A stretch of DNA of 64,000 nt, taken from IMG/VR virus record IMGVR_UViG_3300042520_001624, positions 7,485 through 71,484 of that record; one strand, 5' to 3'. The translations under genes and the position numbers were made by a program. Positions 1-64,000 of the stretch are shown here, piece by piece (positions within the stretch are counted from its first letter, which is position 1; every line of letters starts with the position of its first letter). The notes beneath the pieces are model-generated. The model saw nothing but the letters and a program-made list of their open reading frames with translations. It ran no database searches and had not been told where the DNA came from. The DNA comes from a virus.

Positions 1-1739
1 GAGACCCCAAGACGGAAGACTATCTACAGGCCATCATCCATTCTGGGGGCTTTTGGCCCGCGTGGATTCAAGCCCGCAACTACGGCGGTGCAATGGGATC
101 CGCCTGTGTGGGTTTCCGGTTTGTGCAGGGCAAGTGCACGTTTGAGGCACTAGATCCACGTTGGACCACTCCGGAGTTTACCGGGCGTGGGTACAAGGAA
201 CCCGCCAAGCTTACAGTCCAGTACACGTATTCTCGGGAAGTTAAAGACGAGAACGGTGTATACAAGGCTGTCTGGTACTGGTATCGCCGTGTCATTGATG
301 CAGACACAGACACCGTCTGGGTTCCTGTAAAGTGCAAGGACAAGGAGCCTAACTGGGAGTACATCCAGCGGAACACAGTCCGACATGGGCTAGGTTTTGT
401 TCCCTACGAGTGGATCCAGAATCTCCAGGATGACGATGACTGCGACGGAGATCCGGACTGTGCAGGGTGCTACGACCTTGTAAACGTGATCGACCAGCTC
501 TTGGCGGAGGTCTACACCGGGACCATCAAGAACTGCGATCCCACGCTAATGCTGGTCACGGATGCAGACTTCAAGGATGTGTCCAAGGGCTCGGACAATG
601 CCATTAAGCTGCCCGGGAGCAGCTCGGGTCAGTACCTTGAGCTAGCAGGAGCGGGAGCACGCATTGGTCTTGAGGTTATCAAAGACCTTGAGGACCGTGT
701 GTATCGTCTAGCGCAGTGCGTTCCCGACTCCGTTCTTTTCCAGAACTCCGGGGAGAAAACTGCCACAGAGATTGAGCGAATCTTCTCCAGCATGTTGGAG
801 AAGGCTGACTCGCTACGGGAACAGTATGGACCCGCCATTACTCGTCTCGGCGAGAAGATTCTGAAAGCCGTACGCATGTATACGGCTATTCGGGAACTGC
901 CGGATGGTCGTCTTATCCGCGGCCGGGTTGAAGTATCCCCCAAGGTTATTCAGCAACCAGACGGAGATGTCGTAGAGATTCCCCGTTCTATCGGCAAAGG
1001 AACTGTCTGCGAGATCAAGTGGCCCGCTTACTTCCGTCCCACAATGACGGATGCGGACACAGCTTCTCGTGTGCTTACTTCGCTACTAACCAGCGATCCG
1101 AAGCTACTTACGAAGACAACTGCCATTAAGTTCATGGCCCCCTTGCTGGACTACGACCCTCTTGCGGAGCTACAGGCCCTCAAGAAGGAGGAGCAGGACG
1201 CTGCTGCCGCCGAGGAAGCCGCTGAGCCGGAAGAGGGCGAGGAAGGTGCGGAGGAGGAAGAGGCTGCAGAGGACCCCACAGCTTCCACGTCCGGGAACCC
1301 GGCTTCGTGGAAGGCAGCCTTGGACTCGGGCATCGTTACGCTGAACGAGTACCGCGAGAAAGCCCTCGGTCTTGGGGCCATCCCGGACGGGGACCTTACG
1401 ATGGTTCAGTACCGGGCCAAGTACAGCCAGATCTTTGTCGCCAGCACTGCCGCTCAGTCTGAAAAGATGGTCGACATGGTTAACGGCAAGTTCGAGCAGG
1501 AGCAGACAGACAAGGTCCAAGACCGGGAGGAGAAGATGGCTCAGGCAGAGCAGGCCGCTGCAGAGCGTGCAGAGGCTCTCAAGGCCGCTGCAGAGCAGCC
1601 CGAAGCAGTTGGTACTTCTCCGTCCGTTGGGCAGCCAGAACAGCTCCCAGGGCGTCGTAGCAATGCTCCTGTAGCCCCTCAGTCCGGATCTGTGCAGCCA
1701 CAACCTGCTTCACCCACGCCGAAGAAGGAACAAGATTGA
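1..1739 (+). CDS. Portal protein (SPP1 gp6-like), 5'-truncated by the window
   Basis: The frame is open from position 3 with no stop before the ATG at 93. Contains HGLGFVPYEWIQN and KWPAYF-type portal motifs and an acidic C-terminal tail. It is the first gene of the head module. Confidence 0.75.
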   Translation, partial: DPKTEDYLQAIIHSGGFWPAWIQARNYGGAMGSACVGFRFVQGKCTFEALDPRWTTPEFTGRGYKEPAKLTVQYTYSREVKDENGVYKAVWYWYRRVIDADTDTVWVPVKCKDKEPNWEYIQRNTVRHGLGFVPYEWIQNLQDDDDCDGDPDCAGCYDLVNVIDQLLAEVYTGTIKNCDPTLMLVTDADFKDVSKGSDNAIKLPGSSSGQYLELAGAGARIGLEVIKDLEDRVYRLAQCVPDSVLFQNSGEKTATEIERIFSSMLEKADSLREQYGPAITRLGEKILKAVRMYTAIRELPDGRLIRGRVEVSPKVIQQPDGDVVEIPRSIGKGTVCEIKWPAYFRPTMTDADTASRVLTSLLTSDPKLLTKTTAIKFMAPLLDYDPLAELQALKKEEQDAAAAEEAAEPEEGEEGAEEEEAAEDPTASTSGNPASWKAALDSGIVTLNEYREKALGLGAIPDGDLTMVQYRAKYSQIFVASTAAQSEKMVDMVNGKFEQEQTDKVQDREEKMAQAEQAAAERAEALKAAAEQPEAVGTSPSVGQPEQLPGRRSNAPVAPQSGSVQPQPASPTPKKEQD

Positions 1740-2142
1740 GGACACCCTTCTGAACCTCTTGCTTGCTGGCCGACCGAGACCCGGTGGCCAGCAGCTTGAT
1801 GTCCTGCGGACTGACCTCGATCAGGGGGATACCTTCTAGCAGGGGGGCGATTGCTCCCCAGGCTAGTGCCATCTTCAAAGCGCTAGAGGCGTTACGGGGC
1901 CAAGACTGGGACTCTACGACCACTACGTCTGGCTTGGCTTCGGACAGAAACTCGTGTAGTTCTCGATAGATTTTCTGGGACCTACGAACGTTGTCTACGG
2001 TGGCGCTGACTTTCTCTGAGGTAGCGTTCTTCTCTGTTTCAATGACAAAACAGGAAGTGAGCAGGGCAGAGTTGTCTTCTCCAATGGCCACAGACACAAC
2101 GCCAGTAGACCGAAACGAGATGTCCAAACCAACAACGTGCAT
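1579..2142 (-). CDS. ruvC: RuvC-like Holliday junction resolvase
   Basis: Motifs VVGLDISFRSTG, VVVVE, ASKQEV and HCYDAL match the RuvC catalytic D/E/D pattern. GGAG RBS precedes the ATG at 2142. Confidence 0.8.
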   Translation of the reverse strand: MHVVGLDISFRSTGVVSVAIGEDNSALLTSCFVIETEKNATSEKVSATVDNVRRSQKIYRELHEFLSEAKPDVVVVESQSWPRNASSALKMALAWGAIAPLLEGIPLIEVSPQDIKLLATGSRSASKQEVQKGVLNLVPSSAWVKQVVAAQIRTEGLQEHCYDALGAVLAAQRTEKYQLLRAALQRP

Positions 2143-2182
2143 AGTAACTCCTTGCTTCCAGAAGTAGCGTACAGTAGAACAA

Positions 2183-2593
2183 ATGTCCAGTATGAGCAGC
2201 ACCCGACTGATTCTGAACGGTCGTGTCTATACCTACGGGGACAGGGAAGTTCCGTACTCTACGGAGCAGCTAGAAGCACCTCTAGGGTACATCAATCCTC
2301 CCCAGAACGACTACGTAGATGGTCCTTGGAAACTCCGCTACCGTCTTATGGATAAGGCTAATCCCCCGCAAGACTGGCTGACAATGCCGGAAATGCTGGA
2401 GTTGACTCGGCAGCAAGAAACCTGGATAGCAATGAAGGTAGTCGAGGGCGCCGTGGACGCTGCCATGGTACGGGGCTCGGGTATTCCCCTGTTTCGTATC
2501 CGGAACAGGACAGAGATTGTGCATGCGCTGATTACAACCCCAGCAGCAACTGGGGTTAAAAAGGTCGAGAACAAGAACAGGTGGGACAAGTGA
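2183..2593 (+). CDS. Hypothetical protein
   Basis: 136-aa ORF coupled to the next gene by a GTGA overlap. Confidence 0.55.
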   Translation: MSSMSSTRLILNGRVYTYGDREVPYSTEQLEAPLGYINPPQNDYVDGPWKLRYRLMDKANPPQDWLTMPEMLELTRQQETWIAMKVVEGAVDAAMVRGSGIPLFRIRNRTEIVHALITTPAATGVKKVENKNRWDK

Positions 2594-2979
2594 GCAAGGG
2601 AAAGACCATTCACCGCAAGCAGTTCATGGGCGGGCGGGTTACTCCGCAGGAACTGCATTCAGCATTGGCGTTTCCTGTCGGGGCCAAGTGCGTAGGTTGT
2701 GGGGGACCTCCTCTTACAACTATCCGCACGTTTGCGGAGGAAGCAGAGATGCTTAAGCGGGATCCCCGTCTGAAGATTTTGTGCATGGCGGATCCGGACA
2801 AGTACATGTCTATGCGGCTTGTCACAAAGATGGGTCCGTACCTGCGACTAGCAGAGGTCTATGCCTGCGCTCGTTGTACTCCCGAGGCAGAGCGGGCAGC
2901 TGCCAAGCATCCTAGTTGGACATTTGTTGATATTAACAGAGGTCCAGAAGCCCTAAAGCTCGTTATTGGTCCTACGTAA
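2590..2979 (+). CDS. Hypothetical zinc-binding protein
   Basis: Two CxxC pairs (CVGC, CARC). Confidence 0.55.
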   Translation: MSKGKTIHRKQFMGGRVTPQELHSALAFPVGAKCVGCGGPPLTTIRTFAEEAEMLKRDPRLKILCMADPDKYMSMRLVTKMGPYLRLAEVYACARCTPEAERAAAKHPSWTFVDINRGPEALKLVIGPT

Positions 2980-3000
2980 TTCGTGGTAGTCTAGAGGACT

Positions 3001-4212
3001 ATGGCCTCTCCTTCTCAACACTTTGGAGCTTTGCGTGACGCAACTGCGGTAAGACAGGCTCCTCCAAAAACTCGGCGTGCTCGCAGGGAAGCAAAAGGGC
3101 TAGATTTTGGCCACTTCAAGCCGCATTCTGCGACAGACTCGGGACAATTTCGACCGCACGCAGCTACAGAGGGGGACTCTGGCCACTTTGGGGCTTTGAA
3201 GAATCCTACCCAACGCACAGAACACAACGACGGTGTCAGTGTGGACGGTGCGGCTTTTCGCAATGCAAAGCGTGCAATTGCGGATCGTGTACAAGGGGGG
3301 CTTCGGCGCGCTACAGGACAAGCAGGCGCGTGGGCACGGGACACTATAGATCAGTACAAATCTGTGCACTCCAGCAGCGGATCTGTTGCAGACTGGGCAA
3401 ACGCAGATTCTACAAAGGCCAATGCCCGGTTTGCCTTGGGGTCTGCGTTTAACCAGCATCTGAAAGACAAGATGGGCAACGCTAACAAACGTGGGGGTCT
3501 AATCTCCCGCACTTTGTGGACGTTTGCGCACACTGCATTTCAGAGCACGATGAGAAACCTAAAAGAGGACCAGCGCACATTTGAGCATGTTGCGCGTGTC
3601 CGACGTGGCGATCCCAACATCAAAGACCTCACGCACAATGAGCTGCGTGCAGTTCTGGCGCACGCCGACAAGTTTGGCGGAAAAGACAAAGAGCGCGTAA
3701 AGGCAATGGCAGACGGGGAGCTTGCGCGCCGCTGGGACGTAAAAGCTACGGAGCACGCCGGGTACGATGCTGCCCGTCGAAACAAGCTAGACGCCTCTCG
3801 TGCGGGTGCCGTGCAGGCAAAAGCTGCCGAGAAGGAAATGCGCGGACAAGCTCGCGCCGCAGAAAGCGCGCATAAGCAGGAGCGGTACCACCAAGACCAG
3901 ATCCGTCGCAATGAGGAACTGCACAAACAAAAGCTCAAGCACCAGACCGAGCTTCGGCAGGTTGCTGGGGTCGGTGCAGGCGCCAAGGCTGCTACCGACG
4001 TTGCTGTAAAGCAGGCGGGTGCTCGTAAAGCCGCTAAAGACAAGCCTACAAAGACAAAAGAAGCGTTGCAGGTTGTAGGCAAAACCAAAAAAGGCAATGC
4101 AATTGTAAAGACAAAGACGGGCACGACTCGTGTAGCAACACAAGCTGAAGTTACAAAGAGTCGTGGAGCTCGAACTAAGAGCGTCACTCCTACACGTCGC
4201 ACACGGCGGTAA
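3001..4212 (+). CDS. Basic Ala/Lys/Arg-rich protein, probable virion internal protein
   Basis: 403 aa with GAGG RBS. Short G[H/Q]F repeats at the N-terminus, coiled-coil-like middle and very basic C-terminus. Function inferred from position only. Confidence 0.55.
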   Translation: MASPSQHFGALRDATAVRQAPPKTRRARREAKGLDFGHFKPHSATDSGQFRPHAATEGDSGHFGALKNPTQRTEHNDGVSVDGAAFRNAKRAIADRVQGGLRRATGQAGAWARDTIDQYKSVHSSSGSVADWANADSTKANARFALGSAFNQHLKDKMGNANKRGGLISRTLWTFAHTAFQSTMRNLKEDQRTFEHVARVRRGDPNIKDLTHNELRAVLAHADKFGGKDKERVKAMADGELARRWDVKATEHAGYDAARRNKLDASRAGAVQAKAAEKEMRGQARAAESAHKQERYHQDQIRRNEELHKQKLKHQTELRQVAGVGAGAKAATDVAVKQAGARKAAKDKPTKTKEALQVVGKTKKGNAIVKTKTGTTRVATQAEVTKSRGARTKSVTPTRRTRR

Positions 4213-4213
4213 C

Positions 4214-5131
4214 ATGCGAGAAGCAGATGGCCTTCTTCTGAATTACGGCGGCAAGTCGCGCATAGCGCACAAGCTTGTCCAGCACTTTCCGAAGGGGCCA
4301 AACTGCTATGTTGAGCCTTTTTTTGGAGGCGGAGGTGTCTTCTTCTCCGTGCCCGAGCAGCTGTATCCAGTTCAGGTAATCAACGATCTGAACAAGTCTG
4401 TTGTTACTTTCTACCGGGTACTCAGGGACCGCACAGAGGACCTGCTGCGGGTATGCTCCCTAACTCCGTTTGCTTTGGACGAGCAGCGAGCTTGTCGGGA
4501 CAGTTCTAAAGATCCCGAAGACGAGCTTGAAGTTGCTCGACGTGTCTGGGTCCGGCAGCGTCAGAACTTTGGGGGACGGCAGCACCCGTCTGCGGGTTGG
4601 CGCAGGGGTACCGAGGTACAGTCTTGTGCCTCTGCTACTGCCGCAAAGCTTCCGGAGTTTGAGCGCTTCGCGCAGAGAATGCTGTCTGTAGAGATCAACA
4701 ATACAGACGCTCTAGAGTTGGTACAAACCTACTCTAAACCAAACGTGTTCATCTACGCGGACCCTCCTTACTACCCAGAGACGCGGACGACTAACAACGA
4801 TTATGAACATGAGATGTCTCCGGAGCAGCACTTGCGGCTATCGGAACTGCTACATGCAGCTTCGGACAACGGGGCTCTGGTAGCTATCTCCGGCTACGAC
4901 TGTCCGTTCTACAACGAGCAGTATGGGTCTTGGCGAAGGGTTGAGTACCAGCACTACGTGTCCTCTACGAACTTTGTTTCGGCGGAGGAACGTACTAGAA
5001 CCGAGTGCATGTGGGTGAATTACCCTGTAAGTCTGGAGATTGGACCTGCTTGGCAGCCTAATTTGAAGGCTACAAACAGTAAAGAGAAGGCACTGCTAAG
5101 GCTGATCAACAGCCGTAGAGGTCTAAAGTGA
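4214..5131 (+). CDS. dam: DNA adenine methyltransferase (Dam/D12 class)
   Basis: Motifs YGGKSR, YVEPFFGGG, INDLN and catalytic DPPY. Confidence 0.9.
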   Translation: MREADGLLLNYGGKSRIAHKLVQHFPKGPNCYVEPFFGGGGVFFSVPEQLYPVQVINDLNKSVVTFYRVLRDRTEDLLRVCSLTPFALDEQRACRDSSKDPEDELEVARRVWVRQRQNFGGRQHPSAGWRRGTEVQSCASATAAKLPEFERFAQRMLSVEINNTDALELVQTYSKPNVFIYADPPYYPETRTTNNDYEHEMSPEQHLRLSELLHAASDNGALVAISGYDCPFYNEQYGSWRRVEYQHYVSSTNFVSAEERTRTECMWVNYPVSLEIGPAWQPNLKATNSKEKALLRLINSRRGLK

Positions 5132-5394
5132 AGCTTTTCCGAAAGACAGATGGCTATACGGAGGTTGCTGCAGTTCCGCAGGGGGATCTTGTGGAGCTGT
5201 TTGTTACGTATCCTGGGGAGTCCCAAGATGTTTTGCATGCCCATTTCTCCGCTAAAATAGCTTGGAGACTAGGCATTTGGCTGCTCTGGTACTGGATTCG
5301 AGACAGGATGTTTGGGACAAAACAGATGTTGGCAACCCAGTCGCAGAAGCGTCGACTGTTTGCAGGCGCTGAGGTAGAGACAAACGCAGACTAG
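5128..5394 (+). CDS. Hypothetical protein
   Basis: 88-aa ORF with a GTGA overlap on dam. Confidence 0.5.
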   Translation: MKLFRKTDGYTEVAAVPQGDLVELFVTYPGESQDVLHAHFSAKIAWRLGIWLLWYWIRDRMFGTKQMLATQSQKRRLFAGAEVETNAD

Positions 5395-5438
5395 TTGCTA
5401 TCTAAACTCTGCGTTGTATGATTTACGCAGAGGTAATA

Positions 5439-6065
5439 ATGGCTAGCAGCCGCGCGGGACTCAAAAAGATTACGAAGAGCGTTCGGGGCAAGAAAGGGTC
5501 TGTCCGGCGTTCTTATTGGGTAAAAGCGCAAGAAGCAGCCAAGGGTGCTGGGCGTTTTCTTAACCGGCACAAAGGTAAGATTGCGGCGGGGGCGGCTCTT
5601 GCCGGAACGGCTGCACTTGCTATCCACAACCGAGGTGCTGTTAAGGGGGCCTACCATGGAGCGCGCATTGCTCACCGAGCATCTGGAGCGGTCTCGCATG
5701 GTATGAAGACTGTAACCGGCAGTGGCATGTCTCTGCGTAACCGATTCAACATTATCCGCACGGGAGCCATTGGGGGCGCAAAACTTGGTGGGGCCGCCGA
5801 CTACCTTCGGCATAATCCAGGCGTTGCACGGGGGGCGCGGCTTGCGGGCAGGACTGCGGTAGCCGCTGGAACTGTTTACGCGGCCAGACACAATCCTGCT
5901 GCCGTGAAAATGGCTGTTTTGGACGGTATCAACACGGTCCGCGACGGCGTGTCTATGTCTAGACAGACTGGAAACATTCGATGGTTAGGACGCTCTATTG
6001 GTGGCGCGCTGCGGTATGGCACCGCGGGTGGGCACCTGCGTAAGCTGGGCAGTGTGCTGCAGTAA
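5439..6065 (+). CDS. YWVK-tag family protein 1 (basic, Gly/Ala-rich)
   Basis: N-terminus RAGLKKITKSVRGKKGSVRRSYWVKA, GAGG RBS. Confidence 0.75.
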   Translation: MASSRAGLKKITKSVRGKKGSVRRSYWVKAQEAAKGAGRFLNRHKGKIAAGAALAGTAALAIHNRGAVKGAYHGARIAHRASGAVSHGMKTVTGSGMSLRNRFNIIRTGAIGGAKLGGAADYLRHNPGVARGARLAGRTAVAAGTVYAARHNPAAVKMAVLDGINTVRDGVSMSRQTGNIRWLGRSIGGALRYGTAGGHLRKLGSVLQ

Positions 6066-6119
6066 ACACAACTTGCAGTTTGTAGCAACAGGCGTAGCAT
6101 AATCGAAAGAGGTAACAAG

Positions 6120-6875
6120 ATGGCTGGTAGCCGTGCAGGTCTCAAGAAGGTAACCAAGGTCGTTCGGGGCAAGCGGGGTTCCGTAAAGCGGACTTACTGG
6201 GTAAAGGCCCAGCAGGCTGCTAAGGGCGTTGGTGGCTTTCTGAAGCGCCACAAGGGCAAGATCGCAGCGGGTGTGGCCTTGGCCGCAGGCGCCGCACTTG
6301 CACACCGTCACCGTGGTGCCATCAAGGGTGCATACCACGGCGCCAAGATTGCCAACAGTGCCGCGGGCGGCGTAAGCCGGGGCATGTCGGCGGTTACAGG
6401 CAAGGGTCTTGGTCTTCGTAATCGGATCAAGGCCATTGCAACGGGCGCACGCGTCGGTGCCGCAGTTGGCGGGGCTGGGGACAGTGGTCGCCGCGCAATG
6501 AGTGCTGGCCGCTCAATGCTGGACAAGGCACGCAGTCTTCCCTCCGCTGCTCGCGGAGCTGTTGCTGGCGCCAAGTTTGGTGGTCGTGCTGCAGCGGGTG
6601 CGGGTCGCGCAGGCGCCGCTGCAATGGGCGCGGTCGGTCGCGCAACAGTGAGTGGCACCAAGGCGGCTGCACGTCATCTTGGTGCAGGTACTGCGGGTCG
6701 CGTAGCTCGTGCGGGTCTGGGCGCCATGGGCGCCGTTGCACGGGGGACCGTCGGCGCAGTCAAGGGCATCGCACGGGCCACTCCGACGCTGGCAAAGACT
6801 GGTGCAATGATCGGATACCACGGCAACCGCGCTCGTCTGGCGGCGGGTCGTGCGTTCGGTCGCAAGAGCAGCTAA
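6120..6875 (+). CDS. YWVK-tag family protein 2
   Basis: N-terminus RAGLKKVTKVVRGKRGSVKRTYWVKA; clear paralog of the 5439 ORF. Confidence 0.8.
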   Translation: MAGSRAGLKKVTKVVRGKRGSVKRTYWVKAQQAAKGVGGFLKRHKGKIAAGVALAAGAALAHRHRGAIKGAYHGAKIANSAAGGVSRGMSAVTGKGLGLRNRIKAIATGARVGAAVGGAGDSGRRAMSAGRSMLDKARSLPSAARGAVAGAKFGGRAAAGAGRAGAAAMGAVGRATVSGTKAAARHLGAGTAGRVARAGLGAMGAVARGTVGAVKGIARATPTLAKTGAMIGYHGNRARLAAGRAFGRKSS

Positions 6876-6885
6876 GGAGCGCTAA

Positions 6886-7350
6886 ATGCGGGCAGGGCTA
6901 AAGAAAGTCGTCAAGACCGTACGCGGTAAACGTGGAACGGTCCGACGCTCCTACTATGTGAAGGCTAACGAGGCTCCTAAAAAGCAGGGGTTTCTTAGCC
7001 GACACAAGGGCAAGATTGCGGCGGGAGCCCTTGCTCTAGGGGCTGCTGCCCTCGCCTCTCGGCACCGTCTTGCTCTTCGCGGGGCGTACCACGGAGCTAG
7101 AGCCGCGCACGTCGAGAACAAAGCAATCCACAGCAACATGCAGCGTTTTGGCAAAGGCATGAGTCTTATGACTCGGGCTAAGCACATGCTGGGTGGTGCT
7201 CGTGTCGGTGCTCAGGTCGGCAACGAGCTACGTCCGCAGAAGAGTGGAGGCTGGCGACGTCTGCGAAGCGCCGGACAGGCAGTTGCTGCAGGACGTAACG
7301 TGAGCTCGTATCTTGCTGCGTCTAACGCGCTTAGCGGCTATCGCGACTGA
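6886..7350 (+). CDS. YWVK-tag family protein 3
   Basis: N-terminus RAGLKKVVKTVRGKRGTVRRSYYVKA, AGGAG RBS. Confidence 0.8.
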   Translation: MRAGLKKVVKTVRGKRGTVRRSYYVKANEAPKKQGFLSRHKGKIAAGALALGAAALASRHRLALRGAYHGARAAHVENKAIHSNMQRFGKGMSLMTRAKHMLGGARVGAQVGNELRPQKSGGWRRLRSAGQAVAAGRNVSSYLAASNALSGYRD

Positions 7351-7395
7351 TCTGCGGGCATACAAACTCTGCAGGTTGTAGACTGTGGGGAGAAT

Positions 7396-7956
7396 ATGTC
7401 CCGTAGCAATCTCAAAAGAATCCAGAAAGTTGTGCGGACGAAGCGCGGAAGCGCTCGCCGCACCTTTTGGGTGAAAGCGGATGAAGCTCCCAAACCCGAA
7501 GTACGGCAAAGTTTCCTGCGCAGACACGCAGGCAAGATTGCTGTAGGCACAGCAGCTTTGGTCGGTGCTACGGTCTTCGCCAAGCACCGACACGGAGCCG
7601 TTGCTGCCGCGGAAGGCGCACACGCAGCCTACAAAGGCGCTCGCATCGCTGATCACGCTTCACACTTGCTAACAGGTCGCGGCATCGGTGTAGGTAACCA
7701 CTACCGAGCTGTAAAGGCTGGAGCATCCTTGGGGTACGCTGCGGGTTCCATTGCAGACCAAGGAAGGCGAAAAGTCTATAACATGCTTGGGATCTCTCCG
7801 ACCCTAATGAATCTGGGTTACGGAGTGGCCGCTCTTAGTGTAGTGGGCATTAAAGGATACCGAACTGCCCAGCGCATTATTCAGCATGTAGACAGGGCAA
7901 AAGGCGTGCACCGTCGTATCGCTCGCGAAGTGAGTGGGGTGACACGTGCGCGGTAA
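7396..7956 (+). CDS. YWVK-tag family protein 4
   Basis: N-terminus RSNLKRIQKVVRTKRGSARRTFWVKA. Confidence 0.8.
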   Translation: MSRSNLKRIQKVVRTKRGSARRTFWVKADEAPKPEVRQSFLRRHAGKIAVGTAALVGATVFAKHRHGAVAAAEGAHAAYKGARIADHASHLLTGRGIGVGNHYRAVKAGASLGYAAGSIADQGRRKVYNMLGISPTLMNLGYGVAALSVVGIKGYRTAQRIIQHVDRAKGVHRRIAREVSGVTRAR

Positions 7957-8647
7957 TCTCAAGAAGGTAATCAAGACCGTTCGCGGCAAAAGAGGTTCTG
8001 TAAAGCGGACTTACTGGGTGAAGTCCCAGGAAGCTCCCCAAAAGCAGGGATTTCTACGTCGACATGCGGGCAAGTTGCTAGCGGGCGCCGCAATTGCAGG
8101 TCTGGCTATTGCTAACCGCCACAAGCTTTCTGGAGCAGCAAGAGGTGCTCAGATGGCTCTGAACGCTCACAAGCACTCTGGTACACAGCTCAGTACGTCC
8201 GAGCGTGCAAAAGACGCTTTCCGCATGGCAAAAGTTGGTTACGCTTCTAACCGCGGCATGGACCGAGTAGACGGTCTTATGTCGCGGGCTAGAATCCAGG
8301 CGCCATTGGCCAGAGACGCCGCACAGCGCGGTCTTGCTAAGACACGAGCAGGCGCGCAGCGAGCTATGCGTAACCTCCCGGAGAAGGCAACAGCGTGGCG
8401 TCGGGGCACAGGGGCGGATCTTGCTCATCACCTAGCCACTACCGGGGGGGACGCGGCAGCTAGCCACTTTGGGTCTAGGTTTGGACAAGTTGCAGGCACC
8501 GCCCTTGGCGCGCTTGCTGGAGGCCCCGCAGGCATGGCAATTGGCGGGTTCATTGGCGGACAGGCAGGAGGCTTTTTGGGGAGTCGGCATGCAGCTCCTC
8601 ACGTTGCCCGAGGCGCAGAGTGGCTCGCCAACCGACTGCGTAGGTGA
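7946..8647 (+). CDS. YWVK-tag family protein 5 with glycine-zipper-like C-terminus
   Basis: N-terminus RGNLKKVIKTVRGKRGSVKRTYWVKS; GTALGALAGGPAGMAIGGFIGG segment near the C-terminus. Confidence 0.8.
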   Translation: MRGNLKKVIKTVRGKRGSVKRTYWVKSQEAPQKQGFLRRHAGKLLAGAAIAGLAIANRHKLSGAARGAQMALNAHKHSGTQLSTSERAKDAFRMAKVGYASNRGMDRVDGLMSRARIQAPLARDAAQRGLAKTRAGAQRAMRNLPEKATAWRRGTGADLAHHLATTGGDAAASHFGSRFGQVAGTALGALAGGPAGMAIGGFIGGQAGGFLGSRHAAPHVARGAEWLANRLRR

Positions 8648-9487
8648 TTGGTGTCTCTGCAGCGCCGAACACTGGTTGTACGCGGCAAACACGGCAGCCA
8701 CAAACAGACTTTTTGGGTAGCCAATGAGCTCCCCAAGGAGCAACGCACTCTGCGATTTGCCGAAGGGGAACGAACAAAGCCGAAAAACTCTGTAGTAAAT
8801 CCGAAAGACGGAGTAACTGTTCAGTACGGCATGCTCTTTGCACGAAAGGCAAACGAAGGTGTCGACCATGCGCTTGCTGCAATCGGCAAAGTACATGGAG
8901 TTCCTAAAGACTTGTACAAACTTCCTGTACAGGTGAAAGGAAGTCTGGGCGGGGCTAACGGTGCGTACTCTGTCTGGAGCCCAATTGGACCGAACAGCAA
9001 GCTTATGGTCTCCAAGTGGGCAGAAGGCCCTGCGGCTACTGTTGCCCATGAGTACGGACACTTTCTGGACCACCAACTGTTTGGAACGGGGAAACCTACA
9101 CTACAGGCGATGGCAACTATAAAGTGGGCTCAGCGAGAGCCCGGAGGGCGAGAAGTCGCTCCCGTTATGCGAGCTATCTGCAGCAGCAAAGCCGTGCACA
9201 GCTTGGTACTCGCGCACGAAAAGAACGTAAAGAACAACGATGGGTATGGCCAAAGACTGAGCAACTACTTGCTCATGCCCCCGGAGATGTTTGCCCGAGC
9301 CTACAACCAGTACATCGGACTCCGTAGTTCCCCGCAAATCGCGGCAGAGACACGTGAGTTTGGAAGAAGCTGGGGCAGGCACGGATACGACGCGCAATGG
9401 AATGATGCAGACTTCGCTCCTATTGCTCGTGAGTTTGATAGACTGTTCCAACGTCGGGGTCTTCTACGTCGCAGGAGTGCAGAATGA
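8648..9487 (+). CDS. YWVK-tag family protein 6 with zincin metallopeptidase / LPD1-like domain
   Basis: Degenerate tag LQRRTLVVRGKHGSHKQTFWV; HEYGHFLD (HExxH) followed by EMFARAYNQY. Confidence 0.7.
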   Translation: MVSLQRRTLVVRGKHGSHKQTFWVANELPKEQRTLRFAEGERTKPKNSVVNPKDGVTVQYGMLFARKANEGVDHALAAIGKVHGVPKDLYKLPVQVKGSLGGANGAYSVWSPIGPNSKLMVSKWAEGPAATVAHEYGHFLDHQLFGTGKPTLQAMATIKWAQREPGGREVAPVMRAICSSKAVHSLVLAHEKNVKNNDGYGQRLSNYLLMPPEMFARAYNQYIGLRSSPQIAAETREFGRSWGRHGYDAQWNDADFAPIAREFDRLFQRRGLLRRRSAE

Positions 9488-9702
9488 AACCTGAAGACAT
9501 GATCAAGGGTCTTGCTCGCCAGAAGCATTCGATTTCTTTGAAGGAGAACGACCACGAAGCGGAGGTGGAGAACGCAGAAACTCAGATGGAGTACGTCATG
9601 TACAAAGACCGACATGGCGACTTGGAGCTGGCTCCAGGGGATACTATCGACTTTGACCCTTACCAGATCGCTAAAGCCGTACAAGACGGCGAAGACTGGT
9701 AA
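9484..9702 (+). CDS. Small acidic hypothetical protein
   Basis: 72 aa, ATGA overlap with the peptidase gene. Confidence 0.55.
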   Translation: MKPEDMIKGLARQKHSISLKENDHEAEVENAETQMEYVMYKDRHGDLELAPGDTIDFDPYQIAKAVQDGEDW

Positions 9703-9747
9703 CAGCTTCTAAGTAGCTATATACTGTACGCGGACACGGGAGACTAA

Positions 9748-10170
9748 ATGTCTAAAGCGGGATTGCGAAAGGTTACAAAGACGGTTCGCGGTAAAAAGGG
9801 AACTGTGCGCCGTTCTTACTGGGTAAAGAGCGCGGACAACAATCAGCGCCGTAAGAGCGTGTTTAGTCCAGGAGAGTCAGCCTACAGGAAGAACTCAGGA
9901 CTCGCCTCGGCAAATACGGGAGCACGCGTGGGACTAATAGCTGGCCTGCTGGGCGCCCACCGAATTCCGGGGTCGCCGATTGTGTCCGGCGTCGGGGCAC
10001 AGGTACTCGCACATCGACAGCGGAAGCAATACGGCCAGCGCGGTAAGTCTATTTTTGGCAAGCTGGGACATGGCATTGCTACAGAGCTTGGCCACACCAC
10101 GGGGCACTTTGTAGGGTCGGCACTGCATGAGGTTGGCCGTGAGGGCGTTAGGCGCTTTTTCCGCAGGTAG
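9748..10170 (+). CDS. YWVK-tag family protein 7
   Basis: N-terminus KAGLRKVTKTVRGKKGTVRRSYWVKS. Confidence 0.8.
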   Translation: MSKAGLRKVTKTVRGKKGTVRRSYWVKSADNNQRRKSVFSPGESAYRKNSGLASANTGARVGLIAGLLGAHRIPGSPIVSGVGAQVLAHRQRKQYGQRGKSIFGKLGHGIATELGHTTGHFVGSALHEVGREGVRRFFRR

Positions 10171-10199
10171 CAACTTGGGATAGGTAGGAGGAAGCGATT

Positions 10200-10754
10200 T
10201 TGAAACGCGCAGGACTTGTAAAGAAGGTTATCAGCACAAAAAAGGGAAGGCGTACCTACTGGGTCAAGCCAGCCCAGCCAGCTGACCTCTCAAAACTTGT
10301 GGGGACAACTAAGTACTACGCTGCGAGAGCCAAAGACTTCCGCAAGCGGGAGGGGAAAGCTCCGCCTGCGTATTACATGGGGTATGGCAACAAGTACGCG
10401 CACAGGTTTACGCATCAAACGCGCAAGAAGCTTAGCCCCGAGGGCAAGAAGTTCGTCGACAAGACTCTATTTGAGCTGCAGAAAGCTATCGAGGACCGAC
10501 GTAGGCGCAATCCAGCGGCCTTTGCTCGGTTGGAGCGAAATCCCGAAAAACTCAAGGCGTTTGCGTACAAGTCGCACGCACCCGCTTACATACGCGGTGG
10601 TATCGGGAAACTTGGCGTGCGCGATCTTGTTCGTGTGGGCATGACGCCAGACAGAAAAGATCTGTTCAATAAGGATGGAGTTAGCCAGGGCGTAGCAGTG
10701 GCAAAACACGTTGTAGTTCGCCGATTTAAAAACGTGCGGCGGGGCCGCTGGTAA
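10200..10754 (+). CDS. YWVK-tag family protein 8 with globular cargo domain
   Basis: N-terminus RAGLVKKVISTKKGRRTYWVKP; cargo PPAYYMGYGNKY...AYKSHAPAY...TPD. Confidence 0.7.
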   Translation: MKRAGLVKKVISTKKGRRTYWVKPAQPADLSKLVGTTKYYAARAKDFRKREGKAPPAYYMGYGNKYAHRFTHQTRKKLSPEGKKFVDKTLFELQKAIEDRRRRNPAAFARLERNPEKLKAFAYKSHAPAYIRGGIGKLGVRDLVRVGMTPDRKDLFNKDGVSQGVAVAKHVVVRRFKNVRRGRW

Positions 10755-10783
10755 TCTAAACAGAACAGCTGTACAGTACGCAC

Positions 10784-11215
10784 ATGGCTGAAATGGACAT
10801 GCAAAGCTGGGCCAAGAATCGTCCTCCGCCTGGGGGCGAAGAAGACCCTGTACCCTCCGAGGAAGTACCCCCGGAGATGGGGCTAGACGCCAAACAGGGC
10901 GGGATGGGCAACAAGACCCCCGACCAGATGGAGAACATTGTCACGTTGATGCGCCAGCATCTTCCCGAGGTTGAGTCTCAGCTGGGGAACATGGATCCGG
11001 TAATGCTCTTGTCTGACGGACAAGAGTTGCCCGAGGGGGAAGCAGACCAGCTTTTGGAGCTTCTGGACACCTGGGATGACGGACTTCCGGAACTTCTCTC
11101 GGGGATTTTTCCGGACGAGGCGATCACGGTGTCGGAGGCTCTAGCAAACGAGATTCAAGAAGTAGAGCCTGTTCTAGTGGCGGCATGGATGTGGCGAGCG
11201 GGAGAGCTGGTGTGA
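10784..11215 (+). CDS. Acidic hypothetical protein
   Basis: 143-aa D/E-rich ORF in the head module. Confidence 0.6.
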   Translation: MAEMDMQSWAKNRPPPGGEEDPVPSEEVPPEMGLDAKQGGMGNKTPDQMENIVTLMRQHLPEVESQLGNMDPVMLLSDGQELPEGEADQLLELLDTWDDGLPELLSGIFPDEAITVSEALANEIQEVEPVLVAAWMWRAGELV

Positions 11216-11217
11216 AA

Positions 11218-11352
11218 ATGGCTAAGACTGTAAAGAAGAGTTCCAAACACCCCGACGAGAAAGAGGACAAGGCTCTGATCAAGAAGATGATCAAAGACTC
11301 TGGCTGCTCGTCAAAGTGCAAGAAGCCTGCTAAGTCTAAGAAGAGGGGTTAA
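11218..11352 (+). CDS. Small Lys-rich protein (44 aa, not in ORF track)
   Basis: Hand translation MAKTVKKSSKHPDEKEDKALIKKMIKDSGCSSKCKKPAKSKKRG; fills the gap exactly and has a TAATG overlap with the next gene. Confidence 0.6.
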   Translation: MAKTVKKSSKHPDEKEDKALIKKMIKDSGCSSKCKKPAKSKKRG

Positions 11353-11738
11353 TGCCAACACAGATGCTGACATTCAACGGGGAGGTTTCAGTTGAGCCTC
11401 TGTCCGGAAACAACTCGGGACAGCCGACTGTGTTGGTGTCTTACAACCAGCGAGTTGCTCAGGAGCGTCAGCTTGTGACGACCTACACCCTGGATGCAGA
11501 CGGCGCTGTGTCTGTAGATTTGGGACCTCTGACAGAAGTAAATTTCCTGTCTATTACGGCAGTGGGAAACAAGATTCGAGTCCGGATTACATCTGCTGAC
11601 GGAAACAGTCAGTCTATTCCGGTTGACCCGTCCTTGATTCTGCGCTGTGATAGTGTAGGTATAACAGCCATCGACCTGACTCGAACAGCCACGTACGACA
11701 CTGATGTCTACTTGGTTATGACGCAGATTCCAGACTGA
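11352..11738 (+). CDS. Putative virion structural protein
   Basis: Beta-rich 128-aa ORF upstream of the scaffold. Confidence 0.5.
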   Translation: MPTQMLTFNGEVSVEPLSGNNSGQPTVLVSYNQRVAQERQLVTTYTLDADGAVSVDLGPLTEVNFLSITAVGNKIRVRITSADGNSQSIPVDPSLILRCDSVGITAIDLTRTATYDTDVYLVMTQIPD

Positions 11739-11750
11739 GGAGAATAGAAA

Positions 11751-12236
11751 ATGCCCGTAACGCCCGCAGACGTGACTCTACAGCAGGTTCTCAACAAGGC
11801 GAACCTGAACCAGCTTGCGACCATTCTGCAGAAGATGAAGCTGGGCAACATGCTCAACCCCGTTCGGGTGGTTGTGACTGGTCTTACTGCAACTCAGGAG
11901 ATCAACATTACCAGCGCGGCTGTCCGAGCTGCTGCAACCATTACGGGCCTGGAGCGTGAGACCGGGGACAACCTTCCGCCCATTCTTTCGGTGAAGGTTC
12001 TCCGCGTAACTGCTTCGGGCACTGCCAACAGCGTAGGTAGCTACGCCGTTACGGACGGTCTGGTAGCGGACGTTGCTCGCTGCGTTAGCCCCACTGCAGG
12101 TGCGAACGTGGGTCTGGCCTTGCTTTCCAACGACGGCACGAAGCTGACTTTCCCGTCTACTGTGACTGCGTTTGTACTTGAGTACATTCCGCGGTCGAAC
12201 ACTGATCTCGAAGACAACTGGGTCTCCGGGGTTTGA
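11751..12236 (+). CDS. Putative head decoration/structural protein
   Basis: Strong GAGGAG RBS, Thr/Val-rich, adjacent to scaffold and capsid genes. Confidence 0.5.
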   Translation: MPVTPADVTLQQVLNKANLNQLATILQKMKLGNMLNPVRVVVTGLTATQEINITSAAVRAAATITGLERETGDNLPPILSVKVLRVTASGTANSVGSYAVTDGLVADVARCVSPTAGANVGLALLSNDGTKLTFPSTVTAFVLEYIPRSNTDLEDNWVSGV

Positions 12237-12269
12237 TAGAAACGTCTGGGCAAGGAGACGTAACTACAC

Positions 12270-13046
12270 ATGACAACTGAGAATACGAACCCCGATACCG
12301 AACTGCAGGATGTTCTGGACGATGTACTTCCCGATCCGGAAGTCCAGCTGTCTGAGCCCGAGGAGCAGCCAGCTACACGTAGCGTAGCCCAGGCACTCAA
12401 GCGGGAGGGACAGAAGGACAACGCGGCCCAGCGTAAGCAGGACCGTGAGGCCGGTCGGCAGTCGATCCTAGAGGCGTACAACAAGAAGGCAATGTCTCTT
12501 GGCTTTAAGACAGTCGAAGAGATGTTTGCTGCTCAGCAAAAGGCAGAGGGGAAGGGTGACGGTAAGAAGGTCCAGTCTGAGGCTCTTGCGCAAGCACAGT
12601 CTCAGATCGATACCCTCAATCGTCAGGTGCGCGGGTACAAGTCGCGCATCACTCAGCTTGAGACCGAGCTTCAGCTTCGTAACATTGCTTACGAGTCGGA
12701 CGTGAATCCCGAGGACATCGAGTATGCAATCTCGCGTGTTCACACGACCTACAAGGGACTTACGGATGATCAGGCAAAGTCGTTCGATCCCAAGAAGTTT
12801 CTTTCTGAGGATCTGAAGACCAAGAAGCCCAGCATCTTTCGTCAGGCGCTTGCAGCAAAGCAGGCTGCAGAGACTGCCAAGCCTGTTGAAGAGCAGCCCG
12901 TGAATACAGCCCCTGCGGGGTCTGCTCCTAAGCCCAATGGTGGGTCTTCGGAGGAAGCTCCGCGCCGTGCAACTGCGATGAGTCGTGCGGAGTATCTTGA
13001 GGCTTTGCGCTCGAAGGGCATCAAAAACCCTGCGGGCTTTGTGTGA
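12270..13046 (+). CDS. Capsid scaffolding protein
   Basis: Acidic N-terminus, coiled coil and Pro/Gly tail ending MSRAEYLEALR; directly precedes the major capsid gene. Confidence 0.7.
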   Translation: MTTENTNPDTELQDVLDDVLPDPEVQLSEPEEQPATRSVAQALKREGQKDNAAQRKQDREAGRQSILEAYNKKAMSLGFKTVEEMFAAQQKAEGKGDGKKVQSEALAQAQSQIDTLNRQVRGYKSRITQLETELQLRNIAYESDVNPEDIEYAISRVHTTYKGLTDDQAKSFDPKKFLSEDLKTKKPSIFRQALAAKQAAETAKPVEEQPVNTAPAGSAPKPNGGSSEEAPRRATAMSRAEYLEALRSKGIKNPAGFV

Positions 13047-13116
13047 GATAAGGTGGCACTAGACTTGCGTAGTGAGTCTTTTGCCAGTAGAGAATAAGGA
13101 AAGAGGAGACTAACAA

Positions 13117-14514
13117 ATGGACTTCGGCATTGCCGTAATGACCCCAGAGATTCGTTCGATCATCCAGGAAGGTTACCTGGAGCGAGCGTTTCACGATGCC
13201 CTGTTTCCCCAGCTCATCTACCGGGGCGACGTTGTTTCGGTGCCGTGGCCCGGTGAGGTTGGCGACCAGCAGATCTTTACTGGTAAGGGTCTCATTCCCC
13301 CGAAGGGCAAGCCGCTTGCTCCGGGTGTTGATCCCGAGCCCGTGTCGTACCAGCTGGAGCAGTGGGAGTCGACTCTCCAGAACTACGCTTCGACCATCGA
13401 CACGCACATGCCCACCAGCGTGCAGGCGATTGCGGACCTTCTGATGCAGAACGCTGCCCAGCTCGGTATGCAGTCGGCACAGACCCTCAACCGTCTTGTG
13501 CGTGACCGCATGCACAACGCGGCTGAGGCGGGCTGGTCGGTTGCTGACGGTGCGGCCTCGGGCGGCTCGTCTGCTTCGCTTCGCGTGAAGCGCCTCAACG
13601 GGTTTACCCGTGCGCGTAACCCGAACCTGTCGAACGGTTCGCGTGTCCGCTTTGATCAGGTGTCGAGCACCAACCCGCTTGCTATCACGGTCGGCGGGAC
13701 TGCTCGCAACGTGATTGGTTACACTCCCGATACCGCTGGCGACGAGCTTGGTCCGGGTACGCTGACTCTGAGCTCGGCTGCCAACTGGGCCGACCGTGAT
13801 GCAGTGCTCTCGGTGGACCGCTCTGGCACCCTCTTCGTGGGCGGTGGCAATCGCGTGGACGATCTTGACGTGACGGATCTGCCCCGTCTGCAGGACATTC
13901 GTAACATGGTTACCCGGCTTCGCCGGAACAACATCCCGCGTCATCCCGACGGGGACTACCATGCCCACATTGGCCCTGTGTCTGAGTCGCAGCTTCTCGC
14001 TGATACCGAGATCCAGCGCATGCTCACCGGCCGTCCGGAGAACTACATGTATCAGGACTTCGTTGTGGGTCGTATCCTCAACGTAGCCTTCGTGCAGAAC
14101 AACGAGGCCCCCACACCTCTTACGGTAGACCCGTACGACGGTGCAACCTTCAGCCAGGAGGACCCTTTCGCTCCTGAGCTGACTGCAGACGGCACCACGA
14201 CCGGCATGGAGGTTCAGCGTATCCTCTTCTCGGGTTACGGCGGCATCTTCGAGTACTTCCAGGATCCGGCCATGTACCTTACCGAGGCTGGTATCACGGG
14301 CAAGATGGGCGACGTGCAGGTCTCGAACAACGGTGTCGAGATCAACGCGGACCGCATCAAGCTCATCATGCGGGCGCCCCTCAACCGCCTGCAGGACATG
14401 GTTGCTACCTCGTGGCGCTTTGTCGGCGACTGGGTCTGCCGCACGGATGCCTCGACTGGCGACAGCGCACGTTTCAAGCGCTTCCTGTCGCTGAACACCG
14501 GTACTGCTGCCTGA
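13117..14514 (+). CDS. Major capsid protein
   Basis: 465 aa with GAGGAG RBS, after the scaffold and followed by a terminator; DYHAHIGP...L-D motif fits HK97-fold capsids. Confidence 0.8.
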   Translation: MDFGIAVMTPEIRSIIQEGYLERAFHDALFPQLIYRGDVVSVPWPGEVGDQQIFTGKGLIPPKGKPLAPGVDPEPVSYQLEQWESTLQNYASTIDTHMPTSVQAIADLLMQNAAQLGMQSAQTLNRLVRDRMHNAAEAGWSVADGAASGGSSASLRVKRLNGFTRARNPNLSNGSRVRFDQVSSTNPLAITVGGTARNVIGYTPDTAGDELGPGTLTLSSAANWADRDAVLSVDRSGTLFVGGGNRVDDLDVTDLPRLQDIRNMVTRLRRNNIPRHPDGDYHAHIGPVSESQLLADTEIQRMLTGRPENYMYQDFVVGRILNVAFVQNNEAPTPLTVDPYDGATFSQEDPFAPELTADGTTTGMEVQRILFSGYGGIFEYFQDPAMYLTEAGITGKMGDVQVSNNGVEINADRIKLIMRAPLNRLQDMVATSWRFVGDWVCRTDASTGDSARFKRFLSLNTGTAA

Positions 14515-14549
14515 TCACTACGACTCACTGAAAGCAGGCAAGAGTGGGG

Positions 14550-14590
14550 AAGGTCCCTGGGAGGTTGTAGCCCTGGGGACCTTTTCTTTT
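14550..14590 (+). terminator. Rho-independent terminator after the capsid gene
   Basis: Stem AAGGTCCCTGGG...CCCTGGGGACCTT followed by TTCTTTT. Confidence 0.75.
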
Positions 14591-14608
14591 GTGTGCTAGA
14601 GTTTTCGT

Positions 14609-14947
14609 ATGGGCAGGCCGAAGAAACACTACAATCACCACAACATTCTCCCTCCAGCAGAGAAGGAGATTACTCTGTCTTTCAATGCAGATCCGGAGAA
14701 GACAGTTCCCGGAATCTCTGCAGCAGCCGAAGCACTGTCGAAGCTTGCAGATGCTGTAGACACAACCAGCAGCGCTTTGTCTGCATTGCCTCTTCTGAAG
14801 ACTAAGTACTGGGTTGTACTGGAAGAGCGACGAGCCGCACTTAACGGCGCGCTTGTCACTGTCGCTAAGGGTAAGATTGTAAAGAGCGAAGCCATAGCTA
14901 AGCGTCTGATGGAGCAGAAGGTTCCGCTGGAGGAGAAGACTCTGTAA
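14609..14947 (+). CDS. Hypothetical protein
   Basis: 112-aa ORF, TAATG-coupled to the next gene. Confidence 0.55.
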   Translation: MGRPKKHYNHHNILPPAEKEITLSFNADPEKTVPGISAAAEALSKLADAVDTTSSALSALPLLKTKYWVVLEERRAALNGALVTVAKGKIVKSEAIAKRLMEQKVPLEEKTL

Positions 14948-15360
14948 TGTCGGCACTGCTAACAGAAGACGAGAAAGCACGATGCAGGCGCCATCTGGGC
15001 TTTCCAGAGGTCGCAGCTGTCAGTGTCTACGCAATGGGCATGGTGATTCCCATGCAGGGTGCGTTCCTTCTGGAGGCAGCGCTGAGTAGCCAGACTCAGT
15101 ACTCGGCAGAGCGTGTTCGGCAGCTGCTCGGCATTCTAGATGGCTTTGAGACCAAGATGCTCAAGGCCGCTTGCTACCTGACTGTGGAGTCTATTGGAGA
15201 CATCAAGATGCGCGGAGCGCAGTCTGGAATGACTTCTACGGACCTGCTTCGTCGGGAGTACATCTACTGGGCCAAGCGACTGTCGGACACTCTTGGTGTG
15301 CCGTACTACCCGTACGCTGAAATGTTTCAAGGACAGGGCAACATCCGGGTACGGAGGTAG
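14947..15360 (+). CDS. Putative head-tail adaptor
   Basis: N-terminus LTEDEKARCRRHLGFP; size and position after the capsid gene. Confidence 0.55.
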   Translation: MSALLTEDEKARCRRHLGFPEVAAVSVYAMGMVIPMQGAFLLEAALSSQTQYSAERVRQLLGILDGFETKMLKAACYLTVESIGDIKMRGAQSGMTSTDLLRREYIYWAKRLSDTLGVPYYPYAEMFQGQGNIRVRR

Positions 15361-15362
15361 GC

Positions 15363-15845
15363 ATGTCCAGAGCTGGACTTAAACGAGTTGTAAAAATTGT
15401 GCGCGGAAAGAGGGGCACAACTCGCCGTACGTACTGGATGAAGTCCCAAGAACGTCCCAACAGCCGGATGTCAGTTGGGGAGTTCGCTAAGAAGCATGGC
15501 AAGAACTGGATGGCTCTTCATGCGGCTTCCGGGGCTGCAGGGGGCTCTTTGGGATATCTTGCTTTGCGACATGGCAAAGTCGGAGGACATCGCGACAAAG
15601 ACGCCATGTTTTACCGTGCTTTGGCAGGCTACGGAGCGGGCGCTTACGGAAGCATGCCGCTACTTCTGCGGGGGCGTGCAGCAAAGATCTCCGAGTTTGC
15701 TGCAGACCACCGAAGACTTGGACGTGGTAGCAGGGCGCTTTTGCAAGGCGCCGGAGTGGCTGCGCAACTTGCAGGCATTGCGGGCGGGGCGTACGCCACG
15801 CACAAAGCACACTCTATCTTCAGGCAGGGAACCCGGGTAGGCTAG
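15363..15845 (+). CDS. YWVK-tag family protein 9
   Basis: N-terminus RAGLKRVVKIVRGKRGTTRRTYWMKS; lies among the neck genes. Confidence 0.75.
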   Translation: MSRAGLKRVVKIVRGKRGTTRRTYWMKSQERPNSRMSVGEFAKKHGKNWMALHAASGAAGGSLGYLALRHGKVGGHRDKDAMFYRALAGYGAGAYGSMPLLLRGRAAKISEFAADHRRLGRGSRALLQGAGVAAQLAGIAGGAYATHKAHSIFRQGTRVG

Positions 15846-15848
15846 TTT

Positions 15849-16379
15849 ATGAGTTGCAAGACTGGGCCGATTCTGGATCAGGACTACAAGGACACGCTTC
15901 TTGGCGGGTTCATGGATGGCTGCATTGACGACATCCGTCAACTAGCTTCCGACCTTGGAGCACGTCCTTATCGAGTCTTCTGGGTTCGCACACGCTGGTC
16001 CGGACGTGAGCGTGGGGAAGGTGTTGAGTCTGTTATCTCCGAAGAAGAGGTACTCCCAACTCCGAAAGTCGAGATGGGAGGTCTGCAACGTACCTTGCTG
16101 GACATCGGAACCGACGAGCAGGGTGCTGTAACTGTCACGGAGATTAGTCCTCGTTACGTAGAGACACAGCTGACAGGCGATCTTTCCAACGGAGACGCCA
16201 TCCCGAGCAACGAGACATTCTTTTGGGAGATTAGTCTTTCTCGGGGAGACTCCGATGCCAAAATCAGACGTCGGTACATGATTCAGGGGGCGCCTGTCTA
16301 CTTGGCTACACGTCTACAGTGGACAGTGCGCTTGCTAAGGTCGGGCAACGACAGAGAGGCCAACGGTTCGCCAGGATGA
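15849..16379 (+). CDS. Putative head closure/stopper protein
   Basis: Gene order; beta-rich 176 aa. Confidence 0.5.
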   Translation: MSCKTGPILDQDYKDTLLGGFMDGCIDDIRQLASDLGARPYRVFWVRTRWSGRERGEGVESVISEEEVLPTPKVEMGGLQRTLLDIGTDEQGAVTVTEISPRYVETQLTGDLSNGDAIPSNETFFWEISLSRGDSDAKIRRRYMIQGAPVYLATRLQWTVRLLRSGNDREANGSPG

Positions 16380-16456
16380 AACCTACAAACGTCGGCAAGG
16401 TTCGTAAGCGCGTAAAGGTCCACACAAAGCGCGGAGGACGTAAAGGTCGTCGGTAA
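16376..16456 (+). CDS. 26-aa basic peptide resembling a stand-alone degenerate YWVK tag
   Basis: MKPTNVGKVRKRVKVHTKRGGRKGRR; ATGA overlap upstream and TAATG overlap downstream. Confidence 0.45.
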   Translation: MKPTNVGKVRKRVKVHTKRGGRKGRR

Positions 16457-17052
16457 TGTCTCTTCGTAAAGACATCGACATCTCCAAGACTTCGGGAAAT
16501 CTTGGGGCTTACGAAAAGGCTTTCAAGCAGAGAGTTTTGCGTCCTGCGCTTGTCCGCGCAATGGACAAAGCCGCTCGGGAAGCTGTCGCTGTCTTGGCTA
16601 AGAACACACTGGATGCTCCTCCTGCAAAGCCCGGAGGCAGCAACAAGGGTGCAGTAGCGTCGGGGGCTTTCCTCAAGGCTTGGGAGATTATTCCGGATAG
16701 GCCCTCGATGGAAATAGCCATCATCAACAAGAAGATCTACTCCCCCTACGTTGAAAACGGAGTAGGTGCCGGAGCCAAAAGACTGTACTTGGGGAAGAAC
16801 GAGCGAGGTCACTCTTTCACGCTCGACATGTTTGAGCAGTGGGTTCGGGCTCGGGGACTTACCTCTCGGTACACACGCGCGAATACTCCTCGTAAGCTTG
16901 CAAGAATGATCATGTGGCGGATAAACAAGCGTACAGGTGTTCGCTTCGCTCCCCGCAACATTATCAAGAAGTCTACACAGAAGATTCGGGGTATCTTTCA
17001 GACCTGCATTCGACAAGAGGTTGAGCAGCTGGCATCAAGAAATCTGAAATGA
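16456..17052 (+). CDS. Neck/tail-completion protein (HK97 gp10-like)
   Basis: Basic protein with AVASGAFLKAW and YSPYVENG motifs; gene order. Confidence 0.6.
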   Translation: MSLRKDIDISKTSGNLGAYEKAFKQRVLRPALVRAMDKAAREAVAVLAKNTLDAPPAKPGGSNKGAVASGAFLKAWEIIPDRPSMEIAIINKKIYSPYVENGVGAGAKRLYLGKNERGHSFTLDMFEQWVRARGLTSRYTRANTPRKLARMIMWRINKRTGVRFAPRNIIKKSTQKIRGIFQTCIRQEVEQLASRNLK

Positions 17053-17187
17053 AGCTTCCCAAGGTTACATACATTGCATCGGATGCTTTGCGCTTTGGCA
17101 AGAATGCCATGGCTTACGCTCTGTTGAGGTTTAGCAAGAGACTTCCGGTATACCTGTTTGGCTGTACGACTCTGGCGGGGAGATCAC

Positions 17188-17808
17188 ATGGACCTAATAA
17201 CAAGGCTGGTAACAGAGCCAAACGACAAGCAAGCAGTGTCCGACTACCGGGAAGTGAGCTCTGTCCGAGCGGCAGTTCGGGCGCTTGCCGACTATCTTAG
17301 GGACATCACGTTCCCCATCGACGGAGGCAAACACACTTCATTCTCTGTAGTTCGGGAGATGAAAGCGGAGCCGGAAGACAAGGCTGTCTACCCCGCAGCG
17401 TCTGTGTACGTAGATGGAAACATTGAGTACGACTCAGACACAGGGGCCTTCGAGCAGTACCTTGTGAAGCAGTTTCCTAAAGGTGGGCTGTATATCAATG
17501 GGGACGTGTCGATGGAGCTCACTGTACATGTCTGGACAAACGAAGACATGCATCGTGAAAATGCTTTGATGGCTTTGGAGGACGCTTCCAACCCCGTAAA
17601 CTGGATGACAGGTTTTCGTTTGGAGATGCCCTACTATCACAATCTTCGGGCGGATTTTCTGCTGCTTCGTATGCAGTACGAAGACAACGAAGCGGACAAT
17701 CAGCGCCGCTATCGTAAGCTTGTGATGCAGTTTCGAGCCAAGACACCTTATGCGCAGTTCCTGACGCTGCCAGAACTGAAAGCAAAGCCACTGGTAGACT
17801 TTGCGTAA
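17188..17808 (+). CDS. Putative tail terminator protein
   Basis: YPAASV motif, immediately before the sheath gene; GGGGAG RBS before the ATG at 17188. Confidence 0.55.
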   Translation: MDLITRLVTEPNDKQAVSDYREVSSVRAAVRALADYLRDITFPIDGGKHTSFSVVREMKAEPEDKAVYPAASVYVDGNIEYDSDTGAFEQYLVKQFPKGGLYINGDVSMELTVHVWTNEDMHRENALMALEDASNPVNWMTGFRLEMPYYHNLRADFLLLRMQYEDNEADNQRRYRKLVMQFRAKTPYAQFLTLPELKAKPLVDFA

Positions 17809-17845
17809 CAACAGAAGTAGATTGTAGAAACTAGGAGAAGCATAA

Positions 17846-19879
17846 ATGGCCGGAGCTGGCTTTGTACGACGGTATGGCTACTTCCCCGGGACGGAAGAGC
17901 TCAACGCAATTGAGGGTGTGGTCATTGTCGACCAGCGCTCTCCCGGTCCTATTAGCGGGGCTAGCTACGGCGTCGTGTGTGTGGTCGGCGAAGCCACCAA
18001 CATGTCGTCTGTGTGCAAGGTAAACACAGCTGGCGAAGTTGTGTCTTCGTTCCGCGTGCAGGAAGTCTATGGCGGTTCGGATCTCCTCGACAAGATCGGT
18101 GGGTTCGATTCGACTCTTGGGGACTTCGGCGATGAGATGGGCAACCTCTTTGTTGAGGTTCGCAACAAGCGTTTCTCCCGTCTCGCAGTCTGCCCGGTAG
18201 ACCTTGTTCGTCCGGCTTCGGGGACTACGCAGTACGCTGTTCGCTGCTGGCGTCAGCTCCCGACCAACACGAGCGCTACGGACACAACCCCGATTACTCC
18301 GGGGGTTGCTGTACGTCTTGAGGCAGGTTCGGAGTTCCGAGCCAGCACAGACCGCGTTATCACGGCAGCTCCTGTAGATTTTTCGGGGACTCCTCCGAAG
18401 ATTGTGGGCGTGAACGGTACTACGTCGGTATCGGGTCTTCCTGCGGCCACGGTAACGCTTACATCGTCCGGTGCAAACTTCGAGACTAACGGGGTTGCTA
18501 TTGGGGATGTTGTAGTTGTTGGCTCGCTCAATGCGGTTGCTCTGTCGCAGAACCTTGTCTGCGCTGCAACTCTTCGTGTAGTGACCGTAGACTCGGAGAC
18601 GCAGCTTACTCTGCAGAAGCTTGCTGGAGGCACCTTCACCGCTAGTACCGACTGGTTGGCTGGTTCTGCTCTTGCCTACCGCGTACACCGTGGAACTGAC
18701 GCCGACTCGGGGGCTGGTTACGTGCTGTCCGGTCCGGCAGGCTACTCAGTACTTGCTCGCCCGATTACCGGTACTGTTTCGGCTGCTACAGCCCTTGCAG
18801 CGTACCCGACTCCCACTGCTCCTACAGGGGCTGTCTGGGACGAGCTTTCGGGCCTTACTGGAGTAACGCACCCGACCGGGGCACTTACCTACGATGCCAA
18901 CGTACACGCTCCGAACCTGACGACCACCTCGTTGCTCCGGACCCGCTACATTGACGCGTTCAACGCTCTTCTCAACGACGTAGAGCCCGTGAACTCGATC
19001 TCGCTGGTTACCTGCGCACGTAAGGACAACACGATTCAGAGCCACCTACGTCTGCACTGCCTGTCGGCATCGCAGCGTGGCATGTCCCGCATGTACGTCA
19101 TCTCTCCGAAGCTGACAACTCTTACCAAGTCGACCATCCTCTCGGCTGCTGCTCCTGGCGTGGGCGGCACTGGCGGTGGTGCTATCCGCAACGAGCGGGG
19201 GATTTACTCGTGGCCCGGCTGCCGCACGTTCATCCCGGAGCTTGTCGGTACCGAGGTTGATTGCTCGGACGGTACGACTACGGACGATGGCTACATTGAT
19301 GTGTCGATGGACACTTGGGTAGCCTGTCTGCTGTCGAACCTTCAGCCTGAGTTGAACCCTGGACAGGCTGCAGAGCCTGTACCGACCATCTTCAGTCCGA
19401 TCATCGGCTATCAGCGGGGCACCCCTTCGCTGGACATGTCGGACTACATCCTGTTCAAGCAGGCAGGTATCTGCGCGCTCCGGATGGATCGCGTAGTTGG
19501 TCCCATCCTCCAGTCCGGGATTACTACGTCCCTGACTTCCGGAGAGAAGAACATCAACCGTCGCCGGATGGCAGACTTCATCCAGGACTCTCTGGCTGCT
19601 CGCTACAACCAGATGTCCAAGATGCTTGGTCGCCAGTCGATTAAAGACAGCCTCCTGTCGGAGACAGTGGCTTTCTATGAGGATCTGCTCTCGGACAACA
19701 ACCCGGAAGCACAGCGGATTGAGAGCTACTCGGTAGACGACAAGTCTCCGAATACCCCCGCGCTTTCTGCGCAGGGTATCTGGATCATCAAGAGTGTGGT
19801 GCGCATGCTGCCGACCCTTGATGTGATTGTTTGCCAGTCTGAGGTAAGCCCGGATGCCATCACGGTGACGGCTAGCTGA
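17846..19879 (+). CDS. Tail sheath protein
   Basis: 677 aa; N-terminal GVVIVD...ISG and C-terminal INRRRMADFI motifs. Confidence 0.85.
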   Translation: MAGAGFVRRYGYFPGTEELNAIEGVVIVDQRSPGPISGASYGVVCVVGEATNMSSVCKVNTAGEVVSSFRVQEVYGGSDLLDKIGGFDSTLGDFGDEMGNLFVEVRNKRFSRLAVCPVDLVRPASGTTQYAVRCWRQLPTNTSATDTTPITPGVAVRLEAGSEFRASTDRVITAAPVDFSGTPPKIVGVNGTTSVSGLPAATVTLTSSGANFETNGVAIGDVVVVGSLNAVALSQNLVCAATLRVVTVDSETQLTLQKLAGGTFTASTDWLAGSALAYRVHRGTDADSGAGYVLSGPAGYSVLARPITGTVSAATALAAYPTPTAPTGAVWDELSGLTGVTHPTGALTYDANVHAPNLTTTSLLRTRYIDAFNALLNDVEPVNSISLVTCARKDNTIQSHLRLHCLSASQRGMSRMYVISPKLTTLTKSTILSAAAPGVGGTGGGAIRNERGIYSWPGCRTFIPELVGTEVDCSDGTTTDDGYIDVSMDTWVACLLSNLQPELNPGQAAEPVPTIFSPIIGYQRGTPSLDMSDYILFKQAGICALRMDRVVGPILQSGITTSLTSGEKNINRRRMADFIQDSLAARYNQMSKMLGRQSIKDSLLSETVAFYEDLLSDNNPEAQRIESYSVDDKSPNTPALSAQGIWIIKSVVRMLPTLDVIVCQSEVSPDAITVTAS

Positions 19880-20002
19880 GCTTGCTTCGCGGTCTGGGGG
19901 TTCTGTTCCTTGCCCTGGACCCCAAGCCCGTGGCCCGCGGGTAGCCGAAAGGCAGGGCGATTTTCTAGCTCGGTAGTCTGGTAATCACGAAAGGTAAATG
20001 CT

Positions 20003-20437
20003 GTGGCCCAAAGAATTCTAGGACAGAACGTAAGCGTAATCGTGATTCAGGACTCCGCACCTCTGCAGGAGATCAACTGCATCCGGAGCTTTTCGTTTAA
20101 CTACGAGCTAGAGCTGAAGGACGAGGGCTACCTTGGCGAGACTACCAACCGCAAGGACTCGGTCTTCAAGGGAATCAAGTTCGACATGGAGCTACACGCT
20201 GCGTCGAACGACATCTTCAATCTGATTCGGTCTGCTGTGGACAAGGCTCGGCGCCGTACCCCTGGCACCCGTATCAACGTGAAGGCATCGCTCACGTGGC
20301 CTAATGGCGACCGTGCAGTCATTACCTTCCCCGACGTGGAGTTCGGTCCTTTTCCTGTGAACACCAACTCGCGTACGGACTACGTGACTATCAAGCTCGA
20401 AGGCGCATGCTCTGAGGCTCTCGCCGTACTCACCTGA
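20003..20437 (+). CDS. Tail tube protein
   Basis: 144-aa beta-rich ORF after the sheath gene. Confidence 0.75.
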   Translation: MAQRILGQNVSVIVIQDSAPLQEINCIRSFSFNYELELKDEGYLGETTNRKDSVFKGIKFDMELHAASNDIFNLIRSAVDKARRRTPGTRINVKASLTWPNGDRAVITFPDVEFGPFPVNTNSRTDYVTIKLEGACSEALAVLT

Positions 20438-20481
20438 TCTGCATAGGGCAGGTCTAGTTCCAACCAAGGCAAGGAAAGAAC

Positions 20482-20871
20482 ATGTCTGACAATCAGCTGA
20501 ATCCCCGCTCGTACCGACAGCCGGTCGAGGTCACTTTCACATTCCCAGAGAAGGTACAGGCCGAGATCGGTTACGTGTCTGTAACCGTTCGGGAGCTCAA
20601 GGCTTCGTCTGAGGCGCGAGCATTGGCTCGCGCTGGCAACGACGGCGCAAAGCTTATTACAGAGCTCGTGAAGGAGTCTGTAGTGTGCGCTGTCGATCTG
20701 GACGGCGTCAGTGGCAAAATCTCAACCGCGGACGAGTCTATTGAAATTTTTATGGACCGTCTGGGACCAAAGGGCCGGACTGCTTTGATGGCTGCTTACT
20801 CGAATGTGAACCAGCCGCAGCAAGACGAGATTGCGGATTTTTTGAAGTCAGCAAAAGCAGTCGTCCGCTAA
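20482..20871 (+). CDS. Tail assembly chaperone (short form)
   Basis: Between tube and tape measure genes; VTVREL motif; slippery TTTTTTG at 20838-20844. Confidence 0.75.
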   Translation: MSDNQLNPRSYRQPVEVTFTFPEKVQAEIGYVSVTVRELKASSEARALARAGNDGAKLITELVKESVVCAVDLDGVSGKISTADESIEIFMDRLGPKGRTALMAAYSNVNQPQQDEIADFLKSAKAVVR

Positions 20872-21074
20872 CTTTTGCTGAGTATCTGCTCGGCGGAAAG
20901 AAACACGGCACTGCAGAGCACGCCGATGCTTTCTGGCAGAGGCTAGCCGTTGCCTGCCGTTACGGGCATACTACTCTGTGTGATGCAATGGAGATGCCAC
21001 TGTCCGACTTGTTCAAGTTTACTGAAGCAGTCGGTAAGCTGGTCGAGCAGGAGAACAAGCCCGGAGAGTCGTAA
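20838..21074 (+). CDS. -1 frameshift extension of the tail chaperone
   Basis: The -1 frame is open from T-TTT-TTG to the TAA at 21072-21074, which overlaps the tape-measure ATG. Confidence 0.75.
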   Translation, partial: FFEVSKSSRPLTFAEYLLGGKKHGTAEHADAFWQRLAVACRYGHTTLCDAMEMPLSDLFKFTEAVGKLVEQENKPGES

Positions 21075-23209
21075 TGTTTGAAGTAGCCCAGCAACTTTCT
21101 TACTATCTTAGAGTCGTAGATGGCGGGGCTACTTCAAAGCTTGTTTCTTTCGGACAGCAGCTTGCTTCCGTAGGAATGATTGCTTCTTCTGTTAGACAGT
21201 CTCTGCAGACTGCTCTAGCTCCAATGCAGTCGGTGGCGACTGCATGGTCTGGCCGGGAGCAGCAACTTAACAGCATGTCGCGCACTCTTCGACAGTACGA
21301 AATTGTCGGAACTTCAATTGCAGAAATCAACGAGCGGATAAACCGCAGCATGGTGAACAGCACTGTGTCGGAGCGGGCAGCCGCACAAACTGCTGCTTAC
21401 CGGCAACAGTTTACAGATGCTCGCCAGTTCTCACGCGGAATCATCCAGCAGATGTCGGAAGACGCGGCGATCCTTCCCGGAGAGCTTAACGACTATGCCG
21501 CGTCTTTTGCCAGCTTTTTGCCCGCTGCAATGGGCTCCGCAACCCGTCGAGTAAACGGACATCTCCAAACGCGCACAGTAGGGGAGATTCTTCGGACCTC
21601 CAACTACTTGACAGCAGGCGGTGTCTCTGCAGGCATTGATGCCCCGCAGGTGTCTAGAGACATCATGGGCATGATGCAGGGCGTTGCGGGTCTTGATAAC
21701 CGTACGTGGCGAGAAGTCGTTAAGAACTACGCGACTTTCCGGGGACGTAGAATCACAGACGCGGGACAGTTTAATCGCCTGACCGGAGACCAGCGGTTTG
21801 AAGTGCTTGCAGATGTGGCTTCTCGTTTGCAGCCGCTAATGGACGCAACTGGAGACGCATACGAGGCTATCATAGGCACGTTCGTGTCGCTTCGGCATGA
21901 GCTGTTCTTGTCTATTACAGAGCCGGTCTACAACGCTTGGAAAGGCATTATCTCCGCAACAACTGTACAGATGGCCCGACTAGCGCCTATTGTAGAGCGT
22001 ATTAGCGGGCGGCTGCTGCAACCTGTTACACGCTGGATGGAGCGTTTTGCGCAAGTAATGCCCAAGGTCGGAGAGAAGCTGGAGCAGTGGCTTACAGCTC
22101 TTCCCGAGAAGATGTCTCAGGTGTCGACCCGGGCATGGGCAATGTACTCCGCCGGAAAAACCCACATGAATGAAATGTTGCGTGGCTTTTTTGCTAGCCA
22201 CCCAGCGTTCGGCAGTCGAAGATCCTCTGTAAATGGAACCATGGCGGCCGTTCTTGGCGTGCCACTCGCAACGCTAGTAACAGACTTGGGAAGCGCCGCA
22301 AAGACTTTCTTCCTGCAAGCTCTGCCGTTGCTGTTGATGCGCAGCTTGGGCGTTGCATTGGGACCTGTTGGTATATTCCTTACCGTGCTGCTCGGCCGTG
22401 TATTTGGCATGGGCGCGTTTGGTGGGGCCAGCGGCACCGGGATTGTTGCGTTCATAGGACAACTTGTGACGGCGTTTGCTCCCCTTGTACTCATGCTAGA
22501 CGCGTTTATGAACGTGCTGGCGGTCGGCGTCAGCACTGTTCTTCCCGTGCTGTTCACAACGTTGCAGCTACTAGGGGGCGTTGTAACCGGCGTTCTTTTG
22601 CCAATCTTTACCGTGTTTCAAGTGCTGGTGTACGGAGCCGCAGCTATCTTGGTAGTCGCTCTGTTTGGTCTTGCGGTCGCGTTTAACATTCTGTGGGAAG
22701 TAGTTAAAGCTACCGCCCGTATTTTGCTAACAGGGTTTTCGTACATGGGGTTCCTTACGGGACCTTTGCGCAACTTGAATCTAGACATTACCAACTTCGC
22801 AGAGACGATGCGGCAGCTGTCTATGAACCTTAGAAACTGGTGGACTGAACTCGGGGAGAGCGTTCAGTACCTCAAGCTGCAGCTACACCTCATCAGTGCG
22901 GAAGAGTACCAACGCAACCTTCGGTCTCGGGAAGAGGTGCGTTTGTCCAGAGCTTTTGACGAAACAGAAGCAGGCTTGGCGGAAATTCAGCGCCGCACGA
23001 GCACGTTTAACCCAAACCGACGTGGTCGTCCGGAAGCAAACCGCCCGCAAGTTCACCAGGATTTTCGATACAGCCGGTTCGACATTACGCAGAAGTTTGC
23101 AGAGGGCTTTAGCCCCGAGCGTGTAGCTGCCGCATTTGTGGGAGACTTGGAGTCGATGGCCTCTCAGCGACTATCTAGCGGGTTTGCTCCTGCGTTCTCG
23201 AATGGGTGA
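21074..23209 (+). CDS. Tape measure protein
   Basis: 711 aa, helical and Ala-rich with a long hydrophobic stretch; canonical position. Confidence 0.8.
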   Translation: MFEVAQQLSYYLRVVDGGATSKLVSFGQQLASVGMIASSVRQSLQTALAPMQSVATAWSGREQQLNSMSRTLRQYEIVGTSIAEINERINRSMVNSTVSERAAAQTAAYRQQFTDARQFSRGIIQQMSEDAAILPGELNDYAASFASFLPAAMGSATRRVNGHLQTRTVGEILRTSNYLTAGGVSAGIDAPQVSRDIMGMMQGVAGLDNRTWREVVKNYATFRGRRITDAGQFNRLTGDQRFEVLADVASRLQPLMDATGDAYEAIIGTFVSLRHELFLSITEPVYNAWKGIISATTVQMARLAPIVERISGRLLQPVTRWMERFAQVMPKVGEKLEQWLTALPEKMSQVSTRAWAMYSAGKTHMNEMLRGFFASHPAFGSRRSSVNGTMAAVLGVPLATLVTDLGSAAKTFFLQALPLLLMRSLGVALGPVGIFLTVLLGRVFGMGAFGGASGTGIVAFIGQLVTAFAPLVLMLDAFMNVLAVGVSTVLPVLFTTLQLLGGVVTGVLLPIFTVFQVLVYGAAAILVVALFGLAVAFNILWEVVKATARILLTGFSYMGFLTGPLRNLNLDITNFAETMRQLSMNLRNWWTELGESVQYLKLQLHLISAEEYQRNLRSREEVRLSRAFDETEAGLAEIQRRTSTFNPNRRGRPEANRPQVHQDFRYSRFDITQKFAEGFSPERVAAAFVGDLESMASQRLSSGFAPAFSNG

Positions 23210-23221
23210 TAGACTGTTGTC

Positions 23222-24475
23222 ATGGCGATTTCAGAGGTTCCGGCATTCACGATCAGGGAACTAGGGGGTCGACGTCGTGCGATCACTCTTGTTGCTCGTG
23301 GTTTGCCCTATCGTCCTTTGACCCTAGAGGGTGAGCAACGGGTAAAGATCACCAATCCTGCAGGCAATCCCATTGGCTACGGCACAGTCATGGGGTCCAT
23401 GGAGGGGGAAACTCAGATCGAGGGATTTTGGAAAGACAAGTACCTCAACTACTCGACAGCTTTTGCGGAGCGTCCCGGGCAAGCCCCAATCATTCTGGTC
23501 CAGCCCCGTACTCCCGGAGCCAACGGTGGGGCACTCGGAAACTTCTCTCCGGGCACGTCGGGCACTCCAGTAACTTCTGTTGTGGACGCTATTAGTTTGC
23601 TGGACTCTGTCCGCACGGAAGGGCAGCTGCTGGAGGTCCAGTGGGGTTACGTAATCCGTCGTGGGTATCTCAAGAAACTCTCTCAGAAGTGGCACAACAT
23701 TCACGACTGCGAGTGGTCTGCCAACTTCGCCTGGGTCTCTAAAGATCGAGTACCAGAGTCTCCGGAGTTTGGTCCCCCTGCCGGACAGCGCGAGATCGGT
23801 TCCAATCTTCGTAGCCTGTTGCGAAACGCGCTTCGGATTATCGACACTCCTCGTGCTTTGATGTCGGAGTACATGCAGGAATATCGCAACTTCCTAAACA
23901 GGATTGCGGATGCTTCCTACTCCATTGATCAGAGTGTTACAGGTTTGATCGACGAGGCTTCTCCTATCCGCGCAGCGTCTGAGATACAGACTACGCTCGG
24001 CGGTATTGCTCAAACTGCTTTCAACATCAAAGACAAAACAGAAGCTGACGGGTGGGCAGGAGTCTTTGAGGACTACCGGAGAGCTATCCCGTTCGGTTCT
24101 TACATCGGGACTAGCAGCGGTAGTGCTGATAGTCGTTTTGCGGCTGCGGAACAGGCAGCTTTGGACGCCTTGGATCCGGAAGAGGTGATGAAGGCCCAGC
24201 TCTACGTTAGGGAAACGGTCTCAGACCTCCGCAGAGTGCAGGATGAGACAGAAGCACGTCGGCGGTACTTCGAGGCTACTCCGGAGCGGGCGTTGGGTCT
24301 GTATCGTGCCAGGGAAGGGGATGATCTTCGCTACGTGTCTCAACTGTATTATGGTACGCCCACTCAGTGGCGTGCTCTAATGCTATTCAACGGTCTGGAT
24401 ACTACCGAGCTGTATCCGGGACAGACCATTACAATTCCGCGCATTGATCAGCCGGAAGACGAGGCGCAGTTGTGA
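23222..24475 (+). CDS. Baseplate/tube-initiator protein with C-terminal LysM-like domain
   Basis: C-terminal EGDDLRYVSQLYYG...W...N...LYPGQTITIP. Confidence 0.7.
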   Translation: MAISEVPAFTIRELGGRRRAITLVARGLPYRPLTLEGEQRVKITNPAGNPIGYGTVMGSMEGETQIEGFWKDKYLNYSTAFAERPGQAPIILVQPRTPGANGGALGNFSPGTSGTPVTSVVDAISLLDSVRTEGQLLEVQWGYVIRRGYLKKLSQKWHNIHDCEWSANFAWVSKDRVPESPEFGPPAGQREIGSNLRSLLRNALRIIDTPRALMSEYMQEYRNFLNRIADASYSIDQSVTGLIDEASPIRAASEIQTTLGGIAQTAFNIKDKTEADGWAGVFEDYRRAIPFGSYIGTSSGSADSRFAAAEQAALDALDPEEVMKAQLYVRETVSDLRRVQDETEARRRYFEATPERALGLYRAREGDDLRYVSQLYYGTPTQWRALMLFNGLDTTELYPGQTITIPRIDQPEDEAQL

Positions 24476-26442
24476 CAGTTCTTGGTACGGAGTCTTTCTA
24501 CCCTAGCTGCGTGGTCAACCTGACGCTTATCTTTGAGAGCAAGCTACAGGTCCGCGTGCAGGAGGAATCCGGGCAGCAGACTGAGTTTCTCGTCAACCAG
24601 AGTGATTCCAGCACGTTTGTAATGAACCGGGTACCCAAGAAGTGCTCCGTACACCTACAAGGACATACCCAAGCCGCTACTTACAAGTTGATCTTTGATT
24701 ATCGGGAACTGCCGATTGATCCTCGTACAGTTGTAGCGTGCTCTGCAGAGATTCACCTCGGAACAGTCTCTGCATCCGACTTTGCAGAAGGCATGCGGCG
24801 AACTCTCCCGAATGGCAACCGCAGGTCTATTCTTGTTACTCGGACAGACGACAACGTTCCTATCGACGACAACTTGCTCATGGTTGGTCCTGCAGACAAC
24901 TGGACTGTAGAGTTCGGAGCAGACGGAGCAGAAGTTCACATCGAAGGCAGAGATCTTCGGGGGCTTTTGTTGGACTCCCCGCTTGTTTCCTTTGCAGATG
25001 TCTACGACGAGGCAAACCCCACGAGACAGGGCATGCCCTCTCGTCGCCGACGCCGGTCTACAATCTTGTCTCGTATTCAGCTGAACGTACCTATTCAGAC
25101 TGTAATCAAGCAGATTCTGGCGGAACACGACACAATCCGACATCTCCCTACCAGAGAGCAGATTCAGGTGCGTGTATACCCGGAGGAGTGGCCCGACCAG
25201 AAGGTGCTCGGTCCTGGGGACGAGGCTGTACTACCTCGTAATCGTCGGGGGGCTAACGGACAAGGGGCCAACGCTGGCGGCGCTTCCAACAGCATGAACT
25301 TCTGGGACCTAATCACACGCATGTGTTATCTGGTCGGTGCTGTCCCCAAGTTTGTAGGCAGGAATCTGGAGATTCGCTACGCCCCTTCGCTGTTCAACAT
25401 GATCGCTAGAGACCGGTCTGGACAGCCTATGGAGACTCCTTTTCGTCCTAACCGACGGCGGGAACTCGGAGAGGATGCTTGGGGAATCCGCCGTCTGGTC
25501 TGGGGTCGAGATATCCAGAGCATGAAGATCGCTCGGAAGTATGCGGGCGTAAACAAGCCGCACTCGATCCGCGTGGTGGCCCAGAACACGGGCTCAGGGG
25601 CTCGTGGGAGGCGGCAGATGCTCCAGGTTGTGTGGCCCCCCAGAACCGTGCGGGAGGCCCGTGCGCAGGGCGTGGGGTGGACTCCTATTCGTGACGCTCT
25701 TGGAGGCCAAGAGTCTCAGGAGATCCGCACCTACCGCGTCCCCGGAGTAGCATCTCTCGCACGTCTTACGCAGATTGCCCAGTCTTTCTACGAGCAGATT
25801 GGTCGCCAAGAGATGTCTGGAGACATCGAAGCTGCCCGCGTAACTTCTTTCGGAGGGACCAACGCAGACCCTGACTTGCTACGTCTGCGGGTAGGGGATC
25901 CTATCGAGCTGCTTGTAGACGCTAGCCGTCTAGACTCCAACGCCCCAATTGTGTCTACCCTGAATGCTACAGCACAGATGCCGTACGCAGAGTCTGTCGC
26001 TCAGGTCGCACGGCATCTGAACGGTAACACGGGTCTTGCTCGCGTAATTGTTGCCACCGCACGAGGTAACATCATGGGAGCACTTCGCTACTTTATGGTC
26101 TCTTCTGTGAACTTCGACTGGAGTTATGAGGAGGTCACGGTCAAAGCAGACGTACAGAACTACATCATCTACCGCTGGGGAGAAACAGATCGAGAGGGAC
26201 TCGCTAACGCTCGTCGACACTCCGGAACTCCGACTGCGCGCAGAACAGGTACTGCTAGCTCTAGAACAACGAACGCAGTACCGCAGCCCGCTGTTGCTGG
26301 GGGGCGTGTCCCTACCGCAAACTTGCCGACCGCGCCGTCCTTTGACATTGAGGAGCCCCAGACAGATTCTGCTCTTCAAGGACTTAGAGGGAATGAAGTT
26401 GCAGAGCTGAGCGAGTTCCGGTCGACAGGAAGGTGGCGATGA
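24472..26442 (+). CDS. Baseplate hub protein
   Basis: IEGRDLRGLLLD motif; between the LysM gene and the spike gene. Confidence 0.65.
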   Translation: MTVLGTESFYPSCVVNLTLIFESKLQVRVQEESGQQTEFLVNQSDSSTFVMNRVPKKCSVHLQGHTQAATYKLIFDYRELPIDPRTVVACSAEIHLGTVSASDFAEGMRRTLPNGNRRSILVTRTDDNVPIDDNLLMVGPADNWTVEFGADGAEVHIEGRDLRGLLLDSPLVSFADVYDEANPTRQGMPSRRRRRSTILSRIQLNVPIQTVIKQILAEHDTIRHLPTREQIQVRVYPEEWPDQKVLGPGDEAVLPRNRRGANGQGANAGGASNSMNFWDLITRMCYLVGAVPKFVGRNLEIRYAPSLFNMIARDRSGQPMETPFRPNRRRELGEDAWGIRRLVWGRDIQSMKIARKYAGVNKPHSIRVVAQNTGSGARGRRQMLQVVWPPRTVREARAQGVGWTPIRDALGGQESQEIRTYRVPGVASLARLTQIAQSFYEQIGRQEMSGDIEAARVTSFGGTNADPDLLRLRVGDPIELLVDASRLDSNAPIVSTLNATAQMPYAESVAQVARHLNGNTGLARVIVATARGNIMGALRYFMVSSVNFDWSYEEVTVKADVQNYIIYRWGETDREGLANARRHSGTPTARRTGTASSRTTNAVPQPAVAGGRVPTANLPTAPSFDIEEPQTDSALQGLRGNEVAELSEFRSTGRWR

Positions 26443-27164
26443 CTCGTCGAAACATAGATCCTAGCCGTCTGTCGTCTCTGGTCTCGCGGCCAGGGATCGA
26501 CCCGCGTGTACACCTCACGCTCGGTATTGTGGACAGGGTGCTTGTGGACCCCGAGCACGGTGTGTTCGCCGACATTACCTACCTTCTGCACGAGGACAAC
26601 GATACAGCCACTGTAGGGACTGCCTACGCTGGCAACTTGTTTGGCCAGCACGTTCCACTTCAAGAAGAGGACACGGTACTCATCGCAATCCCCGAAGGGG
26701 ACACAGATGCAGGTCCCGTGATCATCTCTCGCATGTGGTCTGCCGGAGACAAGCCTTTCGCAGAGCAGCAAGGTACCGCCCTTACGGGCGAGGAAGCTGG
26801 TCTCTACGAACAGGCGGAGAAGGTCGTTCTCAGGTGCAAGCCCAGCACTCCGTATGAGATCTACGTTTCAGAAGGGGCAAACATCACGATCAAGGTCGAA
26901 GGCTCTGGAAACGCTAACGTCATTGTAGACTCTGGGAAAGTCTTCTTGTCGGATGTCTCCGGAACAGAGCCTGCCGCCAAAGGACAAACCCTAAAGTCTT
27001 ATCTGGATTCTCTGAAGAGCTGGGCTGATGCGCATGTGCACGGATACGTAAGTCCTGTAGCTGCTGCGTTGACAACACCCGCAACGCTGAGCCCGTCTGG
27101 AACACCGCCTGAACCGTCCCCGACAGTACCCGACGTTCGTGCTACAAAAGTAGAGTTGAAATGA
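26439..27164 (+). CDS. Baseplate spike (gpV-like)
   Basis: OB-fold-type PLQEEDTVLIAIPEGD motif and HVH metal-binding tip motif. Confidence 0.75.
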   Translation: MTRRNIDPSRLSSLVSRPGIDPRVHLTLGIVDRVLVDPEHGVFADITYLLHEDNDTATVGTAYAGNLFGQHVPLQEEDTVLIAIPEGDTDAGPVIISRMWSAGDKPFAEQQGTALTGEEAGLYEQAEKVVLRCKPSTPYEIYVSEGANITIKVEGSGNANVIVDSGKVFLSDVSGTEPAAKGQTLKSYLDSLKSWADAHVHGYVSPVAAALTTPATLSPSGTPPEPSPTVPDVRATKVELK

Positions 27165-27511
27165 AACTAAAGAGAGCCATGTTGGTGAAGCCTCGGAAGG
27201 ACCCTTCGGGGGGTCTTACGGCTGCTGGTCGCGCTCACTACAAGCGCAAGGAGGGTGCCAACCTCAAGCCCGGTGTGAAGGGGGCTGCGGACACTCCCGA
27301 GAAGATGCGCCGTAAAGGCTCTTGGGCGGCTCGCTTCTACTGCAGGGCCAAGATGCCCCCGCTGACCAAGCCGGACGGCTCTCCGACCCGACAGGCGCTT
27401 ACTGCGCGTGCTTGGGGCGAGCCCGTACCCAAGACCCGCGAGGGCGCTGCGCGCATCTGTGCGAAGGGCCGGAACCTGCTGGCTCGCTACAAAGCTCGGA
27501 AGGGGAAGTAA
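27161..27511 (+). CDS. Small basic phage protein (DUF6321-like)
   Basis: GGLTAAGRAHY...NLKP...RRKGSWAARF...PTRQAL; family recognised from memory. Confidence 0.55.
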   Translation: MKLKRAMLVKPRKDPSGGLTAAGRAHYKRKEGANLKPGVKGAADTPEKMRRKGSWAARFYCRAKMPPLTKPDGSPTRQALTARAWGEPVPKTREGAARICAKGRNLLARYKARKGK

Positions 27512-27512
27512 C

Positions 27513-28277
27513 TTGAGCTACGGACTCGGGGAGTGGGGACTTGATGTCTGGGGTGCAGACCCTCGTCTAAGTGTTCAGGGGGCTGTGGCAACCACCACGC
27601 ACTCTGTCACTGTCACTCTCTCACGTCCTCCTCGTGCCCGGTCCGTACTGTCCGCAGGAGATGCCCTGAACCCGTCTTCGTGGACTGTCGAGCGTGTAGA
27701 CGGTTCTAGAACGTTCACCCCTATTGGTGTTCTCAAGATCACAGATCGTAGATTCCAGATCTTTCTACGGGAGCCGCTATCGTCCCGGAACTACCAGCAT
27801 CGCGTACAGTCTTTGACACTGCTGTCCGCAGCTACAGGAGCAGTGATTTCTGCTCCTCGATATGTAGATTTCCCGGGAGTGCTTCCGACTACGGCAGTGA
27901 ACGAGCCTCGGGGTGCTTGGGACTTCGAGCAGACCAACATCCTAGCCGGAGCCCTAAACACAAGCACGGCGGGAACGTATACTCGTATCTTTACCGAGGA
28001 TGTTCTCCGCAAGCTCATCTACCGGCGTCTGACGACGCTACCTGGAGCTTACTACCACTTGAACCCGGACGATTTCGGACAAGGTTTGAAGGTCAAAGAG
28101 GGTCTGAGGGCGTCTTCTCTGCCTGCTCTGAAAGTAAATATCGAGCAGGAAGTTTTGAAAGAGCCGGGAGTGCTGTCTGCAACTGCTAAACTGGAGCTGA
28201 GTGCGGGACAGTTGTCTATTCACGTACGGGCACAGACACCTGATGGAGAAGTCGAGACTACACTAGTCTCCAGTTAA
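27513..28277 (+). CDS. Baseplate wedge / sheath initiator (gp25-like C-terminus)
   Basis: RRLTTLPGAY...PDDFG...EPGV motif; TTG start just after the preceding stop. Confidence 0.65.
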   Translation: MSYGLGEWGLDVWGADPRLSVQGAVATTTHSVTVTLSRPPRARSVLSAGDALNPSSWTVERVDGSRTFTPIGVLKITDRRFQIFLREPLSSRNYQHRVQSLTLLSAATGAVISAPRYVDFPGVLPTTAVNEPRGAWDFEQTNILAGALNTSTAGTYTRIFTEDVLRKLIYRRLTTLPGAYYHLNPDDFGQGLKVKEGLRASSLPALKVNIEQEVLKEPGVLSATAKLELSAGQLSIHVRAQTPDGEVETTLVSS

Positions 28278-28281
28278 ACCT

Positions 28282-29433
28282 ATGGACCTTCCGGCGTTCT
28301 TCGACATCTTTCGCATTGGCAAATCAGAAGCTCTGATTCGCAACGGGCTTTTGTCCGCGTCGGAGATTGATCGCAAAGGCTCGGACCTGAACATCTTGTT
28401 TGCTGCGGCTTCCGCCATGGCCGACGAGTGTGTCGGACAGCTAGCCAAGATCCGCGGGGACCTCTACGTAGGCACTGCTCGGGATGCAGCCCTCGACCGG
28501 TTGATCATTGACCGCTATCCGGACCTGATTCGGAAGCAGGCATCTCCGTCGTTTGGCTACGCTAACTTCAGTTTCTCTCCTGCAGTTACAGGAGCTTTCA
28601 CCGTCCCGGACGGGACCACGCTGTCCACTTCCGACAACGTACAGTTCATTACTGTCGGAGACTTTCCGGTAGCTGTAGGTGCGACCACCGCTCGGGTACC
28701 GATCCGTTCGGTACTGGCAGGCTTCTCTCAGAAAGCCTCCGCACTGAAGATCAACAACATCACGTCCACGATTACAGGTGCTCCTACCAGTGGCATGACT
28801 GTGACCAACACAGCAGCCACCTTCGGTGGAGAGGACCGGGAGAACGACTCGGACTATGCTCTTCGATACCGTCTTCGCTATCTTGCTGCTCGTCGGGCGA
28901 CACTGGGAGCCATCGAACAGGCCATCCTGTCCGTCCCCGGAGTCGTAAAGGCCAACGTCTTCGAGAACTTGGACACTCTGGGTCGGCCGATTGGCTACGT
29001 CCAAGCTGTAGTCGCTGATAGCTTTACAGAGCAGTTGATTACGTCTGCAACGATCCCGGGCGCTTACGCTACGCAACAGGCACTACTGACCAATCAGCTA
29101 GATCAGGTCTTGACGGAATGGCGAGCTGCCGGTGTCGGGGTTCAGGTCTCTGTTGCTGCTGTTACTCTTCAAGCCCTCAGAATAGAGCTTACTTTCTCTT
29201 CTGGTTCTAATGAAGAGACTGTAACGGCGAACGTTCGGACTGCTTTAATTCAGTACATCAACAATCTGGACCCCGGACAGATGCTTCGTCTCCAAGACAT
29301 TCGCAGCATCATTCAGCGTATTCCTGGTGTGTATTACACAGGCAACGAAGTCATTAGTCCTACAGGAGACATTCAACCGTTGCCTGGAGAGGTTTTGCGG
29401 ACTTCAACTACCTTCTGTAAAGTAGGTAGTTAA
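28282..29433 (+). CDS. Baseplate J-like protein
   Basis: TARDAALD, GGEDRENDSDYALR and AILSVPGV motifs. Confidence 0.85.
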   Translation: MDLPAFFDIFRIGKSEALIRNGLLSASEIDRKGSDLNILFAAASAMADECVGQLAKIRGDLYVGTARDAALDRLIIDRYPDLIRKQASPSFGYANFSFSPAVTGAFTVPDGTTLSTSDNVQFITVGDFPVAVGATTARVPIRSVLAGFSQKASALKINNITSTITGAPTSGMTVTNTAATFGGEDRENDSDYALRYRLRYLAARRATLGAIEQAILSVPGVVKANVFENLDTLGRPIGYVQAVVADSFTEQLITSATIPGAYATQQALLTNQLDQVLTEWRAAGVGVQVSVAAVTLQALRIELTFSSGSNEETVTANVRTALIQYINNLDPGQMLRLQDIRSIIQRIPGVYYTGNEVISPTGDIQPLPGEVLRTSTTFCKVGS

Positions 29434-30968
29434 TGGCTCCTGTTGTCGCTAACATCAGTCCTACCAGCCCGTCTACTATATTGGAGACGCAGGTATTGGG
29501 CTTTGACGTTACGGGAATACCGGCCCTGCAGCGTGTGTTTGTTTTTGTGGCTTTTCCGGGAATGGAACTGGAGGAGCTGGCATTCGATGGTACAAATTTT
29601 ACGGAGCCTTATGCGTCACTGTCTTCACGTAGTGCAATCACTGATGGCCACCGCTATCTTCTCCGGCGCGGACCGGTATGGCCTGATTCTCCTGCAGTCT
29701 CTGTTTACGCTGTAGACAACGCTGCGACAGAGCTAGACCAGTCTTGGCCGTACACGTTGGTCAACGCTCCTACGGACACGGGGTACGTCCCTGTCATCCC
29801 GATATTTCCTGTAGGACCAGTGGCACCTACAGCGGACTCCGGATTCTCCGAGTTCGACCAAGAGTACTTCCTGCGGCTGATGCCAAAGGTCTTGGACCCT
29901 GAGTTTGTCGCAAGTTTGAAAGCTGGGCAGGGCTACGAGCAGCTGGAAGCTTACGCGGCCATGTTCGCTCGGGTGTCTACCGCTAGCTACAACACGGCTA
30001 CAGGGCTGCTGGCAGCCTACGCAAGAGGTCCCGGGTACTCTGAAGGGGTCGTGGAGTTCTACCGGACATCTGGGGGCACTGCCGTCACGGTCAAGCGGGG
30101 GTCAGTTGTCTCTGCAAAGGGCGGCAGGTACTATCGGACTCTTGAAGATGCAGTCTTTACTTCTGCCGATCTTGGTCCGATCACTTCTCGTGTTCGGGCT
30201 ATTTTCCCTGACTGGCAGCATAACGCTTCGGGAACTACGGTCACTCCCGCGGGAGTTACTATCCCTGGCGAGGTCGATAAGATCCACGTTCTCGTGGAGG
30301 ATCCTCCTCTTGCGGATCTTTCGATCAAAGTAAGACAGATCACGAGTTTTACGGGGGGTGCAGCACCGATGCTGGACCTGATCGCTAAATCTCAGGACAT
30401 CTCCAGAGGAGCGGGAGAGACAGATGCGAGTCTGTCTTTTCGTATTCGGAACCTGCCAGACAACATTTCTCCCGCTTCTATGTGGAGAAACGTAGAGATT
30501 CTGTTGGATCCTTGGCGAGTTCGGTACGAGTACTGGGAGCCCTTCAATCAGGATTTCCAGACTGCGTATGATGTGCCGGATGGTCTAGCCGCGTCGAATG
30601 TCTTTACGTACGACGATCCGAGGCCGAGATACTTCCCTGCAAAGAACTGGTACGCGGACAAGACCGAGCAGTGGGGAACTTTCTACATTAACCTCGGGAA
30701 GATTCAGACCATTCGGGATTTCGGTGGTTGTTATGATGACACAGCTGCGGATACAGCGGACTGCATTGTTCCCATAACAGGGGGGCGTCGGGCTGTTGCG
30801 GCTTACGATCTTCCGGATTCGTCCACGTACGGGACAGGCGAAGACTTGGGTCTTTGCTATGATGGTAGGGATGTTGGGATTGATGGTCTGACGACTTCGA
30901 TCTCTGGGATGATGCAATCTAACCGCGCTGCCGGAATCGTGGCAGGTCTACAACAAGAGGGCTGGTAA
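29433..30968 (+). CDS. Baseplate wedge protein
   Basis: Follows J; LDLIA...RGAGETDASLSFRI motif. Confidence 0.6.
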   Translation: MAPVVANISPTSPSTILETQVLGFDVTGIPALQRVFVFVAFPGMELEELAFDGTNFTEPYASLSSRSAITDGHRYLLRRGPVWPDSPAVSVYAVDNAATELDQSWPYTLVNAPTDTGYVPVIPIFPVGPVAPTADSGFSEFDQEYFLRLMPKVLDPEFVASLKAGQGYEQLEAYAAMFARVSTASYNTATGLLAAYARGPGYSEGVVEFYRTSGGTAVTVKRGSVVSAKGGRYYRTLEDAVFTSADLGPITSRVRAIFPDWQHNASGTTVTPAGVTIPGEVDKIHVLVEDPPLADLSIKVRQITSFTGGAAPMLDLIAKSQDISRGAGETDASLSFRIRNLPDNISPASMWRNVEILLDPWRVRYEYWEPFNQDFQTAYDVPDGLAASNVFTYDDPRPRYFPAKNWYADKTEQWGTFYINLGKIQTIRDFGGCYDDTAADTADCIVPITGGRRAVAAYDLPDSSTYGTGEDLGLCYDGRDVGIDGLTTSISGMMQSNRAAGIVAGLQQEGW

Positions 30969-30970
30969 GA

Positions 30971-32218
30971 ATGTCTTACGGTAGTTTCCAGAAGCGTGTG
31001 CTGATCCCTGTGCGGCAGCGTCCAAGCTCGGAGGACCTCAATGCCCTTCAGTGGGAACGTGCTGCTAGCGAGCTGATTGCTGCGGGCACTGCGTACGGCC
31101 AAAATGTATTTTCGTCTCCAGGAAGTTGCGTTCCGTCAGCCATGCTGGGCGCCAGAGGTTTTTCTGGCGGGGGCTTTTACGTAGCTGTGGACTCTACTGC
31201 ACCTCCATTTGGTGTAACTGTGCAAGCGGGGGTTGGGTACAACTACGTGGGTCCGGCTTCTGCAACAGACATTGACTCTAACCAAGGCGCAGACTGGGTT
31301 CTTAACAACAGCTGGGCGGTTCCGTTGGTATTGTCCGCGGATCAGGACTTTATTGTTCCGGCGCCCCCGGCAGTGGGGTCCAGCCGGATCGACATTATCG
31401 AAGTGCGTGCAGATTACCTTGCAGCAGATCCCCAAACTGTAGGCATTTTTGATCCGGGCAGCTCCGCGTTCAACCCTACTGTGTCTAACAAGTCTTTGTC
31501 TTGGGATCTGGCGGGACGCACAGGTAGCGTAAACGCTCCTAGTGTTTCTACGGCGTGCATTAGCTACGTCAAGGGACAGTCTGCTGTTGGGGCCATTACA
31601 GCCGCTACTGTGCCCTCTACCACCTCTGGCTACATTAAGATTGCGCAGATCAATTTGGATGCTTCGGGAGGCGCAATTGCTGCGGTCACCGAAGCCATGA
31701 TTGCGGATTACCGACCGCTGCTATTTCCCCAGTCAACACTCTGCGTTGGTGGGCGTTTTACAGCTGCCGGAGTTTTGGGCGGGCTGGGCTCGATTAATTT
31801 CGGTTCAGTAGAAGTGCCCCCCGGAGTGCACGTAGTCGGTCTTGTACAGACAGGCGCTGCCGCACCTTCGGTGGGGTCTGCCTACCCAGTCTACGTTTAC
31901 ATTTTTGGCGGAGACCTGAGACCGCGTTCTGCCGGTCTGACTCCCGGATTTCCCGAATACAGAGGTGCGGTAAGCACTTCTCCCTCTGGCAATAGGTATG
32001 TAGCTGCTGGCAGTGTATACGGGATTTTGGACGCCACAGAAGTGTCTAGATTAAGCGGGGGTGCTGTGGGCTGGTCTACGTACGGCAGCAGCGTGTCCGG
32101 AAACTACGCTTATGGACAGCCATATTGGAGACTCACATTTCAATTGGGGAGTCCGACAGCTGCTGCTTTGAACAACACAGAGAGTTTTTACTTTAACGCA
32201 ATGCTGAACCTGGGGTGA
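30971..32218 (+). CDS. Tail fibre / baseplate-attachment protein
   Basis: SRIDII...YVKG...IKIAQI...IADYRP motifs typical of fibre N-termini. Confidence 0.6.
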   Translation: MSYGSFQKRVLIPVRQRPSSEDLNALQWERAASELIAAGTAYGQNVFSSPGSCVPSAMLGARGFSGGGFYVAVDSTAPPFGVTVQAGVGYNYVGPASATDIDSNQGADWVLNNSWAVPLVLSADQDFIVPAPPAVGSSRIDIIEVRADYLAADPQTVGIFDPGSSAFNPTVSNKSLSWDLAGRTGSVNAPSVSTACISYVKGQSAVGAITAATVPSTTSGYIKIAQINLDASGGAIAAVTEAMIADYRPLLFPQSTLCVGGRFTAAGVLGGLGSINFGSVEVPPGVHVVGLVQTGAAAPSVGSAYPVYVYIFGGDLRPRSAGLTPGFPEYRGAVSTSPSGNRYVAAGSVYGILDATEVSRLSGGAVGWSTYGSSVSGNYAYGQPYWRLTFQLGSPTAAALNNTESFYFNAMLNLG

Positions 32219-32221
32219 TAC

Positions 32222-33754
32222 GTGGCTCAAGCACTCATCACGATAAACGCCGTTACAGGGTCTAACCCGCCCAACGGCACTGCTTTGGTCATCGACACCG
32301 TTGTTTCTTTGTCGAACATCAACAACGGTGGGGAGGTCTCGTACCTTTGGGAGTTTCTGGACCGTCCGGAGGGCTCTACCGCCGCGTTCTCGTCTTCGAC
32401 AGTTCAGAGCCCTACGTTCACTCCTGACTGCGAGGGAACCTATCTCATTCGCTTGACGGTGAACGCAGCCTTGTCTACAGAGTCTATAAACACGGTCATT
32501 GCGGCTATCGCCCAGATGAAATCCGGGATTCGCATTCCGGCTGCAGGAGAGACCACGGAGGAGGACACTGCTCGGGGCTGGGCAGAAGACGTAAACCGCG
32601 GGATGCAGATGCTGGACAGCCTGCGTGCGGACCCTGGATACGTAACTGGGTTTGCGGGTGTTGCTCTGGCCAGAGGACAGATTGTCTACATCTCTGGAAT
32701 GACTCTCATCAAAGCCGGTCTTCCAGACGAGGAGTACATCCCGACGTTCAACAAGGCACTGGCCAACAATGCCAGCCGAATGCTTTTGCCTCTGTACATT
32801 GTCCAGAACCTGATTGATGGCGGCACTTCTGTGTTGGCCAACAAGATCTTCTACGCACGAGACAAGGGCATTTGTGGTCCTGTCACTACGCTCGGCGCTG
32901 CTGCAGGTACCCCTGTCTACGTCTCGGACACTGGTACGCTGTCGCTAACTCCCGGAACTAATCCGCGTCGTGTAGGCACCATCGCGTACACGGATGGGTC
33001 TACGTTCGACTGGATCTACTTTGACGGTGGGATGGTTCACGGCGAGAGCGACCTATACCTTGAAGACGGCGCTCGGATTATCCAGCGAGACGGAGATCTT
33101 GTTCTGGACAACCAGGGCTCTGGAGACGTGGTTGCTCTGGGCTCCGGAGATTTTCAGGTTACAGTATCCGGAGATGCCACGCTCAGTGCGGGCACAGACG
33201 CTGTAATCCAGTCTGCTTTGGCGGATCTTACGCTGTCTGCAGCGGGAGCGGTGACGTTTGGTCCAACTGCACGGGTTGTTAGCGGTGTTAACACGCCAGT
33301 TGCGGGGACTGACGCAACCAACAAAACCTATGTAGACGGGCTGATTGCAGCTGTCCCGCAGCCTGTAAACGGCTACTTCTTCTTCGGGAACATAGCGACA
33401 ATCAGCGCTTCTACAGAGTGCGTTTTGGATCCGGGCTTTGGCAACCGGACAGCTGTTGCAGCTGCCAGTAGCCATCCCCTGCTCCCGATTTCTAAGTCCG
33501 GAGTACTTCGGGACTTGGAAGTCCGGTCTGTAACAGGTCCCGTTGGAGCCAGTCTGGACTACACCGTTTGGAAAAACGGTCTTGTAACCACGATTACCTG
33601 CACGCAGGCTATCGCAGGTCTGACGGCTTCGGACCACTCTAACAGTGTCTCTGTTGCTGCGGGAGACTACATCGAACTCCGTGTAAAGAGCGGGGGAGTG
33701 ATTGTCAGCGGCGCGGTAGACGTTGCTGCTATGCTAAGACTTGCACCCTCGTGA
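32222..33754 (+). CDS. Tail fibre-related protein with PKD/Ig-like N-terminus
   Basis: SYLWEF...PTFTPD.EGTYLIRLTV; TDATNKTYVD fibre motif. Confidence 0.6.
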   Translation: MAQALITINAVTGSNPPNGTALVIDTVVSLSNINNGGEVSYLWEFLDRPEGSTAAFSSSTVQSPTFTPDCEGTYLIRLTVNAALSTESINTVIAAIAQMKSGIRIPAAGETTEEDTARGWAEDVNRGMQMLDSLRADPGYVTGFAGVALARGQIVYISGMTLIKAGLPDEEYIPTFNKALANNASRMLLPLYIVQNLIDGGTSVLANKIFYARDKGICGPVTTLGAAAGTPVYVSDTGTLSLTPGTNPRRVGTIAYTDGSTFDWIYFDGGMVHGESDLYLEDGARIIQRDGDLVLDNQGSGDVVALGSGDFQVTVSGDATLSAGTDAVIQSALADLTLSAAGAVTFGPTARVVSGVNTPVAGTDATNKTYVDGLIAAVPQPVNGYFFFGNIATISASTECVLDPGFGNRTAVAAASSHPLLPISKSGVLRDLEVRSVTGPVGASLDYTVWKNGLVTTITCTQAIAGLTASDHSNSVSVAAGDYIELRVKSGGVIVSGAVDVAAMLRLAPS

Positions 33755-33762
33755 GGAGTTAG

Positions 33763-34047
33763 ATGGACGCACTAACAACAGTTTCAGTAACGCTGACTAC
33801 ATATCCTACGAATCCGCAGGTTACACAGACCTGGGAACCGGACTCGATTATGTTTGTGGTTGCCAGTACGACTGCAGCAGACCTCATCTATGTGTCGTTC
33901 AACGGGACTTCTGATGCGGGAGTGCTGCGACCCGGAGTTACAGGTGCGGTTGCTTGGCAGTCTAAGCGCACGAACATCTGGCTCCGTCTAGGTCCTGCGG
34001 CCACCAACCCTACGTCTGTAGACGTGATGACAAGCACGGTGCGCTGA
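33763..34047 (+). CDS. Small structural protein
   Basis: 94 aa with GAGGAG RBS. Confidence 0.55.
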   Translation: MDALTTVSVTLTTYPTNPQVTQTWEPDSIMFVVASTTAADLIYVSFNGTSDAGVLRPGVTGAVAWQSKRTNIWLRLGPAATNPTSVDVMTSTVR

Positions 34048-34874
34048 TGCCTGTTCCTGCTCCAATCCCCGGCCCTGCAGGGTCTGCAGGTTCTCCGGGA
34101 GCAACTGGTCCCGCAGGCCCTGCTCCGTCTGGTACAGGGCTTGTTTCTGTAACTGGCGGTGTGCTGGACACTCCTACTACGCTAGTCGCAAGAGTAACGG
34201 CCGACGCTGCTGCAATTCGTAGTGCCATCGGCGCTGCTGAGGGCACCACCGCCGTCGACCCGCTCACGGGCACGGGGTGGACGACCACGCCCGAGAGCGG
34301 TGTCACGGTCACGTGGTCGGGCACGGCGCTCACGCTCGCCGCGGCGGCTGGCGTCACCAGCCTCGGCTTCGTGACGCGCGATGCGACGCCCCTCGGTGCG
34401 TCGTCGACCTCGTGGGAAATCGCCGTGCGCCTGCGGGTGACCGCGGGCGATGGCCTCGGTGCGCCGCGCGGATTTTTCCTCATGGGCTTTTATTTCAACG
34501 CCAGCAACTACTCGCTGTCGACGCTGCGTTCCGACCGTTTTGTGGGCATGTTCACGAACGCCTCGGGCGGGTTCACCAACGTGGGCGAGACCACGGGGCC
34601 GTCAAGCGGCGACCTCACGGGCGGGCAGTTCTGGCTGCGGCACTCGCGCACGCAGCAGGGGCTTTTCATCTCGTGGTGGGGTGTCGGCACGGGTGGCGCG
34701 CTCCCGACCGTGTGGCGCCAACTCTACACGGTCAGCAACGTGTCTCTGATGACGGCGCTCCCGACGACGACGACGATCTACGTCGGCTCCGGTGCCTACG
34801 GCGAGGGCGCAATCGCGAGTCCGTGGACCGTCGAGGTCCTCGCGATCCGCATGACCTCGATGGGGTCGCTGTGA
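34047..34874 (+). CDS. Fibre / receptor-binding protein with short collagen-like N-terminus
   Basis: GPAGSAGSPGATGPAGPA repeat; beta-rich C-terminal domain encoded by GC-rich DNA. Confidence 0.6.
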   Translation: MPVPAPIPGPAGSAGSPGATGPAGPAPSGTGLVSVTGGVLDTPTTLVARVTADAAAIRSAIGAAEGTTAVDPLTGTGWTTTPESGVTVTWSGTALTLAAAAGVTSLGFVTRDATPLGASSTSWEIAVRLRVTAGDGLGAPRGFFLMGFYFNASNYSLSTLRSDRFVGMFTNASGGFTNVGETTGPSSGDLTGGQFWLRHSRTQQGLFISWWGVGTGGALPTVWRQLYTVSNVSLMTALPTTTTIYVGSGAYGEGAIASPWTVEVLAIRMTSMGSL

Positions 34875-34902
34875 GCGCTCCGATAACCAGATGGACACTG
34901 AT

Positions 34903-34986
34903 ATGAACACACGCGAAGTACTTACTCTGGTCTTGCAGGCCACCAACCCCACGTCTGTAGACGTAATGGCGAGCACGGTGCACTGA
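34903..34986 (+). pseudogene. Chimeric recombination relic (holin 5' end fused to the 3' end of the 33763 gene)
   Basis: MNTREVLTLVLQAT-NPTSVDVMASTVH; DNA similar to 36839-36880 and to 33999-34060. Confidence 0.7.
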
Positions 34987-35402
34987 TGCCTATTCCTGCA
35001 ATGATATCTAACCCGCTAGGCGGGGGAACAGTCATCTCGCCCCGGATTGAGTGTCTGGCGGGGCTTGTTTCAACTACCACCAGCGTTGGGCACGATGTCG
35101 TTGGTTACGCGCGGATAGACCCGGCTACGTACGCTCGCAGCGGGGAGACTACTGTCCTTACGCTGGAGGCTTTTGGTCGTGTCGTAAGTGGTGTTACGGG
35201 CACTCTAGTTCTCTACAATCTGGACACAGCAGCAACTGTTGCCACACTTGCATGGACGGAGACCGCCGTTACACGCAAGACCGCCTCTGTGGCCGTTCCT
35301 GTTAGTGCTAGTCGCTATGAACTACGAGTGTCTAAGAGCGGCGGAGCCGTGTCGGACTTTGCCGTTGTAGGCGGCGCAACTGTTTTGATTACCTGGAGCT
35401 GA
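34986..35402 (+). CDS. Putative fibre-associated protein
   Basis: 138 aa beta-rich; its start is paralogous to the start of the 34047 gene. Confidence 0.55.
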   Translation: MPIPAMISNPLGGGTVISPRIECLAGLVSTTTSVGHDVVGYARIDPATYARSGETTVLTLEAFGRVVSGVTGTLVLYNLDTAATVATLAWTETAVTRKTASVAVPVSASRYELRVSKSGGAVSDFAVVGGATVLITWS

Positions 35403-35404
35403 CA

Positions 35405-36364
35405 ATGGCGACCCTCACCAACGTTTCTTCCCCTGCAAACGGCACCGCCGCGGTCTTCTCGCTCCTTACACAGCTCTGCGCCGCGGGCTGGATCGTGAAG
35501 CGCTGGAGCGATGCGACCTCGCTGTCATTGGACAACGTCAACCTTACCAGCAACCCCTACGGCGGCAGCGGCAGCGGCGCTGGCAACCTCGGGAACACCT
35601 CGGCGTGGTTCCGCGTGGCAGCGTCGGGCGGCTCGCGCGAGTGGCTCTTTCAGCGCGGCTCGGGCGATGCGACGTGGACCATCTCGCGCTCCAAGGCGGG
35701 CTTCACTGGCGGCTCCCCGAACGCGACGACGGCGAGCACCGCAACCGACGCGACGCCGCTGTTCAGCGCAGCGACTGCGTTCAGCGCGACGCCCGGCCGG
35801 TGGTTCATCTCCGGCGACGACGCGGACGGCTTCGGCTGGACGGCCTACGCGATCCCGGTGGGTGGCGGCAACGTGCTGACCTTCTTGTCGGATGAGCCGC
35901 TGCTCACGGGCACCTTCGCGGCCGAGGACACCGACCCCTATCTGTGGCTTGGATACTACAATGTGACGGGGCTCGCGGCGACGGGGACGTTCATCGTGAC
36001 CTCGAACAGCGCGCTGCTGCTCGGGTACAAGCGATACACCACGGCGGGATCAAACCAACGCATCACATACGGGACGATCCACATGGCCGCGAACGCGGAG
36101 GCCATCGCGCCCGCGGTCAACACGAGCACGCAGCAGATGGGGCAGACGCCCGTCGGCGGGTTGGAGGTGCCCTGGCAGATCCCCGTGTTCCGCAACGCCG
36201 CCGCGAGCACGTCGTCGGGATGGGTGGGCGTCCCGAGTCGCCACCGCTGGTGCACCGTCGGGGGGCGTGCCAACGGCGACAAGCTCGTCTCGGGCTCTGA
36301 CAACTGGTTGTATGCTGCTGGTTTGTGGGTCAAGTGGGACTCGTCGACTCCGACGCTGAGCTGA
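35405..36364 (+). CDS. Putative virion / receptor-binding protein
   Basis: 319 aa, G/S/T/W-rich, with distinct GC-rich codon usage. Confidence 0.55.
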   Translation: MATLTNVSSPANGTAAVFSLLTQLCAAGWIVKRWSDATSLSLDNVNLTSNPYGGSGSGAGNLGNTSAWFRVAASGGSREWLFQRGSGDATWTISRSKAGFTGGSPNATTASTATDATPLFSAATAFSATPGRWFISGDDADGFGWTAYAIPVGGGNVLTFLSDEPLLTGTFAAEDTDPYLWLGYYNVTGLAATGTFIVTSNSALLLGYKRYTTAGSNQRITYGTIHMAANAEAIAPAVNTSTQQMGQTPVGGLEVPWQIPVFRNAAASTSSGWVGVPSRHRWCTVGGRANGDKLVSGSDNWLYAAGLWVKWDSSTPTLS

Positions 36365-36370
36365 GGAATC

Positions 36371-36574
36371 ATGGCTACATTCAACGCTTTCGTAATCCCA
36401 GCGCCTACTACCTCCTTTGCGGCACGTTGCGGCACTGTACGCGGAGCTCTGCCCGTGCTGCAAGGGGGCATAACTACCTACAATTACTTCACTTCTGCGG
36501 GTGTGTTTGGCAACACCACCGATCCGAGTGCAGTACCTTCTACTGCGGGCATCGTGCGTGTGGTAACGACATAA
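36371..36574 (+). CDS. Small hypothetical protein
   Basis: 67 aa with GAGG RBS. Confidence 0.5.
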   Translation: MATFNAFVIPAPTTSFAARCGTVRGALPVLQGGITTYNYFTSAGVFGNTTDPSAVPSTAGIVRVVTT

Positions 36575-36618
36575 GTAAAACGTAAGCTGTGGGATGGTGC
36601 GGCGTGGAGGAGACGGAC

Positions 36619-36819
36619 ATGAATGCGGGGCACAAATGGGGGTTTTTGCCAGTGGAAACACTGGTATTTACGGCGTTTGGCCAATTCGCACACATTGTTG
36701 CGGAGATACCCCCGTGGGTAGGTGGTGGCGTTAGTGCCCTACTAGTCGGGCTGCTACTACGTTTTCTGGACCCAAGTCTAAAGGTTTGGGGAGAGCGTTT
36801 TCGGGACCGGAAGAAGTAA
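36619..36819 (+). CDS. Small membrane protein (lysis module)
   Basis: GGAGGAG RBS; hydrophobic helix followed by a basic tail. Confidence 0.5.
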   Translation: MNAGHKWGFLPVETLVFTAFGQFAHIVAEIPPWVGGGVSALLVGLLLRFLDPSLKVWGERFRDRKK

Positions 36820-36838
36820 AGTCTGGTAGGCTTTTCGT

Positions 36839-37231
36839 ATGAGCACACGAGAAGTACTTACTTTGGTTCTACAGGCCACTACGCCGCTACTGCTGGCGGT
36901 GTTTGGTCTGTTTCTGGCTTGGCTACAGCGGAAGGTTTCGGCTGCGACCAAGAACCAGCAACTGCTAAGTGCAGTAGACCTTCTTGCGCACGGAGCACAG
37001 GGTGTTGTTGCGGAGCTGGCCCAGTCGGTAGTAAAGGATCTCAAGGATCCTAACAAGCCTGGAAGCTGGGACAAGGTTACTCAGGAGTCTGTAAAGGCCA
37101 CAGCTATCCGGCGTTTGCAGGAGCTTTACCCGCACGCCATTGCAGAACTGCAACAGTCTAACCCGGACAAGGTTTCTGCAATGGTAGGTACCTTTGTAGA
37201 GGCTGCAGTCCTAAAGTACAAGAAGCCGTGA
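36839..37231 (+). CDS. Putative holin
   Basis: Single N-terminal TM segment and C-terminal VEAAV motif, resembling LL-H-type holins. Confidence 0.6.
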   Translation: MSTREVLTLVLQATTPLLLAVFGLFLAWLQRKVSAATKNQQLLSAVDLLAHGAQGVVAELAQSVVKDLKDPNKPGSWDKVTQESVKATAIRRLQELYPHAIAELQQSNPDKVSAMVGTFVEAAVLKYKKP

Positions 37232-37527
37232 AACCCAAGAAGCACAAGGTTCCTGTAGACACGTTCGACCAGATTATCCCGGACGGGGCTGGGTACGTGT
37301 CTACGACCAATGATGCTACCGGGAAAATCACTATTCCCGAACACGCACAGCTGCTTTGGAACCTGTCTTCTGGTCCGTTCTGGTCTTGGAACCAAGAGAC
37401 CCATTTCCGAGACGACAGCTGTCCTATCTGCAAGACTGCCAAGCACTGTACGCAGAACGTGACTGTATGGAGTCGCAGTCGTACAGTGCTTGTAGTACAC
37501 GACTACAAACCCGTCCGCCCGTGCTGA
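37228..37527 (+). CDS. Hypothetical protein
   Basis: 99 aa, GTGA overlap, one CxxC. Confidence 0.45.
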   Translation: MKPKKHKVPVDTFDQIIPDGAGYVSTTNDATGKITIPEHAQLLWNLSSGPFWSWNQETHFRDDSCPICKTAKHCTQNVTVWSRSRTVLVVHDYKPVRPC

Positions 37528-37617
37528 GGTATATGAATCGACAACTGAAGTATTCTCTTTCTGGAGTCTGGCTGCTGCTTGCTCTTGTTTTGTTTGCAGT
37601 AGCTTGTCCGAGAGTAC

Positions 37618-38238
37618 TTAACTAGTCTGTAACGCCTGTTCCGGGGATGCACCTCGTTTAAGACGCTTGCATATAGTGCTGAGGCACAAAGACCGCTCTT
37701 CTGCCCACTCAGAGAGGCGCTGGGTTTTGCCGAAAGCCGTCAGGGGTACAACGTTTTTTCTATTTTGGGACTGCTGACGGACAGTTGCCCACCGACAGTT
37801 CGAGGGCTCGTAATTTTTTGCAGAGTCTATACGGTCTAGAGTATGGGCTTGTGAAGGCGCCGGACCCATGTCGTTGTAGAAGTTTAAAAAGTCGTTCCAA
37901 CGGTCGCAAACCTCTACGCCTAGTCCACCATATCTTGCGTAGTTTGCAGCTTTGGGGTTGCGACATCGCGTACGCATGGACAGCCAGATGCTGTACTCTC
38001 GACAACTTTTACGTTGCGTGCCGGAAAAGCCGTGACGCAGTTTTGACACTCGGCACAGAGAAGCTTTCAAGCAACCACACGAAGAAGTTTTTCCGAGAAA
38101 AACATGGCTGGCATTGTAGCTTCTTACTCGACCGCACACACAGCGGGCGTAGACTCTGTGTAGGCTGTAGGTGGTAACGTCGGAAACTACAAGCAGGGAA
38201 CCGTGTACGCTTCCTGCTAGCACTCGTTTGGTTCGCAT
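37618..38238 (-). mobile_element. Free-standing HNH homing endonuclease
   Basis: CVCG...SSCGC, YSIWLSMRTRC, YGGLGVEVCDRW and TLDRID...NYEPSNCRWAT motifs; antisense insertion in the lysis module. Confidence 0.85.
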
Positions 38239-38277
38239 CTGAGAACTCTGACACACCTTTAGCAAGGAGCAACTGGA

Positions 38278-38556
38278 ATGCGTTTGGTCACGTTTTTGTG
38301 CCTGTGTTTGCTGGCCTGTCCGCAATGGAACCGCCCGAAGTGTCCGCGTGTCGGGGTACACTCGTGCCTGAACAACCAGCCGCACTTCTGTTCTCCGACA
38401 GGGGAGCTGACTCCTTCTGGAGACGAGCCTTGTAGTTTGCAGAGCCCCGCACGTGTCTGTCAGGTAGACCCGTCCGACGGGCGTGCGTACTGTGCCCCTA
38501 TTCTAGATGCAGGAGAGGTGTCTGATGCCGCCCAAGAAGCTAGCCTTGACCAGTGA
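38278..38556 (+). CDS. Cys-rich lipoprotein (possible spanin/lysis accessory)
   Basis: Signal peptide ending in lipobox LLAC; six further cysteines. Confidence 0.5.
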   Translation: MRLVTFLCLCLLACPQWNRPKCPRVGVHSCLNNQPHFCSPTGELTPSGDEPCSLQSPARVCQVDPSDGRAYCAPILDAGEVSDAAQEASLDQ

Positions 38557-39238
38557 GCGTTTGTCCGAGGTCCTTGCCGGACTTACGGAGGCCCTGAACG
38601 CAGACATGCCCGCCGCTGTCGTGGACAAGGAGTCTTCGATCCTGCACAACGGTATTGCTCTGGGGTTTGATCTCGGACGTAATACCGTGGAGGATGTCCG
38701 GGCTCTGGCTTCGCATCTCTCGATTGATATTCCCGGATTGAAGCTTCCTTCCGGAAAAGAGTATCTTGAGAACTTTGCGACCAGCATCGGGACTGAGATC
38801 GCTATTCCTACAGGATTTTCTGTAGAGCAGCGACTTCTCACGGTCCCGCACGAGTGGGTACACGTCTACCAGCACAAGCGCGGTGTCGACGCAGGTTGGT
38901 GGCCCAACTCTGTGTCCCACTCTGTTTTGTACCTTTGCTCGTTCTCTACTAAGGATGCAGCCGAGTACCTCGGCAAGGTCGAGGCAGACGCCTACGCAAC
39001 CACAGAGTGCGTTCGGAAGTTCCTGTATGGTGGGGGACTTCGTCCCATCGTCAGTATCACCAAGAGTCTCCGGGACCACTACGCTCTTATGACCGAGGGC
39101 GCACAGGTTGCCGAGCAGGTACTGCTGACGCACTACAAGACCATGGATACCGGGGGCATTCCGAACGTGACGGGATGTCGCATCGCCATGGACTACTTGC
39201 ACAAGAACGCCAAGGACCTCCAGGGGTCTCTGGTCTGA
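38525..39238 (+). CDS. Putative zincin-like metalloprotein
   Basis: HEWVHVYQ followed by EADAY. Confidence 0.6.
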   Translation: MPPKKLALTSERLSEVLAGLTEALNADMPAAVVDKESSILHNGIALGFDLGRNTVEDVRALASHLSIDIPGLKLPSGKEYLENFATSIGTEIAIPTGFSVEQRLLTVPHEWVHVYQHKRGVDAGWWPNSVSHSVLYLCSFSTKDAAEYLGKVEADAYATTECVRKFLYGGGLRPIVSITKSLRDHYALMTEGAQVAEQVLLTHYKTMDTGGIPNVTGCRIAMDYLHKNAKDLQGSLV

Positions 39239-39255
39239 GCTAGGACGGAGCAAGC

Positions 39256-40164
39256 ATGGAAATCAAGCCCGGAATCGGCGTGACCTTTTACGGTCGTTTG
39301 CCCGCGATTTTGAACACAGATGTCGTAGAAGCTTGCGACATCGTCTGTCTGCATACAGCGCTAGACAGCACAGATCCCAAGACTGTAGAGCAGGTTCGGA
39401 AGATCAATCCTGATGCTCAGATCTGGATTGGCTTCCCTGCGAATTATCTGTCGAGGATGGATCTCTTCCAGAGTCGGAAGAAGGTAATTGCGGAGGTGGA
39501 TCGCATCGCTGCGGTCGCTTTGGATTGTGGTGCTGATGTTCTTGAGCCCAACGGAGAGGGCTCGTCGGATGGTAAGATTGTCGGGGACTGGGTTGGTCCC
39601 ATGGGAGATGCAGCGGAAGCTGCTCGTCTGGAGGAGCTAAGCAAGGCTGTCATGGAACGGTTCAAGGACCGTCTCCAAGGCAAGATGGCTCTGGGCTGGA
39701 CCTCGCACGATGGTACAGGTTTCCGCATTCCCCGAAACGTATTGAAGAATGCAGATCTGCACTCCCCGCAGCACTATCCTGCGTTTGGAAAGCACATGAT
39801 TTCGCAGCGGGAGCTGGATCGTCGCTTCCAGTGGTCTAAGGGCCAGTGGGAGGTGCTCGCGGCACGGGGCATCGTATCCCCTGATGTGTGCCCCTACGGG
39901 GCCAAGTGGAGCCCGTACCTGCAAGGGTGGGGGCACTCGGTGAACGCTCTAGTTTGGGGCCTCTGCGAGGCTCCTACGGCCCGCATGTGGGCCTGCCCGG
40001 GGAGCTGGTCCCCGGAAGCTCTGGAGGCTCTCAAGCTGGCTCGCAAGCTACGTGCGAAGCACGGGTACGGTCCGAATGCCATCGAGCGGTTCCAGGCTGC
40101 AAGCGGTCTGGATGACGATGGCATTGTCGGGAAGCTAACGCTTGCAGCTCTCAGAGCTTTGTGA
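39256..40164 (+). CDS. Putative endolysin (hydrolase domain plus C-terminal peptidoglycan-binding domain)
   Basis: C-terminal AIERFQAASGLDDDGIVGKLTLAAL matches PG_binding_1; last gene of the + strand arm. Confidence 0.7.
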   Translation: MEIKPGIGVTFYGRLPAILNTDVVEACDIVCLHTALDSTDPKTVEQVRKINPDAQIWIGFPANYLSRMDLFQSRKKVIAEVDRIAAVALDCGADVLEPNGEGSSDGKIVGDWVGPMGDAAEAARLEELSKAVMERFKDRLQGKMALGWTSHDGTGFRIPRNVLKNADLHSPQHYPAFGKHMISQRELDRRFQWSKGQWEVLAARGIVSPDVCPYGAKWSPYLQGWGHSVNALVWGLCEAPTARMWACPGSWSPEALEALKLARKLRAKHGYGPNAIERFQAASGLDDDGIVGKLTLAALRAL

Positions 40165-40738
40165 GCGTGCCCCACTGCTCCGCCATGGCGGCAGCAATCC
40201 CAGCATAGGTCTTAGACCGGAGCAGCCATCTGTCCGGACTAGGACCTAGTTTGTTCTGACCGCTGGGTGTCTGGTTGTCCCAGACACCTCGTGCAGGCAA
40301 AGGCAGCACGTTAGTAGGTCGAAGTCTGGGCAAGTTCTTCAGCCACAGACATGTCTTCTTGGATTCTGGATGTCCGTATTCGTATGGTTGGATAATCTGC
40401 TCTGGCTTGCGTATGCGAGAAGAGATCACGGAAACCGGATTCTCAACACAGATTCGGGGAACAGGGAGCTGCATCAGGGCGCGGACAAAATCAAGTGCAG
40501 CTTCTTGTTCTACTCGCTTGTCCTTGAACCAACGGGAGCCTGAAACTGCCAGATGCGTACAGGGTGGATGGCAGATTAGCAGGTCGTAGCCAGACCAATC
40601 AAAGGACAAGCAGTCTCTCTGCAAGTGCGGTCCAGGTACTGCAGTTGGGAGAAGATCGCAGGACACTGCTTCATGCCCCAGGGAGATGAAAGCGTCTCGG
40701 ACAGTTCCGGAGAACTCACAGAGTACGCCGACCTTCAT
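40151..40738 (-). CDS. Short DNA cytosine-C5 methyltransferase-like protein
   Basis: CEFSGTVRDAF, catalytic HPPCT, ENP and KKTCLW motifs. Confidence 0.8.
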   Translation of the reverse strand: MKVGVLCEFSGTVRDAFISLGHEAVSCDLLPTAVPGPHLQRDCLSFDWSGYDLLICHPPCTHLAVSGSRWFKDKRVEQEAALDFVRALMQLPVPRICVENPVSVISSRIRKPEQIIQPYEYGHPESKKTCLWLKNLPRLRPTNVLPLPARGVWDNQTPSGQNKLGPSPDRWLLRSKTYAGIAAAMAEQWGTLTKL

Positions 40739-40974
40739 CGCTTGAAGCTCTCCGCAAGCTGTAGGAATTTGTCTAAAGGACAGTCCTGAACATGGTGTCC
40801 GGGTGGGAAGCCACACACCCGGCACTCTGCTTTTGTCCAGCCGTCAGCATGGCTAGTTTCTGTCGCTAGAGCTTCTGCGATGTCGACCATTTGCCCAATG
40901 GCAGCTTCGACCTTCTCTACACGCAGTTTGAGTTTGGCGATCTCTGCGACCAGATCAGCAGTTGCTTTGTTCAT
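40735..40974 (-). CDS. Hypothetical coiled-coil / zinc protein
   Basis: Starts MNKATADL; CRVC...H...C; ATGA overlaps on both sides. Confidence 0.55.
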   Translation of the reverse strand: MNKATADLVAEIAKLKLRVEKVEAAIGQMVDIAEALATETSHADGWTKAECRVCGFPPGHHVQDCPLDKFLQLAESFKR

Positions 40975-41320
40975 AGCTTCTCCGAACAGACCAAGCGAAA
41001 TCCTGTCATTTCGTGCACTACGTCTTCGTGAAGGGCGCCACAAAAGCCGGAGCTAGGACGCGGAATCCGGGAGTACATTCCATCCCACCACGAAAAAGCT
41101 TTAGTGACTAGGAAGTCAGGCACAAGCGGAATCCTCTTCGTTTGTCTCGGCTTAGCTTTCCGGGGAGTGTTGCAGGAGTGAGCATGGACTTCAGCTGCAC
41201 AGCCGGTTCCAAAACAGCTTTGCCCATCTTGTGATACAGCTTCCAGTCGTAACACTTCCCTATGGTTCGCACGTGGAAAAGCCCCAGCATGCCTGGAGCT
41301 AGCTGAAGCGCGGCGCTCAC
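40971..41320 (-). CDS. GxRL microprotein locus 1 (2 ORFs)
   Basis: 41320-41108 ends GFRLCLTS; 41123-40971 MPDFLVTKAFSWWDG...GFRLVCSEKL. Confidence 0.65.
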
Positions 41321-41688
41321 TGCAGACTCGCAGAGTAGTCCGAGAAGGACTGGGGGCAGAGTAGTCCTACCCGAACTTCTTTGCTAATCGCCGCTAAGCT
41401 TTCTGGAGCCACAGCCGTAGCGGTCAGGTGCTCGTTGAAGTTACCTTCGTCTTGGGCTTCGACGAGAGTAACGTTTGGGAAGAAGCAGTAAACTCCTGTG
41501 AGGTTTACGCGTACTCCAGAAGCGTTGTACTCCTGTAGTGTTCCCCAGAGGGACTGTCCATCGGCAAACATGACCTTTACGGTGAGCTTGCGAGCCGGTC
41601 CAAGAACTGCTGGTCTAGCTGTTGGGACTCCCGCAGGAGTGCTTCTGCTCGTCTTCTTGATTGGGGATCTCTGTGCGCGGTTGGACAT
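41317..41688 (-). CDS. Hypothetical protein
   Basis: 123-aa ORF in the operon. Confidence 0.5.
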   Translation of the reverse strand: MSNRAQRSPIKKTSRSTPAGVPTARPAVLGPARKLTVKVMFADGQSLWGTLQEYNASGVRVNLTGVYCFFPNVTLVEAQDEGNFNEHLTATAVAPESLAAISKEVRVGLLCPQSFSDYSASLQ

Positions 41689-41692
41689 AGAC

Positions 41693-42568
41693 CTAACTCC
41701 CTGAGATGCAGGCTGTGGGCGTGATTACAAGACAGCGCAAGCTGATAGAAGGAACGCTCCCAGTATCCGGGATTGTCGACATTGAGACAGTGGATGCCGC
41801 AGCTAACGCAGACAACTGCGCCTTCTTCCGTGAGGAGCTTGCCCCGTTCTTGGCGGCAGCAGCTGCATGTCTGGCCTTCGTGTGCTGAGTCCAGAGCTCG
41901 AAGATCTCGTCCCATTCTTTGGCTTTCAGTCTGTACTTTCTGTACAGCTTGGGCAGCTTGTAGTGCCTACAGATGCGGTTGAGCGTGCACTTTGTCTTGC
42001 CCAAGCGCTTGCAAGCATCCTCGACAGTCTCACGAGCAAAGTAGGACTTGGCCCCTGCGATTATTTGATGCTCGTAGAACTTCAGAACACGCCCTACAGT
42101 TTTGGAAGACTGCAGACGAAAGTTGCCTTTGGCATTGGGGTCCGCTTGGACGGTCGTCGTTCCCCAATTCAGGGCTACGGGCTTTACTTCCTCTAGCTCC
42201 ATGATTTTCAGGAGCTGGCGACGTCCTACTCCGACTTTGTCTGCCGCTTCTGGAACGCTCAGGAGTGTCGCAAGCCGTGGTCCAAGCTTGAGAGAGCCTG
42301 CTTTCTTTCGGATGGATATGAACGTCCGTCCGGGAAGTGCATGAACCATCTCTCGGTAGCTTGCGTGGGGCCAAGCTGCCTTTAGTACGTCGAGCTCTTT
42401 TGGAGACCAGTGAGCGGTACGTACGTGTAGTCCCATCTGGTTGGACCTCCAGCGGACTGTTCCTGCGCTTCTCTGTAGTTTCTTTGCGCAGTACTCTATG
42501 CCCCGGCGCTTGTAGTTCTTCTTCAGGAACTCAAGTTCTTCCTTGGACCAAAGCTTTCCGTTCGCCAC
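41693..42568 (-). CDS. DNA-binding protein with tandem HTH (Myb/SANT-like) repeats
   Basis: WSKEELEFLKKNY and WSPKELDVLKAAW repeats plus an LSVPEAADKVGV HTH. Confidence 0.65.
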   Translation of the reverse strand: MANGKLWSKEELEFLKKNYKRRGIEYCAKKLQRSAGTVRWRSNQMGLHVRTAHWSPKELDVLKAAWPHASYREMVHALPGRTFISIRKKAGSLKLGPRLATLLSVPEAADKVGVGRRQLLKIMELEEVKPVALNWGTTTVQADPNAKGNFRLQSSKTVGRVLKFYEHQIIAGAKSYFARETVEDACKRLGKTKCTLNRICRHYKLPKLYRKYRLKAKEWDEIFELWTQHTKARHAAAAAKNGASSSRKKAQLSALAAASTVSMSTIPDTGSVPSISLRCLVITPTACISGS

Positions 42569-42572
42569 GTGT

Positions 42573-42785
42573 TCAGCTCTTGCTGGTTAGGAGTTTTTCG
42601 ATGCGGAGATTGGACTTGAGAATCTCGACAAGCAAATCTTCGCTGGACAGCCCGGAGCCGTTACAGGTTTCGCAGGTCTTTTGTACGGTTTCCCACTCTC
42701 CCGAAGTCTTTCGCTCGAATACGGTGTACTTGGAACCTCCGCACTCTCTGCAGAGGAAGTTGTCCCTGTCGAACTCTGTAGCCAT
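42573..42785 (-). CDS. Small zinc-finger protein
   Basis: CRECGG and CETCNGSG. Confidence 0.6.
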   Translation of the reverse strand: MATEFDRDNFLCRECGGSKYTVFERKTSGEWETVQKTCETCNGSGLSSEDLLVEILKSNLRIEKLLTSKS

Positions 42786-42786
42786 G

Positions 42787-43002
42787 TTAGATGCCTGTTT
42801 TGTACGGGGGATGGAGGGCTCCTGAGCGTGTTTCAGTCTCGGGAGTTTCTTCTACGGGGGTGCCATTGGCGTCTGTAGGTCCCGGCTGTATTGCAGCGGG
42901 CACGCTTGGCGTCTTGATGACTTTCTCAGAGAAATACTGATTCACCCGAAGAAAGAACTGTTCAAGTGTCTCTCTCGGTTTGCGGCTGTCGAAGATCGAC
43001 AT
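42787..43002 (-). CDS. Hypothetical protein
   Basis: 71 aa with GAGG RBS. Confidence 0.5.
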   Translation of the reverse strand: MSIFDSRKPRETLEQFFLRVNQYFSEKVIKTPSVPAAIQPGPTDANGTPVEETPETETRSGALHPPYKTGI

Positions 43003-43009
43003 GGCTACC

Positions 43010-43390
43010 TCAGTTGGCGAAGGTTCGGGAGGTATTGTTCAGACGGAAGGCAGCGAGGGGCTTTACCTGATACCGGCGCCCCCCGCTTTCGATCCACATG
43101 TCCCAAGAGTAGGTACCTGGAGCGATGTAGGCAGGGAGATTGATGTCGAGGTTTGCTCGACCCAGACGATCTCCCTGCGTGGTCGATATACTGTACAGAG
43201 GCGACATGTTGTAGTCGACTAGCCGGAAGGACAACGTGGTCCCGATCAAGCTAGCTTCCTGTCCGCTGTTCAGGAGGATTTGCACCTCCATGTTCATGCT
43301 CTCACCCTTGGGAAGGTCGAGAGTGTTCGCGGTTACAACCTCATTGTCGTCTTCGGCAATGTTCCAGACACCTACAATGTACTTGTACAT
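43010..43390 (-). CDS. Hypothetical beta-sandwich protein
   Basis: 126 aa; PGTYSWDMWI Ig-like strand. Confidence 0.5.
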   Translation of the reverse strand: MYKYIVGVWNIAEDDNEVVTANTLDLPKGESMNMEVQILLNSGQEASLIGTTLSFRLVDYNMSPLYSISTTQGDRLGRANLDINLPAYIAPGTYSWDMWIESGGRRYQVKPLAAFRLNNTSRTFAN

Positions 43391-43410
43391 CTCTTACTCT
43401 TTGTTTTGAG

Positions 43411-44184
43411 TTACTCAGTCTCCTCTTCTGTAGCACTCTCGGCGAGCTTTTCCAGAAGGTTAGGACCATTCTCAAACCAAACAGGCTCGACTTCTTCGAT
43501 CTTGAGACCCTCAGCTTCAAGAACCGAGCGGACTTCGGCATCTAGAATCGTGTCCTTGTGGGTCAGACCGAAGGTGGGATAGACCTCTTTCGTGTCCGGA
43601 TCTGTGTAGAGCAGGATCACGAGCTTGGTCGAGGGGGGCTTCTTCGCCTTGGGGGTCTTGCCGCCCCCTGCGCCTTCTTGCAGGTTGTCCTCGGGAAGCC
43701 CTGTAGGCTCCTCCAGAGAGGTCTGCAGAGCCTCCATGAACGCGGAAGAGATGGTCGCATGCTTCCGGATCTCATCGGCATCTGCGCCCGCATCCATGAG
43801 GTCCTGAATCATGGTTGCAAACTCCGCATCCACCACCTCGGCGCTCACGTTGAACGAGAGCATGCCCAGGTCTGCATCCGTCTTGGACAGCCCATCCGGG
43901 AGCAGGACAACGGGGATACGGTCCGCTCCACGAGACTCTAGTTCCTCAACGCGGTGATGGCCGTCTACGATTCCGTACGTGCCGTCTTCGTTGCGTACGA
44001 CAGTAATCAGGTCCTGAAACCCGAACTTGTCGACAGAAGCCTGCAGAGTCTCCTTCTGCTGGGCGTTCATCTTCCGGTAGTTCTTACGCCGGATTGCCAG
44101 CTTGGACATCGGCACTGTACCGACAGTGACCTGATTGATTCCTGCATCTAGCGTTACGAACTTCTCTTTGGCTTCTTTGCTCAT
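43411..44184 (-). CDS. ParB/Srx N-terminal domain protein
   Basis: NYRKM...SVDKFGF...IVDGHHR motif. Confidence 0.8.
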   Translation of the reverse strand: MSKEAKEKFVTLDAGINQVTVGTVPMSKLAIRRKNYRKMNAQQKETLQASVDKFGFQDLITVVRNEDGTYGIVDGHHRVEELESRGADRIPVVLLPDGLSKTDADLGMLSFNVSAEVVDAEFATMIQDLMDAGADADEIRKHATISSAFMEALQTSLEEPTGLPEDNLQEGAGGGKTPKAKKPPSTKLVILLYTDPDTKEVYPTFGLTHKDTILDAEVRSVLEAEGLKIEEVEPVWFENGPNLLEKLAESATEEETE

Positions 44185-44471
44185 GTTTCCTCAGTAGCGA
44201 GTTGGTACTTGGCCCCGCCGTTACGGCGGGGACCGCAGTGTACCTTAGTCCCCGGCTTGTTGTGGCTGGGAATGTAGAACCAGTACGTCTTGTGGGTCGG
44301 TCCGCGTTTAACTTTGCGGGTTCCGACTATGTGCTTGTTGCACAGCGGACAGACCAACTCTGTCAGTTCGGGAGCTCGCTGGGGAGCTTTTGGTTTGAGA
44401 GCTGTGGGTTTTCTTGGCCGCGTGCATAGCCAAACACTGCGCATGAAAGCAGAAACTTCGGGCGTTTCCAC
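44181..44471 (-). CDS. Hypothetical zinc-binding protein
   Basis: CPLC...H...C; start position uncertain. Confidence 0.45.
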   Translation of the reverse strand: METPEVSAFMRSVWLCTRPRKPTALKPKAPQRAPELTELVCPLCNKHIVGTRKVKRGPTHKTYWFYIPSHNKPGTKVHCGPRRNGGAKYQLATEET

Positions 44472-44473
44472 GA

Positions 44474-44824
44474 CTACTCCCAGGCCAGGATGTACGAAAC
44501 TCGAATTAGGAGTCTCGCTTTGTTGTCTTCGGAGAAGGGCTGGGAGTTGGCCCAGTCCATGAACTTGCCGGGATCCTTGCACATGATGCGGGGGATCTTG
44601 TAGCGGTCTTTGGAGGAGTAGTAGACCTCGCAGAAGCTTCCAAGGTCTGGATGTCTGCCCGCGACTACTTCCCAGCGTTTGTAAGTTACGCCTTCTTGCA
44701 GCTCTTTCAGGAGCATTACAAGATCGAACTCTACAGTTGCAATGTCTGAATCTCGCTCCCTTGGGGCAAGGGGTGTGCTGCATGGCTCACGAGAATCACC
44801 TGACGTGTCTGTCCGATCTGGCAC
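44474..44824 (-). CDS. Hypothetical protein
   Basis: ORF overlaps the end of sbcC; true start uncertain. Confidence 0.4.
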   Translation of the reverse strand: MPDRTDTSGDSREPCSTPLAPRERDSDIATVEFDLVMLLKELQEGVTYKRWEVVAGRHPDLGSFCEVYYSSKDRYKIPRIMCKDPGKFMDWANSQPFSEDNKARLLIRVSYILAWE

Positions 44825-46269
44825 GCTAGCAATAGGAGCGCATCTACCCCGTCGCTGTCAAGCGTGTCCAGCGCTTCGTCGATGATCATGGGCGTGTTCG
44901 GGGTGATGTTCCCCGAGTTGGCAGCTACCTGCGACATGGCCAGGAGCAAGCAGATGTCGATGCGGCGCTGCTCTCCGGAAGAACAGTCGGAGTAGCTGGT
45001 CGCTCCTGTTCCAGAGACCAGAATCTCCAACTTGCCTTTCTCCAAGACCATTTCGATGGAGTGCTTGGCCTCGATCAGTTGCAGGTACTGGTTTGCAAGA
45101 CTCCCAATCCTAACTGCGTAGTCGAGCATGTACTGAACGCGAGCACGTTCTACAGCTTGCTTGGCGAGTTTTAGGACCTCCAAGCTATTGGACAGTACTT
45201 CGTACTCTTTGTCGTGCTCTGTTAGTTTCTCCGCTGCTTCGATGTAAGCAACAGCGTCCATGTACAGGCTTTCCTCGTGCTGATTGAGAGCATACTCGGA
45301 GGTCTGAGCTACTTCGTACTTGGCTATTGCTGTTTGAAGTTCAGAGTCTGCAATGGATTTAGCATTGCGGTCTAGGTGCAGTCTGCGTTGCAATGTTGAG
45401 AGCTGGTCTTGGATAGCATCCCGCTCTTTGGTAACTGTTGTAAGCGTTGCACGTAGCTGCTCCCGAACCGGATGGGGCTTTGCTTGTCCACAAACAAAAC
45501 AGGTGTCTGCTTCCGGACAGTTTCTGTAAGCTGTCTGGGCTTCCTCCAGTGCTCGACTATTTTGAAAAGCTTCTAGGAGTTTTCCCGCTTCGCAGAGCTC
45601 GTTGGTTGTCGCTTGCACAAGTGCTGCGTGCTGCTGTACGTGTTGCTGGCAGAGCTTTACGGTAGCCTCTGCCGCAAGGACGTTAGGACCTCCGGGAAGC
45701 ACCCTGTGACGCCGCTGGCGGTCACTGAACGCTTGGTACGCCCGTGAGGCCGCCCAGTTCAACGGCTGCCCCGCATTGGCTTTCTGCGTGCTCTGAACGT
45801 GGAGCGTTTGCAGCTGGCCGGACAGGTTCTCGATGACCTTCCGGAAAAGGACAGCATCAATGACCTGCTCAAGATGCTGCCATTTCTCAGAAGGACTACT
45901 AGAAGTAAACTTTCCTACAGTCTTGCCTGTGATGTACAGGGTTCGGACCCAAGCCTCGTACGTCCCAAAGTCTGCTTCTATCTGCGGAGCAATGCGAGTC
46001 TTGTTGCTGTTCTTGATGCCGCCATAGTCCACCAGCTCCGACGGTTTTGTCCGTCGGTAGATAGCCCCCTTAGATGTCAGTAGTCGAACGGAACTAGACT
46101 CTGTAAGGGTTCGGAGTTTCTTTCCCCACAGAGCCCAGATAATGGACTGGACAAGAGATGTCTTGCCGGATCCGTTCGCTCCACAGATAAGGGTTACTCC
46201 CTTTGCGTTGAGGTGGAACTTCTTGTTCTTGTGAACGAGAAACTCTCCTATGGCGACATTAGAAATCAT
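44731..46269 (-). CDS. sbcC: SbcC/Rad50 (T4 gp46-like) ATPase
   Basis: Walker A GANGSGKT, zinc hook CFVCGQ, signature SSGE, Walker B IIDEALD and VSH motif. Confidence 0.9.
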   Translation of the reverse strand: MISNVAIGEFLVHKNKKFHLNAKGVTLICGANGSGKTSLVQSIIWALWGKKLRTLTESSSVRLLTSKGAIYRRTKPSELVDYGGIKNSNKTRIAPQIEADFGTYEAWVRTLYITGKTVGKFTSSSPSEKWQHLEQVIDAVLFRKVIENLSGQLQTLHVQSTQKANAGQPLNWAASRAYQAFSDRQRRHRVLPGGPNVLAAEATVKLCQQHVQQHAALVQATTNELCEAGKLLEAFQNSRALEEAQTAYRNCPEADTCFVCGQAKPHPVREQLRATLTTVTKERDAIQDQLSTLQRRLHLDRNAKSIADSELQTAIAKYEVAQTSEYALNQHEESLYMDAVAYIEAAEKLTEHDKEYEVLSNSLEVLKLAKQAVERARVQYMLDYAVRIGSLANQYLQLIEAKHSIEMVLEKGKLEILVSGTGATSYSDCSSGEQRRIDICLLLAMSQVAANSGNITPNTPMIIDEALDTLDSDGVDALLLLACQIGQTRQVILVSHAAHPLPQGSEIQTLQL

Positions 46270-46562
46270 CCGGCCTGCTCTCGGAGTTCTTTGGTTCTGT
46301 CTGCGATGTAGTGCCGACTCGCCAGGACCACGAGCAACGAAGCTACCTTCTCCTTGAGGGAGAAGTCTCCGTACTCTCGACCAGAAGCCAGAGCAGCCTC
46401 TGCAGTCGCCCGGTTGTCTTTGTAGATGATAGAACCTTTCAGGTCTGGCGTAGCCTCCAGAGTGGCTCGAATCTCCCCTGTCGTTAGCTTGCTGATGTCC
46501 AGTTCTTCCGGCTTTACGGAGCTGTAGGTTACGTCGTACTTACCCAGAAATAGATCGCTCAT
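46266..46562 (-). CDS. Hypothetical protein
   Basis: 98 aa between sbcD and sbcC with overlapping start and stop codons. Confidence 0.55.
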   Translation of the reverse strand: MSDLFLGKYDVTYSSVKPEELDISKLTTGEIRATLEATPDLKGSIIYKDNRATAEAALASGREYGDFSLKEKVASLLVVLASRHYIADRTKELREQAG

Positions 46563-47614
46563 CGGGACTCCTGTATGGCTTTGTTGATGGTCTCTGCAAG
46601 ATCTGTCTGCTTGTCTGTCTCAACCTGAGAAGCAGCAGTCCAGATGTAGGATTCAGGATCTTCGCATCCGGCTACGGGATTGGTCATCTCGTACTCGCCT
46701 TCAGCATACGCTTGGTGGACTTGGTATCCGGACAGAAGCCCGGAGGATACCAGATCTTTCGCGTGCTCTTCTTGGTGCTGCTCTACCCGAGCGTACACCG
46801 AGAAGTCGGAGAGGTACTTCAGATCTGCCATCCACGTAACAAACTTGTCTGGACTGCCTGTGATTGACAGTGGCAGCCCTCGCAAGTCCAGGAACTTGGG
46901 AGTCAGGGCGGAGGGAATGCTTACACGTCCGTCTGTTGTAAAGACGCGTAGAGGCTTGTCTACGTCCGAGAAGTTCAGGGGGAGTAGAGATCCGCAGGAA
47001 ACTCCCCAAGAGGTTGTCGTTGTAGAGTCGTGCTCGTGTCCAAAGAACGCTTTGACAGTTCCACGATTGAACATGCCGATAAGCTTGCTCATGTCTGCGG
47101 CTGTAACACAGTCCGGACGGGGACTTGTGTCTACAAAACCGTAGTGAACTGCTAGATTGCAGCGCCCTTGGGCGGACAGTTGCTCCAGAACTTTCAAAGC
47201 TTCCATGGCATTTGGTCCGGAGTAGGGAACCATTAGCCAACGCTCTCCGCGGATCTGTGCAAACTGGGCTGTGTCGCAGATACAGACATTACCCGCATGG
47301 TTCATGGGAGCCAATGCGCTAGGAGCGTCATAAGACGCGATGTCATGGTTCCCTGCGATGATGTGCCACTCGACTCCGGTGGCAGCGATCATATCCAGAG
47401 ATGCGTTTAGAATCTGGGGGGATGGCTTGGGACCATCGAAGAAGTCCCCCAGCTGTACGATGTGCGTAACACCGTAGTGGAGCTTTGCGTACTCAACAAT
47501 CTGATAAACAGACTGGAGAATGTCTCGGCACCTGCGATTGAGACCGGCGACTACTGGACCCCCAAACTGTTTGTGGTTCCAGACATGGAGGTCGCCCAAC
47601 ACCAGGGTTGTCAT
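46559..47614 (-). CDS. sbcD: SbcD/Mre11 (T4 gp47-like) metallophosphoesterase nuclease
   Basis: GDLH, GDFFD, GNHD and GHEH motifs. Confidence 0.9.
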   Translation of the reverse strand: MTTLVLGDLHVWNHKQFGGPVVAGLNRRCRDILQSVYQIVEYAKLHYGVTHIVQLGDFFDGPKPSPQILNASLDMIAATGVEWHIIAGNHDIASYDAPSALAPMNHAGNVCICDTAQFAQIRGERWLMVPYSGPNAMEALKVLEQLSAQGRCNLAVHYGFVDTSPRPDCVTAADMSKLIGMFNRGTVKAFFGHEHDSTTTTSWGVSCGSLLPLNFSDVDKPLRVFTTDGRVSIPSALTPKFLDLRGLPLSITGSPDKFVTWMADLKYLSDFSVYARVEQHQEEHAKDLVSSGLLSGYQVHQAYAEGEYEMTNPVAGCEDPESYIWTAASQVETDKQTDLAETINKAIQESR

Positions 47615-47930
47615 GTGGTTACGCTCAGCCGCAGTCCAAGCCAGTCAAACTTGTAGTAGTCGCTTCCGGTTTGTTTGGTGTGGCGGTCTCTGTAAGAACG
47701 TACTTCTTCCCAAGAGTAAACGTAGCCTAGCGCTAGTTTTTGTCTGTTGTTTGAGTAGCTACGCACAGTCTTACACCGTTTCGTTCGTAGATTTTTCCAG
47801 CTGTCATTAGGTCGGGAAGACGGCAGTCCATTTGCCTTGCCCACATGAAATGAAAACCGTAACTTACTAGAGCGTGTTTTGCTCTCGGAGGTCGCGGCGT
47901 ACTGTTCCGCAGAAACGCTGGAAGTGGCAT
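47611..47930 (-). CDS. GxRL microprotein locus 2 (2 ORFs)
   Basis: 47930-47733 contains GVRLCVAT; 47766-47611 ...VYSWEE...LGLRLSVTT. Confidence 0.65.
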
Positions 47931-47932
47931 AG

Positions 47933-48006
47933 TCCCCACGCCCGGACTCGAACCGGGACATATCTACTTTTGACGTAGACGCCGCTGCCAATTGGGCTAC
48001 GTGGGG
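47933..48006 (-). tRNA. tRNA with CAA anticodon (Leu), short variable loop, CCA not encoded
   Basis: Acceptor CCCCACG/CGTGGGG with A73; D arm TAGCCCAATTGGCAGCGGC; anticodon arm TCTAC-GTCAAAA-GTAGA; T arm CCCGG-TTCGAGT-CCGGG. Confidence 0.85.
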
Positions 48007-48010
48007 AAGC

Positions 48011-48030
48011 GGGGCGGCGAAAGCCGCCCC
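48011..48030. other. Perfect GC-rich hairpin between the SSB gene and the tRNA
   Basis: GGGGCGGC-GAAA-GCCGCCCC with no U-tract. Confidence 0.6.
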
Positions 48031-48036
48031 TGTATC

Positions 48037-48948
48037 TCAGAACGGAACGTCGTCGCTGTCCAGTTCCTCCTGCAGGGACTTGGCACGTCCCGCGGGCTTC
48101 TTGGGCGTCTTGGGAGCATTGGCGGCTGCCTCTGCTGCCTGCACAATACGCTCGAACGGCTCAAGGGCAGCCATCACTTCGTCCCGGGTCTTGGTCCGGG
48201 TGAAGATCTGGAGGTTGTGGCGAGCCTCCAGCAGCTTGGCCTGCTCCGCAGGGTCGGAGTGGATCGGACCCACGTCGGGGACTGCCATCTGGAGCTTACG
48301 CCCCCCAACATCCACCAACTGGAGGTTGCTGGCAAGCTCTACCTTGTAGTTCGTGTCCAGACCTTCGCCGGTCTTGGTCAGGGAGATCTCACAGCCCTCG
48401 TCCGCGTCGAAAAACGGGACAGAGCCATTGGTCTGGGCTTCCTGCATCAACTTCAGGAAGTTCCCGATCTCGGTCTTGTGAGTGCCGCGCCAAACGCCAC
48501 GGCTGAACTCAAGGATGCGTACGCCCTGTAGGTCCTCGGGAACGGGCACGGCGCTCTCCCCATCGGTCCAGGACGTAAAGACAACGTTCATGCGGATGAT
48601 TGTCTTGGCACGCCACTGCTTGCCGTCGCGCTCACGCCCTGCGGCGATCATGCGCTCTGCAAGCTTCTGGCCGGGGTCTGTGTACCCCATGTCCAGATAG
48701 GAGGCGACTGCCTTGGTTGCTGCGTCGTACAGGAAGTGTTCCTCCGTACGGACCCACGGAAGACCGCGCATGTCGTCGGTCGGGGGGAGTACGCGCAAAC
48801 GAACGGTGCCTTGGGGTAGCTTGGACTGCCGGACGATGATGTCCCGGAGCTTGGGACCGTCCTTGAAGGACTTCTTTCCGGAAGCTGCGGCAAGCTCCGC
48901 GTCGAGTGCGGTGGTGTCGATCTTGCCCTTGTTTACGATCTTTGCCAT
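48037..48948 (-). CDS. Single-stranded DNA-binding protein (T4 gp32-like)
   Basis: RLRVLPP...PW...H, FFDADEGCEISLTKTG...TNY and acidic DDVPF C-terminus. Confidence 0.8.
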   Translation of the reverse strand: MAKIVNKGKIDTTALDAELAAASGKKSFKDGPKLRDIIVRQSKLPQGTVRLRVLPPTDDMRGLPWVRTEEHFLYDAATKAVASYLDMGYTDPGQKLAERMIAAGRERDGKQWRAKTIIRMNVVFTSWTDGESAVPVPEDLQGVRILEFSRGVWRGTHKTEIGNFLKLMQEAQTNGSVPFFDADEGCEISLTKTGEGLDTNYKVELASNLQLVDVGGRKLQMAVPDVGPIHSDPAEQAKLLEARHNLQIFTRTKTRDEVMAALEPFERIVQAAEAAANAPKTPKKPAGRAKSLQEELDSDDVPF

Positions 48949-48988
48949 GATGATTCGTGTCTCCAAAAGTGGGCTTTCCGCCCTATGA

Positions 48989-49013
48989 TCTGACAAGAAC
49001 AACTCTTGTCAGA
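48989..49013. promoter_or_regulatory. Perfect 10-bp inverted repeat upstream of the SSB gene
   Basis: TCTGACAAGA-ACAAC-TCTTGTCAGA. Confidence 0.45.
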
Positions 49014-49149
49014 AGCTCATGCACAACCGCAGTCCTACCCAGAAGCAGGAGTCGTGCGGGCTTTGCGTTAGGTCGTTGTCGCGTCCGTACAGATCTACTT
49101 CAAAGTACGACCAGCGTTTACCGAACAGCCTGTACTCAACCTCGGACAT
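49009..49149 (-). CDS. GxRL microprotein locus 3 (1 ORF, not in track)
   Basis: MSEVEYRLFGKRWSYFEVDLYGRDNDLTQSPHDSCFWVGLRLCMSF. Confidence 0.65.
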   Translation of the reverse strand: MSEVEYRLFGKRWSYFEVDLYGRDNDLTQSPHDSCFWVGLRLCMSF

Positions 49150-49537
49150 GGTCGACGCCTGCGCGGACCTGCATCCGATGGTTGGACCCCAGCTGAATGA
49201 GTGCGTCTTTCTTGGCTCGGAGGGACTCTACCAGAGCGCGCATCTTGCGGGCGTTGCCTTCCGCTTCGATGTGCTTGGCGACGTAGCGACGGTACTCCGG
49301 GTCCAGCTCTACCTCTGCGGAGAGGAGGGCTTCGGTGGCCTTGTCCTTGCGGGACATCTCCTTGAGAACCTTGTAGGTCCGTGCGTGAGCTTGCTCCATG
49401 TCGGCCTTGGCCGTCAGAGCTAGCTGGTACGCATCTGCTTCGAGGCTGCCGTAATGCCAGAGTAGCGTGGGCAGTCCTACCAGATCGTTGTCGATGTCTT
49501 CGCTGATGGCTACGTGATTCTTGATCTTGTCTTCCAT
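49136..49537 (-). CDS. UvsY-like recombination mediator
   Basis: 133-aa helical protein with KATEA...DPEY...KKDALIQLG; near the SSB gene. Confidence 0.6.
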   Translation of the reverse strand: MEDKIKNHVAISEDIDNDLVGLPTLLWHYGSLEADAYQLALTAKADMEQAHARTYKVLKEMSRKDKATEALLSAEVELDPEYRRYVAKHIEAEGNARKMRALVESLRAKKDALIQLGSNHRMQVRAGVDHVRG

Positions 49538-49558
49538 GATGCGGTGCTCCTGATGCGC

Positions 49559-50475
49559 TTACGCGCGCTGTGCACAAGGAGAAGATAGCAACTCGCTACC
49601 GGCCTTGTCAAGCCCATTGTCATTGTGTGTCACTGCCAGCCGAAACGAACCTTGGCGTGTGTAGTCTCGGTCGGGCATTGGGTAGTCTCCCAGCAAGAAG
49701 TATTTTCCGCTGGCGATGTACCCGTTAGTGTAGGTTACGATCATACGTCACCGACAGTCGTAAGCCTATCGCCCCGTGAGATCCTGAAAGTTCTCTGAAA
49801 GCGAACAGATGCCCTGTGAGCACGCAAGAGCTGCTGTGCGTTCCTTCTACTGCCCAGCCAAAGCTTGCGTAGGTTACTATGGGCGGGTTTGGTCTGTACT
49901 TATGCATACGTCATTTTCAGACGAAACCCCATACGGTCTGTCCTAACTGTAATTCTGTAATGCCACTTCAGACAGTTAAAGTCTGTGGCCCTAGAAAGAG
50001 CTGAATTCTCCATGTCGTAGAAGCAGGGGGCCACAGTCTCTACTTGAGCTTCGTCATGCATACGTCATCTCCAGCCTAAACCCCATCTGATTGCGTTCAG
50101 TATGGTCTTTAAACTTCCAAGACCAGTCGCCGTCTTGTGCTTCTGACAAAACAGCTGTGGCCTGTTCGCGCCAGCTGGGAGACACAGTCTGTACCCAAGC
50201 AGCCTTCACTTGATCTTCGTCATGCATACGTCATTTCCAGTCGCAAAGATCCGTACTTTGGCTGGAGGTCGCGTTTCGCAATAAAACTATCCAGCAGCAA
50301 GCTTGTGTTTAGCGAGTGAAAGCTGTAACTCCAGATTACCATGTGTTTATGGCGCATAAAACACTCCCAGTCGGAACGAGCCATTGTTGCCATGCTCGTC
50401 CCCAGGAAACTGCCAGCTTTGAAAGTGCGACACTTCTGGATACGTCAGTGCGTTACCACGTGAAAGCACTCTCAT
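49559..50475 (-). CDS. GxRL microprotein locus 4 (6 ORFs)
   Basis: 50475-50347 (SFRLGVFYAP), 50357-50220 (SLRLEMTYA), 50227-50054 (GFRLEMTYA), 50061-49900 (GFRLKMTYA), 49907-49725 (GLRLSVTY), 49744-49559 (SFRLAVTH). Confidence 0.75.
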
Positions 50476-50480
50476 GTAAG

Positions 50481-53237
50481 CTACTTTACCTTTTGCATGT
50501 TTCCCCATGAGGGACCTCTCTTTGCATCCGCAGTCAGCGGAGTGTTACCGAACAGGGGCTGCGTCATTGCAGTCTTGAGAAACTGAACAGTCTTCTCGAC
50601 GTCTTCAGTTCGGACCATGACCATGATTGAGTCGTAGACCTGCAGGATGAGCTTGCCGCCGTCTGTATTGGCACGCAGCCAGAGCACAGTCTCCCAGAGG
50701 TGGGAAGCAATGACGTCTACGGAGCTGCCCTGCACAGGCCCGTTGTACGTACTACGCGCTGCGTTAAGGTCGTAACGCTTTCTGTTCTCTCTGTCTTTCT
50801 TGATACCTTTCTCAAGATCAGACAAGGTAGAAGGGTTACGGCCAAGACCCCAGAGAGGTCTACGTCGAGCAGACTCCCCCTTCCAGCTAGTCCGAGAGTA
50901 ACCTGCAGACCAAGCTGCAGAGTACTGCTCTTCCATCCAAGCCCGGAGTCGGGTGTAGGTTTGGAACATGGAGACAGCGAGGGCCTCACCGTCTTTGTTG
51001 GGGATGCCCAAGCGACCTGCAAGCATTCCTCCGAGCTCGGAAGGTATTTCGTAGATCGCTGCGAAGTTACTGGTCTTAGCGTTCTCTCTGTCGAGGTCTG
51101 TAACCTTCTCGGGATCCTTGCCTACGGCTACAGCGAACTTCTTGGCAGAAGCCATGTGGAAGTCTGTGCCTGCTGTAAGCATCTCGTGCATCGCAGGGTC
51201 GCCAGACAGGTGGGCAGCACCCCTGATCTCGATTTGCCCTGCGTCTACTTCTACGATCTCCCATCCGGGGGAACAGCTGAAGCAAGCACGTAGCTTGTCG
51301 GCCAGCTTCTTCTTACGCTCGGTTCTACCCTTGCTCACATTGAACAAGTTAGGATCTTGACTGGAGGCTCGGCCGCTCTCAGTCCCGTCTGCAAGGTAGC
51401 TGGGATGTACGTAGCCGTCGGACCGGACAAAGTGCCCGTAGCCAATGGCGTATGTCCCAAGCTGCTTGGTAAGCTCCCGATGCTGTAGAATGAGATCTAC
51501 AATTGGATGCTTCTTCTTGAAGTCTTCCAGAGCATCGTCAGAGTAAGAAGGCTTACCGCTGGATGTCTTCTTCTTGGGGACAATGCCAAGAGTAGACAGG
51601 TAAGCACCTACCTGCGGAGAAGATCCGGGATTGAGTCCGGGCTTGTACCCGTCGATCTTGGCCTGTACCTGCTTGAGCTCTGTCTCAAGGTACTGTGCGA
51701 ACAGCTGGAGGCCCCCCTTGTCGAGGGGCATGCCGTTCATGCGCATCTCGCAGTAAGCCCACATAGCGGGCTTGGAGACTTCCTCCCAGAGCAGGCACAT
51801 GCCGGGATCAAGGATCAGGCGGGAGTTGCACCAGTCTTCCAGATGCCATGTGGTAAAGGCGTCTCGGGCACAGTACCTCCAGAGAATGTCCTTGGGCATG
51901 AAGCGGTATGCAAACTTCTCCTCGTCGAAACCTGCATCGAGATACTCGAACCACTTGTTCCAAGTGGCTGTGTCCAGAGCAGCTGGCTGAATGTAGGTAA
52001 GAGTCGGAGGCTTACGTGTCTTGCCAGTGGGTGTCGTCTGGAAAGACATGCGGTACTTGCGGAGCTCATCGCAGATAGCTGCGAGTACTGTGTGAGCTTC
52101 CTGCTTGTGTCCGCCCATACCGATGAGGTTGGCGGAGGTACCGAGGTCTGCAGCTGCGTCTGCCTCCAGCAGCTTACGCTTGATGCGGGCGTCTGACTGC
52201 AGGTTCATACTGCCGTGCTCTGTTTTGTATAGAGCAGAGCGGGAGCCAGCACCTACACGGGCATCGTGGTACCCGTAGCCGTACCTTGCTTCTGGGTCAC
52301 ACTGGAAGGCAGTGTAGTCGTACTGCCCATTCCAAGATGTCTGCGGCAGAGATAGAATCTGCTGCATGTAGGGATGGGGCATGTCTGGGGGGATGTCGTA
52401 GTCATCCCCCTGGTATGCAAACCAGTACTCACGGGGCCAGACCCATACATGGTCTTCTGTGGAGGTAGCCACGCACTCAATGCGGAAGTCATCCTCGAAC
52501 ATCATCCCGGAGGTCTCAACGTCCGTGGCGATGTAAGGTGCCTTGCGGCACTCTAGGAGGGCATTGCGGGCAGCCTCCAGCGTGGTGACGACGGTGTACT
52601 GGGCGTCGAGCAATCGGGCACTGGGCGGGCTCTGGAGGGCTGTAGCGATGTCCTGCTCCAGAGCCATGCGGATGAGGCGGTTGGAGAGGGCGTAGCTGGG
52701 ATCTGGCAGGAAAAAGACAGGCTTGGGACCATCGTTGTAGAACCAGCCGTAGCCAGTACGTACAGACAGAGCCCTGTACGTCTCCCCAAGGACAGACAGA
52801 CCCGCAAGAGGACCTACGAGGAAGATGACCTTGGCATCGGAATCTACAATGTCCTGATGCATGTAAGGTCTACACGCATCTACACATGCAGGGATGTCCT
52901 GATCTGGAACCAGCTCCCCGTCGGGCTTACGCTTGAAGGTAGGCTTGCAGCCCAGCGATAGCGAGTAGACTACGTCCCTGCCCGGAGCCACAGACTCGAA
53001 GATGGCTCGGAGGGACTGGCCTGCGTTGTCCGCAAGGGGGCGCCCAAGTCTGCGCTCGAACTCTCCGGGGTACTCACCGACAACCAAGATGTCTCCGGGG
53101 GTTCCCTCGGGGGAGATACAGCGCTGTCCTGCTGGCGTTAGCGTGTGTAGCTCGCAACGGGTACAAGCACTGGAGCGTTCGAGGGGCTGAACTGTCTGAA
53201 CGACGGGGAGTCGCTTGCCGGGAAACAGGGGGAGCAC
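50481..53237 (-). CDS. polA: Family A DNA polymerase with N-terminal family-4 uracil-DNA glycosylase-like domain (SPO1-type)
   Basis: CTRCELH...GEYPG (UDG4), DVET exonuclease I, YCARD, SGRASSQDPNL, DAGQIEIR, RENAKTSNF and QVYDS. Confidence 0.9.
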   Translation of the reverse strand: MLPLFPGKRLPVVQTVQPLERSSACTRCELHTLTPAGQRCISPEGTPGDILVVGEYPGEFERRLGRPLADNAGQSLRAIFESVAPGRDVVYSLSLGCKPTFKRKPDGELVPDQDIPACVDACRPYMHQDIVDSDAKVIFLVGPLAGLSVLGETYRALSVRTGYGWFYNDGPKPVFFLPDPSYALSNRLIRMALEQDIATALQSPPSARLLDAQYTVVTTLEAARNALLECRKAPYIATDVETSGMMFEDDFRIECVATSTEDHVWVWPREYWFAYQGDDYDIPPDMPHPYMQQILSLPQTSWNGQYDYTAFQCDPEARYGYGYHDARVGAGSRSALYKTEHGSMNLQSDARIKRKLLEADAAADLGTSANLIGMGGHKQEAHTVLAAICDELRKYRMSFQTTPTGKTRKPPTLTYIQPAALDTATWNKWFEYLDAGFDEEKFAYRFMPKDILWRYCARDAFTTWHLEDWCNSRLILDPGMCLLWEEVSKPAMWAYCEMRMNGMPLDKGGLQLFAQYLETELKQVQAKIDGYKPGLNPGSSPQVGAYLSTLGIVPKKKTSSGKPSYSDDALEDFKKKHPIVDLILQHRELTKQLGTYAIGYGHFVRSDGYVHPSYLADGTESGRASSQDPNLFNVSKGRTERKKKLADKLRACFSCSPGWEIVEVDAGQIEIRGAAHLSGDPAMHEMLTAGTDFHMASAKKFAVAVGKDPEKVTDLDRENAKTSNFAAIYEIPSELGGMLAGRLGIPNKDGEALAVSMFQTYTRLRAWMEEQYSAAWSAGYSRTSWKGESARRRPLWGLGRNPSTLSDLEKGIKKDRENRKRYDLNAARSTYNGPVQGSSVDVIASHLWETVLWLRANTDGGKLILQVYDSIMVMVRTEDVEKTVQFLKTAMTQPLFGNTPLTADAKRGPSWGNMQKVK

Positions 53238-53246
53238 TTGAACCTC

Positions 53247-53881
53247 TTAGCGGGTTTGAGTGGTGAGTCTGAGTCCGAAGATGGTGGTTCGGGCTTGAGG
53301 ACGACTGATTGTGCCGAAACGTATAGCGTGTACAAACAGTATTGTTTCGTCGTCCCAAGACGCATTGGCAGCGTACATTACACTACGCATAGTCTTATCC
53401 CGAAGTACTTTGTTGTTGCCGACTGCGGAAAAGGTTCGCCGCTAAGAAAACAGGACTCGTCTTCATACGCAGTAAAGACTGCCAGTCGGGCTCTTAGTGC
53501 AGACATAGTCGCAGTCCCATGTAGCGAAGACGTCGCGTTTTCGGCTCTATGCCAAAGGACATTTCGCCGTTGAGCAGCAACCAGCGCGTATCGCAGTCTC
53601 CTACAAACGAGTGTCGGAAATACAGACTCACTTGGCACCTACGCACAGCCGGAAAGACATGCGGTAGCGGTATACACTCTTTTCAAAGTCTGTTTCTCCG
53701 TTTGCAAAGTGTGTTGTTCCGTAGGAAAACCCGAAGATGTGTACCATGTAGCGATCCTCAGCGAGAATCTCGGGTTCTGGTCTGTTAGCTGGGCTGTCCA
53801 TGGATAGGGCCTGTGTTTGAGAAGGGAGAAGTAGTCGTTCCAAGATCCGCCCAGAATCTTCTGAACTCGGAAAGTCTGCAT
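53247..53881 (-). CDS. GxRL microprotein locus 5 (5 ORFs)
   Basis: 53881-53639 (ILGGSWND...SLRIAT), 53747-53628 (SFRLCVGAK), 53631-53494 (GLRLCLH), 53506-53378 (GIRLCVV), 53390-53247 (ASWDD...GLRLTT). Confidence 0.75.
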
Positions 53882-53888
53882 GTGTATA

Positions 53889-53912
53889 GGGTGGGGCTGC
53901 AAAGCCCCACCC
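53889..53912. promoter_or_regulatory. 9-bp hairpin at the head of microprotein locus 5
   Basis: GGGTGGGGC-TGCAAA-GCCCCACCC, next to an AT-richer promoter-like stretch at 53915-53945. Confidence 0.45.
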
Positions 53913-53963
53913 GCAACACACTATGTATTTATGCAGAGTCGCAAGGAAGTTTCCGGGAGATAG

Positions 53964-54944
53964 CTACTTGTCGAGGAGCTTGGTCTTGGCTGCGCCAGCA
54001 TACAGCTTCATCGTGGACTGTCGGGTGATCTTGTAGATCTCTTCGGGAGTGACGTTGAGCGCCGGGTGCTTCCCGATCATGGAGACGAGCAGGTCTTCGA
54101 CCATCTGGGCGCTGACACCCTGCTCTGTCTTGAGATGCGTACAGGCGTGCTTGACTGCCAGACCGAGCATGGGCTTGGGTTCCCCCGCCAGGGCTTCCAG
54201 CACGCTGTTGGCTGCCTCGGAGGGAGCGTTAGCGACCGGAGAGGCTACAGGTGCGTTCACGGGCACTGCAGGGGCTGCTACGGGCTCCTGCGGAGCCTCT
54301 GCCTTCTTCCCGGACATGGCAGCCCGGAAAAGCTCCTTGGCTTCCTCGGGTTCTACGTTCAGGACTTCTGCCAGTCGGAAGGCCAGAGTATTGGACCCCC
54401 TAAGCTTGTCGGGCTCTGCCAGCTTCTTGATGGCTCCCGCATGGTCCTTCCAGACCTTCAGAGCATCCTGCATGGTCTTGATCTTCTTACAGTCTTCTTC
54501 AAAGAGGAAGAGGACGTCGTTGACCAGCTTGGGGCTGTCGACTTCCGGAGCGACGTGGACCTTGGGGGGTGCAACCGCGGGAGGAGCCACTACGACCGGA
54601 GGGGGCTCGGGGGCTGCAACTTCCTGAACGACCGGAGCGTACGTGACGATGTTCTCCGGCTTGAACAGGGGTACCTGTCGCTCGTCGGTCTGCTGCAGGA
54701 GTTCCTTCTTGAAGGCTTCCGCAATGTTCTGCGGGTTCACGCTGGGGTTGATGGTGACGGTCAGGTCTTGGGGTGCTGCTCGGTAGTTGAACTTCCGGAT
54801 GTAGTCGAAGAGTTCTGTGTACTCTTCGTAGCTGTCGACGACCACTTCGATGCTGACCGTCTTCTTCGGGTCGTGGCCGTCGTGGTGGGTTCGGTACTCG
54901 CTGAAATCAACGTTGAGATCTCGGATGGTCATGGTCTCGCTCAC
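53964..54944 (-). CDS. Hypothetical protein with Pro/Ala-rich linkers
   Basis: 326-aa ORF with typical codon usage. Confidence 0.65.
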   Translation of the reverse strand: MSETMTIRDLNVDFSEYRTHHDGHDPKKTVSIEVVVDSYEEYTELFDYIRKFNYRAAPQDLTVTINPSVNPQNIAEAFKKELLQQTDERQVPLFKPENIVTYAPVVQEVAAPEPPPVVVAPPAVAPPKVHVAPEVDSPKLVNDVLFLFEEDCKKIKTMQDALKVWKDHAGAIKKLAEPDKLRGSNTLAFRLAEVLNVEPEEAKELFRAAMSGKKAEAPQEPVAAPAVPVNAPVASPVANAPSEAANSVLEALAGEPKPMLGLAVKHACTHLKTEQGVSAQMVEDLLVSMIGKHPALNVTPEEIYKITRQSTMKLYAGAAKTKLLDK

Positions 54945-55258
54945 TTGGTCTGGGGTGGAAGGTAGATGGAGAGGACAACGCCGGAGGCGTCTACCTGGGT
55001 CACTTTGGCGTGCATGTTGTAGCCATGCTGCTTGAGCCGGAAGACTACTTCCTTGAGGATGCTACGAGCCACGTATCCGGCTTGCTCCAGTCCGTGATAG
55101 ACAGCAACTGCAGTGTTGTCGTGCGGGTTGCGAGGCTCGATCTCTAGCGACAGTGTCTTGTTGAGGATCGAGGCGGGGTTGGGGATGTCGTGATGCTTGT
55201 AGCCCGCGAGGGTACAGTCGAACAGCTTGAAATACTCGGGATCGGTTGTGATTGTCAT
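54941..55258 (-). CDS. HIRAN domain protein
   Basis: LAGYKH...LEIEPRNPHDNTAVAV...AGYV motif. Confidence 0.75.
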   Translation of the reverse strand: MTITTDPEYFKLFDCTLAGYKHHDIPNPASILNKTLSLEIEPRNPHDNTAVAVYHGLEQAGYVARSILKEVVFRLKQHGYNMHAKVTQVDASGVVLSIYLPPQTK

Positions 55259-56127
55259 TGTTCTTCTTTCAGAGTGAGGGAGAGTCTTAGGCCAAAGGCT
55301 TTGGAATAGTAAGCTGTGTGGACATAGCTGCTCCAGCCACCGACCAGCGCAGCTACGGGCACTTGCAGGTCCCAAGCATGTCCTGCGGTGTGTTTTACGT
55401 TACCGAAGTACACAGTCTTATGCTCTTGTAGGAGACGCCGTGAGTTGGATATGAACTTCTGAAAGACTGGCTGGGAGGTCGAAAGAAGCCGCGCGTGCTT
55501 TCGTCCCACGCGAACCACAAAGACATTGTTATTGAATGCACAGTCTTAGTCCTACGTATTCGGCGTCCGTCTCAACGAATCGGATACTTACGGCTCGGAG
55601 TGGATTAAAGTCGTCCCACGAAGTCCAAATCATCCGTTTGACATACAACATAGCCGAACTCCCATGCAGTGATACTTTTTAACGACCAGCAGAATGACGG
55701 GCGCGTGCTTTGGTTGCCAGTCGTCGTTCCAAGACGTGTTTGCGATAGCCGTCGCACTCATTTTAGGCGTTACGAAACGCATAGTCTCAGTCCGAAGTAC
55801 AGGGCTTGGGTGCCTCTAAAGTAAGACCAGTGTACACGGCGATAGGAGGTTACTTGGTCGTCCCAAGAGATCCAAGACTTTACTAGATGATCTTCGTGCA
55901 CAGCCGTACTCCCAGATAGACTCTGTCTGAACTGTCGCTGTAATACCACGTCATGCTAAGGTGCCGATTGTCGTGATCGTCCCAAGAGATCAAAGGTTTG
56001 ACTCTTAGATTGCAGTACACAGTCTTACTCCTCTCCACGGGGCTTTTGTTTGCGCGTAGTTGCATGCTGCGTCTCTGGACGGTAGCCACCCTTCGTCCCA
56101 GCTGCCGAAGAAGTAGTAGCCGTACAT
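55255..56127 (-). CDS. GxRL microprotein locus 6 (7 ORFs)
   Basis: 56127-56005, 56020-55883, 55901-55770, 55782-55630, 55651-55529, 55541-55395 and 55413-55255; all have [S/A]W[D/N] and [G/S][V/L/I]RL[C/S]. Confidence 0.8.
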
Positions 56128-56129
56128 GG

Positions 56130-56990
56130 CTAGGCGAGGCACTTTTGAATCTCTGTTTGTAGCCATGAGGATTCTACGTCGTCTGGATCGAGGGTCGGGG
56201 GGAGTCTCACAAAGCCAGCACGGACTCCGTACAGCTTTAGCTTCATGGACAGGGCTTCGCCTTTTCTCCAGGCGTCTCCGTCCAGAACAACTGCAACAGG
56301 TCTGCGTGCTTCTCGGAGGATCTGAACTTGCGCCTCCGACCAAGTCCCGAGAGTAGCTACTGCATTGGGCCAGACGTACGCTACGTCCAGAGTGCCTTCG
56401 ACAACGAGGAGGGGTTCCTCGGTCTGTATGTACACTTGCTTCTGGTTGTAGAGAATCTCACCGCGGAACATACCGCGTTTGTACATGTAGGTCAGGTTGC
56501 TCTTGCCGAGGGTCCTACCTACATAACCGAGCCATGTTGTATTGTCTGCGTCGAGAACTGGAATGATGATTCTGTTTCTGAAGTCTTGCTCGTCTTCAGA
56601 CAGAGGACGAGAAGTAGAAACACCCATTTGAGTTTGTGCGATTGCGACGGGTTGGATACCGCGCGATCTGGCATACGAGTAGGCGGTGCTAGTGACCGCT
56701 GTAGGGCGTTCTCCGATGGGTACCCACCCTGCGGGCGGATCGAACACGGGGAGGGCTTTCCCGCGGCTCCTAGAGGCCGCTACGGCTGCCTCGTCGGCTT
56801 CCCAGCCATCGAGGTGCCCGAGCTTGTGGCAGCGGAAGCAAAACCACTTACCCGTTGCCCTGTCAAGGGTCAGGTTCTTTTTCTTGGTAGCGTGACCATA
56901 CATGACGCAGAACGGGCAGACAGCTCGCGTGGTCTGAACCCCACGAGTCCCATCCTGCAATGCGGAAACTACCAGACTGTTTTTAGACAT
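56130..56990 (-). CDS. DNA primase (zinc finger plus TOPRIM)
   Basis: CPFC...CFRC, NRIIIP, VGR, VVEGTLD and LDGD; start reassigned to MSKNSL. Confidence 0.85.
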   Translation of the reverse strand: MSKNSLVVSALQDGTRGVQTTRAVCPFCVMYGHATKKKNLTLDRATGKWFCFRCHKLGHLDGWEADEAAVAASRSRGKALPVFDPPAGWVPIGERPTAVTSTAYSYARSRGIQPVAIAQTQMGVSTSRPLSEDEQDFRNRIIIPVLDADNTTWLGYVGRTLGKSNLTYMYKRGMFRGEILYNQKQVYIQTEEPLLVVEGTLDVAYVWPNAVATLGTWSEAQVQILREARRPVAVVLDGDAWRKGEALSMKLKLYGVRAGFVRLPPTLDPDDVESSWLQTEIQKCLA

Positions 56991-57251
56991 GATGTGTGTT
57001 TGTGGACAGTCGAAATCCCCAACCGTTGCGGTGGACGCTCTCGCGGGCATACGACTTTCCAAACGCTGTCATGCTGGACAAAAGCACGCTGGTTTTATTG
57101 AAGTAGCCGCTGCTGGTTAGAACGAAGCGCATAGCCGTACTCCAAAGTTGTAAGCTGTGTACCAGCAATCAAAGCGGTTGAAACTCCGTTTGGAAGCTAT
57201 ACTTAGCCAGTTTCCCTGGAAAACTACTTTACTTCCCGAGATAGGAGACAT
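56983..57251 (-). CDS. GxRL microprotein locus 7 (2 ORFs)
   Basis: 57251-57117 (FQGNW...GVRLCASF); 57132-56983 (GFRLSTN). Confidence 0.7.
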
Positions 57252-58557
57252 CGGACATTCTCGACATGTGGCGAAAGTGGGGGATAGGTCCGAGCACAGT
57301 TCCGGTCCTGCCGTAGTACCGATCCGCGTCGATGTACCAGAGGTATCCGTCGGAAGCTTTCATGTCCGGCTGGGGAGTAGCCGTCAGGAAGAAGTCAGAC
57401 AGTCGGTACTTGTGGACGCTGTCTGCAACGTCCTTGCGTGTCAGCATGGGCATGACTTGTCCCGGGCGTGCTTCCGGACGCTTGGACTGCGTAGCGGTCA
57501 AGACCCAGTTGGGAGCTTCCTCTCGGGCTGCCATGTTGTACAGAGCTGTCCAGACGGTCTTGCCGCGGCCATACTCGGACTCACGATCCTCGCGCTTGGA
57601 GCTAGCGATCAGATCGCCGTAGTCCATAACGCGGTATCGGAATCGGGTATTGTGCTCCTTCTCCTGTCGATCAAACCAAGCAACGACTTCTTTTTCGTTG
57701 ATGGCTTGCTGCTCGAACTTCTCGACAACAACCTTGCCGACTCGTCCGGACTGTCGCAGCTGCTTGTATACCCGCAGAGCTTCCGCACGTAGCTTGGCGT
57801 TGAGCAGGTCGTTAATCGGTATGCCCAGGGTCGCTGCGATGACACGGCGATGGATCTCTTCGCGGGGGAGCTCCATGGAGAGATACGCAACGTCCTCGCC
57901 ATGCATGGAGGCCACAGCAGCTAGCTGACACAGGTATACGGACTTACCAGCTTTGGAATCCATGAGAGTCGTGGTGAGCGTGCCGCAGGGCAGCCCGCCA
58001 CCGAACTCGGAGTCCAGCTCGCAGATACCTGTCGGCATCTGCTCTGCGCGGGTAGAACACTCAAGGAGCAACTCGGAGTCTTCGCCGATCTCCGAGGCTT
58101 TGGTCTCTATGTCTGCTGCGGCAGCACCCAACTGGTCGCAAGCTGCCATGAGGTCGACAAGGTCTCCGAACTTGGAGCCGTTGCCGTAACGCTCTACAGC
58201 TTTGGAGACAAGACCCTGCATCATGTGACGGCGAACTGGCTCGACCAGCTCTGTCACAGTGGCGTCGATGTCAACCTCACCATCTTGAGAAGCCAACGCT
58301 TCTCCGATGTTGAGAACTGTCTGCTCGTCGATCTTGCCTTCTGACATCCAGAGAGAAGCACGCTGGCAAACGAGGTCCTCTGTGGGATTGTTGTGGTCGA
58401 CGGCAACGGCCTTGGCAAGCTTCACCAAAGTCTGGTTGGTTGGGTCGGCTAGCTCGTCGGGAGCTACTTTGTTTCCGATGCGCAGCCAGAACAACTTGTG
58501 GCTTGCGCAGAGGACAGAAACCTGCCGTTCAAACTTGGGATTGAGGTTGTAGCTCAC
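57229..58557 (-). CDS. Replicative DnaB-like helicase
   Basis: PTGICELD...GGLPCG, AGKS, YLSME, DYGDLI, TATQ and VADS motifs. Confidence 0.8.
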   Translation of the reverse strand: MSYNLNPKFERQVSVLCASHKLFWLRIGNKVAPDELADPTNQTLVKLAKAVAVDHNNPTEDLVCQRASLWMSEGKIDEQTVLNIGEALASQDGEVDIDATVTELVEPVRRHMMQGLVSKAVERYGNGSKFGDLVDLMAACDQLGAAAADIETKASEIGEDSELLLECSTRAEQMPTGICELDSEFGGGLPCGTLTTTLMDSKAGKSVYLCQLAAVASMHGEDVAYLSMELPREEIHRRVIAATLGIPINDLLNAKLRAEALRVYKQLRQSGRVGKVVVEKFEQQAINEKEVVAWFDRQEKEHNTRFRYRVMDYGDLIASSKREDRESEYGRGKTVWTALYNMAAREEAPNWVLTATQSKRPEARPGQVMPMLTRKDVADSVHKYRLSDFFLTATPQPDMKASDGYLWYIDADRYYGRTGTVLGPIPHFRHMSRMSDVSYLGK

Positions 58558-59316
58558 GCTTGGGTCCTTGTTGTGAGTCGGAAGGTTGCGCCAGGGGGTC
58601 GAGGAACATCAAACTGTAATTGGCACCTTCGCACGTCGTAGAGTCCTCGGTAGAATTGGAGGTTTCCGCCGATCCGTATAATGCCGATGGCTACGTTGTA
58701 GGTCCTCACGGCAGTCCTACGCAGAGTCGGAAGGTTCTACCAGTGTATTTGTTGTAGGGAGCAAGATGGCCGAGGCTGTAGTGGCACCACGATACACGGT
58801 ACATCGAGTAGCCATTCCGAACATGCAAAGTCACCATTGTATCCTCGTGCACAGTCGGAGTGTCTGGTCGTCGCAGCGCATTGTAGGTCCCCAAGAACAG
58901 GCAGTTTTGTACACCCGTTGAGCGGTGTCTGACCAGTAACAACCGAAACCTATCACTATCCGGGCTTTACGCATAACCGGACTCCGTCAACGCTGTGTCT
59001 ATCTTTTGAGTTGCTTGAGTAGCGGCGGAATCTGCACCACTTCGCGTCTACGAAAGACGACCACTTTACTTGTACGAAAGACATAGTCGCATTCCGTCGA
59101 GGTTGTATCTGACGTATCTATGAGCCCAATCGAAACGCAGATCGCACCTGTGTGCATCTAGGAACTGCGCCCACTTTACTTGTACGAAAGACATAGTCTT
59201 ATCGTGTCTGTGAAGTACCGAAGGTTTGCAAAGTATACGAGCCAGTTTCGTCTATAGAACTGGCCTTTCCAGCAGCTCCAAGAAGTTTGAATCACGTAAG
59301 TGTCGGAGCTCACCAT
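58554..59316 (-). CDS. GxRL microprotein locus 8 (6 ORFs)
   Basis: 59316-59176 (TIRLCLSYK), 59194-59066 (GMRLCLSYK), 59084-58956 (GVRLCVKPG), 58974-58831 (TLRLCTRIQW), 58837-58706 (TFRLCVGLP), 58709-58554 (TFRLTT). Confidence 0.75.
59061..59198. repeat. 28-bp exact direct repeat spanning two microprotein junctions
   Basis: CCACTTTACTTGTACGAAAGACATAGTC at 59061-59088 and 59171-59198. Confidence 0.9.
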
Positions 59317-59894
59317 ACGTACTCTCCGGACTGCACAGCTTTCAGCAGAGACTTGGCTGCTTGTTGATTGGCTTGCTGCGCTGCTTCGAGCTTGAGCAGG
59401 TAGTCTCGCTCGCTTGTCTTTTGCAGGCGGAGTTTTTGCCATTCTGCAATGGCGATTCTGCTTTCGGGAGTGAGCACGGTCCGGGGGACTCCGAGTTGGT
59501 GGAGCCAGGACATAGGCCCTTCCAGCTCTCTCGCCAGCGCATTCGGAGAAAACACAAACCCGAACGGGGGATGCGTCAGCTTTTCCGGGACATCGGAGCC
59601 GAGGAAGGCGTTGTACCGGTGGAGGACCCAAGCAGCCGGGGGGATGTCCAGAGCGTACAGCTGGCCGATGCAGAGCTTGGCGGCAGGACTGATCTGCTTC
59701 GGGGGGCTAGCCCAGTGCCCGCACAGCCGCCGCAGGGCCGTGGTCCAGAGCTTGGTGTAGTACGGGTCTGGCTGGGCTTCTGCGGGGGCTACAGGGGCCA
59801 CAGGGAGCACGGCGGCGTGGAGTAGCTCAGGGGTCGGAAAGGGCGGAAGGTTGTCGATCCGCAGGGTCCTGCTGAAGACTTGCAGAGGTTCCAT
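59310..59894 (-). CDS. Hypothetical protein (replication module)
   Basis: 194-aa ORF between the two helicases. Confidence 0.6.
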   Translation of the reverse strand: MEPLQVFSRTLRIDNLPPFPTPELLHAAVLPVAPVAPAEAQPDPYYTKLWTTALRRLCGHWASPPKQISPAAKLCIGQLYALDIPPAAWVLHRYNAFLGSDVPEKLTHPPFGFVFSPNALARELEGPMSWLHQLGVPRTVLTPESRIAIAEWQKLRLQKTSERDYLLKLEAAQQANQQAAKSLLKAVQSGEYVW

Positions 59895-60521
59895 GTTGGC
59901 TCTCTATGGTGGAGGTGTATGTAACTGCAAGCCGGAAGCCTGAGATGTCTACTTCGGTGTTGACGTCTTTAATGCAGGGGTAGAGGAGAGCGTCACCTTC
60001 CCATTCCCAGTGTGAGTACACGCCGAGGCTCACGTCCAAGAAACGCATAGTCTTACCGAGATGTTTTTGTGGTGGAATTTTGCGTGAAACAAGGTAGAGA
60101 ACTTCTTGCACCACTGATGTGAAAAGTGAGAGTAGACTATTGAATACATAGTCTTACTCCCACAACAAAAGCACGGTACTCAGCTCGTGTTACTTGCTGC
60201 GCGTAATCTAGGTTGGAGCCTGCGTAGGACCAGTGGAGATAAACTACTCTGGATACGAGCAGCATAGTCTGAATCCTCCGATGTCGAGTTTATTGTCGTT
60301 GGAGTGAGCACAGCGTGTGCGCGTAGCATCGCCAGCCCAAAACCAATGCGCGTACACACCTAGTCCGTATTCTATGTACAGCATAGACGAAAAGTCCCTA
60401 CGTAGGTGCTCTCATAGCTATATCGCTCGGGGAGAGTCAGACGAGCGTTCATGCCCCAGTGATATGGGGCATAGTTGGCTATCTTGCGCTTTTCTGGCTC
60501 AACGTTCTGTTTTGACGACAT
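59827..60521 (-). CDS. GxRL microprotein locus 9 (5 ORFs)
   Basis: 60521-60372 (TFRLCCT), 60384-60244 (GFRLCCSY), 60265-60137 (GVRLCIQ), 60149-60030 (SVRLCVSWT), 60048-59827 (GFRLAVTY). Confidence 0.75.
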
Positions 60522-61857
60522 AGCCGAATCTTTCGTAGGCTTGTTTACGTTCTTGGGAATGCTTTTCGAGCCACTGGCAGCCTTTGTGTTGCTGCTTGCC
60601 TTGGCATCCGCATCCCCTGTCTAAAACATCGAAGACGTAGAAGTTGTCTTTTGTAGTACCATCTTTCATGTGTCGGCGGGACCCTCTGCCAACTTTCTGA
60701 ATGATGTCGACAACAGCTTTACCTCCCGATGCTTGTATGACAGTGGCGATCTCGGGAATGTCCACACCCTGTCGGAAGATCGGGGTTGAGACCAGAGTAC
60801 CTACAGTTCCGTTGACGAGTTGCCGAACGGCTCTGTTGGCATCGTTCATTGGTACTTTGTCGTTGACGTGAACTGCGGTAGCGCCAAGCTGTTTCATTAG
60901 AATGGCTTGGTGCTCGTGTGTCCTTACGAAGACAATACGAGGTGCTGGCGTTGTTGCTATCAGCCGGAGAATCAGGTTGTTCCGGACTGTATTCTTGACG
61001 ATAGCGTGCTTCTCCCAAGCAACATACCCCATTGCTGCGGACACGGGAGCATGGTGCATGGGCACCATTGTGAGATTGGCTTTTGCTGTGATGCCATCAG
61101 ACGCTGCCTGTGAAGGCATGTACTTGTCGATGACATCTCCGAAAGCTCCAATGGTATAGATGCTTTTCTTGTCGGAGCGGTGTAGGGGTGTCCCGGAAAA
61201 CCCTATTCGTATCTCTGCGTTTATGCAGGAGAGAACAACTCCGAGGTAGGTATTACCTCCGCTGCCGTGAACCTCATCTCCGAGCACAGCAACGAAAGAC
61301 TCTATCTTGTCTTTCGGGAGTTTGGCAGCACTATTTACTGTCGCAACAATGACAGGTCGCTTGAGCTCTTTGTAGGAGTCTCCGAATCTCCCTGCTGTGA
61401 TCTCTGCAACTTTCTTAATTCTGTCGTACATTTCGTGCATGAGCTTGATGCTCGTGACAAGGACAAGAGTAGGTGCATTGATCTCTGCGACCAGGGCTGC
61501 AATGGTTGTCGCTTTGCCAGTCCCGGTTGCGTGTTGGATGATGCCTTTCCGGCTCTCCCAGATGGCGTCTAGCGCCCGGACTTGGTGCGGCCAGAGACCG
61601 TCCCGGGGGACAGCGAGGGGCGCCACCGATGGCTTACGGGAGGCAACAGCCACCTCCATACCTCGCTCCCGTGCCGCAGCGACCACGCGCGCTGCAAGCC
61701 CAGCCGGGAACATTCGAGTGCTGGAAAGAAGACAGTGGGAGGTGTCTTTGCCTTGTGGGTTGGACGAGTGGAATGTGAGGTACTCACGGAGAAAAGACTC
61801 CTCTTGCGTTGTTGCTTGGATTATCTTGGCGTATGAGTTTCCAACAGCGAGCTGCAT
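60499..61857 (-). CDS. Superfamily 2 helicase (UvsW-like)
   Basis: LWPHQ, ATGTGK, DEVH, SGTP, GVDIP and QKVGRGSR motifs. Confidence 0.9.
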   Translation of the reverse strand: MQLAVGNSYAKIIQATTQEESFLREYLTFHSSNPQGKDTSHCLLSSTRMFPAGLAARVVAAARERGMEVAVASRKPSVAPLAVPRDGLWPHQVRALDAIWESRKGIIQHATGTGKATTIAALVAEINAPTLVLVTSIKLMHEMYDRIKKVAEITAGRFGDSYKELKRPVIVATVNSAAKLPKDKIESFVAVLGDEVHGSGGNTYLGVVLSCINAEIRIGFSGTPLHRSDKKSIYTIGAFGDVIDKYMPSQAASDGITAKANLTMVPMHHAPVSAAMGYVAWEKHAIVKNTVRNNLILRLIATTPAPRIVFVRTHEHQAILMKQLGATAVHVNDKVPMNDANRAVRQLVNGTVGTLVSTPIFRQGVDIPEIATVIQASGGKAVVDIIQKVGRGSRRHMKDGTTKDNFYVFDVLDRGCGCQGKQQHKGCQWLEKHSQERKQAYERFGYVVKTER

Positions 61858-62387
61858 GTCGGAATACTAACACACAGCCGCGTAGACACTACAACTCTGC
61901 GGGTTTCAGAAGCGTAGACAGACATCTCCCACTTGTTCTTGGGATAATCCTTTTCGCACCAAGCAGGGAGAAAAGTGTGCTGGGCTAGCGGTCTGGGACG
62001 GTCATGCATAGTCGAAAGCTCCTGTCTCTGAAGTCGCTCTCAACGTCTCCTCTCCATTTTGCTGGGGAGGTAGACCGAAAACGGCCGAACGAGGGGTAGA
62101 ACGCGGTAACAACTACATGAAACATAGTCTTATCCCCAAGTAAGAGGTTCCGCTAGTTTTCAGGCGGTCTCCAATACCTTGTGTGCCGAGGGACAGCCAA
62201 CTTGATCCGAACAAGAAGTAGTAGGCTACAGAGATGCGCACAGACGTAGTCCTAACCAGAGTTGGTTGAAACCCGCATGTCTGCGTCGAGAGTCTTTTGT
62301 CTTTTCCAAGCTACTAAAAAGCAGACGGTCTTTAGCTTCGTAGTAGGTAACGCCGCAGATGCTGGGATACCTAAGCCGCAGGTACAT
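61821..62387 (-). CDS. GxRL microprotein locus 10 (4 ORFs)
   Basis: 62387-62226 (GLRLCASL), 62241-62113 (FGSSW...GIRLCFM), 62125-61985 (SFRLCMT), 62009-61821 (STRLCVS). Confidence 0.75.
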
Positions 62388-62625
62388 AGGTGTTTGAAGG
62401 TTCATCGAATTTCCACTGTCGCATTAGTTCGTCGTACACGATCTTACCGAGGTGCTTGGCGATGTCCGGGAGGTACACGTACACAACCCCGTTTGCACGG
62501 TGCAACGTATACGTCTTGTCGGATATGCGATTGTAAAGTGTCCGCTTTGAAAAGCGGAACATCTTTACTGCCAAGTCGACGTGGACTAGCTCACGTCCCA
62601 TACCTTTGATACGTGTCTGCTTCAC
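62371..62625 (-). CDS. Small HTH (excisionase-like) DNA-binding protein
   Basis: VDLAVKMFRFSKRTLYNRI helix-turn-helix pattern. Confidence 0.55.
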   Translation of the reverse strand: MKQTRIKGMGRELVHVDLAVKMFRFSKRTLYNRISDKTYTLHRANGVVYVYLPDIAKHLGKIVYDELMRQWKFDEPSNTYVPAA

Positions 62626-63083
62626 GGCTCCTCCTTGTCTGGCTCCGATGCAATGAGCAGGAGCTTCTCTGTTTCGTACTTGGCGAAGAGATTCTTTACG
62701 TACTCTTCTGCCACGCGACTTGCAGCTCTGGCAATCGCAAGATCGACTTGCTCGTTTACTTTGGTTGCAATACGCCGCTGTAGATCTTTATTGTCTTGCA
62801 GCTGTAGTACTTGCAACGTCGTTTCGTACACGATGCGGTCTTCGATAGATTTGTCCAGTGCAGTAAGAGCTGCATTCTTGTTAGGGTTGGGGGTACTGTA
62901 GTTCCCAAAGAGCTTGTTGAGGGCTCGCTCTTGGGCGGACTCCATTACACGCCGGATGGCGTAGTCAGTTTCGTGCTCTCTGGCGGAGAGGCTGCGCTTG
63001 TCGGACAGCCGAGCAGCGACCTGCTTTTCGATGCGAGCAAGCGTGGCCTTTTCCAAGGCTGCTTTGGCATCGGTAAGAGACAT
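62622..63083 (-). CDS. Hypothetical helical protein
   Basis: 153 aa from MSLTDAK. Confidence 0.55.
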   Translation of the reverse strand: MSLTDAKAALEKATLARIEKQVAARLSDKRSLSAREHETDYAIRRVMESAQERALNKLFGNYSTPNPNKNAALTALDKSIEDRIVYETTLQVLQLQDNKDLQRRIATKVNEQVDLAIARAASRVAEEYVKNLFAKYETEKLLLIASEPDKEEP

Positions 63084-63093
63084 AGGAGTCTTT

Positions 63094-63597
63094 CTACTCG
63101 CCACGGGTTTTGTTCTTTCGTGCGGAGGGGGTTTGTCGACGGGGAGGTGCTCGGAAAGCGCGCTGGTATGCTGAGTGTGCGTCTCTCCAGGCATGGTCTT
63201 TGATGTAGCGGTTCATGCTTTCTGTGTAAGACCGAATGTACTCGTTCTTTGCGACTTCAAGAATCTGTGCTTGGTACTCCGGAGTAGACATGTGCTCTTC
63301 GGCCATCTCTTTTGCCTTCTCCAGAGCAGCCTGTGGAACCTCGTGATTCTCAAGAGCACCGCGGTATCTAGAGACAATGTAGTCGTCTCCGATCCGACGA
63401 ACGAACTCTTCTTTGACGAGCTCACGAAGAGCGTCCGGAGTCGCGAGGTACCCGGTCATTACCTCGATCACAGCGTCTCGGGCTTGTTGTTCCAGAAGCT
63501 GAATGACGTCTCGGGCTTCTGTGTTCTTGAAGCCTTCTTTCAGACTTTGCAGAACTTGTGCATAGCTCGGAGGTTTGGAAGGCTTATTCTTTGCCAT
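63094..63597 (-). CDS. Hypothetical helical protein
   Basis: 167-aa ORF. Confidence 0.55.
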   Translation of the reverse strand: MAKNKPSKPPSYAQVLQSLKEGFKNTEARDVIQLLEQQARDAVIEVMTGYLATPDALRELVKEEFVRRIGDDYIVSRYRGALENHEVPQAALEKAKEMAEEHMSTPEYQAQILEVAKNEYIRSYTESMNRYIKDHAWRDAHSAYQRAFRAPPRRQTPSARKNKTRGE

Positions 63598-63870
63598 GAT
63601 CTTGTTTTGTCGAGAGTGTGGTTACGCACAGCCGAATACTGTTGGAGGAGTCGTGACTTGAAGGTTTCTCGGGCACTGTGGTTTTCTTGCTGTTTTGAAA
63701 GTTCAGGTCTTTGGCGAGGGTGTCTTCAAACACACCTCCGATCATTAGGCGCTCTTTGTAGCTGCGCATAGTCTTAGTCCCCTCAGCCGGAAATATGCCC
63801 ACGCCAACCCCAGCCGACTGCGTAGAAGTTTGAGATCAGGGGAGAGGTCGTCGGGAAAGGCGCTAGACAT
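63584..63870 (-). CDS. GxRL microprotein locus 11 (2 ORFs)
   Basis: 63870-63745 (GLRLCAATKSA); 63769-63584 (LMIGGVFED...SIRLCVTT). Confidence 0.7.
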
Positions 63871-64000
63871 TACCAGCACTGCTTTAGTCCGTGGCAATGG
63901 ACATGCTCGCGAAGCCCGCACGCAGAGACATGATCTGGTCTCGGAGGGCGGGGAGCTTGGTGTCGAACAGCGACTCGTACTTCTCTACGACGGTGAGCTG

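Follow-up and report, generated by a model that had tools for sequence, protein, structure and literature searches.

Seven overlapping short reading frames in a lake-water phage belong to a 38-member family whose C-terminal tail is dual-coded

Between a DNA primase gene and a HIRAN-like gene of an uncultured lake-water phage lies a chain of seven short open reading frames that resemble each other around a tryptophan near their beginning and in their last residues, and very little elsewhere. Are these frames genes, and what keeps their two ends conserved? The initial annotation had read the pattern as diversifying selection on a central loop combined with purifying selection on the flanking anchors. 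We analyzed the array in the context of the window, i.e. the whole 64,000-nucleotide stretch of the phage contig in which it was found, and all positions given here refer to that window.

The anatomy of the array could be established directly, and in this respect the annotation was accurate. Seven consecutive frames of 40-52 amino acids are present on the minus strand, running from 56127 to 55255, their tryptophan motifs and tails are exactly those that had been listed, and none of them contains an internal stop. Unit 1 (56005..56127, stop codon included as in all the units; 40 aa, ATG at 56127) carries GSWDE and GVRLC; an alternative ATG at 56166 would extend it to 53 aa. Unit 2 (55883..56020; 45 aa) begins with a GTG located within the tail of unit 1 and carries ISWDD and GVRLC, while unit 3 (55770..55901; 43 aa, GTG start), with ISWDD and GLRLC, is the one for which an ortholog, P0002, was found. 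The sequences of unit 4 (55630..55782; 50 aa, ATG start; TSWND and GVRLC) and unit 5 (55529..55651; 40 aa, ATG start; TSWDD and GLRLC) are those of proteins P0001 and P0003, respectively. They are followed by unit 6 (55395..55541; 48 aa, GTG start; FAWDE and SIRLC) and by the terminal unit 7 (55255..55413; 52 aa, GTG start; HAWDL), whose tail, GLRLS, has no Cys and uses GGC as the Gly codon. Neighboring units overlap by 16, 19, 13, 22, 13 and 19 nt, their frames being, in order, 1, 0, 2, 1, 0, 2 and 1, and the array repeats with a period of 110-131 nt that includes a conserved 15-nt motif. The location between primase and HIRAN genes was also confirmed, with a strong match for the former (56130..56990, minus strand; phrog_47, E 1.8e-23, plus a weak Pfam DNAG_N match) and a weak one for the latter (54941..55258, minus strand; 105 aa; Pfam HIRAN, E 4.7e-5, 23.6 bits, below the cut-off of 24.7). 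The TAG stop of the primase gene is 2 nt ahead of the ATG of unit 1, and at the other end the TGA of unit 7 overlaps the HIRAN ATG as ATGA.

The tail G-h-R-L-C is dual-coded, as can be read directly from the bases: the same codons contain a Shine-Dalgarno (SD) site and the start of the next unit. GGA(G) in the tail codons constitutes an SD-like sequence 7-8 nt before an xTG start, and the ATG or GTG of the following unit is made up of the last base of the Leu codon and the TG of the Cys codon, in the -1 frame. Thus, at the junction between units 1 and 2 (56017..56031, minus strand) the G-V-R-L-C codons comprise AGGAG, with its first A immediately preceding the Gly codon, and, after a further 7 nt, the GTG of unit 2 in the -1 frame. 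The equivalent junctions, also on the minus strand, start at 55912, 55793, 55662, 55552 and 55424; the SD is weak at those between units 3 and 4 and units 6 and 7, with GGA/GAG-like matches only. When all 38 family members (see below) were considered, Cys was present in the 27 tails with an overlapping xTG (ATG or GTG in 26 of them) and in none of the other 11. The tail Cys thus probably arises as a by-product of the start codon. Gly is encoded by GGA in 15 of the 18 internal tails that have this residue, as compared to 22% of the 1071 Gly codons in long genes; in the remaining 9 of the 27 internal tails Gly is replaced by Ser or Thr, and GGA is absent. The Leu codon ends in A or G in 26 of the 27, with CTA used in 14 (11% genome-wide) and CTC or CTT in a single one (44% genome-wide). 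The starts formed in this way are 15 ATG, 11 GTG and one CTG, so that in 26 out of 27 cases an ATG or GTG is found at a constant position behind GGA(G). A search for the junction DNA motif allowing up to three mismatches gave 15 occurrences versus 6.4 +/- 2.5 in shuffled sequences, a number reached in 0 of 100 shuffles; every one of them is on the minus strand, 13 within 47,764-63,780. Much of what had been taken as a conserved C-terminal anchor is a translation signal, and the corresponding selection is not on the protein.

A direct census of the contig showed that the seven units are part of a 38-member family distributed over 11 arrays, which account for 8.2% of its 71.5 kb and separate almost all the replication genes. 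All the other arrays are also on the minus strand. Array I (63584..63870) consists of two units close to the contig end, and array II (61985..62405) of three units, with one further candidate starting at 62009. Array III (60030..60521) has four units and follows a SNF2-type helicase gene; a further candidate there, with a long tail, starts at 60048. Six units upstream of a DnaB-like helicase gene form array IV (58554..59316), and two units between the helicase and primase genes form array V (56983..57251). On the other side of the seven-unit array are array VII (53247..53801; four units upstream of a PolA/UDG polymerase gene), array VIII (49725..50508; five units with a variant tail), array IX (49009-49149; one unit), array X (47611-47930; two units) and array XI (40971-41290; two units). 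Three of the units in array VIII end in R-L-E/K-M-T-Y-A, with an 8-nt overlap between their stop and the ATG that follows. In total, 22 of the 38 members start, with ATG or GTG, inside the tail of the previous one. Consistent with this, 22 of the 26 start-to-start spacings below 200 nt that were listed equal 2 mod 3, and the four exceptions are all found in array VIII, where the junction is of a different type. The only tRNA gene, for tRNA-Leu, is located at 47932-48006.

Several lines of evidence bear on the coding nature of these frames. In mononucleotide shuffles each of the seven units remained open with a probability of 0.07-0.14, the product being 6e-8, and the summed log10 for the openness of the 38 members was -40.8; a chance origin of the seven open frames is excluded. 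The proposed frame was the best-scoring one in 37 of the 38 units. In terms of codon usage, the score per codon was -0.04 for the units and -0.23 for open ORFs in the wrong frame (n=372, p 3e-11), although clearly weaker than the +0.18 obtained with pieces of long genes (p 7e-17). Of the 37 aligned members, 32 have W as the aromatic anchor and 5 have Y, with no other substitution, and the Arg and Leu of the G/S/T-h-R-L motif are invariant in the family, the former encoded by six different codons (AGA, AGG, CGA, CGC, CGG and CGT) and the latter by five. The motif is retained in all 11 tails without an overlapping start, even though the Cys codon has changed there by several bases. Since Arg-Leu is maintained through six Arg codons, and also where no start overlaps, the units are probably translated into peptides. 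This is the part of the proposed purifying selection that holds: Arg and Leu do not vary and W is exchanged only with Y. The codon-level argument for Arg is modest when taken alone (no AGY among 15 AGN codons versus 5 CGY among 23 CGN; p about 0.02-0.07, our own estimate). With respect to composition, Tyr and Phe each occur at about double the frequency that random codons of equal base composition would give. The overall amino acid composition was no closer to the long proteins of the phage (KL 0.12) than to random codons (KL 0.10).

The predicted peptides are small, aromatic-rich and for the most part basic. The aromatic anchor is found around position 10-20, G-h-R-L being close to the C-terminus. 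The stretch separating the aromatic anchor from Arg has 8-38 residues, and the stop comes 4-11 residues after Arg and roughly 25-40 after the aromatic anchor. The statement that the central segments share essentially nothing is correct in that they are very diverged: identity of the six other units to unit 2 is 18-35%, most of it contributed by the anchors. However, the family paralogs are old (mean identity 19-25%, maximum 45%), and because of this plain divergence can be sufficient to explain the differences between centers. Structure prediction lent no support to a folded protein either; AlphaFold2, run with the paralog alignment, gave no confident fold (mean pLDDT 61.5 for unit 2 and 58.8 for unit 3), with one short hairpin at most in the models of these two units, and there was no usable match for the family in the ESM Atlas.

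Relatives of the family are scarce. Searching 1.84 billion representatives with a family profile returned 10 matches at E <= 1e-3, six of which were the window's own proteins and three, P0002, P0005 and P0010, came each from other contigs; the tenth, a 2155-aa protein, was taken as spurious, there being no matched stretch. The only clear ortholog of a unit is P0002, encoded on a contig of about 14.8 kb, which is 79% identical to unit 3 and has a 13-residue central stretch unchanged. Given the short divergence, this similarity would fit conservation or drift, and not a rapid turnover of the loop. P0002 also has an N-terminal extension that does not match the sequence upstream of unit 3 in the window and that corresponds to the 3' end of unit 1 read out of frame. 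In the relative the unit-3 ortholog therefore comes directly after unit 1; one whole unit is missing, cut at the junction, which gives one case of a cassette indel. Word-index searches with A1, with units 1 and 4 and with P0005 and P0010 retrieved only the queries' own proteins, blastn of positions 53000-59500 gave no match in the phage collection, and P0002 used as query gave none in viral contigs. Three viral contigs related by their primase (45-46% identity) had no family matches, either by regular expression or with the profile, which does detect members in the genome of the phage itself. One metagenome match to P0002, at locus L005, was discarded as a chance match, as it is a single 32-codon frame overlapping other open frames, among them one of 580 codons on the opposite strand. 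The double-junction DNA pattern had no matches in viral contigs and a variant of it had one single-match locus. In cultured and uncultured prokaryote genomes the junction pattern gave six single-match loci, a number close to the estimate of roughly two by chance, and profile searches found no array at the single-match loci. No significant match was obtained for the 37 members scanned against Pfam and PHROGs (best E 0.033 and 0.072, respectively), nor was any family in these databases matched by more than one of them.

Concerning population variation, short contigs almost identical to the window were present in four lake-water runs, each from a different study. The sole variants within the array in another sample are three changes in run X14 (55663, 55667 and 55670), located in unit 4 just before the tail and all of them non-synonymous according to our own translation, in one contig with a depth of 2.3.

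The way in which the arrays meet the large genes is also relevant. Besides the ATGA joint between unit 7 and HIRAN, the last stop of array IV overlaps the start of the DnaB-like helicase gene as GTGA, that of array V overlaps the primase ATG by 8 nt, and the array-to-gene joint at the Mre11-like gene is again of the ATGA/GTGA type. The large genes begin after terminal units devoid of the junction motif, which precedes family members only. With start codons of our choice for the large genes, no SD-like match was found in 6 of 16 large minus-strand genes, including those for primase, HIRAN, with no such sequence upstream, and SNF2, while a match of at least 4 nt exists for 17 out of the 27 plus-strand structural genes, whose use of SD sites argues for a bacterial host that initiates in this way. 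Lacking ribosome-binding sites themselves, several replication genes seem to rely on the chain of cassettes. HIRAN is in turn joined directly to a 326-aa gene by GTGA, with no array in between. No RiPP-type enzyme family was detected by Pfam in 18 neighbors (8 of them without any match), and those with a match are replication and recombination proteins; the modifying enzyme, protease or transporter genes expected beside RiPP precursor arrays were thus not seen in this Pfam scan.

With these data we lean, though only just, towards considering the units as real translated mini-genes in self-coupling cassettes, a family confined to this phage lineage, with a relay of ribosomes to HIRAN and peptides acting in trans. 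Each unit starts 13-22 nt before the previous stop, one frame back, and ribosomes coming from primase would pass along the units one after another, either through termination-reinitiation or with the SD assisting the loading on mRNA that the upstream ribosome has opened. Overlaps of this size exceed the common -1, -4 and -8 types (as outlined in PMC12548453), so that reinitiation would call for scanning backwards or for the loading of a new 30S subunit. The relay would end at HIRAN, a gene that lacks an SD and starts with an ATG overlapping the stop of the last unit. Because the geometry is identical at every junction, whole units could be gained or lost there without breaking downstream expression. 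We infer both that coupling takes place and that the peptides have a function in trans, as small accessory proteins made early and possibly owing their specificity to the diverged middle.

The units could instead matter in cis only, as spacer mini-cistrons that keep ribosomes reaching SD-less replication genes and whose peptides are functionless, or, in a variant of this idea, as an attenuator or delay line setting the ratio between neighboring genes. Arrays at almost every large replication-gene boundary, the stop-start overlaps and the absence of SD in several downstream genes would agree with this, and so would the weak codon adaptation of the centers, their near-random overall composition, the lack of a confident fold and the near absence of homologs. 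We nevertheless find it doubtful, given that it leaves unexplained both the retention of the aromatic residue and Arg-Leu, including the 11 tails without an overlapping start, and the roughly twofold Tyr/Phe enrichment of the centers; moreover, the direct joint between HIRAN and the 326-aa gene indicates that large genes couple without an array, and therefore that spacers are not required for coupling. A library of small binders, in which a two-anchor scaffold presents a loop under diversifying selection, for example against variable host defenses or targets, would account for conserved anchors and very diverged centers in 38 paralogs situated among early and replication genes, and could find an argument in the three X14 variants. 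It is unlikely, considering that P0002 keeps the center of unit 3, that the near-identity of the phage in the four lake-water runs reveals no rapid turnover, that old paralogs require no positive selection to diverge, that the conservation of the anchors is partly a translation signal, and that no fold is predicted.

A role of the peptide during its own synthesis was also considered. SecM/TnaC-type arrest peptides act inside the ribosomal exit tunnel, and in the known arrest motifs the critical residues must stand at a fixed distance from the arrest codon. By analogy, the aromatic residue and G-h-R-L could act in the tunnel and slow or hold the ribosome near the stop, allowing reinitiation upstream. 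The conserved residues lie within the chain length shielded by the ribosome, they are conserved at the peptide level despite the lack of a predicted fold, and the tail motif coincides with the reinitiation site. However, spacing is loose on both sides of Arg, unlike the fixed spacing of SecM/TnaC-type peptides, to which the units could not be assigned, and we regard such a nascent-peptide device as very unlikely. A related proposal, that arrest-like peptides make up a modular ribosome delay line where the number of units sets the timing or ratio of replication-gene synthesis, is quite unlikely as well; if true, it would represent a mode of controlling expression that is not known from phages. 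Finally, the regular period with its 15-nt motif, and the fact that every unit is one frame back from the preceding one, might be expected of a DNA or RNA repeat (promoter, terminator, structured RNA or iteron-like element) or of a polyprotein made by serial -1 frameshifting. Openness beyond chance and the ATG/GTG at a fixed distance after GGA(G) in nearly all internal tails make it extremely improbable that these are not genes. Structured RNA was ruled out, there being no conserved base pairs in 17 aligned units, and Rfam gave no match at gathering thresholds. Between 47 and 64 kb there was no excess of promoter-like (8 versus 6.8 expected, sigma-70-type only) or terminator-like sites (18 versus 15 expected), and serial frameshifting was ruled out because an in-frame X_XXY_YYZ heptamer appears in the last 60 nt of only 1 of the 38 units.

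Elements of the self-coupling arrangement are known from other systems. It is well established that overlapping genes can be coupled when an SD lies within the upstream one (PMC12548453); the genes are, as here, co-directional, with an SD-like sequence and start inside the end of the upstream ORF, and the NTGA overlaps also occur in this phage where arrays meet large genes. The difference is that here the signal is a conserved C-terminal protein motif repeated at 27 junctions of one genome, with overlaps of 13-22 nt and not the common 1, 4 or 8, and the coupling is a prediction. Start-Associated Sequences of Cluster K mycobacteriophages, a 13-bp, mostly intergenic motif preceding many gene families (PMC3203893), resemble the junctions in being short motifs with an SD core a few bases before starts, in one orientation and in the non-structural half of the genome. 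The junction motif differs in being intragenic, translated as the tail of one family and found before that family only, and its sequence is a different one from the 13-bp consensus given there, also when up to two departures are allowed. The PeSL cassettes of T4-type phages, with a promoter and a terminator hairpin, allow modular shuffling of small early genes (PMC2839356, PMC4122927), and share with our arrays the small variable genes bounded by a repeated short regulatory sequence and the gain or loss of whole genes. In our case the repeated element is a junction for translation, the cassettes all come from a single family, and there is no conserved hairpin; the arrays are not PeSL cassettes as those reports describe them, since neither promoter-like (sigma-70-type) nor terminator-like sites are in excess. 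Among the titles and abstract openings covered by the literature search, none pointed to arrays of this kind in phages.

An apparent protein anchor that is largely a translation signal in the same bases calls for caution when selection is deduced from alignments of small proteins. The phage also offers a compact example of how some 40 tiny genes may be kept expressible and freely insertable or removable, as each cassette carries the start site of its follower. Should coupling be confirmed, how many cassettes separate two genes would become a testable control on their relative expression. As for the distribution of the phage, no RNA run is among the sequencing runs listed with the stretch, and the 24 rows in which it appears, from 22 studies, are nearly all labeled as lake water.

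The window corresponds to bases 7485-71484 of a viral contig of 71,484 bases and so covers most of it. Up to about 40 kb the plus strand carries the structural genes, and between about 41 and 64 kb the minus strand carries a module for replication and recombination. All on the minus strand, this module includes a DNA primase (start 56990, stop 56130-56132; phrog_47, E 1.8e-23), a HIRAN-like gene (start 55258) with a weak match of 23.6 bits against a cut-off of 24.7, a family A DNA polymerase with an N-terminal UDG-superfamily domain (PolA, 50481-53237; Pfam UDG, E 6e-13), a SNF2-type helicase (start 61857), a DnaB-like helicase, and SbcC-like, Mre11-like, ParB-like nuclease and SSB-like proteins. 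Between the primase stop and the HIRAN start, seven open frames of 40, 45, 43, 50, 40, 48 and 52 aa (units 1-7) follow one another on the minus strand from 56127 to 55255; their W motifs and tails, the C-terminal motifs of the G-h-R-L-C type, are exactly those listed in the initial annotation. According to shuffles, the probability of staying open was 0.07-0.14 per unit, with a product of 6e-8 for the seven units and of 1e-41 for the whole family. Translation of the region in all three frames showed that the units overlap, by 16, 19, 13, 22, 13 and 19 nt, each stepping one frame back (frames 1, 0, 2, 1, 0, 2, 1). Since the common gene overlaps are of 1, 4 and 8 nt according to a review of coupling (PMC12548453), overlaps of 13-22 nt are unusual. 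Unit 1 starts 2 nt past the primase stop, and the TGA of unit 7 and the HIRAN ATG share ATGA.

The regex-plus-chain census of the family gave 38 members in 11 arrays (I-XI) of 1-7 units each, located between nearly all the large replication genes and occupying 5859 nt (8.2% of the contig). A profile of 37 members gave 38 matches along the contig, every one of them minus-strand and within 40,980-63,825, whereas neither the plus strand nor the 7.5 kb beyond the window gave any; as these matches are the model's own source sequences, they demonstrate specificity rather than independent support. The start of 22 of the 38 members lies within the preceding member's tail, and among the 26 start-to-start distances listed below 200 nt, 22 equal 2 mod 3, the four exceptions all being in array VIII (49725-50508, minus strand). 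This array of five units has variant tails and a different junction: in three of the five the tail reads R-L-E/K-M-T-Y-A, the following ATG overlaps the stop by 8 nt and the SD lies within the Leu-Glu codons. Arg-Leu is kept in all five. Two extra candidates with minus-strand starts at 62009 and 60048 begin within a family tail and carry R-L-C or R-L-A; their atypical tails run more than 14 residues past the motif, into the next large gene's start, and the two are not among the 38.

The internal tails, which embed the start codon of the next unit, are dual-coded. In each of them, the third Leu base followed by the TG of Cys yields an ATG or GTG that is in frame with the next unit, and 7-8 nt ahead of it GGA(G) is made of the Gly codon and the first base of the following codon. 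The DNA motif of this junction occurred 15 times, compared with 6.4 +/- 2.5 in shuffles, always on the minus strand and in 13 cases within 47.8-63.8 kb. Codon counts were done on the 27 tails with Cys and the 11 without an embedded start, taking the long genes of the phage as reference. In the Cys tails Gly was encoded by GGA in 15 of 18 cases (22% in long genes) and Leu by CTA in 14 and CTG in nine (11% and 31%), with CTC/CTT found only once (44% in long genes); the embedded starts were 15 ATG, 11 GTG and one CTG. The other 11 tails have T, S, G, E, K or V in place of Cys, and CTA is absent. The presence of Cys, the preference for GGA and the third base of Leu are therefore accounted for by the putative start site of the next gene, and this portion of the anchors assigned to purifying selection in the initial annotation is probably a start signal.

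The remaining anchors seem to have been kept as residues. Arg and Leu are invariant in 38/38 tails through six and five codons, respectively, and are retained in 11/11 tails without an embedded start, even though the adjacent Cys codon differs by several bases; at the N-terminal anchor, 32 of 37 aligned members have W and the other five have Y. In array VIII, Arg-Leu lies upstream of the SD and not between it and the start. The Arg codons themselves (0 AGY of 15 AGN, 5 CGY of 23 CGN) give the Arg argument, taken alone, modest statistical weight. Invariance across codons, retention without a start and the W/Y alternation nevertheless argue for translated units in which selection acts at the amino-acid level on the aromatic residue and on Arg-Leu. 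The explanation we lean towards, with somewhat better than even confidence, is that the units are translated mini-genes of one family, each a self-coupling cassette exchangeable at the junction. Each tail would serve at once as protein end, SD and start of the next gene, and the peptides would act as small accessory proteins, diverged in the middle and sharing an aromatic/Arg-Leu core. Spacers acting only in cis as a relay could account for the start signals, but not readily for residues kept where no start is embedded, and we regard them as unlikely. The aromatic anchor and Arg-Leu might also be read as part of a device resembling nascent-chain arrest, which seems very doubtful.

Coding tests on the centres, with overlapping unit ends excluded, gave the proposed frame as the best-scoring in 37/38 units. 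Their codon-usage score per codon (-0.04) exceeded that of ORFs open in a wrong frame (-0.23; n=372, p 3e-11) and fell short of that of long-gene pieces of 45 codons (+0.18; p 7e-17). GC by codon position was 0.50/0.47/0.56 in the units and 0.61/0.48/0.62 in long genes, and the composition of the centres was about equally distant from random codons (KL 0.10) and from long proteins (KL 0.12), with Tyr and Phe enriched about twofold and Pro halved. On these grounds, the centres look like weakly adapted, fast-evolving coding sequence rather than clean domains. Whole peptides are mostly basic (median pI 9.3; pI >8 in 28/38). AlphaFold2 with a paralog alignment yielded a mean pLDDT of 61.5 and one hairpin for unit 2, and 58.8 with no regular element for unit 3. 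A binder library under positive selection, in line with the diversifying selection proposed in the initial annotation, would be a special case of the self-coupling mini-genes; the diverged centres are compatible with it and the modelled structures lend it little, and we consider it improbable. The earlier interpretation is upheld in part. A non-coding repeat or a frameshift polyprotein is scarcely credible: the former was ruled out by the absence of conserved RNA pairs (0 across 17 aligned units), of Rfam matches and of enrichment in promoter-like or terminator-like sites, and the latter by the presence of an in-frame slippery heptamer in just 1/38 units.

With the self-coupling mini-genes, the chain would pass ribosomes from the primase via the seven units to HIRAN. 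Where an array meets a large gene, the joint is ATGA or GTGA in the case of HIRAN, DnaB and the Mre11-like gene; it measures 8 nt for the primase and 14 nt for a 167-aa gene, while for PolA it is +10 nt and includes an SD. SD sites were surveyed in the 16 nt ahead of the start codons we chose for the large genes. Matches of at least 4 nt were present in 17/27 plus-strand structural genes and in 5/16 large minus-strand genes, six of these 16 having no SD-like match (primase, HIRAN, SNF2, a 326-aa gene and two others). The HIRAN (55258), primase (56990), SNF2 (61857), 167-aa (63597) and 326-aa (54944) genes, all with minus-strand starts lacking an SD-like sequence in the preceding 16 nt, start on or near the stop of the upstream gene. 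The SD-rich structural genes, together with several SD-less and joined replication genes, indicate that the host uses SD sites and that several replication genes probably depend on ribosomes coming from the upstream unit. Two mechanisms for such coupling, unfolding of the RNA and scanning by the ribosome once it has terminated, are reviewed in PMC12548453.

Whole units would be gained or lost at the junction. Three phage contigs whose primase is 45-46% identical contained no family member, and a profile search of 1.84 billion representatives returned only three proteins from other contigs. One of them, P0002, aligns with all 43 residues of unit 3 at 79% identity, with a 13-residue central stretch unchanged, and another, P0005, shares 48% identity with unit 2. 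At its N-terminus P0002 carries an extension that does not match the sequence upstream of unit 3 in the window, and corresponds to the end of a unit-1 ortholog read out of frame. From this one protein, taken without its DNA, the unit-3 ortholog appears to come directly after unit 1 in that relative, so the two phages would differ by one whole unit, with the break at the junction. Identity between paralogs within the phage averages 0.25 within arrays and 0.19 between them (maximum 0.45; p 6e-6 for the within-array excess), and the paralogs are old. In array IV, two adjoining units (59034-59088 and 59144-59198) share 55 nt with 82% identity, spanning the junction and the first 14 codons, and are fully diverged outside, which suggests that the junction was a site of partial gene conversion or of recombination. 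Just ahead of the first unit of array III, in the 3' end of the SNF2 helicase gene, junction-like bases (..CGGCTATG; 60521-60535, minus strand) lie in a third frame, neither that of the helicase nor that of any family unit, and may be a relic of a former unit.

The predicted coupling would work as ordinary translational coupling does, the difference being that the signal sits in a family motif and is repeated 27 times. The Start-Associated Sequences (SAS) of Cluster K mycobacteriophages (PMC3203893) are alike in position and genome distribution; their sequence differs and they accompany many gene families, which the array junctions do not. PeSL cassettes share modular gain and loss, but reportedly have a promoter and a hairpin, both missing from the arrays. 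Literature searches, judged by title or abstract opening, gave no paper suggesting such arrays. This neat design combines putative translational coupling with a phage multigene family, and is apparently undescribed in print.

A single tRNA-Leu (anticodon CAA; 47932-48006, minus strand) lies between the SSB-like gene and array X, where the open frame upstream of one unit is long and covers it. The same DNA was found in sequencing runs from 22 studies, nearly all labelled as lake water, and four runs aligned to the window showed almost no differences. In one low-depth contig of the run X14, three nearby differences (55663, 55667 and 55670) were all non-synonymous in unit 4 (H->R, C->Y, M->I) and directly precede its G-V-R-L tail.
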